Part shown: piece after piece, positions 1 to 64,000 of the stretch
Numbering within the stretch: the stretch's first letter is position 1
Layout: each line of letters opens with the position of its first letter
NCBI GenBank assembly: GCA_002269645.1
Contig: NIVC01003470.1
Span: 32,259 to 96,258, forward strand
Direction of reading: 5' to 3'
Origin: Macrostomum lignano
Lineage: Eukaryota
Length of the DNA stretch: 64,000 bases
Position numbers and translations under genes: made by a program
Notes under the pieces: model-generated
What the model saw: the letters and a program-made list of their open reading frames with translations, nothing else
Databases searched by the model: none
Told to the model about the DNA's origin: nothing

Positions 1-1103
1 TTTGGAATAATGTTTAGTGTATTGTAAAATTATTTGCACATCAAACTTTATATATTTTATTCTATGGCTTGCTTTTCCTATTACCCTAATTGCAAGATAA
101 AATAGACAGTGGCTGTCTTGATATTTAATGAGTTGCACTAGAGAGACATAATATTTTTCTTGTGTGCATCAAGAAGATAGCCTCTGTATTTATTAGACAC
201 TTGCTTGTATGGCCCATAGTGGGGGTTTTTTATCATCTTTGTGAATTACTTATAATATAATGAATTATAATAATTTTCATATCTTGCCTTAGTGGAATGC
301 ATTCCTAAAGTCCACAGAATGCAATATGCCAAAACTGAATTGGAAATCTATATGCAGGAGCAAGTTTTGTTGAATGTCCTTATTATCTATGGTATGAAAT
401 AAATATCCAATTGCCAAAATTGAATGCTGCTTGCTGAAATTAAATGTCTTTGTCAAATTGAAATGACAGTTACATAGCTAAATATAGAATGATAACATTG
501 AATATCAGCTTATTTATATTTATAGAAATTTTATTGAATATCAAATATAAGTATATATTAAATATTTACAAAATATATGTTTTTTTAAATTGAATAGAAA
601 AATGTATACTATTGCATTAAGGCACAAGAACTTGTTATATAAACTAGTATATTTTTTTAGGCCTAGGACTATTTAACTTACTTACTATGGGCCAAAAATA
701 CTTCAACTAGCAGTGCATTAAGTGCAACTCAATTTTATTTTAGCAGTATAGTTGTGTCTAATTTGTGAATGAATAACTAAATTAATTAACTTATAAATTA
801 TTGGCATAAGCCATGACAAAAGCCATGACTACCAATCCCTTACCATTGCTCTGTTGCTTAATAAAAACAAAGTTGCTTCATTCTAAATCATAACATCATT
901 TATTTTATTGATTGATTTAACCTTTTTGGCTTTTATATAAATAGGACCCTTTTTAGCTTAGCTTTTTTGGAATACTTAAAAATATAAAAATCACTAACAA
1001 TAAAAGAAAATAATTCAACAAATGGTTTTGAAGGATAATCAATCTTGTGACAGCCTTAATTGACCACAATCTGCTAGCATAAACAGTTAGGCATGTATAT
1101 TAT

Positions 1104-1268
1104 TGTAAGAACAAGCGAAAACGAGAAATTGGCTTAAGGCGTAGACCGACTCTTGGCTGCCCAGGGCGCCAAGGCATTCACTTATATATTATCATTGTAC
1201 AGCGAGCAAATGTACATAAGAGCTAGTGAACGTGTGCACACGCAATCAACTAAGCAAACCATCTTACA
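1104..1268 (-). repeat. 3' LTR
   Basis: Direct repeat of 6186-6350, tgtaaga...tcttaca. Confidence 0.95.
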
Positions 1269-1271
1269 ATG

Positions 1272-1284
1272 CTCTCCTTCTTTC
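1272..1284 (-). promoter_or_regulatory. Polypurine tract (PPT)
   Basis: Minus strand GAAAGAAGGAGAG just before the 3' LTR. Confidence 0.75.
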
Positions 1285-1482
1285 AAAAAAAAGTGTTCCA
1301 CTCACTTTCTGCATTTTTCGTTGTGTTAAAAAAAGTTACGAGTATGAGTTCGACGAATTCTGATCGAATATTTGAACGAATAAATAGTTGAGGGAAATAA
1401 AAGTGGAAATTAAAATGGACTTAAGCAATGTCAATGTTTAAAAAAACTATCTAAGAAAATCTGCATTCAATGAGTATACACT

Positions 1483-3051
1483 TCACCAAAAAAATTCTGG
1501 CGGGGCACGGGCCCTCTCACTTCGGCGCAATACAGGCTGTTCTGGATGCTCTGGAACATCAGCAGGGGCGCCGACCGGGGCGCCGATTGGGGCGCCGACC
1601 GGAGCGCCGGCTGGGGCGCCGGCTGGGGCGCCGGCTGGGTCGCCGGCTGGGTCGCCGGCTGGGGCGCCGCGGGCGCCGACTGGGGCGCCGACTGGGGCGC
1701 CGGCTGGGGCGCCGGCTGGGACGCCGTTAAATCTCAGGTCGTCCTCGTCAGGATTGTGCAGTTGCGCCGCTGGTTGCAATTGAGGTGCTGCAGCTGGACT
1801 GGCCGTGTTGCATGGCTTCAGGCGATTGAAATGCACCACCCTTCGCCGTCGTGCATTGGCCTCGTGCTGAATGCGGTAGGTGACGTCTGAGATCTGCTTT
1901 TTAACGCGCCATGGCCCAGTCCACCATCGATGAAATTTTCGGCTCTCGCCTCGCTTCAGCGCCGGATTGTGCAGCCATACCAGATCGTTCTCGCTGAATG
2001 CCTCGCCGTGGCACCTCCTGTCGTACGCTGCCTTCTGGTGCAGTTGCGCTGCCTCCAAGTTTTGTCGCGCCCTCTCGTGCGATGTCTGCAGCCGGCTCCG
2101 CAGCTCGGCCACCCATTCACAAGGACGTTGCCTATCCGGCGCCAGACCTCCGTATGCCAAGTCCAGTGGTAGTCGCAGTTCCCGGCCGAAATGCATCGCC
2201 GAAGGTGTCTGACCAGTCGACTTGTGGACTGAAGTGCGGTAGCCAATCAGTGCAATCTGCAGATGAAGATCCCAGTCTCGCTGATTCTCGTTCACCCATG
2301 CTCGCAGCAGCTGCACCAGTGTCCGGTTCATCCGTTCGCAACCGCCGTCTCCTTCAGGGTGGTAGCCTGTCGTCCGAGTCTTGTCGATTTTCAGCAGCCG
2401 CATCGTCTCTTGAAACAGCTGTGACTCCCAGTTCCGACCCTGGTCGGTGTGCACCGACTGCGGGACTCCAAAGCGAGCCACCCACTCGTTGACAAACGTC
2501 CGGGCTGTGGTCTCAGCGTCTTGAGACGGCAGTGGAAAGGCCTCAGTCCACTTGCTGAAGGTGTCGATGACTACCAGGATGACTGAATTTCCACGATCGG
2601 TCCTCGGCAGGCCCACCATGAAGTCCATTTCCAGTCGCTGGCCAACGCTGCCGACCGCCATGCTCTGTAGAGGTGCCCGCCTGTGCTGGCCAGAATCTTT
2701 CAGTGTCGCGCATTCGAGGCACGCAGCACACCAGTCAGTCACATCTGCTGTCATTCCAGGCCAGTAGAGTCGCGCCCTGATCTTTTCAATGGTCTTCTGC
2801 GGTCCGCAGTGGCTGCCGCTCGTTCCAGCATGAGCTTCGACAAAAACATCGCGCTGTAGACTCTCTGGCACCAGCAGCTGCTGACAAAAGGCGCTGCCAT
2901 CTTCGGATTCCCATCGGCGGCACAGCAGTCCGTTCACCAGTGTCAGCCGCTTAAACTCGGACAGCAGTTGCCGCTGCCGATTGCTCCAGCCGTCCGTCTC
3001 TGCCTTATCCGGTGGTTGCCCATCTCGCAAGCAGTTCGCCAGCTTCTGCAT
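1483..3051 (-). CDS. Gypsy integrase with a low-complexity (GAPA)n C-terminal tail
   Basis: HHCC-type zinc region (EAHAG..HCG..CAACLEC), core LEMDF / VHTDQGRNWES / GDGGCERMNRTL. Confidence 0.9.
   Translation of the reverse strand: MQKLANCLRDGQPPDKAETDGWSNRQRQLLSEFKRLTLVNGLLCRRWESEDGSAFCQQLLVPESLQRDVFVEAHAGTSGSHCGPQKTIEKIRARLYWPGMTADVTDWCAACLECATLKDSGQHRRAPLQSMAVGSVGQRLEMDFMVGLPRTDRGNSVILVVIDTFSKWTEAFPLPSQDAETTARTFVNEWVARFGVPQSVHTDQGRNWESQLFQETMRLLKIDKTRTTGYHPEGDGGCERMNRTLVQLLRAWVNENQRDWDLHLQIALIGYRTSVHKSTGQTPSAMHFGRELRLPLDLAYGGLAPDRQRPCEWVAELRSRLQTSHERARQNLEAAQLHQKAAYDRRCHGEAFSENDLVWLHNPALKRGESRKFHRWWTGPWRVKKQISDVTYRIQHEANARRRRVVHFNRLKPCNTASPAAAPQLQPAAQLHNPDEDDLRFNGVPAGAPAGAPVGAPVGARGAPAGDPAGDPAGAPAGAPAGAPVGAPIGAPVGAPADVPEHPEQPVLRRSERARAPPEFFW
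1565..1726. repeat. 12-bp GC-rich minisatellite within the integrase tail
   Basis: Tandem ggcgccggctgg/ggcgccgactgg units encoding GAPA/GAPV/GDPA. Confidence 0.9.
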
Positions 3052-4244
3052 GCACCGATCTCTGCCTGTGCTCGTCGAATCGCGCTGTCGTCATTGAACT
3101 CGACAGCGAGCGCAGAGCCACTGCACAGGCAAGGTCCTTTTCGACACGGTCGCCGACTAAGTGCGTCTGCATTTCCATGTTTCTCGCCCTTGCGATACTC
3201 AGTCTGGTAGTCGAATTCGCTTAGCTTATCCAGCCACCGTGCCAGCTGACCATCGGGATCTCGAAAGCGCAGAAGATGGATCAGCGAGGCGTGATCAGTA
3301 CGTAGTGTGAATCTTTTTCCTAACAAGTAGCTGCGATAGTGACCGACGAAGTGCACAATTGCCAGCAGCTCACGCCTCGTTGTGCAGTAATTTCTCTCTG
3401 CTTTGGACAGAATGCGACTGCCGTACGCCACCACCTGCGTCCTGCCACCACGGCGCTCTTGAAGAACTCCGGAGATGGCCACGCCAGAGGCATCGGTATC
3501 TAGCACGAACTCAGCGTCTTCTGCGAATGTCGGCATGATGAGGACTGGGCTGGAAGTAAGGCACTGCTTTAGGCGATTAAATGCTGCTGAGCATTCGAGA
3601 GTCCAGCTGAAGGTCACGTCCTTTTGCGTTAGCTTGTACAGCGGTTCAGCAATCTCACTGTAGTTTTTAACGAAATGACGATAGTAGCCACATAACCCCA
3701 GGAATTGTCGCACTTCTGAACGATCTTCGGGCGTTGGCCACTCCTGCACTGCTTTCACCTTGTCCGGGTCAGTGGTCACGCCATCTTTTGAGATTCGAAA
3801 GCCAAGAAATGAGATCTCCTGATAGCACAAGTGGCACTTGGTCGGCTTCAACTTCAGGTTAGCGGTTCTGAATTTCTGCAACACAAGCTCAAGACGCCGC
3901 AGATGCTCCTCGAATCCTTTCGAAAAGATGACAACGTCGTCAAGAAATGACAGGCACACTTCCCATCGGAGGCCCTTCAGAACGAGTTCCATCAGCCTTG
4001 AAAACGTGGCAGGACCATTGCACACACCTTGCGGTAGTCTCTTGTACTGGAATAATCCTTGTGGCGCAGGAAATGCTGTTTTTGCGCGACTCTCTGAGTC
4101 CAGCATCACCTGGGTGTACCCGCTAGTGAAGTCGAGCGTTGAGAACATTGTGGATCCTGCGAGAGCATCGATCAGATCGCTGGTGTGAGGCAGTGGATGA
4201 CTGTCTTTGACGGTCACGGAGTTGAGCAGTCTGAAGTCGTTCAC
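2943..4244 (-). CDS. Gypsy reverse transcriptase and RNase H (frameshift-bounded segment)
   Basis: FSTLDFTSGY, LPQGVCNGPATF, SFLDDVVIF, LDTDASG, RTDHASL, NADALSR. Confidence 0.92.
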   Translation of the reverse strand: MNDFRLLNSVTVKDSHPLPHTSDLIDALAGSTMFSTLDFTSGYTQVMLDSESRAKTAFPAPQGLFQYKRLPQGVCNGPATFSRLMELVLKGLRWEVCLSFLDDVVIFSKGFEEHLRRLELVLQKFRTANLKLKPTKCHLCYQEISFLGFRISKDGVTTDPDKVKAVQEWPTPEDRSEVRQFLGLCGYYRHFVKNYSEIAEPLYKLTQKDVTFSWTLECSAAFNRLKQCLTSSPVLIMPTFAEDAEFVLDTDASGVAISGVLQERRGGRTQVVAYGSRILSKAERNYCTTRRELLAIVHFVGHYRSYLLGKRFTLRTDHASLIHLLRFRDPDGQLARWLDKLSEFDYQTEYRKGEKHGNADALSRRPCRKGPCLCSGSALAVEFNDDSAIRRAQAEIGACRSWRTACEMGNHRIRQRRTAGAIGSGNCCPSLSG

Positions 4245-4882
4245 AGCGCAAACTGCCGTCCTTCTTCTTCACCAGAATGACCGGGCTCGACCACGGAGAA
4301 TAGAAAGCTCTACGATGTCGTCTCTCACCATCTGCTCGACCATCTCTGACACAGCTCGCTGGTTCGGCGGCGACAATCTACGAGGAGGCACTCTGATAGG
4401 TTTCGCCGACCCGGTGTCAATTTTGTGGTCAAGGAGTGAAGTGCAGCCCAGGTCGTTTGGACTTTTCGAGAACACATCCTGGTACTGATGCAGAAGATCT
4501 TTGACACACTGAACTTGATTGGCTGTAAGATTTTTCTCATCAATGTGCACATTTGGTACATACTCGGCGATTTGACCTTTCACTGTCTCAACTTGCATTG
4601 ACAACTCTGCATCGGCACCATCTGACATCGGCTCAAAAGTCCCCAGTCTTGTTCCGGGGTAAAATGTATGCGGCTTGGTGTCCGTATTGATATAGTGAAC
4701 AGCGATGAGTCCTCCTCGCAACACCGAGGCTGCGCGCTCCACACATGACCGTGGAGATGTCCTTCGAATTGTCAGGCTCAAAAATACCGCACTCACCATC
4801 AACAGCTGCATCTGACTCACTTGCCAATCTCGCTGGGAAGACGATTTCGTGACCAGCGGGCACGGTTGTCCTGTCTGCTACC

Positions 4883-5389
4883 TCAACGGCGAATACACAG
4901 GTGCTGGCTGCCGATGACTCCATTTTTACTTGCTGACCGCACACAGTGAGCGTTTGGCGATTGCAGTCGATGACGCAGCCACAGTTTGCCAGGAAATCTG
5001 CACCCAGCAAAAAAATCCTTGGCCAGATTGTCGACAACTAAAACTCTTTGTCGAACCGTTGCCACACCGAAACTTAGCTGCACTTCCTGCCAACCACAGG
5101 CAGCCAAATAGTTACCGTCTGCCAGCTTCAACTGCACCGGAGTCGTCAAAGGCAGGAGCCTCTCATTCAGCTTGCGAAACAGGGAACTTGACATCAAAGA
5201 CTGGGAACACCCAGTGTCAACTAGACAGCTGGCAGGGACACACATTGGCAGGATGCGACAGTTTACCAGCATGTTGGCACCAGTGGCTGAGCAGGACACC
5301 TCTACGACTGGTTGCGCCGGGATTCTCACTTGCGGAACGGCACCCCGGCGGTCGCCGCTCCATCGAAGTTTCCCGACTTCTGAGTGCAA
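4883..5389 (-). CDS. Aspartic protease segment in the -1 frame relative to gag
   Basis: LVDTGCSQS catalytic motif. Confidence 0.8.
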   Translation of the reverse strand: MHSEVGKLRWSGDRRGAVPQVRIPAQPVVEVSCSATGANMLVNCRILPMCVPASCLVDTGCSQSLMSSSLFRKLNERLLPLTTPVQLKLADGNYLAACGWQEVQLSFGVATVRQRVLVVDNLAKDFFAGCRFPGKLWLRHRLQSPNAHCVRSASKNGVIGSQHLCIRR

Positions 5390-6167
5390 AATCTTTGAAC
5401 ATGGCCCGGCTTACCGCACTTCCAGCATGTCACAACTCTGCGTCTGTCGCCGCTCTGACGATGATCCTGGTCCTTTGACTCCCAGCGGCTGAGCTTGTTG
5501 TACAGCTCCTTCAGGGACCGTTGAATTCCGACTGCAAAGGCTTCGGGAACCTCAGCAGCTAGAGCCGTAGCAGTGCCTCCTTGCGACTGTATCGATTCCA
5601 CGAATCGCGCTGTTTCAACTGTATCAGCGAATGTCGCCTTTGGCTGCATCTGCGTCTGCATTCGCACAGCTGGGTCCCTCAATCCGGATAGAAACCGACC
5701 TTTGAGAAGCTCGTCCTTCGCTGTCACCGACGTCTCCTGCTCGGCACCTGCTTTCGTCTCCATCAGACTCGGGAACGCACGCTTTGCCGCAACGATCAGG
5801 GCATCGGAATAGTCTGCAACCGACTGACCGTCCTTTTGAGTCAGATTGAAGAACTGCGCCTGCAGCTCAGCAGAGGATGTTGATGGCCGAAATCGATTTT
5901 TCAGAGCCTTCTCAAAGTCGTCGTAGGACAGGGCAGCATCCAAATTGCTGGCCGCTTGATATGATTTGTCGTCGAGGAATGACAGCAGAGCATTCTTGCG
6001 CTGATCCACAGGAAGAGATGATGCGAAATTGTTGAATCGTGCCAGCAAAGTTCAAAGTCTTGTCCATGCTGGTATTGAGGCGGCCGCAAAAACATGTTTA
6101 CAAAACTAGCTTGGGGCTGAGTCACCGCCACTGTAGGGCTCTCTGCACTGCCTTCATTTTCAGTCAT
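5326..6167 (-). CDS. Gag with CCHC zinc knuckle (one frameshift near 6048)
   Basis: CWKCGKPGHVQRFC; N-terminal MTENEG..QDFEL joins LARFNNF if one base is restored. Confidence 0.85.
5334..5374 (-). promoter_or_regulatory. Candidate programmed -1 ribosomal frameshift signal
   Basis: G GGA AAC slippery heptamer in the gag frame (5368-5374), 6-nt spacer, stem GGAGCGGC/GCCGTTCC. Confidence 0.75.
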
Positions 6168-6172
6168 AGCCG

Positions 6173-6184
6173 CCGCTGCCACCA
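6173..6184 (-). promoter_or_regulatory. Primer-binding site, tRNA-Leu type
   Basis: TGGTGGCAGCGG is complementary to the ...CCGCTGCCACCA 3' end of eukaryotic tRNA-Leu(AAG/UAG), recalled. Confidence 0.7.
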
Positions 6185-6185
6185 A

Positions 6186-6350
6186 TGTAAGAACAAGCGA
6201 AAACGAGAAATTGGCTTAAGGCGTAGACCGACTCTTGGCTGCCCAGGGCGCCAAGGCATTCACTTATATATTATCATTGTACAGCGAGCAAATGTACATA
6301 AGAGCTAGTGAACGTGCGCACACGCAATCAACTAAGCAAACCATCTTACA
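6186..6350 (-). repeat. 5' LTR
   Basis: Direct repeat of 1104-1268. Confidence 0.95.
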
Positions 6351-6959
6351 TTATATAATAGGTCATAGTCTAGAAAGTTTCATTTATTTCAAGGGAAGAT
6401 TCTAGTGTACATTTTTTATTTGTATTTAGAAACTCATAATTTACTAGTACTTATTATATCCTATTATCTTATGCACCTTTAGTCTTACTCTTAATCAAAT
6501 TGATAATTGATGAACTTTGTCTTTAGCCCTAGGCCCCTCTATTTATGATTGGGTTTTTTATGTGAGGTTACAATAAGTTGAAAAAGACAAAAAAGAAAGT
6601 TTATACTGCTTTCTATAACTTTAAATTGCTAGTAATAGAATTTGAAAATTCAATTTTAAATTTAGGAATTTGAAAAATAGAAAGTATAAATAATAAATTT
6701 AGAAATGGTATCTTTTAAATATAATACCCCCTAACTATACAATAGAATTGTTTGTTGAATTATTCTTTGCTTGAATTTGATTCCCTTTTATTTTAGAGTC
6801 CAAAAATATAAAACAAAGTTTTTATATTAATAGTTTAACATATACTAGCAGCTAAATTATTTGTTATAGTCAATTGCCACATTGCAACATGAGGGTACTA
6901 GTAAGTTAAATAGGGTAATAATGTGCAACCCAGAAAAGGAAGTTGCCAAAAACTTTCTA

Positions 6960-7340
6960 TGGGAATAGCTACCTCCAGAGATATTCTTGCAAATATGATT
7001 GAAATAATCCTTTAGATATACCATGCATTTGCTAAAACATGGCTTTAGAATAAGCCCACATACCTTCAATATGATTTGTCATAAAGTTGAGTGAGTGATT
7101 GACAAATGCATGGTTTAGCAAATATTTATAGGCCAGCCAACTATTCATTATTATTCTTGTCCCTAGTTGGGCATATTATTAGATAATAGGTAGCAACATA
7201 TTAGCCTAGCAGTTTGATGACAATGGCAGAGCAGTTAGAACCTGACTTTACCATGCCAAGGACCCAGTGACCCTTTTTAGTAGTATTGACTAATATGGTA
7301 TTTCCAATGAAAAACTTACTTTTGTCAATTTTGACCAGTG
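6960..7340 (-). pseudogene. Merlin/ISXO2-like (IS1016-type) transposase remnant
   Basis: Manual translation across stops: VKIDKSKF..HWVLGMV..LLPII**Y..GTRIIMNSWLAY..FVNHSLNFMTNHIEGMWAYSK..HGISKGLFQSYLQEYLWR. Confidence 0.85.
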
Positions 7341-8619
7341 TTTAGACTTCTAAGCTGTATGGGATAGTCTATGAGGTATTAAGTAGAGATATCCTAGTTG
7401 AAATTTAGTAGCCTATGAGTGTTTGCTATCATTATTGTTATAATATGCAGGGTAACTTATGTTCATTAACTCAAAAGCCATTTGTACCTCTGCAGATGGC
7501 ATAATCTAACTTGAGACCACTGATCATCTATACTCCCAAGTATGCTGTTTTGTGGGGGTTATTCCTATGCACAACTGGGTCTGGGACTGGCACATGCCAT
7601 GTGCATGGCATACACTGCATGCCTGCACAATGCGCACAGCATGCATGGAATGCATCGCACAATGCATATGCCACACAACATTTCAAAGTTCAAAAAGTAA
7701 TAATAACAATGACAAGAAAATCAAAAAACGAAAACTAGCTAATAGAAAATGTGTTTTAAAATAGAAAAGATATAAGCATTTTAAAATTTTGTAGGTTTTA
7801 TTGTTTACTTTAGACAAAATACGATTTTTTGTGTTACTAGAAAGCATTTAGTCATATTTAGTCATATTAGTCATATTTAATATTTTGTTTAATGTAGTTT
7901 AAAGTAGTTTGTTCAATTTTTTGATGGACAAAAAGTCTAAGAAACTAGAGAGAAGAGCACTAAGTGGTCTAAGTGGATAAGTTTACTATTAAATTTACTA
8001 AATTTACTGCACATTTGTTGGCTGCCCCCCAGTGCTAGAACCTGAGCCTAAGCCTGAGTCCAAGTCTAACCAGGAGGCCACCACAGACAATGACTTATGA
8101 ATTGTCATGCTGATTATGACATGCTATGAAGCCTAGAAGGTATTTGATTATATATTTATCAAAGTCACCCCCTGGTCTATCCACGTGTGGTGTGCTACAG
8201 ACTGCAGACCCCCACTAATATATTGGCATATAGCGCAGACCTACCCTCTTGGCCTCCCCCCTCTATATGCAGCATGCATGGCCAGGAAATGTTTTCATAT
8301 ACACAGTGCAGGCCTCTCCCCTCTGTGTGCAGCATGCATTTTCACATACACAGTGCATACTCGAGACTATGGCTGATCATCTAGCCATCTAGAGAATAAG
8401 CCTAATAGTCTAAAATCAGAAAAGTAAGCAATGATATAAGTTTAATTCTAGTATTAGTAGCTTGGCAACTAATTTTTCAATTTTATATATATCTTCTTTA
8501 AAGGTTTTGGCTGAAGTTGTCATATTTGAGATTGTCATCTGTGGCTTACGAGAAAAAACAACTAAATTATCTAAATTGTCATCATCTTAGTATTGGACAA
8601 TGCTGCATTCACTAAATCG

Positions 8620-8973
8620 TAGGGTTTTTTGCCAGAGACAAGGTGCGAAATCGCACCTTGTGCCAAATTTCAAGGTGCGATTTTAAGGCTTAGAATGCAA
8701 TTTCTCTTGAGTCTTGTTTTAGACAACTGGGAATGTATAGACATATCTTACATAAGGCTATAGCCATAGGCTATATGACTTAATAGGATTTAAAGAGTTA
8801 TTTTGTTTCATATTTTAAGGCAATGCATGAAAAATAGCTTAAGCATGGTTAAGCCTTTAAAGAAAAATGGTTATATCTAAGACTGCACCTAAACCGCACC
8901 TACTTTTTTATTTCAGGGTGCGATTTTTAAATTTAGGGTGCATATGCACACTCTGCACACAAAAAAAACCCTG
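8620..8973. mobile_element. hAT-type MITE (354 bp)
   Basis: TIRs TAGGGTTTTT / AAAAACCCTG; perfect 8-bp TSD CTAAATCG (8612-8619, 8974-8981); repeated subterminal GGTGCGA motif. Confidence 0.88.
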
Positions 8974-9796
8974 CTAAATCGTCATATTGTGTTGCATTGG
9001 CTGCGCAAGGATCTTAGCTCATAGAGCAGCGTGTTCTTGTTTGCCAACAAATTAAAACGATTTACAGTGTATAACTTAAGGCTTATTCAACTACCATCAA
9101 ACGAGCCATCAAAATCATACAGTCAAATACAAAGGAATCAAATTAAACGAGTCTTTATAGGCCAGGGAAATAATCTCAATCATGCATATACATTATGCGA
9201 ATCCAGTACCAGTTGAGCAGCCTGACACTCGGCTCATCGCTCAACTTGATGATACAAATCCAGTACCAGTCGAATAGCCTGCAGCTGAGTTGGATGATTA
9301 CAGATTAGCCTATTTGTTGTTGGGTGAGCTGTATGCTGATGTCCAGCCCTTCGAAATGCCATCAGTAATTGCGGACTTAATAATATGGTGTAAGACCAAG
9401 ATGGCCACACACCAAGATGGCCACAGCTGGGGTGGGGGTCACGGAGAATGACAACTGGTTTTCTATTGGATAGCTTCAGGTGGGGAGATGTGGGGTTGCA
9501 ATGGGGTGGGGGTTTAGACAGGCAGTCAAAATTTTATTAGTATATTGCAGGGCTAAAGACAAAAATGGTTACGAGTCTTAATTTCCTACTTATAGTAGGC
9601 CCCTAAGAGGTGTAAACATATTTCATATTAAACAAATCTCTTCTTCATATAAAATCTGGTGTAGCTTTTTTCCATTTCTCTTATTGGTCGAGACTAATTT
9701 ACTTGTTTAAAGGGATAAAAACTGGGTAAATTTCATGCCCTGTTCAAAATTCATCTGTCTTATTCACTGACAGCAGTCTAAGCACTTAGATACAAA

Positions 9797-11656
9797 ATGG
9801 CAGGCGCATATCCATGTGTGGTCTGTCTGCAGCCAGTTTGCGATGGACAAGAAGCAATTGAGTGTTCTCAATGCTTGAATTGGCAGCACCGTGCATGTGA
9901 CAGTCGCGTCACGATCAATCAGTATTCTGCAATGAGAAATGTTGGTGAGTTTTTCTGGCTTTGCAATCAATGCAATAGACGGGCTCCTGCAGGTAACTTA
10001 GCAGTGTCTCAAGCTGCAGATGCTGCAGTGGTACATGTACAAGCCCCGAATTCTGGACCAGCGGCTGTTCCTCTGCCTGCTGAAAATCCAGAACCAGTGC
10101 ATTTGATTCTGGCACAAGCAGAAAATTTTCTTTACCAGTATCCAGATTTCAATGACCCTGATCCAGCTCTGGAAGAATCCATTCAAATTCCTCCAGCAGA
10201 GCTTGCACCACCCCGCAGCCCACCTCCCCAGCCCTTTGAGATTCTTACAGGTGCAGGATGCAGTCACGGAAAAGACCTTCTAGTGCAGTATGCCCAACGA
10301 GACCTTGGCCATCTGATGGATGAAAAAACGCGGCGAAATGGCAACATATACTATCGCTGCACTAAGCATTTATCACTGCACTTTCATGGCTCCGCAGTCT
10401 GCCGTGCTGATGGAACCATACAAGCCCTTGCTCCGCACACGTGCGATCCAGTTGATCGGCCAGCTCAGAAGAGAAAGGCAGCAAAGGAGGTAAAGGAGGG
10501 AGCAAAGCGCATGTTGTTTACCTCTGCTAGAATTATCGCGGAGGAGAAGGTAAGAGAATTTTCACCTGAAGTGCAGGAGGTGCTTAGTATTGAGTCATTG
10601 AGTCGTAATGCTAATTACAGTCGCAAAAAAGATCGCCCTATGGAACCTGTTGACGTACATTTCCAAGTTGATCCTAGACATGTACCTGCCCAGTTTCATT
10701 TGCAGGATGTGACAGTTCCTGAGACAAACAGGCGACACTTCGTCTTCATGACAACAACTCAGCGAGAACTGTTATCAACCCGACGAATCTTGAAGTGCGA
10801 CGAAACTTTTAGCATTGTCAAGGCACCTTTCAAACAGCTTTACAGTGTACACGGCGCAATTTGCTTTGATGGGCAAGAAAGGCTGGTACCACTTGCCTTC
10901 TTTTTGATGTCCGGTAAGGCTCAAGCTGATTATCAAGCCTGCTTTCGTTGCCTTTGGGAGTCAACAGATAATGCGCCAATCAAGTTCACCTGTGACTTTG
11001 AAGCTGCTGCTTGGCAAGCAATTCGGCTGGTATATCCAGGTGCGCAAGTTTGCGGCTGCTTCTTCCATTATTGTCAAGCTGTCTTCAGGCATGTCCAAAA
11101 TCTTGGCCTTCAGGTGCAGTATTCCACTGTTCCAGCAGTTAAGTTGGTTGTACGCATGCTTCTCTTGATTCCATGCTTGCCATCCACTTGTATGCTTGAT
11201 GGTCTGGCAGCCTGCATTCAACTGGCAATAGGTAATGAGCTACTCCTACAGCTAGCCGAGTATGTGCGCACTACCTGGCTGCAGCATCTTGTCTGGGACC
11301 GTGATGCTATCTGCATCTTCGAGCAGTACAAGAGGACCAACAACGACGTAGAAGCCTGGCATGGTCAACTCAACAAGCGTGGACAGAAGCCGCTGAACTT
11401 CTACCTTCTGCTGGACCTGCTACAGCGTGATGCTGAACGGGTGCGACGGCTACAGCAGCAAGTTCACAGGGGCCAGGTTGTTACTCATCACCAGCAGGTG
11501 CATGCCAGGTACGCACGAGTGAATGCTGCCTTCGAGACGCATTGCAAACATCTTAGAGAAAGTACACTTTCAATTGCGGCCTTTCTAAGGGCCTGCAGCC
11601 ATCTGCACACTCAGCCTGTCTGGCAGGTACAGCAGCCTGCAGATGAGGAGGCTTAA
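9797..11656 (+). CDS. MULE transposase, 619 aa, with N-terminal PHD finger and FLYWCH-like zinc finger
   Basis: PHD CVVC..CSQC..HRAC..WLCNQC; YYRC..HTC; catalytic KCDETF, TCDFE, CFFH, TNNDVEAWH. Confidence 0.92.
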   Translation: MAGAYPCVVCLQPVCDGQEAIECSQCLNWQHRACDSRVTINQYSAMRNVGEFFWLCNQCNRRAPAGNLAVSQAADAAVVHVQAPNSGPAAVPLPAENPEPVHLILAQAENFLYQYPDFNDPDPALEESIQIPPAELAPPRSPPPQPFEILTGAGCSHGKDLLVQYAQRDLGHLMDEKTRRNGNIYYRCTKHLSLHFHGSAVCRADGTIQALAPHTCDPVDRPAQKRKAAKEVKEGAKRMLFTSARIIAEEKVREFSPEVQEVLSIESLSRNANYSRKKDRPMEPVDVHFQVDPRHVPAQFHLQDVTVPETNRRHFVFMTTTQRELLSTRRILKCDETFSIVKAPFKQLYSVHGAICFDGQERLVPLAFFLMSGKAQADYQACFRCLWESTDNAPIKFTCDFEAAAWQAIRLVYPGAQVCGCFFHYCQAVFRHVQNLGLQVQYSTVPAVKLVVRMLLLIPCLPSTCMLDGLAACIQLAIGNELLLQLAEYVRTTWLQHLVWDRDAICIFEQYKRTNNDVEAWHGQLNKRGQKPLNFYLLLDLLQRDAERVRRLQQQVHRGQVVTHHQQVHARYARVNAAFETHCKHLRESTLSIAAFLRACSHLHTQPVWQVQQPADEEA

Positions 11657-11692
11657 AACCTAATCAACTACCCAAGCCGCCCACCCACATCT

Positions 11693-12220
11693 ATTGCCAT
11701 TTCAGATCATAACGAGTTAAAAAAACCAAAAAAATCCGCACTTACTTAATATACTGCACCCATTGCTATAATTTGCTTGAACTTTGTCATCTATCCATGC
11801 CACCCGTACCATATTGCCATTTCAGATCATAACGAGTTAAAAAAGCCAAAAAAATCCGCACTTACTTAATATACTGCACCCATTGCTATAATTTGCTTGA
11901 ACTTTGTCATCTATCCATGCCACCCGTACCTTATTGCCATTTCAGATCATAACGAGTTAAAAAAGCCAAAAAAATCCGCACTTACTTAATATACTGCACC
12001 CATTGCTATAATTTGCTTGAACTTTGTCATCTATCCATGCCACCCGTACCATATTGCCATTTCAGATCATAACGAGTTAAAAAAGCCAAAAAAATCCGCA
12101 CTTACTTAATATACTGCACCCATTGCTATAATTTGCTTGAACTTTGTCATCTATCCATGCCACCCGTACCTTATTGCCATTTCAGATCATAACGAGTTAA
12201 AAAAAACAAAAAATCCGCAC
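11693..12220. repeat. 120-bp tandem array, about 4.4 copies
   Basis: Near-identical units attgccatttcagatcataacgag... with exact 120-bp period. Confidence 0.97.
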
Positions 12221-13279
12221 CTTCTTAGTTTCTGCACATTTGCACATTTCTTGCCAGATATTACACTTTGTTTTACGCTCAAATTTGGGATGGGGGGGGG
12301 TTCATTGCGTCGCACTTACAAAGCAAGCAGCCTTTACTTGGGCTAGTCACTGCATGTATGTGTGACTCAGTGCACTTCTGCCTCCGTAATTCATCAGCAT
12401 CTCATCATCCCCATCATTATGCATGATATTATATGAGCTACATATACAAGCTATTAAAATGCAAATATGAGATACCTTTTGCACCCACATTCGCAGAACA
12501 GGCCTGATGAAAGATTTCATAGAAAAACAATTTATTCATTGCTACAAGCTACAAGCTGTTGTCAATTCGTTGGTATCTAGAAATAATATGAAATATTGTG
12601 AATGGGTGGCAACTGATACAGTTTTTTTATTTTTGATTTCTACTTCTATTGAGTTCACATACGAGCCGTATTCCAAAAGGTAGGCGGGGTTGCTGTCAAT
12701 TCAAGCTTGAATGAGCAAAGAGTTAATTTATGGTCAAACAGTCCTCACAGTGCTCCCCTAGTGGTAGTGATGCCTCACGGATCATTACACTCAAGCCAAC
12801 CCTATAGAGCAACTTTTTTTTCAATCTTGGCCTATACTGATACAATACGATTGGAAGTCATAAATACAGTCTAAATAACTGACTGGCTTGCGTGGCTTGC
12901 ATGGAGATAAAAATCTATCTATATAAAACAGCTCACATCAAATCAGCCATATCATTATTTTTCGTTGCAATCTTTTTTCAGTTTTAACATTTTTAACCAA
13001 CTGCTATGGTTGGTAACCATGATAACAATCTGGCTTGTAAATAAATAACTCAATATAATGACTTTGCATGCAGCACTTAGCATGAAGCCTCAGATTTATT
13101 TATGTAAATATCATTTGTACTCTTTATGCACTGCGGCAAATTTGCACAGATATGAGATGCATGTATTTTTCAGCAAGTACATACCCAAAAAATGCAAGGC
13201 TTCAACCAAAGTCTAACAATTCTGAAATATCGTCAAAATAAGCTGAACCTCTAAATACATGTACAGATACAAGTCTGAT

Positions 13280-13790
13280 ACAAACAGAAGAGAAAAGAGA
13301 TCAGATAGGAGAGATAAAAGAGGAGAAAGGAGAGATGAGAGAGCAGAGTTGAGAAATGAGACAGTAGAGCTAGAACAGAGGAGAGAGGAGAGGGAAGAGA
13401 TTATAGAGACGAGTGGAGAGAGAAGAGAAATATGTGAGAGCAGACATGAGAGACAATGGGAGAGAAGTGGAGTGAAGGAGAAAGGAGAATCAAGAGGACA
13501 GGAAGAGAGGAGAAGGGAGAGAAGAGAGATGAGAAGAAATAGAATGGAGAAGGGAGAGAGTAGAAAGGAGAAGAGAGATGGGAGAGCAGGAGAGATGAGA
13601 GGGAGGAGAGAGTAGAGAGGGGAGGTGAAAGAGTAAAGAGGAGAAAGTTGAGAGAAGAGTTGGGAGAGTTGGGAAAAAAGAGGAGAGATGTTAAAGGAGA
13701 GTATAGATAAGAGATGAGAGAGAGGAGATAAGACAAGAAAAAAATAATAGGAGAGAGGGTCGAGATGATAGAGGAGAGAGAATAGAGAAT
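13280..13790 (+). repeat. AG-rich polypurine low-complexity tract
   Basis: Nearly pure A/G; source of spurious S/L-rich and R/E-rich ORFs. Confidence 0.9.
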
Positions 13791-14549
13791 TTCGCACTGA
13801 CCTACGAGGTGCAAACAAACACGAGAAATCAAACTGAAATGTGCTAATTTTAACAGTCTCAGACTTCCATTGTTCCTACAAAATTTTAAACAGCGGGGCA
13901 GGACCTCCTGCGGGGCAGACCCATAGAAATCTTTCCGGTTTCCAAGATAATATTGACTTATAGGGAATAAACACATACCATACAAGCTCAAATTTGAGCT
14001 CAAAGTTCGAGCTCAAATATGAGCTCAAATCCTAAATATATAAACATCGCCACATGAGCATGGAGTCACAACATAGTTTGAATATAATGGAAAGCGCACG
14101 TAAATAAGCGAAAAGCGGTATCCAACGGGGCAACACAAGCAAAATTTCAATATACTAATTGGGAGGGGATTAAGCAATCACGGGCTGACTACCATTCTGC
14201 CACTCAGCGGGGGTCGAACGGGAGACTAACTCCTAAAAAATAAATTTTCTTAGTCCTATAATCTTTAATAGCATGACATCGCCTTCACACATGGGGGCTC
14301 CAAGGCCTCCATGCTCCTTCCAGTGATTTTTTTAGAATAGTCTTTGGCTCTTAGCAAAGACAGCGCACTGCCCCCATCCACCAGAAGGTGCATGGGTGGG
14401 CACATTCTCGATTGGATATTTTACAACAAAATCTCTCCTGCGTTGCCTTCTAGCTGGCCTCAGCTGGTACAAGTCGGGCACTTTTTCAAACATAGGCTTC
14501 TTTCCTATGTTTGCTATCTATCTTTCCTATCTTTCCTTCTTTCCTAAGG

Positions 14550-15545
14550 GGAGAGAGTGGAGACCAGAGATAAATAAGAAGAGAGAGCAAAGATGAAAGA
14601 GAAGAGAGGTGAGGGAAGATCGACGAGAGAAGATGGGAGAGAGGAGATAGGAAAGAAGAGAAGAGAAGAAAGAGAGAAGAGAGAGAGAGAGAAAACAAAA
14701 TAGAAGATAGAAGTTTCAAAGGATCCGAGGGACATAGAGAGAGACAAGAGGCCAGAGATTTTGCCAATACATGTTTTCAAAAGACAAGTTTTTGTTTGAG
14801 TATGACTTCAGATTTTAGAACTAGATATAAGCTGAGCTGAGAGAGAAGATGAAAGTAGAGGCTGAGAGTAGAGAGAGGCTGAGAGTGGAGAGGCTGAGAA
14901 TAGAGAGGTTGAGAGTAGATAGAGGCTGAGAGTAGAGAGGTTGAGAGTAGAGAGGCTAGTTCACATTGTTCTCAATCCCATTCCACTATACATGTAGTTT
15001 TTATCTAATGTGACTAAGCCAGGTGCTTTTAGTGCAGGGGTTGGCAAACTTTTTACCTCGATTGAGAACCCAGCTCATGACTGCCCTTCTATAGTCTGCT
15101 TCGTTGGCCCCTAAAGCGAAGCGAGGAGTCCTGATGACAGCAGGCCAGAGGTGAGGAGAGAGGGTAAGGAATAGAGAAGAGAAATACAAGCATAGGATAA
15201 AGGAGAGGCGAAGGAATAAAGGAGAAGAGAGTTGATGAGAGGAGAGATTAAATATGAGCAGAGAGAGATCAGAGGATAAGGGAGATTAATGGAGAGGAGA
15301 AAGGCGGGAAGGGAGAAGAGAATGAAGAGGAAAAGGGAGATGAGAGCAGAGGTGAGGAGAGAAGAGAGGATAGAGATGAGGAGAGAGGAGAGGAGAGAGG
15401 TGAGGAGAGGAGAAGGCAAGAGATGAGAGAGGAGAGGGCAGAGATGAGAGGAAGAAAAGATTAGAGACAAGAGAGCAGAGATAAGAGAGAAAAGATAAGA
15501 GACAAGAGTGTAGAGATGAGAGAAAAGATCAGAGAAAAGAGGGCA
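14550..15545 (+). repeat. AG-rich tracts with an embedded hAT-like end (CAGGGGTTGGCAAAC at 15035) and a segment shared with 22055-22130
   Basis: gaagatagaagtttcaaaggatcc..gccaatacatgtttt occurs at ~14703 and ~22055. Confidence 0.75.
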
Positions 15546-18500
15546 CTCCAATTTTTGCTTACTTCTATCATAACTAATACCTTTAATCTCTACCTTTAAC
15601 TTTTAACATATACAAACAACACATCAGTTTTAGTATATTAAAGATAGGTTTGAAACTATTATCCATGATCCAAAAACCAAATGTATTGTGCTAGTAGTGC
15701 TACTAGCTTTAGTAGGTAGTAATACCTGCTATAAAGGGAATTGTTTTTTGTTATACTTAGTCTAATTTCACTAACGAAATCTGTCTTCTCCGAGACTTGA
15801 AGCTAGGTCATACCCTCCCAATCACAGCCAATAGGAAATGAGACAATATATAGACCTATTCCTATCCAAGCAGCCATTCAGAGCTGTGGCCATCTTGGTG
15901 TGTGGCCATCTTGGTCATGCGCCAATAATATTAAAAATTAAAATTAAAAAAAAATAAATTAATACACCCTTGCCTTTGGCTTTGGTCAAAGTCGTCATAT
16001 TTAAATTTTTAAGTCTTCCAGATTTGTTCAAATTGTCATCATCATATGACAATTTTGAATATGACGATTTTGGCTGCACCCTCCTTAAAAAGGCCTGCCC
16101 TTATGCTATCATAACATTTTGACTATAGAGATATTTTTATGCTTTGTATATGCAAAACTGATACTATTTTAAGAATTCCTAATATATCAATGCACAAATT
16201 CAAATGTTATGATTATGAAGATGTATCCTAGATAAAATTACCTACTCACATTATTACCCAATGTTTATGTTATAAGTTAAGCACTAGAAAAATATTATAG
16301 GCCTATTGCAGTGGAAAAACTACAGCTTCCTCATATCTAAAGGAAAAATAAAAGGAGCAGCATGCAAATCCATGATACAATTGACATGCTTTGCTTTAGG
16401 GGAAGGGTAGGTATAATATGGTTGCCTAATATTAATAATAGGACAGAGAAAATGACTCAAGTAAATGTTATTTACGAAACTTTGAACGAGCTTTAACGAC
16501 AATTAACGAAGAAAAAAAGTATGAGGAATTAAAAAGACAAGTATTGTTTGAATTTGATGTATGTAGTTGGTGATTTTGAACAAATCAGTTTAACCCGTAG
16601 GTGATAAAAAAGTATATAGGTATTAATCAGATAATACCAAATTTGTATTAAATATGGTATTTGAAAGAGCGTATAGGATTTTTTATAGGGCTAGGTTGGC
16701 AATTTGTCTGCATTCGAATTTGTGCACTTCAAGCCGGAAATTTTTACCGCAATGCATTTGTTTGAATTTGCATTGTTTACTCTGTCTAACTACGCAGGTA
16801 CTCAATTTCAGGGAAGGGTAGTAAACATATTGTAGTTGAGCGGACCTCATTCTTCTATATAATATACTGTTTTTTTAATTTGCCAGGGCATTACAATATA
16901 TTACTTTGCCAAAATGTCACGTAGTCCCTTTCAAGTTTCTCGTTGCGCTTCTGTCTGAAATCGAAATGAATTTAACTTTAACAGATGATGGTGTTTCAAT
17001 ATAATTTGTATATTTATAGGCGCCATCGCAGTATACAATTTTAAGTACAATATATTTCTAAATAATAGTTTTTACACTGATTTAAAAAGGGCCTATATTT
17101 TTATATTATATAATAAAAATAGGTGGAGCAGGCTAGGGGCTTAGGGCCTAGTTGAAGGCTTTTTTGTGCATTCATTAGGCCTATCTCCCAAAAAAGCAAA
17201 CTTGTGAAGTTGCCATTGCCAATGCTAGAAGTTGCTTTTTGTTTTTGTCAACTATTATTAACAATGACAATAGTACTAGTAGTTGTAGAAGGGAAAGGCT
17301 GCATAGTCAGCAATAGGGAAAAAAGCAAGCTTATAACTCGCAGTATAGGCCTAGCCAGTCTTTGGAAGAAAGTTATTATTATTTACTTGCTAGTAGGCCC
17401 CCCCCCTATTAGGCCTACAACCCTAAAAGAACTTTGGTTGGCAAGGCTTTATCCTCAAAAGCCCACATATGATTGGCACTTGCTCTTGGGTTTGTAGCAA
17501 TATACTTAGGCCTATGCCTATATTTCATCATATGTTATAATATAATGTCTAACAGATTTTGATATCCTATACTAAACCTATCTAGCATTTCCTAGTATAA
17601 GCTTATATATAAGCTTGCTTCTACTTGGTAGGCCCTAATGAGTAAATATGGCACTTAGTAACTAGTTCCACCAGTGAACGAGCCGAGAGCAAGAGAACCC
17701 GAGGCCCCACCAGGGGCCGAGGGCGAGTGAATAATTTCTACCCATGGCGGCCAAAGGCCGACATGGGCTAGAAAGTATTTACGAGTAAATAAGTTAGACT
17801 CCCATGCATTTTGAAATTTCACGTTTTTTCGCTAAAAATGCTCCCATTTTGCAACCACTGTACCGATTGAGTTGAGTGAGGTGTCGATCAATACAAAACT
17901 TTTAAATCTATCGAATGAATATACTTTTAAGTGCAGAGATTTTATTACTAAGCCGTAAATTAAGTGGAAAGACGATTTTTTCAAAAGTGCTTCTGGGAGA
18001 TCTCAAAATTCTGGTACACCTTACGAGATACGGCTTCGACATCTGAAGATCAAAGTTGTCAAATTAAATTTTCTACAAAATGGTATATGACACTTTAATT
18101 TATTTCAGCGTTTTTAAGCAGTTTTGGTGGGTTTTTTGGGTAAAAAAATGACCCTCATTTTATTTTTTCGTCACTTTTTCCTACAAAGGTTTTTTAGTTT
18201 GGGCTTCAAAGTAGTGCAGTTGGATGCGCAATGCAAAAATCTACAAGTGTCTAAAGTTTTGTTTTCCTACGATTCTGCAGTGCTGGGAAAATTGACAAAA
18301 ATCAATTTTTTAAAAAATCACATGACTTTCGCATTATTGCTCATTATAATTTTGAGAACATGGTGCGAATAAGCCGATTACGAATTTCTATAGCATAGTT
18401 GCTGCACTATATTGGTTTAAATTGCCGCCCTCTGATTTTGCTGCTTTCGGGTTAAAAAATCGATCAAAAATCGATAATTTGTGATTTTTGGCTGATTGGG

Positions 18501-21339
18501 TGCCAGAAAAATGGGTGATTAAATTTTTAAGAGAATGGTAGATCAAATGCGGATACTGCAACGAGTTGTACTAATGTCTGGCTAAAATTGACCAAGTTTT
18601 TGAGTGTCTGCAACAAGTGCTCATGTGTCAAAAGTGATTGGAAATCAATCAGAGTAGTGATTTTTTTATATTTTGCTTGAAATCAGGCAAAAAAAACGCA
18701 ATAAGACGGCATTATTTTTATGACGGCTGATTTCCCACATGACAAGGCATATTTGCGTGCAATTTCTAGAGATTCGGTTCATTGGGTAAAAAATTATCGA
18801 TAAAAAACTGAAAACTTGACTTTTTACTTTTTTGTTGGTTCCGGGGCTATTTAAACTGGAAATGGTAGGAATTTTGCACTGAAACCAATGCACAGTGTTC
18901 CATATAGATAATTTAACAAATTTCTTGAATTTCATAACCATTCGATGTTTTTTCATGTAAAAATGCCTTTTTTGCATCGAAATTCATCACATTAAGCTGT
19001 ATACCACTTTGCATAATCTGCATTTGCATGCGATTGCTTGCGTGGCTTTGGCGTTGGGCTGAGTTAGGCTGGTTAGAAAGGAAAGGAAGGAAGGAATAAT
19101 TGTACATCCAATGTACACTCCCGTCCCTTTTAACTGGGGTTGTGGCATATGGGCTTGGACCGGAGAGGCGTCAATAGAGCTTCATTTGCTTCGCGCACAG
19201 ACGAAGGAAAATTAGATCGATAAACGGGCGTCACGTGATTAGAATTTAGAGTTAAATTTAGCTCTTTAACTGCACATTTGAATTGCAAGCCCAGTACAAA
19301 GTTTGGCGGGTGGCAAGCTCCAAGTCACTACGTGTACAATCCTCCCCCAGACTATAAGCCAAGGTAAAGACTAAAAGGCTTATGTCCCTTATGAAGTAGC
19401 TATGTACAGTGTTTTGGAATGACTTTTATTTATAGCTTTCTTTGCAACCACGTTGAAGAAGAGGCTTAGGCTTTAGGGTATCTTTAGTGTACTATCTGTT
19501 TGAGAGTACGAGTATTGTCCCACAAAACTGGCCTGGCTTTCCAAGCACTTAAGCTGATGCCTGATGCTAAGAGGATCTGCGCAGAAACAACCAGCTTAAT
19601 AGGGTTGTATAACCATGCTAGCCGCTACGCGCTGGAGAGTAGAGAGTTAAGACAATTTTTTAGATCGAGGGCCTATTATAGAAGAATCCAGCTCATCGCT
19701 GCGGGCCAGCCGGTCAGATGAGACTGAGAGAGGAAATGAAAGAGAATAGAGAGAGAGAAGAGAAAAGAGGAGATAAAAGATAAGACGAGAGAAGCGAGAG
19801 GAGAAGGATGACTGGAGAGATATGATATGAGAGAAACACAACAGGCAGAGACAAAGAAATCGGAGAAGTAGAGACTAGAGACTTACATTTTTTGAGTTTC
19901 TCAAAGTTCTTTTTCATCGGTACAAAACTAGGTTTGTCAAGTAGTATGAAGACCCACGTCTATAATGAACCCCGTTCACTGGTGGCAAAAAGACGTGTGC
20001 GTCTTCATACTACTTGTCAGCTTGTAGATAATAAGATAGGGGGCCTAATTGCAAAAAAGAAGGTAAGAAGCAATTGTCAACAATGAAATACCTAGACATA
20101 CCTCAATTGTTTGATATGTCACTTGCTAATCAGTCTCAATCATATACTATAGGCAATTGATATTTTTAGATAATTGTTATAATTATTAAAATAGGTTGGT
20201 TTGGTCAGTCTAACCTTTATCTTCTAAGCTAGGCCTATCTTAGTTGCAGTTAATACTTGCAATTATATTAAATTACATTAATTACAATTAAACCTATATG
20301 TAATTTAATTGCTTGCCATCTACTATTAACTAGGCCTATATATAGTAAGTAGGCCTATTATATTACTATAGTGTATCTAGGATGTTTCTCTTTAAATAAT
20401 ATATAAAAAAATAGATTTATACAATTAAAAAATATTGCCTTTACCTTAAACAAATTATAATTGACTTATCTATGATAATTTTTCATTTATAAATTTTTAT
20501 TTTTTATTTATAGAAGGTATAGAAACTTATGTCATAAGTGTATTGTTTAATTATATATTTACAAGTAGAAAAAGATAAATTTATACTAATGACTTTAGCA
20601 ATTTTAACCTTTATAAAATAAATTATAAGTTCCTATAAAAGATAAAGTGCATGTATCTAATATTTCATATCTTTAAGTCCTATGTTAATAATCATCTTTT
20701 TAAAGTTCTTTAAAAATGAATAAATCTAGCCTACAAATTAAGCTATACTTTAGCAATAGAAGAGAAAGGGTTAGTATAAAGTCAGTAAAGAAGGCTATAG
20801 CCTAGGTCTCATATAGTTTATTTTATATTAGAAACATAGGGGCATAAAGGCTTTTGTTCTAGATGTCACCCAATTTTTCATATGGTATCCTCCAGTTTGG
20901 GGGGTTCTTTCTAGGAAAAAGCCAGACATTAAAATTTTATTTGATTTTCATCTAGACTAGGCAGTTGGCACTAAATCTGCAAGAATTCCTAGATCAAATC
21001 TAGAATTAAAGGTTTTGCTACATTTAGAATAATCTAGTTTATTTTTGGAATTTCTACTAGGCCCTAGCTAAAAACTAGGTGTTAACCAGTGAATAATCAG
21101 ACTAATTTCTTGCTAACTTCCAAAAAATGAAAAATGTTTCATTTTTCAACTGGAAAGAATATGGTTTTAATTTGTATATTCAACTGTCTAAGACTAGCTA
21201 AATAGTGGAGATGGAGAATATTCTGGACAAAACTGCAAGCAATGCTTTCTCATAGCACAATTCTCAAGTGGAACACTAGGAAAGAATACTATATTAGAAT
21301 TTGTGCATTTTTTTCTTGCTACTTTTTATAACTTTTATA

Positions 21340-21746
21340 AGAAAGGAAAGTGAGGAGACAAAAGAGGTGAAAGAAAAGAGTACAGAGGACAGAATGAGAG
21401 AACATATAAGACAGTAAAGATGACAGATGAAAGAGGGGGATAAGCTGAGAGCAGAGATGAAAATGAACAGATGAGAGATGGGAAAGTAGAGAGAACAAAG
21501 GAGAGATAAGAGAGAAGAGAGAGAAGAGATCAGAGAGCAAATAAAGACAAGAGAGAAGAGAGGTGAAGGAAAAGATGAGAGAAGAGTAAGAGGAGAGAAA
21601 AGAGAAAAGAAGAGAAAAGAGATGAGATAAAAGAGATGAAAAGGAAGAGAAATGAGGGAAGATACGAGAGGAGAGAGGAAAAAGAGAAGAGAGGAGAGAG
21701 AGCAGAGAGGAGAGACGAGGGATGAGAAAGAAGACAGGAAACAGAA
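21340..21746 (+). repeat. AG-rich polypurine tract (a similar tract lies at 19715-19880)
   Basis: Base composition. Confidence 0.9.
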
Positions 21747-22044
21747 CATACATGTGCAACCTCCAAAATTCGGTCAGCCGTGCGACTTAGTTTTAACAAA
21801 AAAGCGACGTAGTTTTTGGCCAAAAATGCGACTTACATATAACAAAACCCGAAAGCAAAATTAACGCAACTTTGGGTAAACGGCAGGAGTAACTATGACT
21901 GTTTTATTAAGCTAAAATGCCTCGTCAGCTACTTAGTACTACTACTTGGGTTATTTTTTGGGTGGGCATTTTTGCGACTTCCTTGGTTGGCCGCCAAATC
22001 GGTCGGCCAGATTGGCCAACTCGGCCGACTGTTGCGCATGTATG
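21747..22044. mobile_element. hAT-type MITE (298 bp) carrying a 28S rRNA-like fragment
   Basis: TIRs CATACATGTGCAAC / GTTGCGCATGTATG; perfect 8-bp TSD AAACAGAA (21739-21746, 22045-22052); subterminal TGCGACTT repeats. Confidence 0.88.
21874..21937 (+). pseudogene. Short degenerate eukaryotic 28S rRNA fragment spanning the R2/I-PpoI target region
   Basis: gggtaaacggcaggagtaactatgact...aaatgcctcgtcagctacttagt versus recalled 28S GGGTAAACGGCGGGAGTAACTATGACTCTCTTAAGGTAGCCAAATGCCTCGTCATCTAATTAGT. Confidence 0.85.
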
Positions 22045-23377
22045 AAACAGAAGAGAAGATAGAAGTTTCAAAGGATCCAAGGGATGTAGGGAGAGTCAGA
22101 GGCAGAGGCCAGAGTTTGCCAATACATGTTTTAGAGTCAGACAGACATTAATTGCCTATTTAAAGTAAAAAACACCCTAGCCAACAATATCAATGTTTGC
22201 CTCAAATCCTTATTTTATGCGAATGTACTCCATTTTGTTTACCTCTATCCTACTAACTATTAACCAGTTTTTGTTTGAGCATGGGCTCAGATTTCAGAAT
22301 GACAGAATACATGCAAAAATTTGGAATTCCCCAGGTTCAAATTCCACGGGTTTCAACAGCTTGTATGTTATATATAATAGTAGATCATCTATTAAAAATG
22401 ACAACAGAGGTCCCTAACATAAAATATTTTATCCCCAATTTACTAGATTGACTATTTGATACATATAGACTTTAGGGCCAATCAATTTTCATTGCTTGTC
22501 TGCTAGTAAAAGACTATTCGCACATGTAGTCAATGCATTATAGTGGGTGTTATAAATATATCATTTTTGCATTACATTTCAATTGGAATGAATGGAAAGC
22601 ATTTTTGCACTGCATTGGATATATTTTATATACTATATTATATACATTTAAATATACCTTAAAGAACATCTATTTTTATTTTTCATTCTAATAATGAACA
22701 TCTTGGAAATGATTACCACCTTTAGAATTATATTCATCTTCACTTATCTTGCTTATTTTCCCATCTTTAAAAACAGACTTATTCTGTTGTTTATAAACAA
22801 CAGACAGTCTGTGCATGCACCTAACAACAAGTTCCAAAGTAAAATAGCCTTTGTGCTTCTTCTGGTATTCCATGGGTTGCAAACCAGAGATATTTCCAAA
22901 TATATGTTGGATTTGGTTCCAGATGAAACCAGAGATATGAAATGTGTTTGTCCAGTTTATAGACAAAATTTTCAAATTTTCTCCAGCTTTTAAATGTCAG
23001 AAATATTTTAGACCCCAGGTGAAAACCAGAATTTCAGCCAGATAAATTGCCAGACCATAGGGGCCAAAATTCAGGTTAGGCAGGTTAAGAAATGCATTTA
23101 GGGGGATAGGTTAGCTACACAAAGAAACAGAAGGGTAGAGTGAGAATAAGAGGCTAAAGAGAGACAAAGTAAGGACCAATCAAAGTGAAGAAAAGGGTGA
23201 AAAAGAAAAGGCTAGATTGAATTGCATAAGAGAGTAAACAATGAAGTGTACAAAATGATCTGAAAGAAAGCAGATATTTTCATAGTTTTGCCTGAATAAA
23301 AATAAATACTTCTAGAATTGAAACAAAGCAAACTGCTGGCAAATTTAATTAAAAAAATAAGCTTGCAACTACCATAA

Positions 23378-23546
23378 CATGCTTGGGTGCAACCTAGGAA
23401 TTCACCGGCCATTTCTATTGGCAATAGACACATGTAAGTCATTATTGGATGGAATAGTAGTCACGTGACTTCTTGTAGCCAATAGTGACTTACATGTGTG
23501 TTGCCAATAGAAATGGCCAAGTGATTCCCAAGGTTGCGCATGTATG
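23378..23546. mobile_element. Fully palindromic MITE with ends related to the 21747 element
   Basis: Arms pair across 23407-23518 around central AGTCACGTGACT; right end GGTTGCGCATGTATG; flanks TACCATAA/TACCATCA (7/8 TSD). Confidence 0.72.
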
Positions 23547-25005
23547 TACCATCACTAAAGCAAAATCAATTGCTTTCCTACTATAAGAAACGTTGATAGG
23601 CAAAAGCATTGACATTTTATATTTGTATACAAATTGCAAATTATAATATATAGCTTTATTTACAACCCAGTAGGGGGCGACCCAGTCCCAGGGCCCGGGC
23701 CCGACCCTAAAAAAGTCGGGAAATTGGGACAAGTCTTTTTTCCCTAAATCAGGATCAGGACAGCACAAGCACAACACTCAGTTAAGCATCAAATCAGCAC
23801 TCAAGACTCAAGCACTGCACGACTGCAGTAACAGTAATAGATGATATGATGTGAAGTAGCAATATCATTGATTCATAGTAGGCTCTTAGCGTGAGCGTTC
23901 GTGAGCATCAGCCACAGCCAGTTTCCACTTTCCAGAAAGATCGGATTTTTTTCCAGGAAGATAAAATTTAAACATAGTTTTGCAATACTTTTTTGCAATT
24001 TTGATTCCACTATACATGCTGTAGGCTGCAGCCTAAAAGCAAAAATATGATTCTTTAAAAAGTTGATTTGTCATTTTTAAGCTTTTGTAAATAAAATTTC
24101 CTATTTAAATTCCAAGAAGTACCTACCAAGGACCAAGACTACCATTTTTCCAAGAAGTTTGCTATCTATCAGAGTTTGTAATTGTGTTTGTATTTGTATC
24201 ATAGTTGTAGTCATAGACTCATAGTATCGTATTTATAATCATATTCATATAGGTAGGTAGGTGAACAGGTAGGCAGGTATCAGCTAATTACTTGTATTTC
24301 CAGTCTGTTTGCCTGTTCTGTTGAGTGTTGTATAACTTGTTGTGTTGTCACTTCACTTGTGTTCTGTTCTGTTGTCTTGTCTTGTTGTCATACTGAATAC
24401 TGACTGTGTACATGGCTCTTTACATTGAAGCTATGTAAAGGAACTAAAAATTCAAATAAAAGAACCAATTGATTTGGTTCTTACTTCCTTACTGCTTCCA
24501 ATGCCAAGTGCCTTACACTTAATGCTTCAGCTTTTCTTCTTTTTGCTTACTGCCACTGCCAGTGCCAGTGCCAGCTGCACTGCTGCAGTGCCTGCTTGCC
24601 TACCTCACTGCCTGTCACTATCACTGGCACACACACACACACACATAGTAATTGTGCCACACAGTGACATTGAATTTGAACTATTGAGTATATTGATATT
24701 TGAGTATTAAGTCTTGTCTATTCATAAGTCTTAATTAATGTATTAAATAATAATAATATTTATTATATTTAATATATTATATTATATTTAATATGTTTAT
24801 ATATTATAATATATTTGAATTTATTATATATATATTACATATTGCATATGCAAAAAGTTGCTAAGAAGCTTCTTACTTAATACTTATGCAACGAGTAGCT
24901 ACTTTTGACTATAGTTTGGAATATACTTCCTATCCATTAAGCAATACTTCCTGTGTATTGATATTTGCTTTTCTTTAGCTTGTCTCTGCACCTTTCTGCT
25001 TGTCA

Positions 25006-25397
25006 ATGTATCATCAACAGTCTCAGCAGTTTTTTGCACCTGGTACGTCCACTGGAGCTGGCATCTCAGCTGTTAGTGGTCCAATGGATGCAGCGGCACA
25101 GTTCTTTTCTGGACAGCACTCGCCATCCCAGTCGACAGGCCAGCTAGGTAATGTGCCTGCAATCGGAGAGTACTTTATGTACAACTGGGTAGTCATGGAT
25201 GGGACTAATCAGGCAGTAACCGGCGTTCATTTCGACAAGTACGAGGACTTGCTGTGGTGTGTTAACTGCGGCGGCCATCTTACAGGTTACTATGGACCGC
25301 AGCTCAGCAAGTATGTGTCGCTTCACGTCCAGAAAGATTTGCGACAGGTGTGTGCTGCTAGTCCTCTTGCTGAGGCTGGCGTCTTCACAATGGCAAA
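25006..25397 (+). CDS. PAN2: PAN2-like exon 1 (WD40)
   Basis: HFDKYEDLLWCVNCGGHLTGYYGPQLSKY matches the PAN2 N-terminus (EELLW..GGH..F.GP.L.RY); GT donor at 25398. Confidence 0.88.
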
Positions 25398-26005
25398 GTG
25401 AGAACTCTTTTGAAGTATATGTCATCTGATAAATTGCTGTATAATGTAGTTAGTAAGTTTGCACGTCTAGTTTAAAACGTGCTTGATTTAAGGAACTTAA
25501 GGAGCATATCAGCTACCAATTCAGTTGGTAACTATGTTAAGTAATGTCAAAAATATTAAACTTAACTTGAAGTGCCGTTTTTCATATAGCCAGATGTCAT
25601 TAAGTTGTCACTATGGTCACTAAGCATCTTTAATTATTAATTTGAATATGTTTTTGCTTATTAACACTAGCGACTACTGATACGTTCGTGCTCAAGCTTA
25701 ATAAGCTCAGGCAATTTTTTGTTGCATAGTACATTCTTTGCGTCTCATAAAACCCTAAGAAAAAGGACTTGCAGTTATAAGAATTATATTAAGTCCCTGT
25801 TAGGACTAACGGATAACTCACGGTAGACAAGAAGTCATAAGCTACTATTGCAGTTTTTATACTTCGTATCGGTGTAGTGAGTGGGGAGCAGTGGAAAACA
25901 CGCTAAGGGTAGAGTATGACGAATGAAATTCCTGACTAGAAAAATTCAGAGGGCAGAGAGCTTGGGAATTCTATCGAATATTCTATATATATTGACATCC
26001 TGCAG

Positions 26006-26417
26006 ATCAGGAGTCGCCTGTTACTCAAAGTTTGGACAGCGTCGTTGGTCATATTCATGTCCTGGAATGACCGTTGATTTAGCAGCCATGATTCACGACC
26101 CAGAGGCCGGGCGGCTGACCTTAGGTGGCCGGCAGGATCGTGTGTTGCAGTTGGATACTGGCACTGGCCGCTTAGTTAAGTGTGTCGACATGGGACCAGA
26201 TGGTTGCGAATTTCTAAGGCACAATGGTCGATTTATCTGCGCTGCGAGTGCCAAGGGCACAGTTACTCTACTGGATAGAGGAACGGGACGAAAAGAGCAC
26301 AGCCTCAGCACAGTTACCGGGCAGCTTGCTGATGTAGCAGTGCAGGATAGCCTGCTGGTCACTTGCGGCTGGTCAGTACGGCATGATGGAAATGTTATAC
26401 CTGATCGCCTTCTGCAG
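26006..26417 (+). CDS. PAN2: PAN2-like exon 2 (WD40)
   Basis: GGRQDRVLQLD..GTVTLLD..LLVTCGWS..DRLLQ; AG/GT boundaries in phase. Confidence 0.88.
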
Positions 26418-26508
26418 GTAAAGTGCACTGTAGTCCTAAAATAAGAGCCGATACAACTGCTCACATATCCTTGTCATTTTTAAGGCTAGTTATTACTTTT
26501 TGCTCTAG

Positions 26509-26894
26509 GCCTTTGATCTGCGAGTTTTGCGCCCAGTTCAGCCGTTCTGTGTCCAACTGGATCCACACTTTGTCCGCTTCCTACCGGCAATGCATGACCG
26601 ACTGTTAGTTGGCAATTCGCTTGGCGAATTCCAGTTCCTTCAACTGGGTCAGTCTATGCCATCATCGCCTGTCTACCAACTGGGAGTTGGTGCTACTGAT
26701 ATAGATATTAGTGCTAGCTCACGGTGCATCGCTGTCGGCGACGGGGCCGGGGGTGTCTACCTGCTGAGCGCCGACACTGCTGACGTCATCGGACCGCGTT
26801 TTAATGTCTCTCCGTTGCCGACTGTATTTCCAGACGATCCGGTTTATTCTCCTAATCCTATTGCACTTGGCAACGAGTCTTTTTTCTTCACAAG
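26509..26894 (+). CDS. PAN2: PAN2-like exon 3 (end of WD40)
   Basis: AFDLRVLRPVQPF..DPHFVRFLP..DISASSRCIAVGDGAGGVYL..PRFN; in phase. Confidence 0.88.
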
Positions 26895-27346
26895 GTCAGT
26901 ATATAGCAATGTTTAAACGGATATTTTTTTCTATTTGCTCACAATAAGCCTTCTTGATACTGTATCAAAATTTGTAATGCTAGTACGCTAGTATAACTGA
27001 TAAATTTACATCTCAGTTACTATGATTCGGCATAACAGATAATAGTATTCTTTTGTAATAAAAAACTACGAATAAAATTTGCCTGTCCTTTTTTATCAAC
27101 AGGGTGCTCGCACTATTGATTAGGCTAGATTTGCAGCAATAAATTGTACTTCCTGCTATTACTGCATCCTGAGGCGAGTGCTTGCACTTCTCACCATTGG
27201 TATCTGGTATAGTTTTTGCAGCAAGTCAAAGATGCTTGCAGCAGCCAAAGCACCAATTCGTAAATTAAATCTGTAGAGTTCCTGACGAAAGGATTTCTGT
27301 TTACATAATTTTTCCTAATGTTGGCTGTATTTTCTTAATTTCACAG

Positions 27347-27704
27347 CATGCCATTTGGATACCCGAAAGAGTCCGATGCCAGCTCCGCCGGATCTGGGTA
27401 TCGGTGCGCCCTTACCAGCGATTGGGCGCCTCGCCTCTGCCATTCATACGAGAGACGGGTGAAGCTCATTGATGAGGCAATTATTAGTGGCGCTTCTACA
27501 ACCCGTGGCCTTGCCATAGCCCGCAAGCCCGCTGGCTGGGGCAGGACCCACTTTCCTTACTACAGTCTGACAGAGCTTTCTGAGTTGGTCGAGCAGTCAG
27601 CAGCTAAATGCCAGTCGCTGAACAATGCCTGTGACATCACCTCAGGTTCTGCAAGTATTGCGGAGAAGGTCTCCACATTGGAAGCTGATGTTGGAAAAAA
27701 TTGA
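27347..27704 (+). CDS. PAN2: PAN2-like exon 4 (PAN3-binding linker) ending in a stop codon
   Basis: LTSDWAP..IDEAII..G..IARKP..RTHFPY resembles the PAN2 linker (LSDWP..VDAEIL..GFIGYAPNP..RNQIPY); exons total 1548 nt = 515 aa + stop. Confidence 0.8.
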
Positions 27705-28753
27705 TATTCCGAGTTTGATATTAAACTAAATAGTCAATTAAAACTTTAGCTCCTGCTATCTTAGATGATTTTAAACTTCGAAAGTATCCCAGTTTTTTTG
27801 AAGACAGGAATGTTTAGTCATATAGTCTGGTTTCCTACCAATCTCTAATGCCACTCTTGAATCACGCGAATATCACATCTTGCTTGGTGTCTTATTCTTT
27901 TTGTGCAGACCAAAGGCTTGCAACATTCAAGCGAAACACTGCGCTGTGGCAATAGCAAAAGCCAGTTTTTCAATCTAGTCTTACTGATTTCAAAATAACT
28001 TGGCATCTCGAGTCCATCTTGGGATGGCCTCGTCTCATTTATTGTACCACAGGAAGGCTAAGAGAAAACGTTATTCGATGTTGCGTTAATGCACGTTATT
28101 GCTGTCAATATATACCGTACTACGACCCGGTAGCATATGGGTGGATATCGTCTATGGCAACTCAGCCCATGAAATCTTGTTAGTGAACCGCTTTGCTGTC
28201 TGCCAAGCTTGTTTGACTGCACCCGTACTTGTCATTATTGCTTCAAAGGTGCTCCAAAAATGAGCAAAATGACAAAATGTTCCTGTCGATCCGTTTTCAC
28301 CCTTTTTCAAAATTTTGTTTCATTTTCTGTTGTAGTTTAAATAAACCTAATGCATTACTCTTCTTCAACAGATGTTACTTTATGCAGCTACTTATTTGCC
28401 TTTGTCTGTATTGCATAGAATTGGCTTTGGCGCAAACGTATCAAAAACTTGCATGCACGTCTATAAAAAGTTAGCAATGTGTGCGGCTTAATTTTCAAAA
28501 TGAAGGTAGCGAAAAACGGCCGGGCGTTGAAATATTCCGTTTGTTGGAGCCTGGCCGGTCATTGTAGCCGCTTTGCCTGCAAGCTCATTTCGGCCAATCG
28601 CTCACTTCGCCGCCCAATACAAGCGTATAGCTCATAACTCGTAACTGTCATTCACTTTTCCACTCATTTCAGAGGTTAATTTGGCAGATTTTTTCACAAG
28701 CACAGTGCAAGTACTGGCTATTTCTATTACATTAATTGCATTTCCCATCCCGC

Positions 28754-29168
28754 GGGGGGGGCGTAGCTTAGTTGTCTAGCGTGGCGCTTTTATGTACCAG
28801 CGGCTCAGTCTCGATTTACAGTGGTCACATTAATTTAGGGCTAAATTGGAATCTTGATTGGCTCTGCTCGTGCAATTAACGCCTTTGAAGGCCAATCCCA
28901 AGGTACAGTGACTGCTACAGTACCTCCCCAAAGATAATAAAGTTGCCCGCTGTGCACTCCTGTGTGTGTGCCTGTATGTATGACTACGTATCCGAGCGCT
29001 TGTGTGCCTGCTCGGGCGAGTCGGCAGAAAAAGCAGTAATGCCTCAATGTGTGACAATGCGCTGAGCCCGAGCTCTTACTCCTGAGTTTTTGCTCACTTT
29101 ATTCATACGGCCCATGTCTCCTAAGAGCGCCAGAGTGCGCAAACCCTTCTACCTCTAATCTTGAGAAA
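28754..29168 (+). mobile_element. tRNA-head SINE
   Basis: Colinear with 46466-46836; degenerate A/B boxes; TSD TTCCCATCC(C/T)GC at 28742-28753 and 29169-29180. Confidence 0.8.
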
Positions 29169-29536
29169 TTCCCATCCTGCATGTTTCGCTACAGGTAGAA
29201 AAACAGGATTTTGAGCACACTTTTCGATAAACTACTTAACTTTTGCATCTAGCACATTAGGTTGTATTGTTTATAATGTAATTTGTCTATTATACCTGGT
29301 CGAGAATTGTTTAAACTTCGAAACCTTGAAGCTCTATTCAAAAACCGAAACTCAAGTTTCCACAGTGCTATTCTAGTCTTGAATTTGCATTATTTTTGGG
29401 TACGCATCATAGTGGTCTCTTAGTTGGGAATTTGTTTCCTTATCCAAGAAAGAAAAGAAAGTATAGTTAAAACATCCTTTACATTACTAAATGCTTGGTA
29501 ATATTCTGAATTTTCCAGCACTTTCTGGCCTTTAAA

Positions 29537-29625
29537 ATGTCTGCTGAACAAGAGGCTCGATTGCAACGGATCAAGTCGGCCTTAGTAGACTATCCGGACT
29601 TTCCAAAACCTGGCATTGTCTTCAA
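29537..29625 (+). CDS. APRT: Adenine phosphoribosyltransferase exon 1
   Basis: MSAEQEARLQRIKSALVDYPDFPKPGIVF; GTGAGT donor. Confidence 0.92.
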
Positions 29626-30134
29626 GTGAGTCTTGATACTAAATCCCTTTATTTTTCGATCGTCGATCGCGCTGGTATCATTGCGTCTTCTTGTGACGAG
29701 TAATTCTGATATGCTGGTTGTCTTACCACGAGACATCTTCAGGGTTCGTTTAACTTCCAAGCAGTGGAGCTGAGCATCAACTCAGTTGTGAGAAGTCCTT
29801 GAGTGTATCTTCCGTTGTCGTTCTTTGTGAACATTGACTAATTTGACTATTGATTTTGATTAAACTGGACTAGGTTGAACTGACCTTAGAGCTTGTGTTT
29901 TTGATAATAAATAATTCTATTGTATTTAATATATCTGGTTGTGTTTGTGATAAATGAGCCGTAAAGATGTCGAAACGCGTGACGTGTGACAACAAAATGC
30001 GTTGACTTTTACAATTAGCTAGTCTGTGTTTAAAATTCCTTTCTTTTTCTTTCTTCTTACAACGAGCAACCCTTGCACAATCTTACCATGACGAACCGCA
30101 ACTACTGCAAGTGAATAAACCTGATTTCATAATA

Positions 30135-30363
30135 AGATTTTCCCGGCATTATTTGCGTTCTCCGGGATTTCATTTGGCAACATTCAATAATATCCCGTAA
30201 AATATTGTCTATGTTTTATCAGGCCCTCGTGATTTATACAAATAGCTCCCTCAAAAGGCATGTGTAATCTCGTATAAACCATAGACATAAAGACTTTACG
30301 GGATATTATTGAATATTACCAAATAAAATCCCGGAGAACGCAAATATTGTCACGGAAAGTCTT
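30135..30363. mobile_element. Foldback/MITE in APRT intron 1
   Basis: ~85-bp inverted arms (atttgcgttctccgggattt..taatatcccgtaaa and its reverse complement). Confidence 0.75.
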
Positions 30364-30442
30364 TATTTCTATGGATTATAAGCAAGTAATAGATTGTATC
30401 CAGGAATTGCCAATTTTTTATTACCTTCAAACAAATTTGTAG

Positions 30443-30515
30443 AGATATTATGGGAATTCTGGCATCGCCGTCTATCTTTGCTGATACAATCGATTCTATG
30501 GTCGATATTGCCAAG
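30443..30515 (+). CDS. APRT: APRT exon 2
   Basis: (K)DIMGILASPSIFADTIDSMVDIAK; AG/GT in phase with exons 1 and 3. Confidence 0.85.
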
Positions 30516-31022
30516 GTACATGCTTACTTCTATTTTTCCTCGATATTTTCCACTATCATTGTAATTCTTACGCTCCTATGACACTGATTAAAGTAGCTCT
30601 AAAAATTGCTTGATCTAAGACTGACTAGGCGTACGTATGGGCGGCATGTAGAAGACTTTCATTAATATAACAGTCACTGTCAGCTTATACGCTCGTGCTG
30701 TGGAACGTTTAAAGAATTGCTTGGCTGCCAAGTAATTTTGATGCAAATCAGCTTTCGCGCATAAAATGAGCCATCGAATCACGTAAAGGATGTACAAAAT
30801 TGGCAAAAGGATGTGATTACACAATATTGGCTTCATTTGATTTCGATCTTCAGACTATGAGGGTTATTCCAGAAGTCCTCAGTATTTGTTTGTAGCATGT
30901 GGTGCCACTAATCACAGAGCGATCAAAATCGAGTGCAGGTTTTCCAAATAATTGAAAGATCTAGAAACTGCTCATTTTTATCTTGTTGATAATTGATTCC
31001 CATACTGCTTCCTGAGTTGCAG

Positions 31023-31415
31023 GGCTTGCCTCAGGTGGATCTTGTCGTTGGTCTAGAGTCGCGCGGCTTTTTGTTTGGACCCTGCATTGCCCAGCGCCTT
31101 GGTGTCGGCTTCGCACCGATCCGTAAGGCTGGAAAACTACCCGGTCGAGTTGAATCTGAGAGCTATACCAAGGAGTACGGGCAGGATCGCTTCGAAATCC
31201 AGGCGAATGCAGTTCCACCCGGTGCCCAAGTCATGCTGGTTGACGACCTAGTAGCTCTAGGCGGCACCATGGCTGCTGCTGTTCGCCTTATCCAGCGGGT
31301 TGGTGGCAATGTCACTGGCTGCTTGGTCGTGGTTGAACTCTCTTTTCTTAACGGCCGCGCTCGACTACCCGAGGGAACGCTGCTTAAGTCGTTAGTTTGC
31401 ATCGACTCAGAATAG
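31023..31415 (+). CDS. APRT: APRT exon 3
   Basis: VVGLESRGFLFG, IRKAGKLPG, YTKEYG, PRPP loop VDDLVALGGT, VVVEL..LNGR. Confidence 0.95.
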   Translation, partial: GLPQVDLVVGLESRGFLFGPCIAQRLGVGFAPIRKAGKLPGRVESESYTKEYGQDRFEIQANAVPPGAQVMLVDDLVALGGTMAAAVRLIQRVGGNVTGCLVVVELSFLNGRARLPEGTLLKSLVCIDSE

Positions 31416-32535
31416 ACTGTAAGCTTGTCTCTTTCCAAGCATTATTAAAGTTCAAATCTGAATTTTCTATGTTTAATTGAAACTTTTCTCTGTTAGCTTG
31501 ACCATGTTCTTTGTGCTAATTCTGTTAACTAGAAACAAAACCGACAATTTTTACTATGTACGAGCGTAGCTACTATACAATTTTTAATTCACGATCAATG
31601 TGTTATTATTTAGATGAGTAGTACGTTTTGTTAAAGCTTTTTATTTGCTGGCTTTTCCAAATATTGTGCAACCATCTTTTAGTCGTGGTTTAGTGAGACC
31701 ACCAAAACGGATGAGCAAAACTGAAACAATCATATTTGTTTGCCAACGAAGCGCTTGCTAGTGTAAGGCTAAGGCTAAAATCCTTACAATATACCATTTC
31801 GGTTTCGATAAATTCCTTTTACTACCCGTAGCTAAGGCAGTCGTAGTGACTTCTTTAGCTTCTGCTAACTCATAAATACAGACCACCGTGGAGAAGCTTG
31901 TAGGTTTGAACTTTTCTTTTTACCTGAATAACAATGCATGGTTTGAGCCCAATACAAAGGCTGAATAGCAATAGCAACCCATTCAGCCATGAATGGTGAT
32001 TTTAGTCGTGTCTTAGTCGCCTATCCAGGCTCTGTACAAAACATTAAATGCAACAAGAAATAGCTAGATTGCAAAAGTCGTTAGGACATCGTGCAACTGT
32101 CTTCGAGTCTTGTATGTTCTATATTAGCTGCAGCTTTTGCCATAGACAAACGACTAAGGAATATTTAGTAGCCAATTAAATCAATGCGAACTGAGGCTTC
32201 TGGGGGGTGGCTAAAATTGAAGACAGACAAGCAATCAATGGTTTTATTGATCCATGTTTTTCAGCTATTCGCGGCCACAATAAATGAAAAAAGCGAGGAA
32301 TAACATACTTATTCGGATTCGTTTTTTCACTTGAATCCTTAGACAATGGATAAATGGTATATATTCCCCATGTATCCCCCTTTTGCCCCGGGCGAGTGTC
32401 TATGTGACGCATGTTTTCATTTATTTCCCTAGGTGAATAAATCATTTATTTCCCGCTGCCCCGCGGGCTGATAAATTCGAGACAACAACCATAGACAACG
32501 AACGGGGGATACATATCATATTCCCCACTCATTTA

Positions 32536-32734
32536 GCTGTCTAGGGCCAAAAGCACTCGGTGTCTCGATCATTGACCTCGGCTTCGTCTCGGTCAATAAA
32601 CGAGACACCTCTTGCTTTTGCCCGCTAGACAACAAAATAAATAATCAGCGGTCCCAGTGCGTGACAACGATTGTCTGGCGAGCGGTAGGCGCGAGCCATA
32701 GACAAATCGTTGTCACGTGCTGCGACCGCTGATT
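32536..32734. repeat. Two adjacent long imperfect hairpins, probably part of a non-autonomous element
   Basis: Arms pair across 32536-32633 and across 32643-32734. Confidence 0.7.
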
Positions 32735-32879
32735 CTTTGCATTGTTTTTCTATTTGACGATCCTGCAGACAATGTATTGCTTGTAGTAATGGATTGTTCT
32801 ACATTAAAAATGTGAATAATGATCGTCAAATTGCTAGACAATGATCTCAATATAGTTGGTTTTTGCATTACTGGTGACG

Positions 32880-35800
32880 CTATTGTTGTTGTATGCTGTG
32901 AGCCTCTCCTAAAGGGGACACCAACCGATGGCCCCTAGGAGAAGCGCCACCACGTCGGCGCGAGCGAGTTGACACATTTCGGTAATGCCGTGAGTACGGC
33001 GTTGGACGTCCAGGGCCGGGCAGTTGAGAAGTTTGAATTGATCTACCTCTTCCGCGCAGAGACGGCAGTTGCCGGCCCCGACCTCAATGCCGGTGCGGTC
33101 GCGGTAGTAGATCGATGCAGGACAGTGGCCGGCGCGGACCTGCGAGACTAGGACCTGTGTTGCCTGCGAGGGCCCTCATGCGTCGTAATCTTTTGGCCAT
33201 AGACCTCGAGCAGGTGGCCTGTCATGTTGGGCGAATAGTTAACAACCCGTCGGATGCGGGCCCTAGCCGAATCCAGGGTGGTGCCGACATGCTCCTGAGG
33301 CAGCGTGGCCGCTAGTTTGGCCTCGGCATCCACCAGTTCATTTCCGGGGATTCCGGCGTACCCGGGCACCCACTGCAGGATGATCTTAGAAAGACGGGCG
33401 GCGATGATAAGGCGTTCCTTAACGTTCTCGACGAGCGGGTTGATGGTTGGGCGATCAGCTTGCAGGACCGCGATAGCGCTCTGGCTGTCGGTGAGAATTG
33501 CAGCCTCTTTCGGGGCATTGGCAATGATATCGCTTAGAGCCTGGAAGATGGCGATAAGTTCGGCCTCAAAGGAAGGCCGAGGGCTGCACCAGCGGCCCGC
33601 GGCCACGCGCCCGCGCCGGCTGATGGAGCCGTCCTGGCTCAGGAGAATCCAGGCTGCACCTCCGTTTTCAACGCCACCAGAGACGGATCCGTCGGTGAAG
33701 TAAGTGGCGGCGTTCGGGCAGCGCGCGGTCGCGGTGGCTTGGACCCGCCTGGGCGGCGTCGGTTTCAATGGGCTCGAACAGCAGCTTGTTGAACATGCGC
33801 ACTCCGGCGTCGGCCAACGAATTCCAGGGTGGGAGCCGGATGTGGCTGTTGGCTAGACGGTGTCCACCAAGGAGCTCATCGGTGATGCGTCTAGCTTTTT
33901 CGCGGAGGCCTCGGTTGGCAGAAAGCCGGGTGTCCTGGCGGCGTTCGCAAAGCTGCCGGAAGGGGTCGCCGGGAGGTCTGCGGAGCGCCTTCTCAACCGC
34001 AAGCAGCGATCTTCTGCGGGCTTCGAGGCTGATAGGAAGGATTCCCGACTCAAAGTAGATGGCCTCTACCGGTGTCGAGCGGGGGAGATCAGTGACAACC
34101 CGGAGGGCCTCACGCTAGGCACGGTCGATGGCGTTGAGACGGGTCGCAGATAGCCAGGGCGTCCAGGCCGCGGCGGCATGCCACACGACGGATTCGACAA
34201 GAGCCCAGTAGACTCGCAGCAGCAGCTTGCGATCCCAGCCCCATTCACGGTGGGCTAGGGCACGAAGGATGGCAGCTCGGCGAAGCATTTTCTCCCGGAC
34301 GGAGTCAGTTTGCTTTTCGAATAGCAGACCTTGGTAAATCCAGATTCCGAGAAACTTAATCTCCTGCTTGAAAGGAATCTGTTGGCCCCGGAGGGTGAGG
34401 CTGAGGTTGCGTTGACGGTCGGATCTGTCCCGAGAGAAGAGGCATCCCTCAGTTTTAGAAAGGTTGATGTCGATGCGTAGATGAGCGGCCCATTCCTCGA
34501 CGAGCTGCAGGGCGGATTGGAGGCGAGCCTGGATTTCCGGGAGGTTCCGGCCCGTGCTCCAGAGGGCGAGATCATCTGCATAGCCACTGTAGTCGACGAG
34601 AGGCACGTTGTGACCGGACCACTTGTTAACATAGATGAGGAAGAGGGCAGGCGAGCTGACGGCGCCCTGGGGGACGCCTTCCCTCAGTCTGCGCCATTTC
34701 CCAAGCGAGGAGCCGACCCGCACAGCGATCTGCCTGCCTTCGAGGAAGCTGGTGAACCAGCGCACCATACAGGCAGGGACGCCTTCGTCCATCATGCGAC
34801 CAATAAGGCAAGCGCGCCAAACACGGTCGAAGGCGCGAGAGCAGTCAATGAGGATGGCCACAGTTTTCAAGTGCGGGCGTTTCTCCCATCCATCTTGAAT
34901 TGACTGAACGAGGCGTGCGATTTGCTCTTCACAGCCACGACTACGTTGAAAACCGGCTTGCCAGGGCTGAATGATGTTGTGGAGCTCGAGCCAGCGATAG
35001 AGGCGATCAAGGATAAGCTAGCCGTTCGAGGATCTTCCCGCAGATGGAGGTGAGGCTGACAGGCCTGTAGCTACCGCGGTCTTTGGGGTCCTTTCCGTCC
35101 TTTAGCAGGGGGACGATAACGGCCTTTTTCCAGACTCGGACAGCCTGACTCCAGGACAGTGTCCGGTGTGCCAGCAACGGTTGAAGACGGCCAGCCAGGC
35201 CGTCATCCAAGAGTCCGGCAGGTAGATGAAGAAGGCAGCTTCGATTTCGGCGGGACCACATTTTTGCTGGGGTCAAGTTTGCCAATGGCCCGTTTCAGCT
35301 CACCAGGGGTGAAGTCACGGCAGTAAAGGTCGTCGTCTGTGGAGTAATGAGCCAGGCGACGGGACGTGGCCACTTTGACCTTGCGGTCCACCGCCGAGTG
35401 TTTCAGAGTGCTGATGTTTTCGTAATAGCGGCCAAAGGCGTTAGCCTTTTCCTTGTCCGTGCGCAGGTCTCGACCATCAACAACGAGAGATTCGTTGGGA
35501 GGATCTTGTTGTTTGCCGTTGCTGAGGCACTTGACAGTCCTCCAGACTTGTTTTGGGTCGGCAGAGTCGGACATTTTGTTGATGTACTCCTTCCAGAATT
35601 CGGCTTTCTTTTCGGCACAGAGTTTGGACAGTTCGTGACTTTTTTCGAGCCACTCGCCAGGATGGGCGCCAGATTCCCTAAGCCGGTTCCGAGTGTCGCG
35701 AAGTTCAGTAAATTCTTCATCCCAGTATGGCTTGTTTTTGGCAGAAACTTTTTGAGCGGGATAGCAGCTTTGGCTGCTTTAAGCATGCCCGAGCTGAGCC

Positions 35801-37410
35801 TGGCAATCTGTTTCTTGATGGAGCCGCCATTGAGGTGGTCGGCGTCCTCGGAGAGCAGGGTCTGGTAAGCGGTCCAGTCCGCTTTTTTCCGAGACCAGCT
35901 GAAGCGAGGCGCAGTGCTCAGGGTTTCCCGGGATTCCCGGACTGTCACCAGGATGGGTTGGTGATCGGAGCCAAACTCGGTGAGCGGTTGCCATTTACAG
36001 AGGTCGGCCACTGATTGACTAGCGATGGTGAGATCGGGAGCACTAGTCCGTCCGGTGCGCCTGTCAACGCAGGTGTGTTCCCCTGAGTTCAGGATGCGGT
36101 AGTCCACGGAGTTGCACCAGTCGAACAGGCACTGAGCTTGTGCTGCACCTTCAGGTCCTTGATTGGGATCGCTGCCCCAGGCAGTGTGGTGGAGGTTGAG
36201 GTCACCAAGCAGAATTTCCCTGTGGAAGCATCTGAGCCAGGAATCGACACTGGGGTGCTCACGGTGATCTTCGCCTTCCACGCGCCGGATGGGGGGGCGG
36301 TAGATGTTGGAGACGACAAGTTTTTTTCTGGCCGAGGTGCTGATCGAAATTCTGCAGCCTTCGGTGGTTCCGCCAGACCATCCTTGAAGTTTATTGAACG
36401 GAATGCCTTGCCGGAAAAGAAGAGCAGGCCGCCGCCTTTAACGTTCGGGTCGCAGCGGGCAGTTTTATGGTCCTTGCGGATGGTTTTGTTGAAGGAGGTG
36501 AGCTTCGACTCTTGAACCGCAATAACGTCGGCCTGAAGCCGGGATGCGAGGTCCTCAAGCTCCCCCATTTTGTTGCTGATCCCATCCGCATTCCATTGAA
36601 TAATTTTGAGCTCAGGTTTCTTGCAGTCCCACCCAGCTTCCGGGTGGCTCCCTCCAACAGGAGTGGGGTCAGGGTCCTCAGGGGAGGGCGGGCCTTGGAG
36701 GCAGGCGGCTTCGGTGCAGCGACCGCATCTCCAAAGCCCACGACCGATTTCTTTTTTGATCTGGTCGCGCGTGGCTTGCAAGCAGGCGTTATGGAAGAAT
36801 CCTTCACAGGCATTGCAGCAGGCGATGGTGGAGCTGACGCGCATCGTTTTCCGACAATGGTTGCATTTAGGTTTCTCCTGCCGGATACAGTTGAGCAGGG
36901 CTTGCCTGCGAGCGGTTTGCTCCTCCGTGGGCTGGCAGATAGGGGTGGACGGTTGGTCAGAGGACGACGAGTCTGTCTGGGTGGTGGGGCCGTTCTCGCA
37001 ATTGGCGTAGTGCCATTCCTGGGCGTCCGCGGCCTTGTTCGCGGCCCAACGACTCAACCCGGAGCATTCCCTCTGCAGATGGAAGCGGCTGTTACATCTC
37101 GCGCAGGTGAGGAACTTGCCGCGCAGAGGGCGGCCGCAGCTGACGGGCAGCAGGAGGCCCCGGGTTGGTCTCAACATCGCCGGCCCTGAGCAACAGAAGA
37201 GCGGGGAGGTAGCGGGCCGGATACTTGGCTCCTCCGGTGTTAAAACCGATACGCGCTCATCTTCCAGTACAATGACGCTCGCTGGACACGGTGTCCGAGT
37301 TATGGCGCTCTTCGTACACCCCTATTGGGCGTGTTTCCCCTCCGCGACGAAAACGCGGCGCCAAGTAGGAGCTACGACAAAGTCGTAGACCAGACGTAGA
37401 GTCCGGTGGG
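32880..37410 (-). mobile_element. Full-length Ingi-like non-LTR retrotransposon (PHD-PHD-APE-RT-RNase H-CCHC), frameshifted
   Basis: 11-bp TSD TACTGGTGACG (32869-32879, 37411-37421); (CAA)n tail; IIQWNADG/AVQESKL, LLGDLNLHH, GVPQGAVSSP, GYADDL, YFTDGS; 5' end begins CCC. Confidence 0.93.
37304..37410 (-). ncRNA. HDV-like self-cleaving ribozyme at the LINE 5' end
   Basis: P1 CCCACC/GGAGGG, P2 GGCGC(C)/G(A)GCGCC, P3 GCG/CGC, L3 TTTTCGT, P1.1 TT/AA, P4 ACACGCCC/GGGGTGT, J4/2 ACGAA. Confidence 0.78.
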
Positions 37411-37887
37411 TACTGGTGACGTCACGACTGTCAGTCACGACTGGTGACGTCGTGACTGACATAGTCAAAGCCATTGACTTTAAAGTATAAAAGTTATAGT
37501 TGAAAGCTACCGGCTTTTCGTAACTCTAAAGCTTTGTCTGCATTAGATATGGTTTTATTACAAAAACCCCAATACCAAAACTAGTCTGAATACGCTGTGT
37601 CCGGAGAATATAGTCGCCTAGCATTTATGCAGTCTAGATTGTTTCTGTTCCTGTTTACCGAGACAAAGCGGCGCAGAACAATAACGTATTATGGGTGCTT
37701 CCTCTATCAATGCTTTAGATTCTTTACTGAATTCTACACTCTTTTCAGTCCAAATTCACCTAGCCAGCTGGATTTATTCTTGTGAATAGTGATTTCTTTG
37801 TTAAAAAAATAGTTGTCGTGAGTATAAATAAATCCAAGCGGGGCAGGAATCCGCTCTTTACCTGTTCGCGCACCTGAACGCACCGGA

Positions 37888-38656
37888 ATGCATCGTATCA
37901 TCATGAAAGGCTGGCGTGAATTGCTATACCTTTTTGCGTTTGTCGTCTCTCTTGGTTTGATCGTAGCGTTGCACTTATTATCCGCTCCACTTGAACTCGT
38001 CTGTTTAAATCCCTCAACTCGCAGTAAGCAGCAGCTCGAAGCGAGCTCACATTTGCCTGGGGTTAAAAAAAACTCTGGAGTCCTAAAGACTCCAGCTATC
38101 CGATCAGTTCACCTTGCCAAGTTCAATTACGTTCACTGGGCCAAGTCATGCAAAGACATGCAGCTGCAGCCCCTGTTGCTCGGTGCGGTTATTTCGGCAC
38201 CTAGCAATTTTACCAGACGAGAGCTCCTCCGACGGCTCTACATGTCGCAGAATGAGATCCATGGGTTCCCTTTGCGCTGGATCTTTATTCTTGGCTACGT
38301 ACCGAGCATAAAAATTCAGCGAGAAATTGATAATGAAAGCAATCGATACGGAGACATCGTGCAACTCAGTTTCCGAGACTCTTACGAAAATCTGACGCTG
38401 AAGGCAATTGCGGCGATGGATTGGACAGCAACGGCTTGTCCAGAGGCCAAATTCTTTTTCAAGACGGACACAGACTGCATGGTGAATCCATTTCGAATTG
38501 GTGACTATCTTTTATCTCTCTCGCTGGTTGATTCGCAGATTCTATACACTGGCAGCGTACCTCGCTGGTTGGAGCCTAACCGACATAGTGGAGTTAAGAA
38601 GTGGCGCGTTAGCTACCAAAACTATCCTCTGATCAAGTTTCCTCGGTACGCGAATG
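37888..38656 (+). CDS. GT31 beta-1,3-galactosyltransferase-like, exon 1
   Basis: N-terminal TM helix; ISAPSNFTRR, ESNRYGDIV, DSYENLTLK, FFKTDTD (DxD), FPRYAN; GTAAGA donor. Confidence 0.92.
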
Positions 38657-38992
38657 GTAAGAAAGTATGATTTTCTCTAGCCAGCTTTTCATTCCCATTT
38701 GGTCTAGAGAAGTTTCTTCGGGCTGTTTCTCCAGTGTTGCTACTCGTACATGTGCATTGTATATCAGAGACCCAGACAAACCAAGCAATTTATATTTTTG
38801 GCCATTATTACGCAGTTGCTCCCCAATGTACAGTACACCCCGTGTACAAATTTCATCACGGGACTGCTTTCTCGCATTTATTATCTATCTCAGCTACTTA
38901 CTGAACAATCTACCATTGTTTCTTAAACGGGCAGTAAAAAAACCTTGGATTATGCCTGTCCAGTCTCATGTTTAGACTTCATAAAATTTCAG

Positions 38993-39318
38993 GACCGGGC
39001 TATCTACTTTCTCGAGTCGCTCTTTCTGCGCTGCTTGAGGCAAGTGATATTACATACCCGATGCGCCTTGAGGATGTCTATATGGGCCTATGCGCTTTGC
39101 GGGCTGGTATCGCACTAAAAAGCCACCCAAGATTTATCCTGCATCTCTACAGCTATACAAACTGGTGTGACTACCACAACGGTCTGGTAATGCACCAAGT
39201 GAGCGAATTGGAAATGACAAACATGTGGAGACTAATGATGCAGCACAAGGACGCTACAAAGTCGAAACTAGAATGCCATCTGAGTCGCGAAGGCAGAGGA
39301 AACGACTCGAGATTTTGA
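38993..39318 (+). CDS. GT31 beta-1,3-galactosyltransferase-like, exon 2
   Basis: GPGYLLS, LEDVYMGLCA; in phase with exon 1. Confidence 0.9.
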
Positions 39319-41059
39319 ATTTGATATTAAAAGGAAGGCCTCCCATTCTGTCAACTTTAGTTAGTAGAATAAATGCTTAGTATATGGTACAATTGCAAAC
39401 TCATAAACTTTTGGGGGTATATCTTTAGAACGGGGAGATTTATAGAGTAACCACAGATCGTTAGGTGTTATTATTCTGCTATAATAATTCAACCATGTAT
39501 ACTGTGCTTAAGCTTGATTATAAACTGACTGTCGTATCGATATTACCGCTGTGAAGAACTGAATGATGTCATCTCATCAACGTGCCTTCTATTTTCGCTA
39601 CCAAGGAGCGAGATTGATAACTCACTAGAAACGCCGCAACATACGAGCGTAAAAGAAGCTGTCATTGGTTGGGGTCCTTTAATACATGTAATAATGAATG
39701 ACATGCATAGAATTACAGGTATAGTCTCAATCTTTGCGAGTGACGCAACTCAGCTACGCCGCGGCAGACTTAAGTTTAGATAAGAAGCGGGGGCGAGGGT
39801 TGGACGCATCAAAGCCACCCCAATCAGTTTTCTCGTATCTTTTATTTCAGAATAGTCAGTCCAAGAGAAATTGCTCGCTGGCGCATAGAGTGGCGACTTT
39901 TCAATGTTGCTGAGTATAGATAACCAAAACTGCACAAATCGCAATTGGTACTCGACCATTGCACCGTCTGTCTGTAACGCTGGCTTTCAAAAGATGAAGA
40001 TTAAGACCAAATTTTTAAGGCGAAGACAGCCGTATGAAAACCCGGCTTTTGGGCGCCTGCATATACTCATTCATACAGTGTTATACTAGCTTGTGGTATA
40101 GCTAGTTTGGGGTCAGAAAGCGCCCAATATCGCCAGTATTTGTGGGAAAAAAGGAAGAGAGGCGTCTGATGGATTATAAAAGTATACTTTAGAGCATCAG
40201 AACCGCTACAAACCTTTTAATATAAAAAGCCAAAAACAATGCTTTGTTACGGCTAGTTGCGGGATGGGTAAGCCATGGAAGAGCCCTTGGTTCTTACGGA
40301 TGATGCGAAACCATCCTTGATAAGAATCATAAGATGTACGTGACAATATTGCACATGAAAAACGACGTTTTAGAATTCTCACCGTCGCTGTTTGAGAATG
40401 CTGCATAGCTGAGAGACGCGGTTTTCACTGAAACACGTTAAACACCTAGGGCTTTCATCAGGTTAACTATGTTTAGTTGTCAAACGCCATGTTTGGTTGG
40501 CATGGTAACAAAAACCGCGTTGTTTCGACTTGCTCAAAAAATAAGGACTCACTATATTGCATGGTGTCGCCTAACGCCCTAATGATCCTGTGCAGCCATT
40601 ATAGGTAGGCCGCAATAATATGACGAAGATTCATTTTAGCCCTTTAAATAGCCCTTTTGTACTTTTGTGCATCAAAAGGGGAGAAAAGGTGCTATTTGAG
40701 ATGCAAAAATGTGCATTTTTCAAGGTCAGCACAGCTTTTGAGCTGCTGAACTATCGTTGGGACATCTAATGAAGGCATGCAGATTTCCAGGTGTGAGCTA
40801 CCTGTACACGTACTTTAAAAGTACATTTTTATTTGCTGAATTTTGAGGCGTTGCCAGGTGTGGAAGCACAGCATATTTTGCTTGGTTTAGTATGTTTTAA
40901 CAATCATCTGGATGTCACCTTAACTGCTGAATTGTTTCAGATAATTGTTTCGTGCACTGCTTAGATTTTATCCGGCTTAAATTTTAAAAACGTTTTTCGT
41001 CATTTTTGCCTTTTTTTACTACATAAAGAAGCCCTTCAACAATTGTAAACAACAAAAAA

Positions 41060-44000
41060 ATACGCGGCCCCGCAAGCAAAGGTCATAGTTAGAGCAGGGC
41101 GCGTCAAATGGCGCGCCGCAGAGTCTGGGAGCGAACAAAGTCCGCTCCGTTGGTAGCGTCGTACAGCAGGCAGTCCACGTATCGACGGGTTCGGGCCTGA
41201 CACCGCCTGAACGGACCCTGCAAGGTGAGCAGCAGGACGTCCTGAACAGGTTGGGGGCAGTAGCCCTCGGCCCGGATCACGTGGTCCGCCAGTTGAAGTC
41301 GCCGCCGGCGCAGGATGATGGACGGGCGCTGCAGCTTGGCCCGATCGTACAGAGCCTCGGTCCCGACGCTCTTGTCTGCTCGAAAGGCCGCACGGAGCAG
41401 CCCTGAGTGCGCCGAGTCCAGCTGCCGCTCTAGCTTAGCCGTCAGCGTCCAACGTCTCGGCGTTGTATAGCAGGACGTTTTCAACCACCGCCTGCCACAG
41501 CCGAGCACTCTGGCGATCGGGCAGCGCTTCGGACTGGAGGACGGCTCGGATCGAACGAAAGGCCGCCCAGGCAAGTCCTCCGCCGCTGGAGGTCTTCCTC
41601 CACGTGGGGCACAGACCGCCGAGGTAGGTGAATCGCTGGCAGCGTGCGAGCCTGGTCGTCTGCCCGTCTGCGCCGCGGCACGTCAGGTCCGCTGGGATGT
41701 CGGCCGGCACAGTCAGCACCTCGGTCTTCAGCGTGTTGACGATCAGACCGATGCGTGATGCCACCTCGACCAGCCTGTCGATCTAGCGCTGGGCGCCTTC
41801 AACGGACGAGGACAGGAGGGCGAGGTCGTCGGCGTAGCCAAGCACGCTTAGGCGCTTTTCGCCGTGGCGGCGACCGATGCGTCTGCGCAGCAGGAAGCCG
41901 TCATAAGCCGAGGGGAGTGCGGTCCAAAGCACCCGTCCAGCAGCAGCACGAAGAGAAACGGCTCCAGCGTATCGCCCTGCAGAACTCCTGATGAAGTATC
42001 AAACACGTCAGACAGGCCGTCCGCTGTCACCACAGCAGCTCGAGTGTCGCGATACAGCGCCATGACAGCGTCGATTAGCTGCTGAGGTACCCGGTAGGCT
42101 CGAAGGACAAAGGGGAGCGCGGCTCTCAACACCGAGTCAAACGCCTTTCGAAAGTCAACGAAGACAATGTGATCAGCGTAGACTGGCGAATGCGCGCCTC
42201 TTCGATGACACGGCGCGGCGGAGTGCGAGGATCTGTGTCGTGTCACTGTGCCGCGTTGCGGCCGGAATCCGTTCTGCTCGTACCGCAGCTATGGCCGTCC
42301 AGCACCGACTGCAGACGATCGAGCAGCAGCCGGTTGAAGAGCTTCGCGGTGCAGGACATCAGTGAGATCCCGCGGTGGTCTTCTTTCCGCGTTGTCCCTG
42401 CCTTCTTCGGGATCGGCACGATGTGCGCGACGGTCCACTCGGTGGACGCAAGAGTGCCGGCGAGCACGCGGTTCATGACGCCTGTGACCTGGGAGGCCAC
42501 ACAGGGAGGCCGCAGTGCTTCGACCGGGACTTCGTCGGGGCCGAGCGCCTTGCCGCCTGATGTTTTCCGAGCGAACAGCACAACGTCCTCCGTGGTGACT
42601 GGGCTGGTGCAGAGGTCCTCCTCAGCTGGAGCGGCGTGTCCAGTGGGAGCGCAAAACTGGCAGGCAGCTGCGACGCGGGCGCGTTCACGATGCCGGCGAA
42701 GAAGTCACGCAATTCATTCCTGCGCTCCTCCGGGGTGTCGCCGGCCAGATTCAGCGCCACGCGCTTTTTGCGCCCCGTTAGAGTCCGGACGGCTGTCTAC
42801 ACTGCGCGGCTTTTCACGTCTGGGCTGGCTGCAGTGATGGACCTGACGGCGTCGCGGCCTGCTGCCGCTCGTCTAGAAGGCGCTCAGACGCGTCTTCAGC
42901 GTTGCCTGTGGGCCGCCAGTTTCTGTGGAGTCGCTCGATGTTGAGCCGCGCCTGCCTGATGGTCGGGTCGCTCTGCCAGACAGGCAGCGATTTCTGTGCT
43001 GGCCGCATCAGCGGGACCGTCTGCTCCACAGCGGCTCTAACGGCGGTGCTGATGTCGGAATACTCCGCCTCGCGCTGGTCTCCGAGCGTGGCGACGAAGG
43101 GACCCGCGAATTGACGCTTCACGCGGGTGTCCAACAGTACGCGATAGTAGCGCCGTGGCCGCAGCTTTGGCGGTCGGTAGAGCTGGTCGCGGAGCCGCAA
43201 GTCGCGAATCAGGAGTCGGTGATTTGACCGGAGTGCGAACCTGCACATGATCGAGTTGCGCCAGTCTCCTCGTGGCATTCAGCCCGCGTGCGTTCCGTCA
43301 CCTTCTCTTGCAGCCCGCAAAGGTGACCAGGCGGGCAGGGGGCTTGCGGAACTGGGTGTTCGCGGACACCAGGTCCAGCTGGTCAAGCAGGTCCTCCAGT
43401 GCATCGATGTTGGCGTTCTCGCGTCCCGCGACAAAGGGCGAGCGCTCGGACCTCCGCTGGACTGCGTTCAGATCTCCGAGCACTGCCAGCGTGTCGCGGT
43501 TTGGCACCTCTTTCAGCTGCTCAGCCAGGAAGTCGAAGAAGGCACGTGCCTCCTCAGGGTGAGCAGCGGTGGGTGCATACGCGGGGAATCATCAGTCGCG
43601 GGGAAAGCGAGATCCAATGCACGCTCTGCTGGAGGCGCGGTCCGATTAGTACGCCGACACCGCCCCGTTCGCGGTTGTCTGCCGACGTGTACAGGAGGCT
43701 CCAGCCGGCTCTGAGGTCTTCAGAGTGGAGCCCCGGCTCAGCCACGATAGAAACCTGTAGCGTGAAGAGGTCCAGCTGTAGGTCGTGAGGACAAGAATCG
43801 TGCGACGCCAGGGAGCCTTCAGAGTTCGGCAGTTCACCTGGTACAGCTCGGGCCAGATGGAGGTTGGCCTCATGGTCCCCGGCGCCACCCGGCGGATCCA
43901 TAGTTGAAATACCAGGGACTGGGGGCAACAGGCGCATGGCTGTGCCACGGAGTCGCCCTCGCCGGTTGCGCTCGCGCCGCCGCTCAGTGCGACGCTGCGC

Positions 44001-44128
44001 TAACCTCTGCGAGTTCCTGCTGTGCTGAACTTTTCTGCCGCAGCCGAAGCGCGGCCGTCCGAGCCAACCGAGGTCATCCTGGCCGCAATGCCAGGTGTCA
44101 GCACTCTGCACGAGTGTGCAAATGGCTC
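41060..44128 (-). mobile_element. RTE-clade LINE, near full length, frameshifted
   Basis: APE (GGVGVLI, VLGDLNA), RT (YRGISL-like HRGISLM, FVDFRKAFDSV, GVLQGDTL, GYADDL), C-terminal PFRRCQARTRRY. Confidence 0.9.
44022..44128 (-). ncRNA. Candidate HDV-like ribozyme at the RTE 5' end (non-canonical P3/L3)
   Basis: P1 GAGCCA/TGGCTC followed by GG; P2 GTGCTGA/TCAGCAC; P4 with TTCG loop; extra hairpin between P2 and P3. Confidence 0.5.
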
Positions 44129-44236
44129 TAATATAAAAATTGTACGCTATATGGAGAAGCTTAGCCACTTTTTGGTCGTTTTAACCGAGATATTCGTTAA
44201 TAATTTGATAAATTATCCAATATTTATACCAAGTCA

Positions 44237-44500
44237 GAGTCAAATAGTGCTGACACCTGGCATCGCGGCCAGATCATCAGACCGCGGATGACCTCGGTTC
44301 ATGGCTCGGAAGGCCGCGCCTCGGCTGCGCAAGCAAAGATTAGCACACCAGGGACACTAAGAGGTCGGCGTCGCACTGAGCGGCGGAGAGAGCAACCGGC
44401 GAGGGAGACGCCCTGCATCTCAATCTATGGATCCGCCGGGTCCCTCGAAAACTCACACTTCTGGACACTGGGGAACAAGTGCCTACGTATCTGCAAAATC
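44237..44500 (+). mobile_element. Second RTE 5' fragment, head-to-head with the first and carrying the same fold (44237-44346)
   Basis: Homologous to the reverse complement of 43880-44128; P1 GAGTCA/TGGCTC, P2 GTGCTGA/TTAGCAC. Confidence 0.8.
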
Positions 44501-44831
44501 AAATAATTCTTACTGAAGCGGCTCCTCTTATAACTTATTAGCAGGCTAGCCTTGTGTGGTAGAGACGACTGGCTTCAGTGATTTGTCGTCTCCGGGAGTC
44601 CTTAACTTTATCTGTGGGTCGACCAAAAGCGGGAGTGAATCAGAAGTCTTGATGGTGTCGATGTGGTGAGCTCGGAATTAACAATAGAACGTAACGAATA
44701 ACTCAAATCAAACAATAGATCCTCTAGGAATACCTGTATATCCTAGGAAACAAGAAGGCCTTTTTCAAATGTGTCAAAAATAAATAGCTCTCGTAAACTT
44801 AAGCAATCAAATTATTAACGCTAACTACAAA

Positions 44832-45923
44832 GAACTAAATCCGGTAGGCGTTTTTACACCATTTTACCCTCGATTTTGAACAAGCAGAACTTCGAAACTG
44901 ATAAACTCCTTTCAATATTGACACTCTATGGCTGGGCACTCAAAATGTACGAGTACAATCAATATTGACAGATCGAGCTTCAAGCCCTGACAAACTCTGT
45001 TTCAATTTTGACAATGCACGTTTAGTCGACTTTTTCTCTGAGAATTCGGTAACTAAGTAATCCAATGAAAGCCTGAACGGTGCTGAACTGATCTGTGCAA
45101 AATCAGCTCATTCTGACCCTGCTTTTGGGATCTACAAGTTTTGATATAAAAATGTCTCCATCTTTTTACACACAGACTAAAATAGCCTGACTAGTTGGGC
45201 TGCAAAGTCCGATTCTATTTTGACAGAGTTGCTTCAAAACTGACACTATGGTTTGTGTACCCAAAAAGTCTGCTTCATTTTTGACAACTCCTAAGCAATA
45301 TTGAACAGTTTACAATCAATTTTGACTGCTACCTTACTACGTCTGTTATTGGCTTTGTGTGTTCAGAAAAAAGGCCATAAACACGTAGCACTGTTAACGA
45401 TTCAAAAGAAGTCTTGTAGTCGTATTTTTAAATAACACGCAAATGCTAGATTTCTAGGTTAGGTTGGGTACCTGGACACGGGCGGCAGGAGTTTGTGGCA
45501 CCAGAGGCACGTGCCCCCCTCAGAAAATGAGTCCATGCGGCACACAATGTACGCCTCGTATTGTGCCCCCTGAATCTTTGAGTTTCTAACATTTGAGTGC
45601 TTAGTAATATCGGTACTTTTTATGCCCAATTAGCAGCTTAATTATAGGGACACCCATGCTCATTTTGCACTAGATCAGTTCAGCACCGTTCAGGCTTTCA
45701 TTGGATTACTTAGTTACCGAATTCTCAGAGGAAAAGTCGACTAAACGTGCATTTTCAAAGTTGAAACAGAGTTTGTCAGAGTTTGAATCTCGATCAATAT
45801 TGATTGTAGATTTTGAGTGTGCCCAGCCATAGAGTCAATATTGAAAGGCGTTTGTCAGTTTCGAAGTTCTCCTTGTCCAAAATCGCGGGTAAAATGGTGT
45901 ACCAATAGGACAGGATTTCGTTC
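44832..45923. mobile_element. Foldback / non-autonomous DNA transposon with ~260-bp inverted arms
   Basis: ~44832-45103 is the imperfect reverse complement of ~45662-45923. Confidence 0.85.
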
Positions 45924-46465
45924 CTCAGAGATTCCTCAGAGACAGGTCTTCTTTTCTTCCTTTTCTTCAAAGTCTTCTTAGAGACCGCTCCGAGTCGGAA
46001 TTTTTACTTAGATTTTCACTTATTATTTTAGTAAAATTTTGAGGAAAAAAAGTTTAAGATCGCATATTTACTTAGTTCATATGTACCGGTATGTTGTGTA
46101 TTGTTAGAGAACATACTTTGCGCAGACTCAGAAGCCCCCGAGCCGATTGTTTTGTTGTCTATAGGGCATAATCTATTATTTTATAATAAAAGTAGTTACG
46201 ACATGCATCCCAAGAGGAGTAGTTAATCCAGCGGAGCAATACGATACGAGCGTAGCTCGAACCGCTTGATGTGAAGTGAACTATTGCCTTCCTTACTTAA
46301 ATGTACATGTAGTAGCTCCAGGTCGGAGCAGAAGACGTAACACGGTATTTGCTTAAGGGGTCGTGAATGTTTGAGCATTACCAAATATGGGGTTAAGCAA
46401 ATACAGCTGCTGAAATCCGGCACCTTGAACAAACAAATGTTGGTCCTACGTAAGGTTCTGAGTCA

Positions 46466-46836
46466 GGGGGGCCGTAAGCCCAGCGGTAGCGCAGCTGCTC
46501 TGGTGTGCCAGCGACCCAGGCTCGATTCCAAGTGTAGTCACATTAATTTGGGGCTGAATTGGAATCTCGGCTTGGCTCTGCTCGTGCAATTAACGGCCTT
46601 GAGAGCCAACCCCCCAAGGCGCAGTGAAGTGTACATGCCTAACGATAATATAAAGTTAGGGCCGCTGTACACTCCTGTGTGAGTGTGTGCCTGCGTACGT
46701 ATCCGCGCGCTTGTATGCCTGCTCAGGGGAGTCGGCGGAATGGGCAGTAATGCCTCTCGCCGGTTGTGTGCCTATATGTCGCTTAAAGTGCGCCAGGGTG
46801 CACACAACCCCCCTGCCTCTAATAAAAATAAAATAA
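46466..46836 (+). mobile_element. tRNA-head SINE, complete
   Basis: A-box-like AAGCCCAGCGGTAG, B-box GGCTCGATTCC, (AATAA)n tail, perfect 14-bp TSD AAGGTTCTGAGTCA. Confidence 0.92.
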
Positions 46837-47049
46837 AAGGTTCTGAGTCACTCTGCACATGATTCGTTTCAAAAATAGGTTGCACATTTAAATTGACTTT
46901 TCTTAGAGTATTACTTTAAGTAGCACGCAGTATGCTTTTATTAGCTCTCTACACGTAGATGGGCGGTTATATACGCTCGTAACCTCAGTTAGCTATAGCC
47001 AACTGAAAAATTTTGGCCAAACGTAAAATTATAGCCAAGTGAAAACATT

Positions 47050-47960
47050 TGACGAACCCACTGAAGAGATTCCGACTAGCTCTGGCGTGCTGCAGGACGA
47101 CACCCTCTCTTTCGTGCTCCGCACGAAACATGTACGTGCTCCGCAGGACTCTGCAAGAATATGACTTTGTGGTTGCCCAGCGCCCGCAGCTCGCGGCATC
47201 TTGAGGTCAGCCTCCCCTGTCTGGCCTATGCTGACGACAAGCCCTTGTCTGCTGCGGCCCGGAGTCGGCACAGAGAGCAGCAAACCGGAGGTGGTTGCTC
47301 TTCGCGGAGGGTGCCCGTGTGATGTCTGCAGATCAGAGCCAAGAATACCAAGGTACTTCATGTGAGCACTGAGACTGCCGCGCTTCTGATGCTGCCTAAT
47401 GGGGACACAATAGCTGTCTGCCAGGACTTTAAGTATCTCGGCGTTCCGGTCATGCGACCCAATGTCATCATTCAAAACCGGCTTGGCGTGCCCGATCCCA
47501 CCACTTCCACTCCAACGCCACTGACAATACTAGCTCGTAAGATCCTGTTTAGGGTAGCTTTGGAGCCCATCCTGTTCTATGGGCTGGAGCTAGGCGGTCC
47601 CCATGACAGCAACCCGCTTCGCTGCTCTGGACGCCTCCTACCGCCGACTGCTGCTCAATTCTCTCGGATGCCGCTACCCAGAGCTGCTGAGCAGCGAGCA
47701 GCTAGAAGCCCGCTCGATCCTGAGCACCACCTCCGCCGGCGCCGACTGTGCCTGGAGGGCCGTAGCCATGGTTGGTCGGACGCCCTCCCTTTGGCCACCC
47801 TGATGCTGCACGACCCGACGACGGAGCCCCTGCACCGAGGCCAGGCCCGCACCACCACCCTGCTGGCCACTCTGATGGAGGACCTGCTGAGCATCGGCCT
47901 GACCCCCTTGACCACTACTGACTGTTCCCTCAGCCTGCTCAAACAGCGTGTGCTCCCTAA
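47050..47960 (+). pseudogene. 5'-truncated, degenerate RTE LINE fragment
   Basis: SSGVLQDDTL, LAYADD, DFKYLG, EPILFYGLE, LHRGQARTTT. Confidence 0.82.
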
Positions 47961-48869
47961 CGCTTTCGTGGATGACCCTAAGCTGACTTCAGTCAATTGG
48001 AATTACCAAAAATGGGGGACGAGCTCCGGATTAGTGGAGCGTTTAATGCTGTGCAGGGTTTCAAATGAAGACCATTGACACACCGCTCTAGATCAGCCAG
48101 TTTGTAAACATTGCTTCCTTATTTTCAAGCAACTTATTTTCAAGTGCTACTGTATTTATTTGTTAATTAGAGTAATGGTCGCTATTAGATATTTAGAATC
48201 AGGATTAAATCACAGGTCGTCCTCAACTACCTGTTTATTATCAATATTCATACGCCTTAATATGACTAATGGATCCAATATTTTTCTGAAAATTTTGCAC
48301 TTATTGATTGTAAAAAAACTGCAGTGCTAGTGACGACTACAGATTAGTTTTAGTGCGAGAATCAATCCATGGATGCGGAATAATTGCTACACAGACATAA
48401 ATTTCAAATCCTACTAAATCCTATTGTTTGGTGTCCTGTTAAAATATTGTGCAAACAATAAAGAGCTTGCAGTAATAAGTCGATGACTCCATCAAAAGAA
48501 AGCAATTGCCAGTCTCAAGGTTCATCATCAACAGACGAGATGAGGTGATTCCTTCTTCTCAATCAGCTGAAAGGTGAGTGTGTTAAGATTTATGAAGCGA
48601 TTCATTTAATTTTCAAACCCTGTGCTAGGGGTCGCCAACATTTTCAGAGCAAGGGCCAAATAGCCAATTTTTTAAGGGCTCAGGAGCCAATGACATAAAG
48701 AAGTGAAAAACTACACTTGCGTCATGTCGATCTGCAGACTATTTTCCAATTGATGATGATCAAAGCCTTAATCCCACCCTAAATTGAGATTTCGTCAACC
48801 CAAAACATGTCCTGTTCCTTCTCTTCTCACTCCAATCCCAATAACAACCACCCTCTCTGGAAAAATTCA

Positions 48870-51800
48870 TGTTGTACTTTGGCTTTAAGCCTTCAATGTA
48901 TCCATGGCTCATTGACGCTGAGCTCAGCTCTCAATTCATTTTATTTTTGTTCTTTTATAGCTTGGTCCGTTCGACCTCTTTATATTAACATTTGTGCAGT
49001 CACGTAAATAAATTGTCTATGGAGAACTTTTGTTTCACCCACAGCACCCTCCCTCTTCTACAGGGCGGTGCACGGTCTGAACTCGGGTACGATAAAACAC
49101 GCGAGGCTTCAGTGCCAAGCGCTCGCTCCGCCTGGGCGATGACCTTGGCGGACCTCCAGCCTCAGTGCTTGGCTGCTGTGGGTTCTCCATCTTCTTTGGT
49201 CCAACTGGTAGAACATTGTCTCGCAATGATGGAACCGCTCGATCGTCATCGCATCCAGTAGCAGCTTCACTGGGTTCAGGAGCAGTAGTTTTGAAGCTCT
49301 TTTGCGTCTCAGAAACCTCACCGACTCGAAGTTGGTCGTAGTGAGCCTTCAGACTGCGTCCCTCATTTGTAGTTACGATTGCTATGTTGCTGCCAAGCGT
49401 TTTGGCGAATCGCAGTTTGTGGCTCGTGAGAATTCGATGCACGGTAGATAAGTGATTGTCCTGAGTTCCACTTGGACTGAGCCTTGCTCTCCGACATTGG
49501 CAGTCGGATTTTCCTGCCGTTCAGTAGCTCGGAAGGTGATGCATGCTGCTTCCCTTTGGCTGCTCTGTAGTACAATAGGAATCTGTCAATGCTCCTTTGC
49601 GAAAAACCGTTTGTTTGATTGATTCCTTGACAGTCCTCACCATGCACTCTGCAATCCGTTGCTCTGGGGATGGTAGGCGGGCGCTGTGATGTGCGCACAG
49701 CCAGTCTGGGCAAGCCAGCCGGTCACGTCTTCACTAACAGAGCCGGGGCCATTATCAGAAACGAGACACTTGGGCACACCCAACTGTGAGAATAGTCTTC
49801 GAAGTCTTGTGATACTCGTAACTGTCTCGGCCTTCATGTCGTTTGTTATGAATACTTCGGGGTAGCTATTGTATCCACAACAACGAGTAGGTATTTGCCT
49901 TCTATTGGGCCGGCGAAATCGATGTGTACTCGCTCCCTGGGATTATCCGGTTCTGGCCACGAGTGTCTAAAGTTCTTATTTCTGGACTTGTAAGCGTTGC
50001 ACACATTGCATCGCCCGATATACTCAGCGATATCACGGTCCATCTGTGGCCACCAGAACTGCTCTCTTAATATCGACTTCGACTTTTCAACTCCAAGGTG
50101 TGTAGAATGCACAGCTGCTAAGGCAGTTTCTCTCAAACAATCTGGTAGTACAATTCTGTCCTTTCTGTAAATAATTCCATCATTGACGGTCAGGTCATCC
50201 TGCACTTTTGAGTAGTTAAGCAGCATTGGATCTTCATTGAGGCTATTGTTGGCTACGGCAGCGCTCAGTCTTGTCGGGGTTGTCGGGCACTAGTCGGGAT
50301 AGCGCATCGGACTTCATGAGCTTAGACGGTCGGTATTGTATTTCATAGTCATAGGCGGCCAGGATGATTGCCCATCGCTGCAATCGAGCTGAAACTCTGA
50401 TTGGCAACTCCTTGTCTGGTGCGAATATAAAAGTGAGTGGTCGGTGGTCGGTTATCAACGTGAACTTCTGGCCGTACAAGAACCGATTACATCTTTGAAT
50501 ACACCAAACCAATGCAAAGCCTTTCCGTTCTATTTGCGAATACTTTGTCTCAGCTTCAGACAATGTTTTGCTCATGTATAGCACGACTTGACCGCTTTGT
50601 GTCAACACTCCACCTAAAGCTCGCTGAGAACTGTCGCATTCCAGTTCAATTGGCTTCTCGGGGTCGAATATTTGGAGACTCGATTGATCGGAGAGTGCAG
50701 CCTTGATTTCGTCGAATGCTCCCTGGCACTACGTTGTCCACACATAATCCTCATTTTTCTTCCTTAGCCGGTTGAGCGGCTTGGTCAGTGCAGCTAAGTT
50801 TTTGATGAACTTTCCACTGAAGTTAACGAGACCCAGGAAGGACTCAAGTTCACTGACATTCTGTGGTGGTATAATGTCCTGAATTGCCTTCACTTTGGCT
50901 GGATCTAATTTCAGCTGATCTCCTTCCAGTAAATACCCCAGAAACTTGATTGACCTATTGCGGAATTCACTTTTCGCCATGTTGATCTTTAATCCTTGAT
51001 GGTTCAGTCGGTGCAAGACTTCCTTCTCTCGACCTGCCAACTGATCTACGCTTTTGCTGCATATCAAGATGTCGTCCACATAGGCAATGACACCAGGTAT
51101 TCCTTGTAGGACTTGACTGATGTACCGCTGGAAGATCGCGGGTGCTGTCTTCACTCCAAACGGTAGCCTATTGAAGGCAAACATTCCAAATGGTGTCGAC
51201 ATGACTGTGAACTCTTTAGAACTGTTATCCAATAGAATCTGGTGATAAGCCTTCTCTACGTCCAGACGAGTGTAGATCTGGCTGCCGGCCGCTGTTGCGA
51301 TTACTTCATCAGGAGCAGGCATCGGATAAGAATCATTGACAAGGTGTGGGTTTATTGTCACTTTGTAGTCCACGCAAATTCTCAGCTTTCCCGATGGTGT
51401 CTTGATTACGACGATTGGTGAAGCCCATTCACTTCACCAATTCTCAATTTCAGTCCCTTCCGCCTCTACAAAACTGGTAGTCTTTGGTCGTGTTGCAGTT
51501 CTCCTGAACCGGCTATGAGTAGACGGACTTTTCGGGTGTCTTGGGCCCTCTTCCTAAACTATTCGACTTCGATCTGCACACAACAGCGAAGTGGTTCGGC
51601 ATCCAACATTTGTTGCAGATCTTTCCTCACGCTCTGCTGGAGCCATGTGCTGTGCCGCATCTGCCACAGCCTGTTGAATGGGGGCTCTTGGCCATAGATG
51701 CTGAAATTTCATGACCTCTGCTGAGTGAGACTGACTTGTAGGGCAGCCCTTGAGGATTTTTGTTTGTGACAAGTTTTGGTGCGCTTCAGCGATGTGATAG

Positions 51801-52623
51801 TCGTGTCAAAGGTGAGATTGCTGAAATCCTGTTCCAACAGCTTGCTGATTGTCACCTTATCGTTTAAACCGAACACTAGCTGGTCTCTTTGATTCGTCTC
51901 TGGCTGGGCCAAACTGACATTTGTCTGCTTGCAAGCAGAGTTGCTGCGCATACTCACGGATGTTTGTTGATGTCGTGCGAGTGATGTGCTGAAAGTTAAA
52001 TCTCTCAGCCATGACGAACGTCTTTCGTTCCAGGATGCTGGCCAGTAGTTTCACTATCTCTTCAAAGCTCTTTTCTCCCGGCTTCTTTGGAGCAGCTCGG
52101 TCTGCCAGGGCGTCATATATGTATAACTTTTTGCTGAGCTTCATGAGCAGCAGTTTGTTCTTCGTGTCCTCCTGCCAGCCGTTGAGTTCGCTGCACAGGG
52201 TGAATCGGTCCATCCACCTCTGAAAATTCGCAGTTTCATCAAGTTTATCGATTCCAACGTGCTGGCCTCTTGAGAACATTTTTGCTGTCGCATCTTGTGC
52301 GCTTGATTGCTCCGCTGTCGCAACTGCCGATTTTGCCACTTGTACAGATTTCGAGTAAATCGCTGGTGGTGCCGATTTCTCGCCAGCGGCTGTCTTACCA
52401 ACTCGACCTTTGGATGGCGACTTTGCCAGACTTCCAGGCATTTCGGTAGCTGCTGCTTGCGATGCCACTGTTGTACTTTGGCTTTAAGCCTTCAATGTAT
52501 CCATGGCTCATTGACGCTGAGCTCAGCTCTCAATTCATTTTATTTGTTCTTAACATTTGTTCTTAACATTTGCACAGTCACGTAAATAAATTTCTATGGG
52601 TAACTTTTGTTTCACCCACAACA
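48870..52623 (-). mobile_element. Internally deleted Gypsy LTR retrotransposon
   Basis: LTRs 48870-49046 and 52469-52623; PPT next to the left LTR; 5-bp flanks ATTCA/GTTCA; gag, RT (YVDDILI), RH, IN (RERVHIDFAGP, LVSDNG); no protease seen. Confidence 0.9.
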
Positions 52624-52699
52624 GTTCAGACCTGCAGCCTATCTACATTCTCCCACAGAAGGCCAACACAGATAGGGATGAGAAAGGTGGAAGCGAGAG

Positions 52700-52798
52700 A
52701 AAATGTAGTGAAAGCTCAGGGGGCGGATACAATGCTAGATCATCAAGGGCCTTAGGGGCAGGATTGGAAGCCCTTGGGCCGGAGGTTGCCGACCCCTG
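52700..52798 (-). mobile_element. hAT-like terminal fragment (similar ends at 48626+, 15035+, 61843+)
   Basis: CAGGGGTCGGCAACCTCCGGCCC resembles hAT/Charlie-type termini; no matching TSD found. Confidence 0.55.
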
Positions 52799-53184
52799 TG
52801 CTGGTAGTAGGTTTTATGCTTGCGAGTTCCTATTTTGAATTTGGCAGTAGTGACTTTTTTAATTCGGAGAAGATATGAGAAAATAAAACTGTAAATCTCC
52901 CTGAAAAAATATCGTCTGTGGGAAGTTAAACAGAGCATTTCTGCTCTACAAAAGTGAACGAATCAATGTAGGAATAACTGAATAGATATCTATAGATGTC
53001 TGCCAAAAAGCCACCCCTGTAGTTTTGGATTTTCCTAATTTTGAAATTTTGAGGATGTTTATAATCAGAAACGTTAAACGTTTTAATCAGCGCCTTGCTA
53101 TCTGCACTCTACTCTACGACAAGCATTTACGGAAAATAAAATTCAGAACACTTAATCACTATAATTAAAAACAACTTCACTCAC

Positions 53185-53493
53185 AAACGCGTAAATCAAT
53201 CTCATAGGACAGTTCTCGTTTGCAGTTGTTCACAGCTTCGCAGTTGTATATGCCACTCATATTCTTTGTTAAGCTCACAAACTGTAGTGTTCCGAGCACC
53301 GTGTAACGCCCTACGGGTTCGCGCTCCGTAACCTCGTTGCTCTCCTCAACGCCGTTCCTTGGTAGGGAGGCCCAGTTCCGGCGCCAATTGATGGTGGGTC
53401 GGTCCATGCCCCTTGCTATGCAGGTCATACTGATCGAGTCGCCAACTCTTTTCCGAAGAACCAATCGGGTTGTCGGCTCTAGAAGACGGAGAC
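53185..53493 (-). CDS. Ig-domain exon of the type that follows LDLa repeats in perlecan
   Basis: CIARGMDRPTINWRRNWASLP..SGIYNCEAVN versus recalled perlecan CVA.GVPTPIINWRLNWGHIP..GAYTCEA.N; AG/GT boundaries. Confidence 0.85.
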
Positions 53494-56400
53494 CTATATA
53501 AAGAAATTTGATAAATAAAAAGTATGAGCAGATCGGTCTGTGACTATTTAAACTTTTTCTCGTCGAACTTCAGCATTCACTCACATTGAGTTGGATCGCA
53601 CATCAACTCATCGGTACCTCCATCGCAGTCATTTTCCTTGTCGCATTCATAGTTGCGCTGAATGCACTTGTCTGAACTTCTGGGACAGCACGTCTCCTCC
53701 GGTCGGCACCGTGTACAGGTGTTTTCTTTAACTAAATTGATAAGATGAGAGAAATGTATGTAAAGTCCGAAATGTTTTGTTAAACCTCCGATAAACGATA
53801 AGCTGAAGGCAAAGCGATCAATGTTCAGAAATACTCGTATTACCGAATCATGATTTCAACAATTTGGTAGTGCTAAAGAACTGATATTACCCCTTACAGC
53901 AAAACTTAGAGTGAAGAGACAGGTTTTCATCATAGCCGTTGCCGCAGTCATCCTGGCCATCACATAGCCAATGTTTGAGGACGCAACGCTTCGTCGGGCT
54001 CTGGCCATTGTGAGTCTCGCATTTCACCTCGTTTGGTTCGCATTCTACAGAGTAGTTTTAGTTGGCTGTGTTATCGGCGTACTTTCACAAACTTCAAATG
54101 GCTGGACTTCATAAATCTCAAACTCTACATTCCCTAATTTTCACAAGTCCAAAATTTTATAAAGTTTCACTTTTTCCAGGTTTTTGTTTGCAGGCTCTTT
54201 CACAATCTCCAACTTTCACAGACCCAAAATATTATATTAGAAATTTTTTAATTTCATTTTTGAAGTTTTGGTTTTGAACTTTGGGGTTGTGAAATTTGGG
54301 GTTTCCACAAACCTGTGTCAAGAGCCTGTAGAAAAGTCGGGCGAAGTAAAATTAGGGTTATGATGACGTTTGAGGATGAGAAGTTTAGGGGATGTGAAAA
54401 TTAGGGATTGTGAAGTAAAGGCGTCCGCGATATTGAACTATATTCAGAGCCAGTCAAAGCCCTTATTAGTCATATTGGTCGTCAAAATGTATTACTTTTC
54501 AAAGTAGCGTTGAGACTTACGCCACTTCAAAAAGCCCCTAAAACTTACTATCACAGTTTTCGGGGGCCTCATCAGCACCATCGGAGCAATCAGCTTTCTT
54601 GTCGCACATTAGGCTCGCATCTTTGCAGGTCTGGTCGCACACGAACTGGGCCCCAGTGCAGAATTGCAAGTTGCTAGTGCTTGAGCTGTTGGTTATAAGT
54701 TTGATAATTTCAGTTTTAACGACACCAAATTTTGTAGACAATCAGAACGGCATTGAATTTTCTCGCTCGTAAGAGCTATACATTATTGGAGTGAAATACA
54801 GAGAAATTGATGAAGGTACAAAGCATAGAATGGGATGGACGCTTTAAGTCCATTAACATGGAACATTTTACGAGTACGAAGCTCATGACTCTAGCAGTGG
54901 TGTCCAATATGATTCTTGCAGCTACGCTAGTAGTTTTTGCTCGATAGATTTGCTGAGATGAGCAATGCGGCAATATTTTGACAAAATATGCAAAGATAAA
55001 AAAGGAAAAACCTGAATGATCCTGTGATGCTAACTGATGTCCGGTAAAAGGCGGCAAAGTTATAATTACAGCGATAGTTCCCGTTGTCACTTGGCCCTGC
55101 GTTACGTAGAACATAGCGAAACACTGTTGGAGAAACGATTTCTTGGGACAGTGAAATTCGTTCATCATTTTTGAATATCGATACTCCAGCTGGCTGAACA
55201 TCTCGGTTAAAAGGAATTCCGTTAAAATGACACTCCAAGGTCACGTCGCGACCGCTGAGAAAAACTCGACGCGGAGGACTCTTCTCGCCTTCGACGTACA
55301 GATCCACCGACACTATAAGTGGGTAATATTGAGGTAGATATTTTTTAGAATTGAATCAGTGGAGTAATCTTTCTTTTAGTTTTGTGATAGGTCGTGCTAA
55401 TCTTTCGTAGGTACTCTTGTACTTTTCGAAGGATAGGACATTACGCATAACGTTTGCACTAACATATTCAGTGGCTTTCACTACACAGACTGGTTATTAA
55501 CTACTTTTTTGTAAACAGTGAGCTCAAAATGTTTGTGTGTGTTGAAGGAATCTTGTTGAAGACTATTCAGAAATAATAAAAATGTCTGACACCGAGTTCT
55601 CCTAGATTATTTTCAACAATCTTTTGCATGATGGGTTTAGTTTGCATTTTAAATTTGTAAATTGAATTTGGCCGCTCTTGTAATAAAGTTTAGAAATTAC
55701 GAAAAGCATTTAATTTTAATTTGCATTTAAACTAGTCTTTAGTTTAGCAAAGTCTCTACAAGCGTATTGCATACTAGTTAATGCTAGTTAAAAATAAAAA
55801 TGCTCTACTAACCATCAGGTGATCCGTTGCTGACAATGTTTGATCTTAACTCCTGTCCATCATATGTCGCAGTGCATATGTACTGAACGAAATTACGGAT
55901 CTCCGGCGTTCGAGTTTGGTAGAAGCGGAAGCTGTTTACTGACGAACTCGAAGAAGGTAGTGACTTTATTGGCCACCAGAGCGACCCATTATTGCTTAAC
56001 ACGTACACTTTTGGTTGTTCACGAAAAGACCGGTCCCTCTCACAGCTTAGTATCTCGAATGAAGCACCACTCCTCTCGATTGAAAGGGCTAGAAAAGAAA
56101 ATGGGATTCGCATAAGAATGGTTTTTAGAGCCACTAAGTCTCATACTATGTTGCTCAGAAAGTTTGAATGCGCACCCAGAAAGGAACGTGGGCCCTCTGA
56201 CTATTTTGCTCATAGTATTGTAATTCGATATTTTCTCTCGAGAATATTGCACTCCGGTTTTTCCCAGAAATGCTTTGAAAATTGCAAAACAACTCCTTCC
56301 CAAGTACCCAAGCATGCTTCGTGCATCGGACTGTTCGTGTGTTAATTTCTTGGGGGGGGGGTAATGGGTTTGTTTTCGCATGATGTAACGGTATTTAGTT

Positions 56401-59400
56401 CGCCACCTTTGTGACTGCTGGGGTTTGCTCACGTTTTTCATTATTTGTGCGTTATACTCACTTAGTTTGGGTAGTACCGTCTTGATGGTGGTGTAGTCAC
56501 TGCTGCCGAAGAATTTGCACACAAGCCTACAATCTTCCATGTCGCTTCGCTTAGTGAAGCTTATTGCAAGATTTCCTTGGCTGTCGAAGCTAGTTGTGAA
56601 TCCCTCCACGCTAGTGCTGCCAGTTATCGTTAGGGGCGGCAGGCCGGTTCGGTAAAGAGTGAATGTGGCTTGTTCTTTCATTGACTTCTCTGGTAGTTCA
56701 CACACAATATAGTTGTTCTGTGTCAAAGGATAAGAACTCTTGCTGTATTCTTTGATGATCACCTCTACAAATTGAAACAAAAGCCTTTCACTGAATCCTT
56801 TGTAAAATATGTTTGCCAATATTGCATCCGGCGGATGGCGGAATGGCGGCAGATCATTTTTTTAACTTACCACCATAGTTGACACTGATCTTAACGGCGT
56901 GATTGATATCATCCTTGTCACACTTGTAGTAGCCAGAGTACTGTGGTGTCATGCGCTGAATGGTAAGCGTAGATAAGGTGGTGAGGTACTTTATCTCTAA
57001 CGCAGGCGAGGCATCTGCAAGCTGTGTGTAAACCTCTGAACCATCTCGCTTAAACATCCAAGTGGGCTGTTTGATAGCTGTGGTGGAACCGTTACCATGG
57101 CACTCCAGGGTTATAGGTGCTTGGTAGCGAACATTGTATTGCAGCGGGGTGTTCTCGTAATTTGATGCACGTACAGGACCTAAAGGTAAGGAAGTTTTGT
57201 AAGGGGCCTCTCTATAACTGTGCACAAACTCTGCACGCTCTAATGTTTCAATATACCTACGTTCCAACTTAAGTTTCGTCAATAATCATCAAGATACCAT
57301 CCGGTTAAGGTCCGGCTTCGGTTTTTCCGGTTCATCCGAGAAAAGCGTAAGTTACAACGCAAAGAAACTTGTAGAGATGTATAGACAAACTGGACGAACC
57401 GTGCTGTAGATGATGGACTCGTTTCTAGAGATACCGTACGCATATCTATTGCCCCCGATCTAAAGCATACGTGCTGAGAGTCACGGTGAGCAAATATATA
57501 ACAACAACTTGGCTCGCTATCAGTGCGGCCCAAATGCAAAAGATATAACAAACCGGACGAAAAAGTTGTGTGCGTAAGCTTAACCTATACAATAGGTTAA
57601 CCTAAATTACCTATACAATTACCCCGATTTCAGCTATTGGTTTTCTGATATTGTAGCTGTGCTGCACCAGCCGCTTTGAATATCTGATGCATGCCAAATG
57701 AGTGCATTCCTACCAGCTTAATTGTACTATTTTATGTATAACACTTTTGTCACCATAAAATTCATCAGAACCAGAGCTTAGTACGTACATCTTTCCATTT
57801 CCTTCAGCAATGAAAAATGGTCAAAGGTGCCTAATCGGGACAGATTCTCTTTATTCAGAACTCAAAAGTTCGTTTGACTAATGTTTAAAATTGAGCAGAG
57901 CTAATAATAGTCGCCCCAGCCGCAGTTCGAGTGATAAATTCATAAATTAATTAAATTTTTTCTGAGTCCACAGCTTGCTCTGTTTGAGCTACTCCGCCTG
58001 GGCTATGTATAGATTAAATTGTTTGATTATTGGTGTCACAGAAATGGAACTACTTTTCGAAGCACATGAAATCTATATTCATTCGTCTCATGTAGGGACA
58101 AGTGAGAAACATACGAGTACGTACGTGGCGCGTACACGTACACGTACACGTACACGTACACGTACACGTACACGTACACGTACACGTACAATAATTCTTA
58201 GGATTGTGGGCCTCGGCGAAACACAACCAACGGCGAAGCAACCCTGCGCTTTCCGCAGACTTTGAGCATATATAATCAAGGGCAGGATCCTGTACGCAGG
58301 CACACACTCATACACGCTTACACAGGGTGTACAGCGGCTCCAACTTTCAAATCGTCAGTTCCACACTCTCTGTGCCTCTCATGGGTCTGATGGGTTGGCC
58401 CTCATGAGTCTGAATCGCACGAGACCCCCGGCCAATTTTCCTGGCACAACCCCATATTAAACTGGCCGCGCACAGAATTGAACCAGGGGTCGTGGCGCGA
58501 GCACATTGATTATGGACTCTGAGACGGCGATTGCCACTGAGCTACTCTGCCCCAGATGAAAAACTTACGAATCTGGAGATTCTCAGAGTACATAGCCCAG
58601 TTGTATTGAATTTTTTCCGGGTTCCGTCGATTATAGCACCTATATATGGTCATTCCATTTCCGTGCTCGCGTGATAGAGCCGTGTAGGTTAGGGATAGCA
58701 TGCGGCCGGTAGAGTACCGTTCAAATAGGCCAGAATTATCACGGTAGCTGCGGGTTTTTAGAATTTCACCTTTTAATATTTCCCTCCGAGAGTATGATTC
58801 ACAGAGTATGAACCTAAAATGCAAAAACCCACGTAAAAACACCACAGGACAGTCGAACAGGGCAAAATGGCAGGGCAATTGCACTAGTGGAGGCGAGATT
58901 CCTTAGTAAATATCAGTTAAAAGTTTTATTGTTTAAATGATATGAATGAGTACACTTACAGCTCCCAGACAAGGTCACTGCTGTCCGCGGCAGGGATTCG
59001 GCAGTATGGTTCGAAAAGGTCTTCTCCGTGGCCAGTCCCAACGCGCTTTATGTCGCTATTCGGAATCTGTTCCGGGCGGGGCTCTGGAATAAAAAATGCA
59101 TTTTAGATTTCAGCATCCAACAAACTTTAACAGCTCCTATATATGTACCATGTTTTAAAGTTAGATTCTCCAATAAAGTCTCCAACCTATTACATTCCAT
59201 ACAGCAAGAACCAGTACTATGTCATGCCAGATGGCACCAGATGGCACAATGTTACTTAGTAAAAAGTCGGCTTTTCAAGTTTGACAATAAATAAAATTTC
59301 CTGGCAATGGTAAAGAAGCGCACGTTTTAATTATTTTTCAACTTAAATGAATGCCAAAGAGTATTTATTGTGATGGGAGACACATTTAACAACACGAAAG

Positions 59401-60320
59401 TGTTCACAATAGATATAATTATTAGTTTTAGATTGATTTTTTAATTATAACCGTGTAGTTGTAAGGTTTTTACAATCCTTTATCTCAGTAGTAAGTTTCA
59501 ACTGATTGTCCCTGATCATCGCTTGCAGTGACTAGATGGCTGGACGTCCATCTGCGCCAACCAAGCAAATTGGTTAGATGCTCTACTGGATCAGCCACTA
59601 TTAGGCCTACCCGCTGTAACCTGTTTTTGAACACTTTCGTGTCGTTAAATGTGTCCCCCGTCACAATAAATACGCTTTGGCATTCATTTAAGTTGAAAAA
59701 TAATTAAACGTGCGATTCTTTACAATTGCCCATTTCCTTAATTTTTATTTACTATAAAAACACTCGTATTTTTTAATTCGTCTTTTCGTCTTTCGCCTTT
59801 TTAGTAAGTATTTAATGACGATATAGTCTGTAAACAACGAAGCACATGATATACTGTCCTGTCCGACATGCCTGTCATGTCTGTTCTGCGTCGTTGAACA
59901 GTATCAATTTGAACGGCTCAATAGAGACAAGAAGCTCATGCTGAACTTGAAAATTATGGACTCACTCTCGGTTAGAATAAGCGAATAGGCATTCACATTG
60001 CCGCCTTCAAGGTACAAGCAGTGATAGGCACCCAGTCGCTCCCGACGCATTCGCTGAAGGTCCGTCAGATCGCCGCGAGTATAGCTGAGATCGACGGCAA
60101 ATGTCGGTGTGCTACTCACATAGTTATTGCCCTCGCGGTTAGCAACTCCAATGAATGAGCCCTCGCGATTCGGACAGTTGAGCGACTTTGAACTGTCGGT
60201 GCTTATGTTGACTTGTACCAGGCTGTCACCTATGTAGCGCGTCACATTGGGTGGCCCCTGAGCTAATGTCTCAGTTGCAGAGAGTGCTAGGAGCAGCAGC
60301 AGCGCAGATTCCAGTGTCAT
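53185..60320 (-). CDS. Multi-exon secreted Ig-domain/LDLa protein, perlecan (HSPG2/unc-52)-like N-terminal region
   Basis: Signal peptide MTLESALLLLLALSATETLA; in-phase exons 60320-59966, 59083-58960, 58813-58569; Ig-like exons ~57500-56870, ~56830-56460, ~56130-55810, ~55313-55010; LDLa exons; final Ig exon; frameshift at ~57280. Confidence 0.75.
53585..53731 (-). CDS. LDL-receptor class A repeat exon
   Basis: CRPEETCCPRSSDKCIQRNYECDKENDCDGGTDE; in phase with both neighbours. Confidence 0.88.
54549..54741 (-). CDS. LDL-receptor class A repeat exon (5' boundary uncertain)
   Basis: CTGAQFVCDQTCKDASLMCDKKADCSDGADE; GTAAGT donor. Confidence 0.85.
58126..58553 (-). mobile_element. tRNA-head SINE of a related family with a (TGTACG)n tail
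   Basis: A-box TAGCTCAGTGG, B-box GGTTCAATTC, central domain shared with the 46466 copy, hexamer microsatellite tail. Confidence 0.82.
59303..59730. mobile_element. MITE with ~100-bp TIRs in intron 1 of the Ig/LDLa gene
   Basis: ggcaat..taaagaa.cgcacgttt..gaaagtgttca and its inverted copy; flanks AATTTCCT/CATTTCCT. Confidence 0.82.
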
Positions 60321-62021
60321 TTTTCCTGTGCATCCGCTAAAAAAGGTTTATGCTTTTATATATTCAGGTAAAACTCTGAAAGGGGAAATTTTGCCGTACT
60401 ACCTATTTGACTTTTTTGGTTAGTCCATAGCCAGAATTCTTAAATCTAGACGACAAAATAAACTGAAACGCACTATAGTTTATTGGTGTTCTATGCGTTT
60501 TTAACACTATAAACGCCATAAACACTATATATAACAATATATTTTTTACATGTAATCACTGTAAAACAATCGTTTTACTATGGTCAACCATTAAACTCAC
60601 CTCGCCATTTACCCTTAGGCAGTAAAGATTGAAATACCGGTCAGACAGAGAGACAGATCTTAGAGATTTTGTATATTGTGAAGGAATTACAAACTAAAAC
60701 TTCCGTTAAACTTAGTTAACCAATATCGTCACCGATTCGCTATTGCGCTTTTGAGAAAAAATTCTAAATTTGGAGAAAATGTCTTCAACTCCGCTTTATA
60801 AGGTGAAAACTGACTAGTGTGGTTCTGCACAAACCTGTGATTTGATAAAGAAATCAACATAAGAAACGAAGTGGCTGTTTAGCCAGGAGCAAGATTGTGC
60901 ACGTATCTACCTCAAATAAAGAGGTTGCTTTACAATGACCACGTAAAGATAGCATAAACATGTAGTCTACTGGCGCAAGCACACAGCGCTCGCAAAACAA
61001 TCTTGATCTTGTGACCTGATTTGATCTGAACCCTGGGAACGGACTAGCGGCGGCGCGAGTCTTACAAAGTTAGCAAAAAGCTGCATGCTAAAAGATTTGT
61101 TTCTTAGGAGGGTAATAACATAATGTATTCCAACTCAAACAGTAACCATGTCTGTTTTTTGCTTTTGTTTAAGAAAGCCGCCTCTAATCATTTTTGCTAT
61201 ATAAATTACATCTATGCACACAAGAAAGCCTAACAAATGCCACGGACCCCTGAATAGTAGAAGGTCTGGACAAAAAACAGAAATTGGGGCTGTACGAGAT
61301 GCGGCCCAAGATTTTTTACCCCAAGATTAATTAAAAAGAAAATTCTTATAAGAGCTAAAGCTTAAAACGCCACTGTGCCTTCTGGAAAATTGGCATGCTT
61401 ATGCCAGAGATGAGGGACTTCTTCTGAAGAGCAGATAATCAAATATGTCTACAAAATAATAGATCAAGTGTTTAAAACAACGAAAAGATCATATGAAACT
61501 TACGCCTGACATGAAAATATAATCCATATAAATAGATTAGTAGCTAGTATTCTGTAGGCTGCTGAACTCGATGCTTGGACAAGATGGGTGAAATTGATGG
61601 CTCGGGCGAGTAATTCCGATGGTTTGTTAAAGAAGCCAGCTCGATTTGCTCAAAAATGAAGTTAGACTTCCGATGTTTGTCACACCCGTCCACTAGAGTT
61701 CCTATGTATCTTTCAATTTCGTGATAGCGGAATCCAAATGTCGGTCTGACGCAGACTTTTCATCACTACACCATGCTTTTAAGCGAGACAAGTTATTAAA
61801 TAATTGAAATGAATTATTTAGTATATCTGGCAAGATGTAAAGCAGGGGTCGGCAAACTTCGGCCCGAGAAGCCTCTCTATCCGGCCCTTGGGTCCTTGAT
61901 TCCTTTGAAACTTCACAAAAGCAATCCGGTTTGTGTCTCTTCTCAGCTCTCTTCTCTGTAATCCCGTCTCCTCTACTCTCGTCTAATCGTCTCTCCTCTT
62001 CTCCTGTCCTCTCGACTCAAA

Positions 62022-64000
62022 ATGCAGCGTCCTTCACAAGACCGAAATTTCATAAGATCGAAATTTCATAACGCCGTAACCACCACAACCCAAGGAAAGG
62101 AAGGCGGACGCGAGCATTTGCGAAAATCGAGTAGCGTGACAGTGCGAATAGACACGACGGTCCAAAATTCGAAAAAAGATGGGAAAAATAATGAAGACGA
62201 GGTGCGCGCAGGTTTGTTGCGATACGCTTGCAAACAGAGTAAAATAGACGGCCATAAAAACAGTATTCAATCAATAAAACGGCAGTCATCATTGCAAACA
62301 AAAGAAAAAAAGATAAAAGGAAGAAATCAGAACCGCACGAGTTGAGAAAAACAAAACTCTGTGCATTTGAGTTCAAGCAATAATTACAGGCATTGAGACA
62401 GTTTGCGAGCAGCCGCCAGCAGGAGATCGAAGCCCTTCTCCAGCCCCAGGTACACCTCAACCACCGAGCTCCGCCAGTCGCCCAGGGCCTTGACGACTGG
62501 CAGCGGCACACCGGTGCGGAACGCCAGCGAGGCACCGCTGCGTCGAAGGCTGTGAGGAGACAGAGACCGGTCTGCCAGCCCGGCATGGTGGACGACGTGC
62601 CGAAACAGGCGACAGAACCGGGTGCCGGTCAGAGGCGTCAAGCCGCCGCTGCTTCGGTAGGCGAAGAGGTGGGCAGCAGCGGCGCGGTCGGGCTGGTTGA
62701 TTCGCAGCTGGTGAAGCAGCGTTGCCACCGGGCAGAGCGGGTGGTGCGCCGCGTGTCAGAATTGCGGCAGGACCACGCGGTGCACTTGCTGGCGGAACTG
62801 ATTTGTCTTGGGGCGCCGAATGTGCAGGATGGCCAGATCCCGCAGGTGACCGTCTCGCCAGCTGGTAGGAACGACATCGGGCAGCACAGGTTAGCGCGGC
62901 GCAGTAGGCCTCAGAATCCGACCAGGACCGCCGCCCAGAAGGCTGCATTTTGATGCTGCTGCAGGCGCAGGGTTTCTCGCAGTTTGAGGAGGTCACTTGG
63001 AGTGATGGGCGCCTTGCGTGCAGGCGGCTTGGGGAGTTTGCGCTGCACACCGCGGAGAAGCAGGTCGATACGGAGGAAGGCCGCGGCCGGTCTTGAGCTT
63101 TCAGTGCAGGTTTGCGGCGCTAATGTACGCACCGACGCTGGCATGCGAAGAGAGGCGGTCGGACAGCGCGATGATGTAGTGCGCGACCTGCTGCAGAGAC
63201 GGTCTGGTGCTGTCGATGCGCTTCTGCTTGCAGAACCGCTTCCAGGAGTCGATCTGGCAGCGGTAAGAGCGCGCGGTTGTCTCAACGAAGGCCAAGTGGC
63301 AGAGCTCGCGGTAGCGCTTGCTGAAGTTCGCGCTCGGGACTTGAGGCGGGCGAGTAAGGCGAGAGAGTCGCAGGTGGCTGGCGAGAGGGTGTGCTCGCTA
63401 AGTTGCTAAGGTCAGGGTGAATAGAGCCAAAGAGCCGGAGCAGGAAGTTTGTCAGCTCGCTGATGTCATCGGCTCGGCTGCCACTATCAGCGAAGATCTG
63501 GAATGTCCCGGGGACGTGGAAGGCCTGGACGGAGAGGTCGCGGTGCGCAGCCAGGAGCATCAGCTGTTGCAGAGCCGAGTTGACGAGCCGATTAGGCGAT
63601 GAGCCCTTATTGATGGCGCCGACTGGGGCGGTGCTGTCTGAGTAGATCACAAGCTGGCTGCCTGGTTGCAGCTGCTGCTGGAAATGCAGGGCCGTGAGCA
63701 CTGGCGCGAGACTTTCCTTGAAGCTGATGTGCAGCGGCTCGATCTCGGTCGAGTCGCGGTGCTAGTCCATGATGAGCCAGCTGGTGGTGTCTGGGCCGCG
63801 GATGATGCCGCAGCCGCCCCAGCTGGACGTGTCGGACTCGATGGCTGGGCCCGTGGGAACGCCAGATTTTGTAGCTGAGGGAAGTGGCCAGGCAGGCGTC
63901 CCACCAGCTACGGATCTCGCGGAGATCATTGTGCACGCGCAGTTTGTGCCGCTGAGCTCGAGCAGGAGTGGTCTCAGGAAGCACCTCCCGATGCGGACCA
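62022..64000 (-). mobile_element. Ngaro/DIRS-type tyrosine-recombinase retrotransposon, 3' part, frameshifted, continuing beyond the window
   Basis: DIRS-type RNase H (IYSDSTA.VGAINKG, FHVPG..AD..SR) followed by YR (KAPIT, FWAAVLVGF, HSLRRSGA, LGDWRS..V..Y); no methyltransferase domain seen. Confidence 0.9.

What the first reader, a model, noticed from the sequence alone, without database searches (positions are those of the whole stretch)
25006..27704. PAN2 homolog cut down to its PAN3-binding half: a possible nuclease-dead deadenylase decoy
Seen: four exons with canonical, in-phase splice sites give an uninterrupted 515-aa protein (WD40 + linker + ~35-aa tail) ending TGA at 27704, followed by ATTAAA signals. 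APRT starts 1.8 kb later and I recognise no UCH-like or DEDD exonuclease ORF downstream. Known: PAN2 is ~1100-1200 aa; its WD40 and linker bind PAN3, while the UCH and DEDD domains are C-terminal. Inference: an intact paralog that keeps the PAN3 interface but lacks catalysis could titrate PAN3 or scaffold GW182-linked deadenylation.
Basis: partly seen in the sequence, partly recalled or inferred. Interest (0 to 1): 0.7.

Follow-up and report, generated by a model that had tools for sequence, protein, structure and literature searches.

The report
Flatworm PAN2 lacking its nuclease half
This is a real, expressed and conserved Macrostomum lignano gene for a PAN2 protein that stops right after its PAN3-binding part, and the same short form is the only PAN2 form found in flukes and tapeworms, so it is the flatworm version of PAN2 and not a recent decoy copy.

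Summary
Four GT-AG, in-phase exons (25006-25397, 26006-26417, 26509-26894, 27347-27704) give a 515-aa protein. It has a PAN2_N WD40 propeller and the PAN3-interacting linker, then a 47-aa tail, TGA and two ATTAAA signals. APRT starts 1.8 kb downstream. No UCH or PAN2 exonuclease coding sequence exists anywhere in the 64 kb.

The window is Macrostomum lignano contig NIVC01003470.1. The gene is GenBank PAA51285.1, a transcript-derived model with the same stop. Two other contigs carry the same gene, same stop and same APRT neighbour. Against them the coding sequence differs by 0.52% and non-coding sequence by 2.7% (pN/pS 0.11).

The interpretation needs changing. The same short architecture occurs in trematodes, a cestode and an unnamed transcript. 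It is marked by a derived linker motif, RKPxxWGxxxxPY. All 21 proteins carrying the motif end 0-76 residues after it. They form one clade with the M. lignano protein.

So this is the flatworm ortholog of PAN2, shortened before Macrostomorpha and Neodermata split. It is not a paralog sitting beside a full-length PAN2; none was found.

I could not resolve whether a separate UCH-exonuclease gene, or PAN3, exists in flatworms. The most likely role is a nuclease-free subunit that binds PAN3 and poly(A)-PABP.

The parts
25006..25397 (+). Exon 1. ATG at 25006. Codes a disordered N-terminal stretch of about 55 aa and the first blades of the WD40 propeller. Donor AAA|gtgaga.
   Evidence: (tblastn to PAN2 residues about 35-130)
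26006..26417 (+). Exon 2. WD40 blades. Acceptor ctgcag|, donor CAG|gtaaag.
26509..26894 (+). Exon 3. Last WD40 blades plus the CS1-like segment FNVSPLPTVFPDDP. Acceptor ctctag|, donor AAG|gtcagt.
   Evidence: (aligns to the N. crassa WD40-CS1 chain 4czy_A up to aa 380)
27347..27704 (+). Exon 4. Second half of the PAN3-interacting linker, the 47-aa tail and the TGA stop (27702-27704).
   Evidence: Against the homeolog it has 2 differences where 9.8 are expected at the non-coding rate (P = 0.003).
27522..27560 (+). Codons for RKPAGWGRTHFPY (aa 456-468). This is the flatworm-type version of the canonical GYAPNPGxxRRNQVPY that ends the linker just before the UCH domain.
27561..27701 (+). Species-specific C-terminal tail (aa 469-515). 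It replaces the UCH-like and exonuclease domains. Two helices are predicted at low confidence.
27720..27742 (+). Two ATTAAA poly(A) signal candidates (27720-27725 and 27737-27742), 16 and 33 nt after the stop. Conserved in all three copies.
   Evidence: Use as actual poly(A) sites was not tested.

Best explanation
The locus encodes the Macrostomum lignano ortholog of a naturally short, flatworm-wide form of PAN2. It consists of a seven-bladed WD40 propeller, the CS1/PID linker that wraps around the PAN3 dimer in canonical PAN2, and a short non-conserved tail. The UCH-like and DEDD exonuclease domains are not part of the polypeptide.

The shortening happened once, before Macrostomorpha and Neodermata diverged. 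The remnant has been kept under purifying selection since then.

Shown: the gene structure, the real stop, three genomic copies, selective constraint, the clade-wide architecture, the PAN2-type propeller fold, and sequence homology through the whole linker.

Inferred: the protein still docks on a PAN3 dimer through its linker. Through its WD40 domain it would recognise oligomerised poly(A)-binding protein on long tails, as yeast Pan2 does. On this reading, flatworm PAN2-PAN3 is a poly(A)-RNP-binding module with no nuclease of its own in this subunit. Any catalytic activity would have to be supplied in trans or has been lost.
For: - Gene model and domains.
- Identity with GenBank PAA51285.1 (517 aa, 5'-partial, same C-terminus).
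- Mlig_3_7 gene models are built only from RNA-seq and transcript assemblies, with experimentally supported ends: PMC5730564.
- Three contigs show PAN2_N followed by APRT, with the same stop.
- Constraint: 8 of 1548 coding differences against 2.73% in introns and flanks (P = 1.4e-10); 6 synonymous and 2 non-synonymous, pN/pS 0.107.
- No UCH or exonuclease coding sequence in the 64 kb or in the sister loci.
- The flatworm-profile search returned 17 proteins, all from trematodes or a cestode. Sixteen carry PF20770 (the 17th has no Pfam hit) and none carries PF13423 or PF00929.
- In Clonorchis the next gene downstream is a convergent Brix gene. No UCH or exonuclease lies within 10 kb in Clonorchis or Schistosoma. 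In Sparganum no further gene is called downstream.
- All 21 proteins with [RQK]KPxx[WML]G...PY end 0-76 aa after the motif.
- An uninterrupted Logan contig has its TGA directly after ...WGPVWYPY.
- NJ bootstrap of about 100% for the short-form clade including M. lignano.
- AF2 propeller with pLDDT above 90 for aa 58-378, and best Foldseek hits to PAN2 WD40(-CS1)/PAN3 structures.
- C. thermophilum Pan2 WD40-PID (1-458) binds Pan3, whereas UCH-Exo without the linker does not: PMC4158885.
- The WD40 domain reads the Pab1-Pab1 interface of long poly(A) RNPs: PMC6547884.
Against: - PAN3 binding was not tested. The linker is only 25-32% identical to other PAN2s and is modelled at low confidence.
- The end of the linker is remodelled in flatworms, which could mean a changed partner.
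- I could not check whether flatworms have PAN3, or a separately encoded UCH-exonuclease protein.
- The protein searches are limited. The word index has low sensitivity (one search found only the query's own cluster). The exhaustive search lists only 150 of 450 hits.
- One of the three copies (L003) has a 1-bp deletion in a G run.
Confidence: 0.75

Rival explanations
1. Gene fission. The UCH-like and exonuclease half survives as a separate flatworm gene elsewhere in the genome. It joins the PAN2-N/PAN3 complex in trans, so flatworm PAN2-PAN3 is still an active deadenylase made of three gene products.
For: The break lies exactly at the linker/UCH domain boundary, where a split would leave two foldable units. 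In yeast the UCH-like domain itself touches the knob of one PAN3 protomer (PMC6547884). The N-half has stayed conserved for a very long time. Nothing here excludes a C-half gene, because the relevant search was truncated.
Against: No flatworm protein appeared among the 120 best C-half hits, though this is weak evidence. No such gene lies next to the N-half in M. lignano, Clonorchis or Schistosoma. In C. thermophilum, UCH-Exo without the linker did not pull down Pan3 (PMC4158885).
Confidence: 0.3
2. This is a nuclease-dead paralog that coexists with a full-length PAN2 and titrates PAN3 or scaffolds GW182-linked deadenylation as a decoy.
For: The protein keeps the PAN3-binding half and lacks catalysis. 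M. lignano is a recent polyploid with many duplicated genes (abstracts listed).
Against: All three copies are the same short gene at 97-99% nucleotide identity, so they are homeologs or alleles rather than a short/long pair. No other PAN2_N protein of M. lignano was found. The short form is shared with trematodes and a cestode, and groups with them rather than with canonical PAN2.
Confidence: 0.07
3. Artefact. The true gene continues into distant or unassembled UCH and exonuclease exons, and the TGA belongs to a retained intron, a minor isoform or a misassembly.
For: Split PAN2 models do occur in other genome annotations, for example N-only and C-only models on one Solemya velum chromosome. 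Exon 4 contains GT dinucleotides that could serve as donors (CAG|GTTCTG near 27644).
Against: Three independent contigs agree through the stop and into APRT. The model is transcript-derived. There are 36 kb downstream and 25 kb upstream without any PAN2 C-half signal. More than ten independently annotated flatworm genomes, and one uninterrupted Logan contig with 137 nt of 3' sequence, stop at the homologous place. In Clonorchis the next gene is convergent.
Confidence: 0.03
4. A decaying remnant: a pseudogene fragment of PAN2 that is transcribed but has no function.
For: It lacks the catalytic half. One copy (L003) carries a 1-bp deletion.
Against: The 515-codon frame is intact in two copies. 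Coding divergence is 5-fold lower than non-coding, with pN/pS 0.11. The protein is conserved across flatworm classes. The deletion sits in a homopolymer of a PacBio-era assembly, and that copy is otherwise identical in its exons to the intact L002 copy.
Confidence: 0.02

Closest known systems
Canonical PAN2 (USP52), catalytic subunit of the PAN2-PAN3 deadenylase (human 9qtu; yeast 6r5k; N. crassa and C. thermophilum WD40-CS1/PAN3 complexes 4czy and 4d0k)
   Same: Homologous PAN2_N WD40 propeller (Pfam E 2e-36; Foldseek TM 0.82-0.83 normalised to the fungal WD40 chains). Homology continues through CS1 and the whole PAN3-interacting linker, including the SDW(P/A) tryptophan and the terminal PY.
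   Different: It ends 47 aa after the linker, with no UCH-like domain and no DEDD exonuclease. The last linker motif is remodelled, from GYAPNPGxxRRNQVPY to IARKPAGWGRTHFPY.
Trematode and cestode 'PAN2 N-terminal domain-containing proteins' (e.g. Clonorchis sinensis 629 aa, Calicophoron daubneyi 629 aa, Schistosoma spp. 642-676 aa, Sparganum proliferum 612 aa)
   Same: Same architecture (PF20770 only), same termination point, same derived motif RKPxxWGxVWxPY, and one clade in the NJ tree.
   Different: Only about 30% identical. The neodermatan proteins have an insertion of about 90 aa in the linker that M. lignano lacks. Their tails share a (R/Q/E)(L/F)GRF motif that is absent here (visible for the six trematodes aligned). 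Their upstream neighbour is ELP4, whereas in M. lignano the conserved neighbour is APRT downstream.
Engineered Pan2 WD40-PID fragment (C. thermophilum residues 1-458; Wolf et al. 2014)
   Same: The natural flatworm protein has the same boundaries as the laboratory fragment that is sufficient to bind the Pan3 pseudokinase/C-terminal dimer (PMC4158885).
   Different: That fragment is an experimental truncation. This is a naturally evolved, selected gene product, and its binding to PAN3 is untested.

Membership tests
PAN2 (PAN2-PAN3 deadenylase catalytic subunit) | N-terminal PAN2-type WD40 propeller (PF20770) | tested here: met
   Pfam E 2.1e-36, 126 bits against a cut-off of 26.6. AF2 propeller with pLDDT above 90. 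Best structural matches are PAN2 WD40 chains.
PAN2 (PAN2-PAN3 deadenylase catalytic subunit) | Linker (CS1/PID) between WD40 and UCH that binds the asymmetric PAN3 dimer | tested here: inconclusive
   Sequence homology to the linker of full-length PAN2 extends to aa about 469-471. Binding itself is not testable here. The model of this region has low confidence.
PAN2 (PAN2-PAN3 deadenylase catalytic subunit) | UCH-like (USP) pseudo-protease domain (PF13423) | tested here: not met
   Absent from the protein. Absent from the whole window and the sister loci by tblastn and HMM.
PAN2 (PAN2-PAN3 deadenylase catalytic subunit) | C-terminal DEDD (RNase T-type) exonuclease domain with catalytic residues (PF00929) | tested here: not met
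   Absent. The only faint similarity lies in an ORF I read as the RNase H-like end of a LINE-like element, at 33148-33768 on the minus strand.
Flatworm short PAN2 (WD40 + linker only) | PF20770 as the only PAN2 domain, with the protein ending 76 aa or fewer after the linker motif [RQK]KPxx[WML]Gx(3-5)PY | tested here: met
   The motif is at aa 456-468 with 47 residues after it. All 21 motif-bearing proteins end 0-76 residues after the motif.
Flatworm short PAN2 (WD40 + linker only) | Groups with trematode and cestode short PAN2 to the exclusion of canonical spiralian, arthropod and deuterostome PAN2 | tested here: met
   NJ on 432 columns with 200 bootstraps gives about 100% support for the clade. 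This is a simple distance method, and long-branch effects are not excluded.
Dominant-negative / decoy paralog of an enzyme | Coexistence in the same genome with a full-length, catalytically competent paralog | tested here: not met
   No other PAN2_N protein of M. lignano was found. No flatworm-like full-length protein is among the best 150 of 450 exhaustive hits. The M. lignano genome itself could not be searched, so this is absence in the deposited proteome only.

The most novel reading that the evidence does not exclude
Flatworms as a clade have lost the PAN2 nuclease altogether, yet have kept the PAN3-docking and PABP-sensing half for hundreds of millions of years. Their 'PAN complex' would then be a non-catalytic reader or organiser of long poly(A)-PABP RNPs, for example handing mRNAs to CCR4-NOT or protecting long tails, rather than a deadenylase.
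Probability: 0.4. Interest if true: 0.75.

Novelty: new variant of a known kind. Interest (0 to 1): 0.6.

Why it matters
PAN2-PAN3 is treated as a conserved eukaryotic deadenylase in which PAN2 supplies the nuclease and PAN3 supplies RNA and PABP binding. A whole animal phylum in which PAN2 is reduced to its PAN3-binding and poly(A)-RNP-sensing half would be a natural separation-of-function allele.

It would show whether the WD40-linker module has a role of its own. Either way, flatworm poly(A) shortening would be organised differently from the textbook two-phase model. That includes the stem-cell and germline mRNAs for which planarians, Macrostomum and schistosomes are studied.

M. lignano is a transgenic, RNAi-amenable, free-living laboratory model, so the question can be tested directly.

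It also has a practical consequence. Database names such as 'poly(A)-specific ribonuclease' given to these flatworm proteins are misleading, because they contain no nuclease domain.

Tried and rejected
1. Looking for the missing half in the window. tblastn with 8 full-length PAN2s and an HMM of the UCH-exonuclease half found nothing. Faint minus-strand hits at 33.2-33.6 kb lie in a LINE-like ORF with an RNase H-like end.

2. Looking for a separate C-half gene in M. lignano. A profile search of the 5.8-billion protein set gave 615 hits, but only the best 120 are listed. These came from arthropods, molluscs, annelids, vertebrates and other non-flatworm animals, so the result is inconclusive.

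3. Exact look-ups of the spliced 515-aa product and of the exon-4 ORF in assemblies.

4. Supplementary tables of five M. lignano papers, searched for PAN2, PAN3 and the gene identifiers. Four had no occurrences and one had no files held.

5. Literature searches for flatworm PAN2/PAN3 or USP52 found nothing relevant.

6. Checking whether divergent full-length proteins in the hit list could be flatworm PAN2. P0011 is closest to insect PAN2. P0042 is from a horsehair worm and P0030 from a nematode. P0086 is not on record as a called gene.

7. tRNA and Rfam scans of 24-32 kb. There are no tRNAs, and only one sub-threshold MIR2630-like hairpin, in the APRT intron.

8. A Biopython bootstrap tree timed out. 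It was replaced by my own NJ and bootstrap script.
Full report
**Observation**

Each acceptor ends in AG and each donor starts with GT. The pieces join in phase to 1548 nt, giving 515 codons plus TGA at 27702-27704.

Pfam finds PAN2_N (PF20770) over aa 69-353 at E 2.1e-36. The best solved-structure relatives by sequence are human PAN2 (9qtu_C) and the fungal PAN2 WD40 and WD40-CS1 chains. Two ATTAAA hexamers follow the stop at 27720 and 27737. APRT is called at 29519-31415.

**Origin and reality of the gene**

The protein is 100% identical to GenBank PAA51285.1. That entry is 'hypothetical protein BOX15_Mlig003889g1, partial' of Macrostomum lignano. It is 517 aa, starts two codons upstream of the ATG, and has the same C-terminus. 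The window is the last 64 kb of contig NIVC01003470.1 of assembly GCA_002269645.1.

Gene models of that assembly were built only from RNA evidence: StringTie and de novo transcripts, cut at trans-splice and poly(A) sites that were determined experimentally (PMC5730564). The stop at 27704 therefore reflects an assembled transcript, not an ab initio guess.

Two further contigs carry the same gene, 97-99% identical in DNA. Both have the same exon structure, the same stop and APRT as downstream neighbour. This excludes a local misassembly.

**Selection**

Against the L002 copy, the coding sequence has 8 differences in 1548 sites (0.52%). Introns and flanks have 86 in 3153 (2.73%), so P(8 or fewer) = 1.4e-10. 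Six differences are synonymous and two are not (A31P, H429R), giving pN/pS = 0.107.

Exon 4 alone has 2 differences where 9.8 are expected (P = 0.003). The 47-aa tail on its own is too short to judge.

The third copy (L003) has a single-base deletion in a G run at codon 349. This explains the 355-aa GenBank model PAA71674.1. That copy is otherwise identical in its exons to L002, so a homopolymer assembly error is as likely as a real lesion.

**Is the rest of PAN2 nearby?**

No. tblastn with eight full-length PAN2 proteins hits only exons 1-4. A profile of the UCH-exonuclease half, searched against all six frames of the window and of the two sister loci, gives nothing better than E = 4.4.

Weak minus-strand matches at 33.2-33.6 kb fall in an ORF that reads as the RNase H-like end of a LINE-like element occupying 33.1-37.2 kb. 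I judged this from the ORF translations; no domain search was run on them.

**How far does homology go?**

An exhaustive phmmer search of 1.84 billion representatives gives 450 hits. The best non-self hits are full-length PAN2s, for example a cephalopod protein of 1228 aa. They align from query aa 57 to 471.

In a local alignment, the M. lignano protein follows canonical PAN2 through the following elements:
- the CS1-like segment (FNVSPLPTVFPDDP against FNxYSRxTEFADP);
- the SDW(P/A) motif;
- the IDxxI stretch;
- the terminal ...PY that precedes the UCH domain in canonical PAN2.

It then diverges into its own tail. Identity in the linker (25-32%) is about the same as in the propeller (31-34%).

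AlphaFold2 gives a confident propeller (aa 58-378 of the 517-aa numbering, pLDDT mostly above 90). The N-terminus, linker and tail have low confidence, as expected for a segment that orders only on its partner. Foldseek puts human PAN2-PAN3 (9qtu_C) first, followed by the PAN2 WD40 domain (4czv) and the WD40-CS1/PAN3 complexes (4d0k, 4czy).

**The decisive finding: the short form is not peculiar to this locus**

Among the phmmer hits were short proteins that end where this one does. I looked at these three:
- P0021, from Calicophoron daubneyi, 629 aa;
- P0051, 582 aa;
- P0016, 440 aa.

They share with it a derived version of the last linker motif, RKPxxWGPVWxPY. Here it reads RKPAGWGRTHFPY, and in canonical PAN2 it is YAPNPGxxxRNQVPY.

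A profile of these sequences retrieved 17 proteins, all from flatworms: Clonorchis, Paragonimus, Heterobilharzia, several Schistosoma, Dicrocoelium, Opisthorchis, Fasciola, Echinostoma and the cestode Sparganum. The complete ones are 610-680 aa. Sixteen carry PF20770 and the 17th has no Pfam hit. Two are annotation fusions with the upstream ELP4 gene. None has PF13423 or PF00929.

All 21 proteins in hand that carry the motif end 0-76 residues after it.

In Clonorchis, in two independent assemblies, the gene order is ELP4, then PAN2_N, then a convergent Brix gene. In Schistosoma and Sparganum it is ELP4 then PAN2_N, with no further gene called downstream. The Clonorchis and Schistosoma loci contain no UCH or exonuclease signal.

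P0016 comes from a 1484-nt Logan contig with an uninterrupted ORF. Its TGA lies directly after ...WGPVWYPY and is followed by 137 nt of 3' sequence.

A neighbour-joining analysis (432 columns, 200 bootstraps) joins M. lignano, P0016, the cestode and the trematode proteins in one clade with about 100% support, apart from canonical PAN2 of molluscs, annelids, a brachiopod, a nemertean, an insect, deuterostomes and a coral. Other spiralians have full-length PAN2. The shortening is therefore a shared derived character of at least the rhabditophoran flatworms.

The three M. lignano copies are the same short gene.

No other PAN2_N protein of the species was found by the word-indexed search. None of the proteins of 900 aa or more in the exhaustive hit list resembles the flatworm type. 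Those I could name are from a cephalopod, insects, crustaceans, a nematode, a horsehair worm, an ascidian and an amoebozoan.

These are absences in deposited proteomes. I could not search the M. lignano genome itself.

**Mechanism**

Established knowledge:
- In C. thermophilum, Pan2 WD40-PID (1-458) binds the Pan3 pseudokinase/C-terminal dimer. Removing UCH-Exo does not impair binding, while removing the linker abolishes it (PMC4158885).
- In yeast, the WD40 domain recognises the second Pab1-Pab1 interface and thereby long poly(A) RNPs. The UCH-like domain touches the knob of one Pan3 protomer (PMC6547884).

The flatworm protein has the boundaries of that WD40-PID fragment. My best reading is therefore a nuclease-free subunit that docks on a PAN3 dimer and helps it recognise long poly(A)-PABP particles.

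The open question is whether a nuclease is supplied in trans (gene fission, about 0.3) or was lost (about 0.4 for the strong version). The remodelling of the last linker motif, which in canonical PAN2 leads into the UCH domain, fits the loss of that neighbour. This point is inference.

**Novelty**

The sequences are in public databases under automatic names. Some are misleadingly called 'poly(A)-specific ribonuclease'.

I found no paper that mentions PAN2 in Macrostomum and none describing a shortened flatworm PAN2. The one planarian paper I opened cites PAN2 only in its reference list.

I rate it a new variant of a known kind. It would surprise specialists if the nuclease is truly absent, and it is directly testable in a tractable laboratory flatworm.

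Noticed in passing
window 1483-6048 (minus strand): Run of GC-rich ORFs with gag/zinc-knuckle, reverse transcriptase, RNase H and integrase domains: an LTR retrotransposon of the Ty3/gypsy type. The frames are split between ORFs. Its ends were not mapped.
   Followed up: partly
window 9797-11656 (+): A 619-aa ORF with a MULE transposase domain (E 3.8e-12), so a Mutator-like DNA transposon gene or a domesticated copy.
   Followed up: no
window 33148-37177 (minus strand): GC-rich (0.53-0.57) LINE-like element. I read its ORFs as endonuclease-like, reverse-transcriptase-like and RNase H-like from their translations; no domain search was run. Its RNase H-like ORF caused the only faint 'exonuclease' tblastn hits in the window. 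The element is also present in both sister loci, at about 99% identity.
   Followed up: partly
window 30130-30368 (+), inside the APRT intron: A 240-nt perfect-looking hairpin (MITE-like inverted repeat). It matches Rfam MIR2630, a plant miRNA family, at 71 bits, below the gathering score of 144. The other two copies of the locus differ from the window by indels at or just after 30219, so this element is probably polymorphic between homeologs.
   Followed up: partly
L003 (NIVC01001148.1), codon 349 of the PAN2_N gene; equivalent to window about 26750: A one-base deletion in a GGGGCCGGGGG run truncates the annotated protein to 355 aa (PAA71674.1). The rest of the coding sequence is identical to the intact L002 copy. 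It is either a homopolymer assembly error or a very recent inactivation of one of three copies.
   Followed up: partly
L004, L005, L006, L008 (Clonorchis, Schistosoma, Sparganum): ELP4 (PAXNEB) lies immediately upstream of the short PAN2 gene, on the same strand, in trematodes and a cestode. Two GenBank models (Opisthorchis, Fasciola gigantica) fuse the two genes. This microsynteny is not seen in M. lignano, where no gene is called in the 10 kb upstream.
   Followed up: partly
window 37888-38670 (+) and 50729-51373 (minus strand): A galactosyltransferase (PF01762) ORF, probably one exon of a beta-1,3-galactosyltransferase-like gene, and a separate reverse-transcriptase fragment.
   Followed up: no
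window 24622-24640 and 24740-24850: A (CA)n microsatellite and a block of AT-rich low-complexity sequence lie directly upstream of the PAN2_N start. The GenBank CDS is marked 5'-partial and begins at 25000. The promoter or trans-splice status of the gene was not determined.
   Followed up: no
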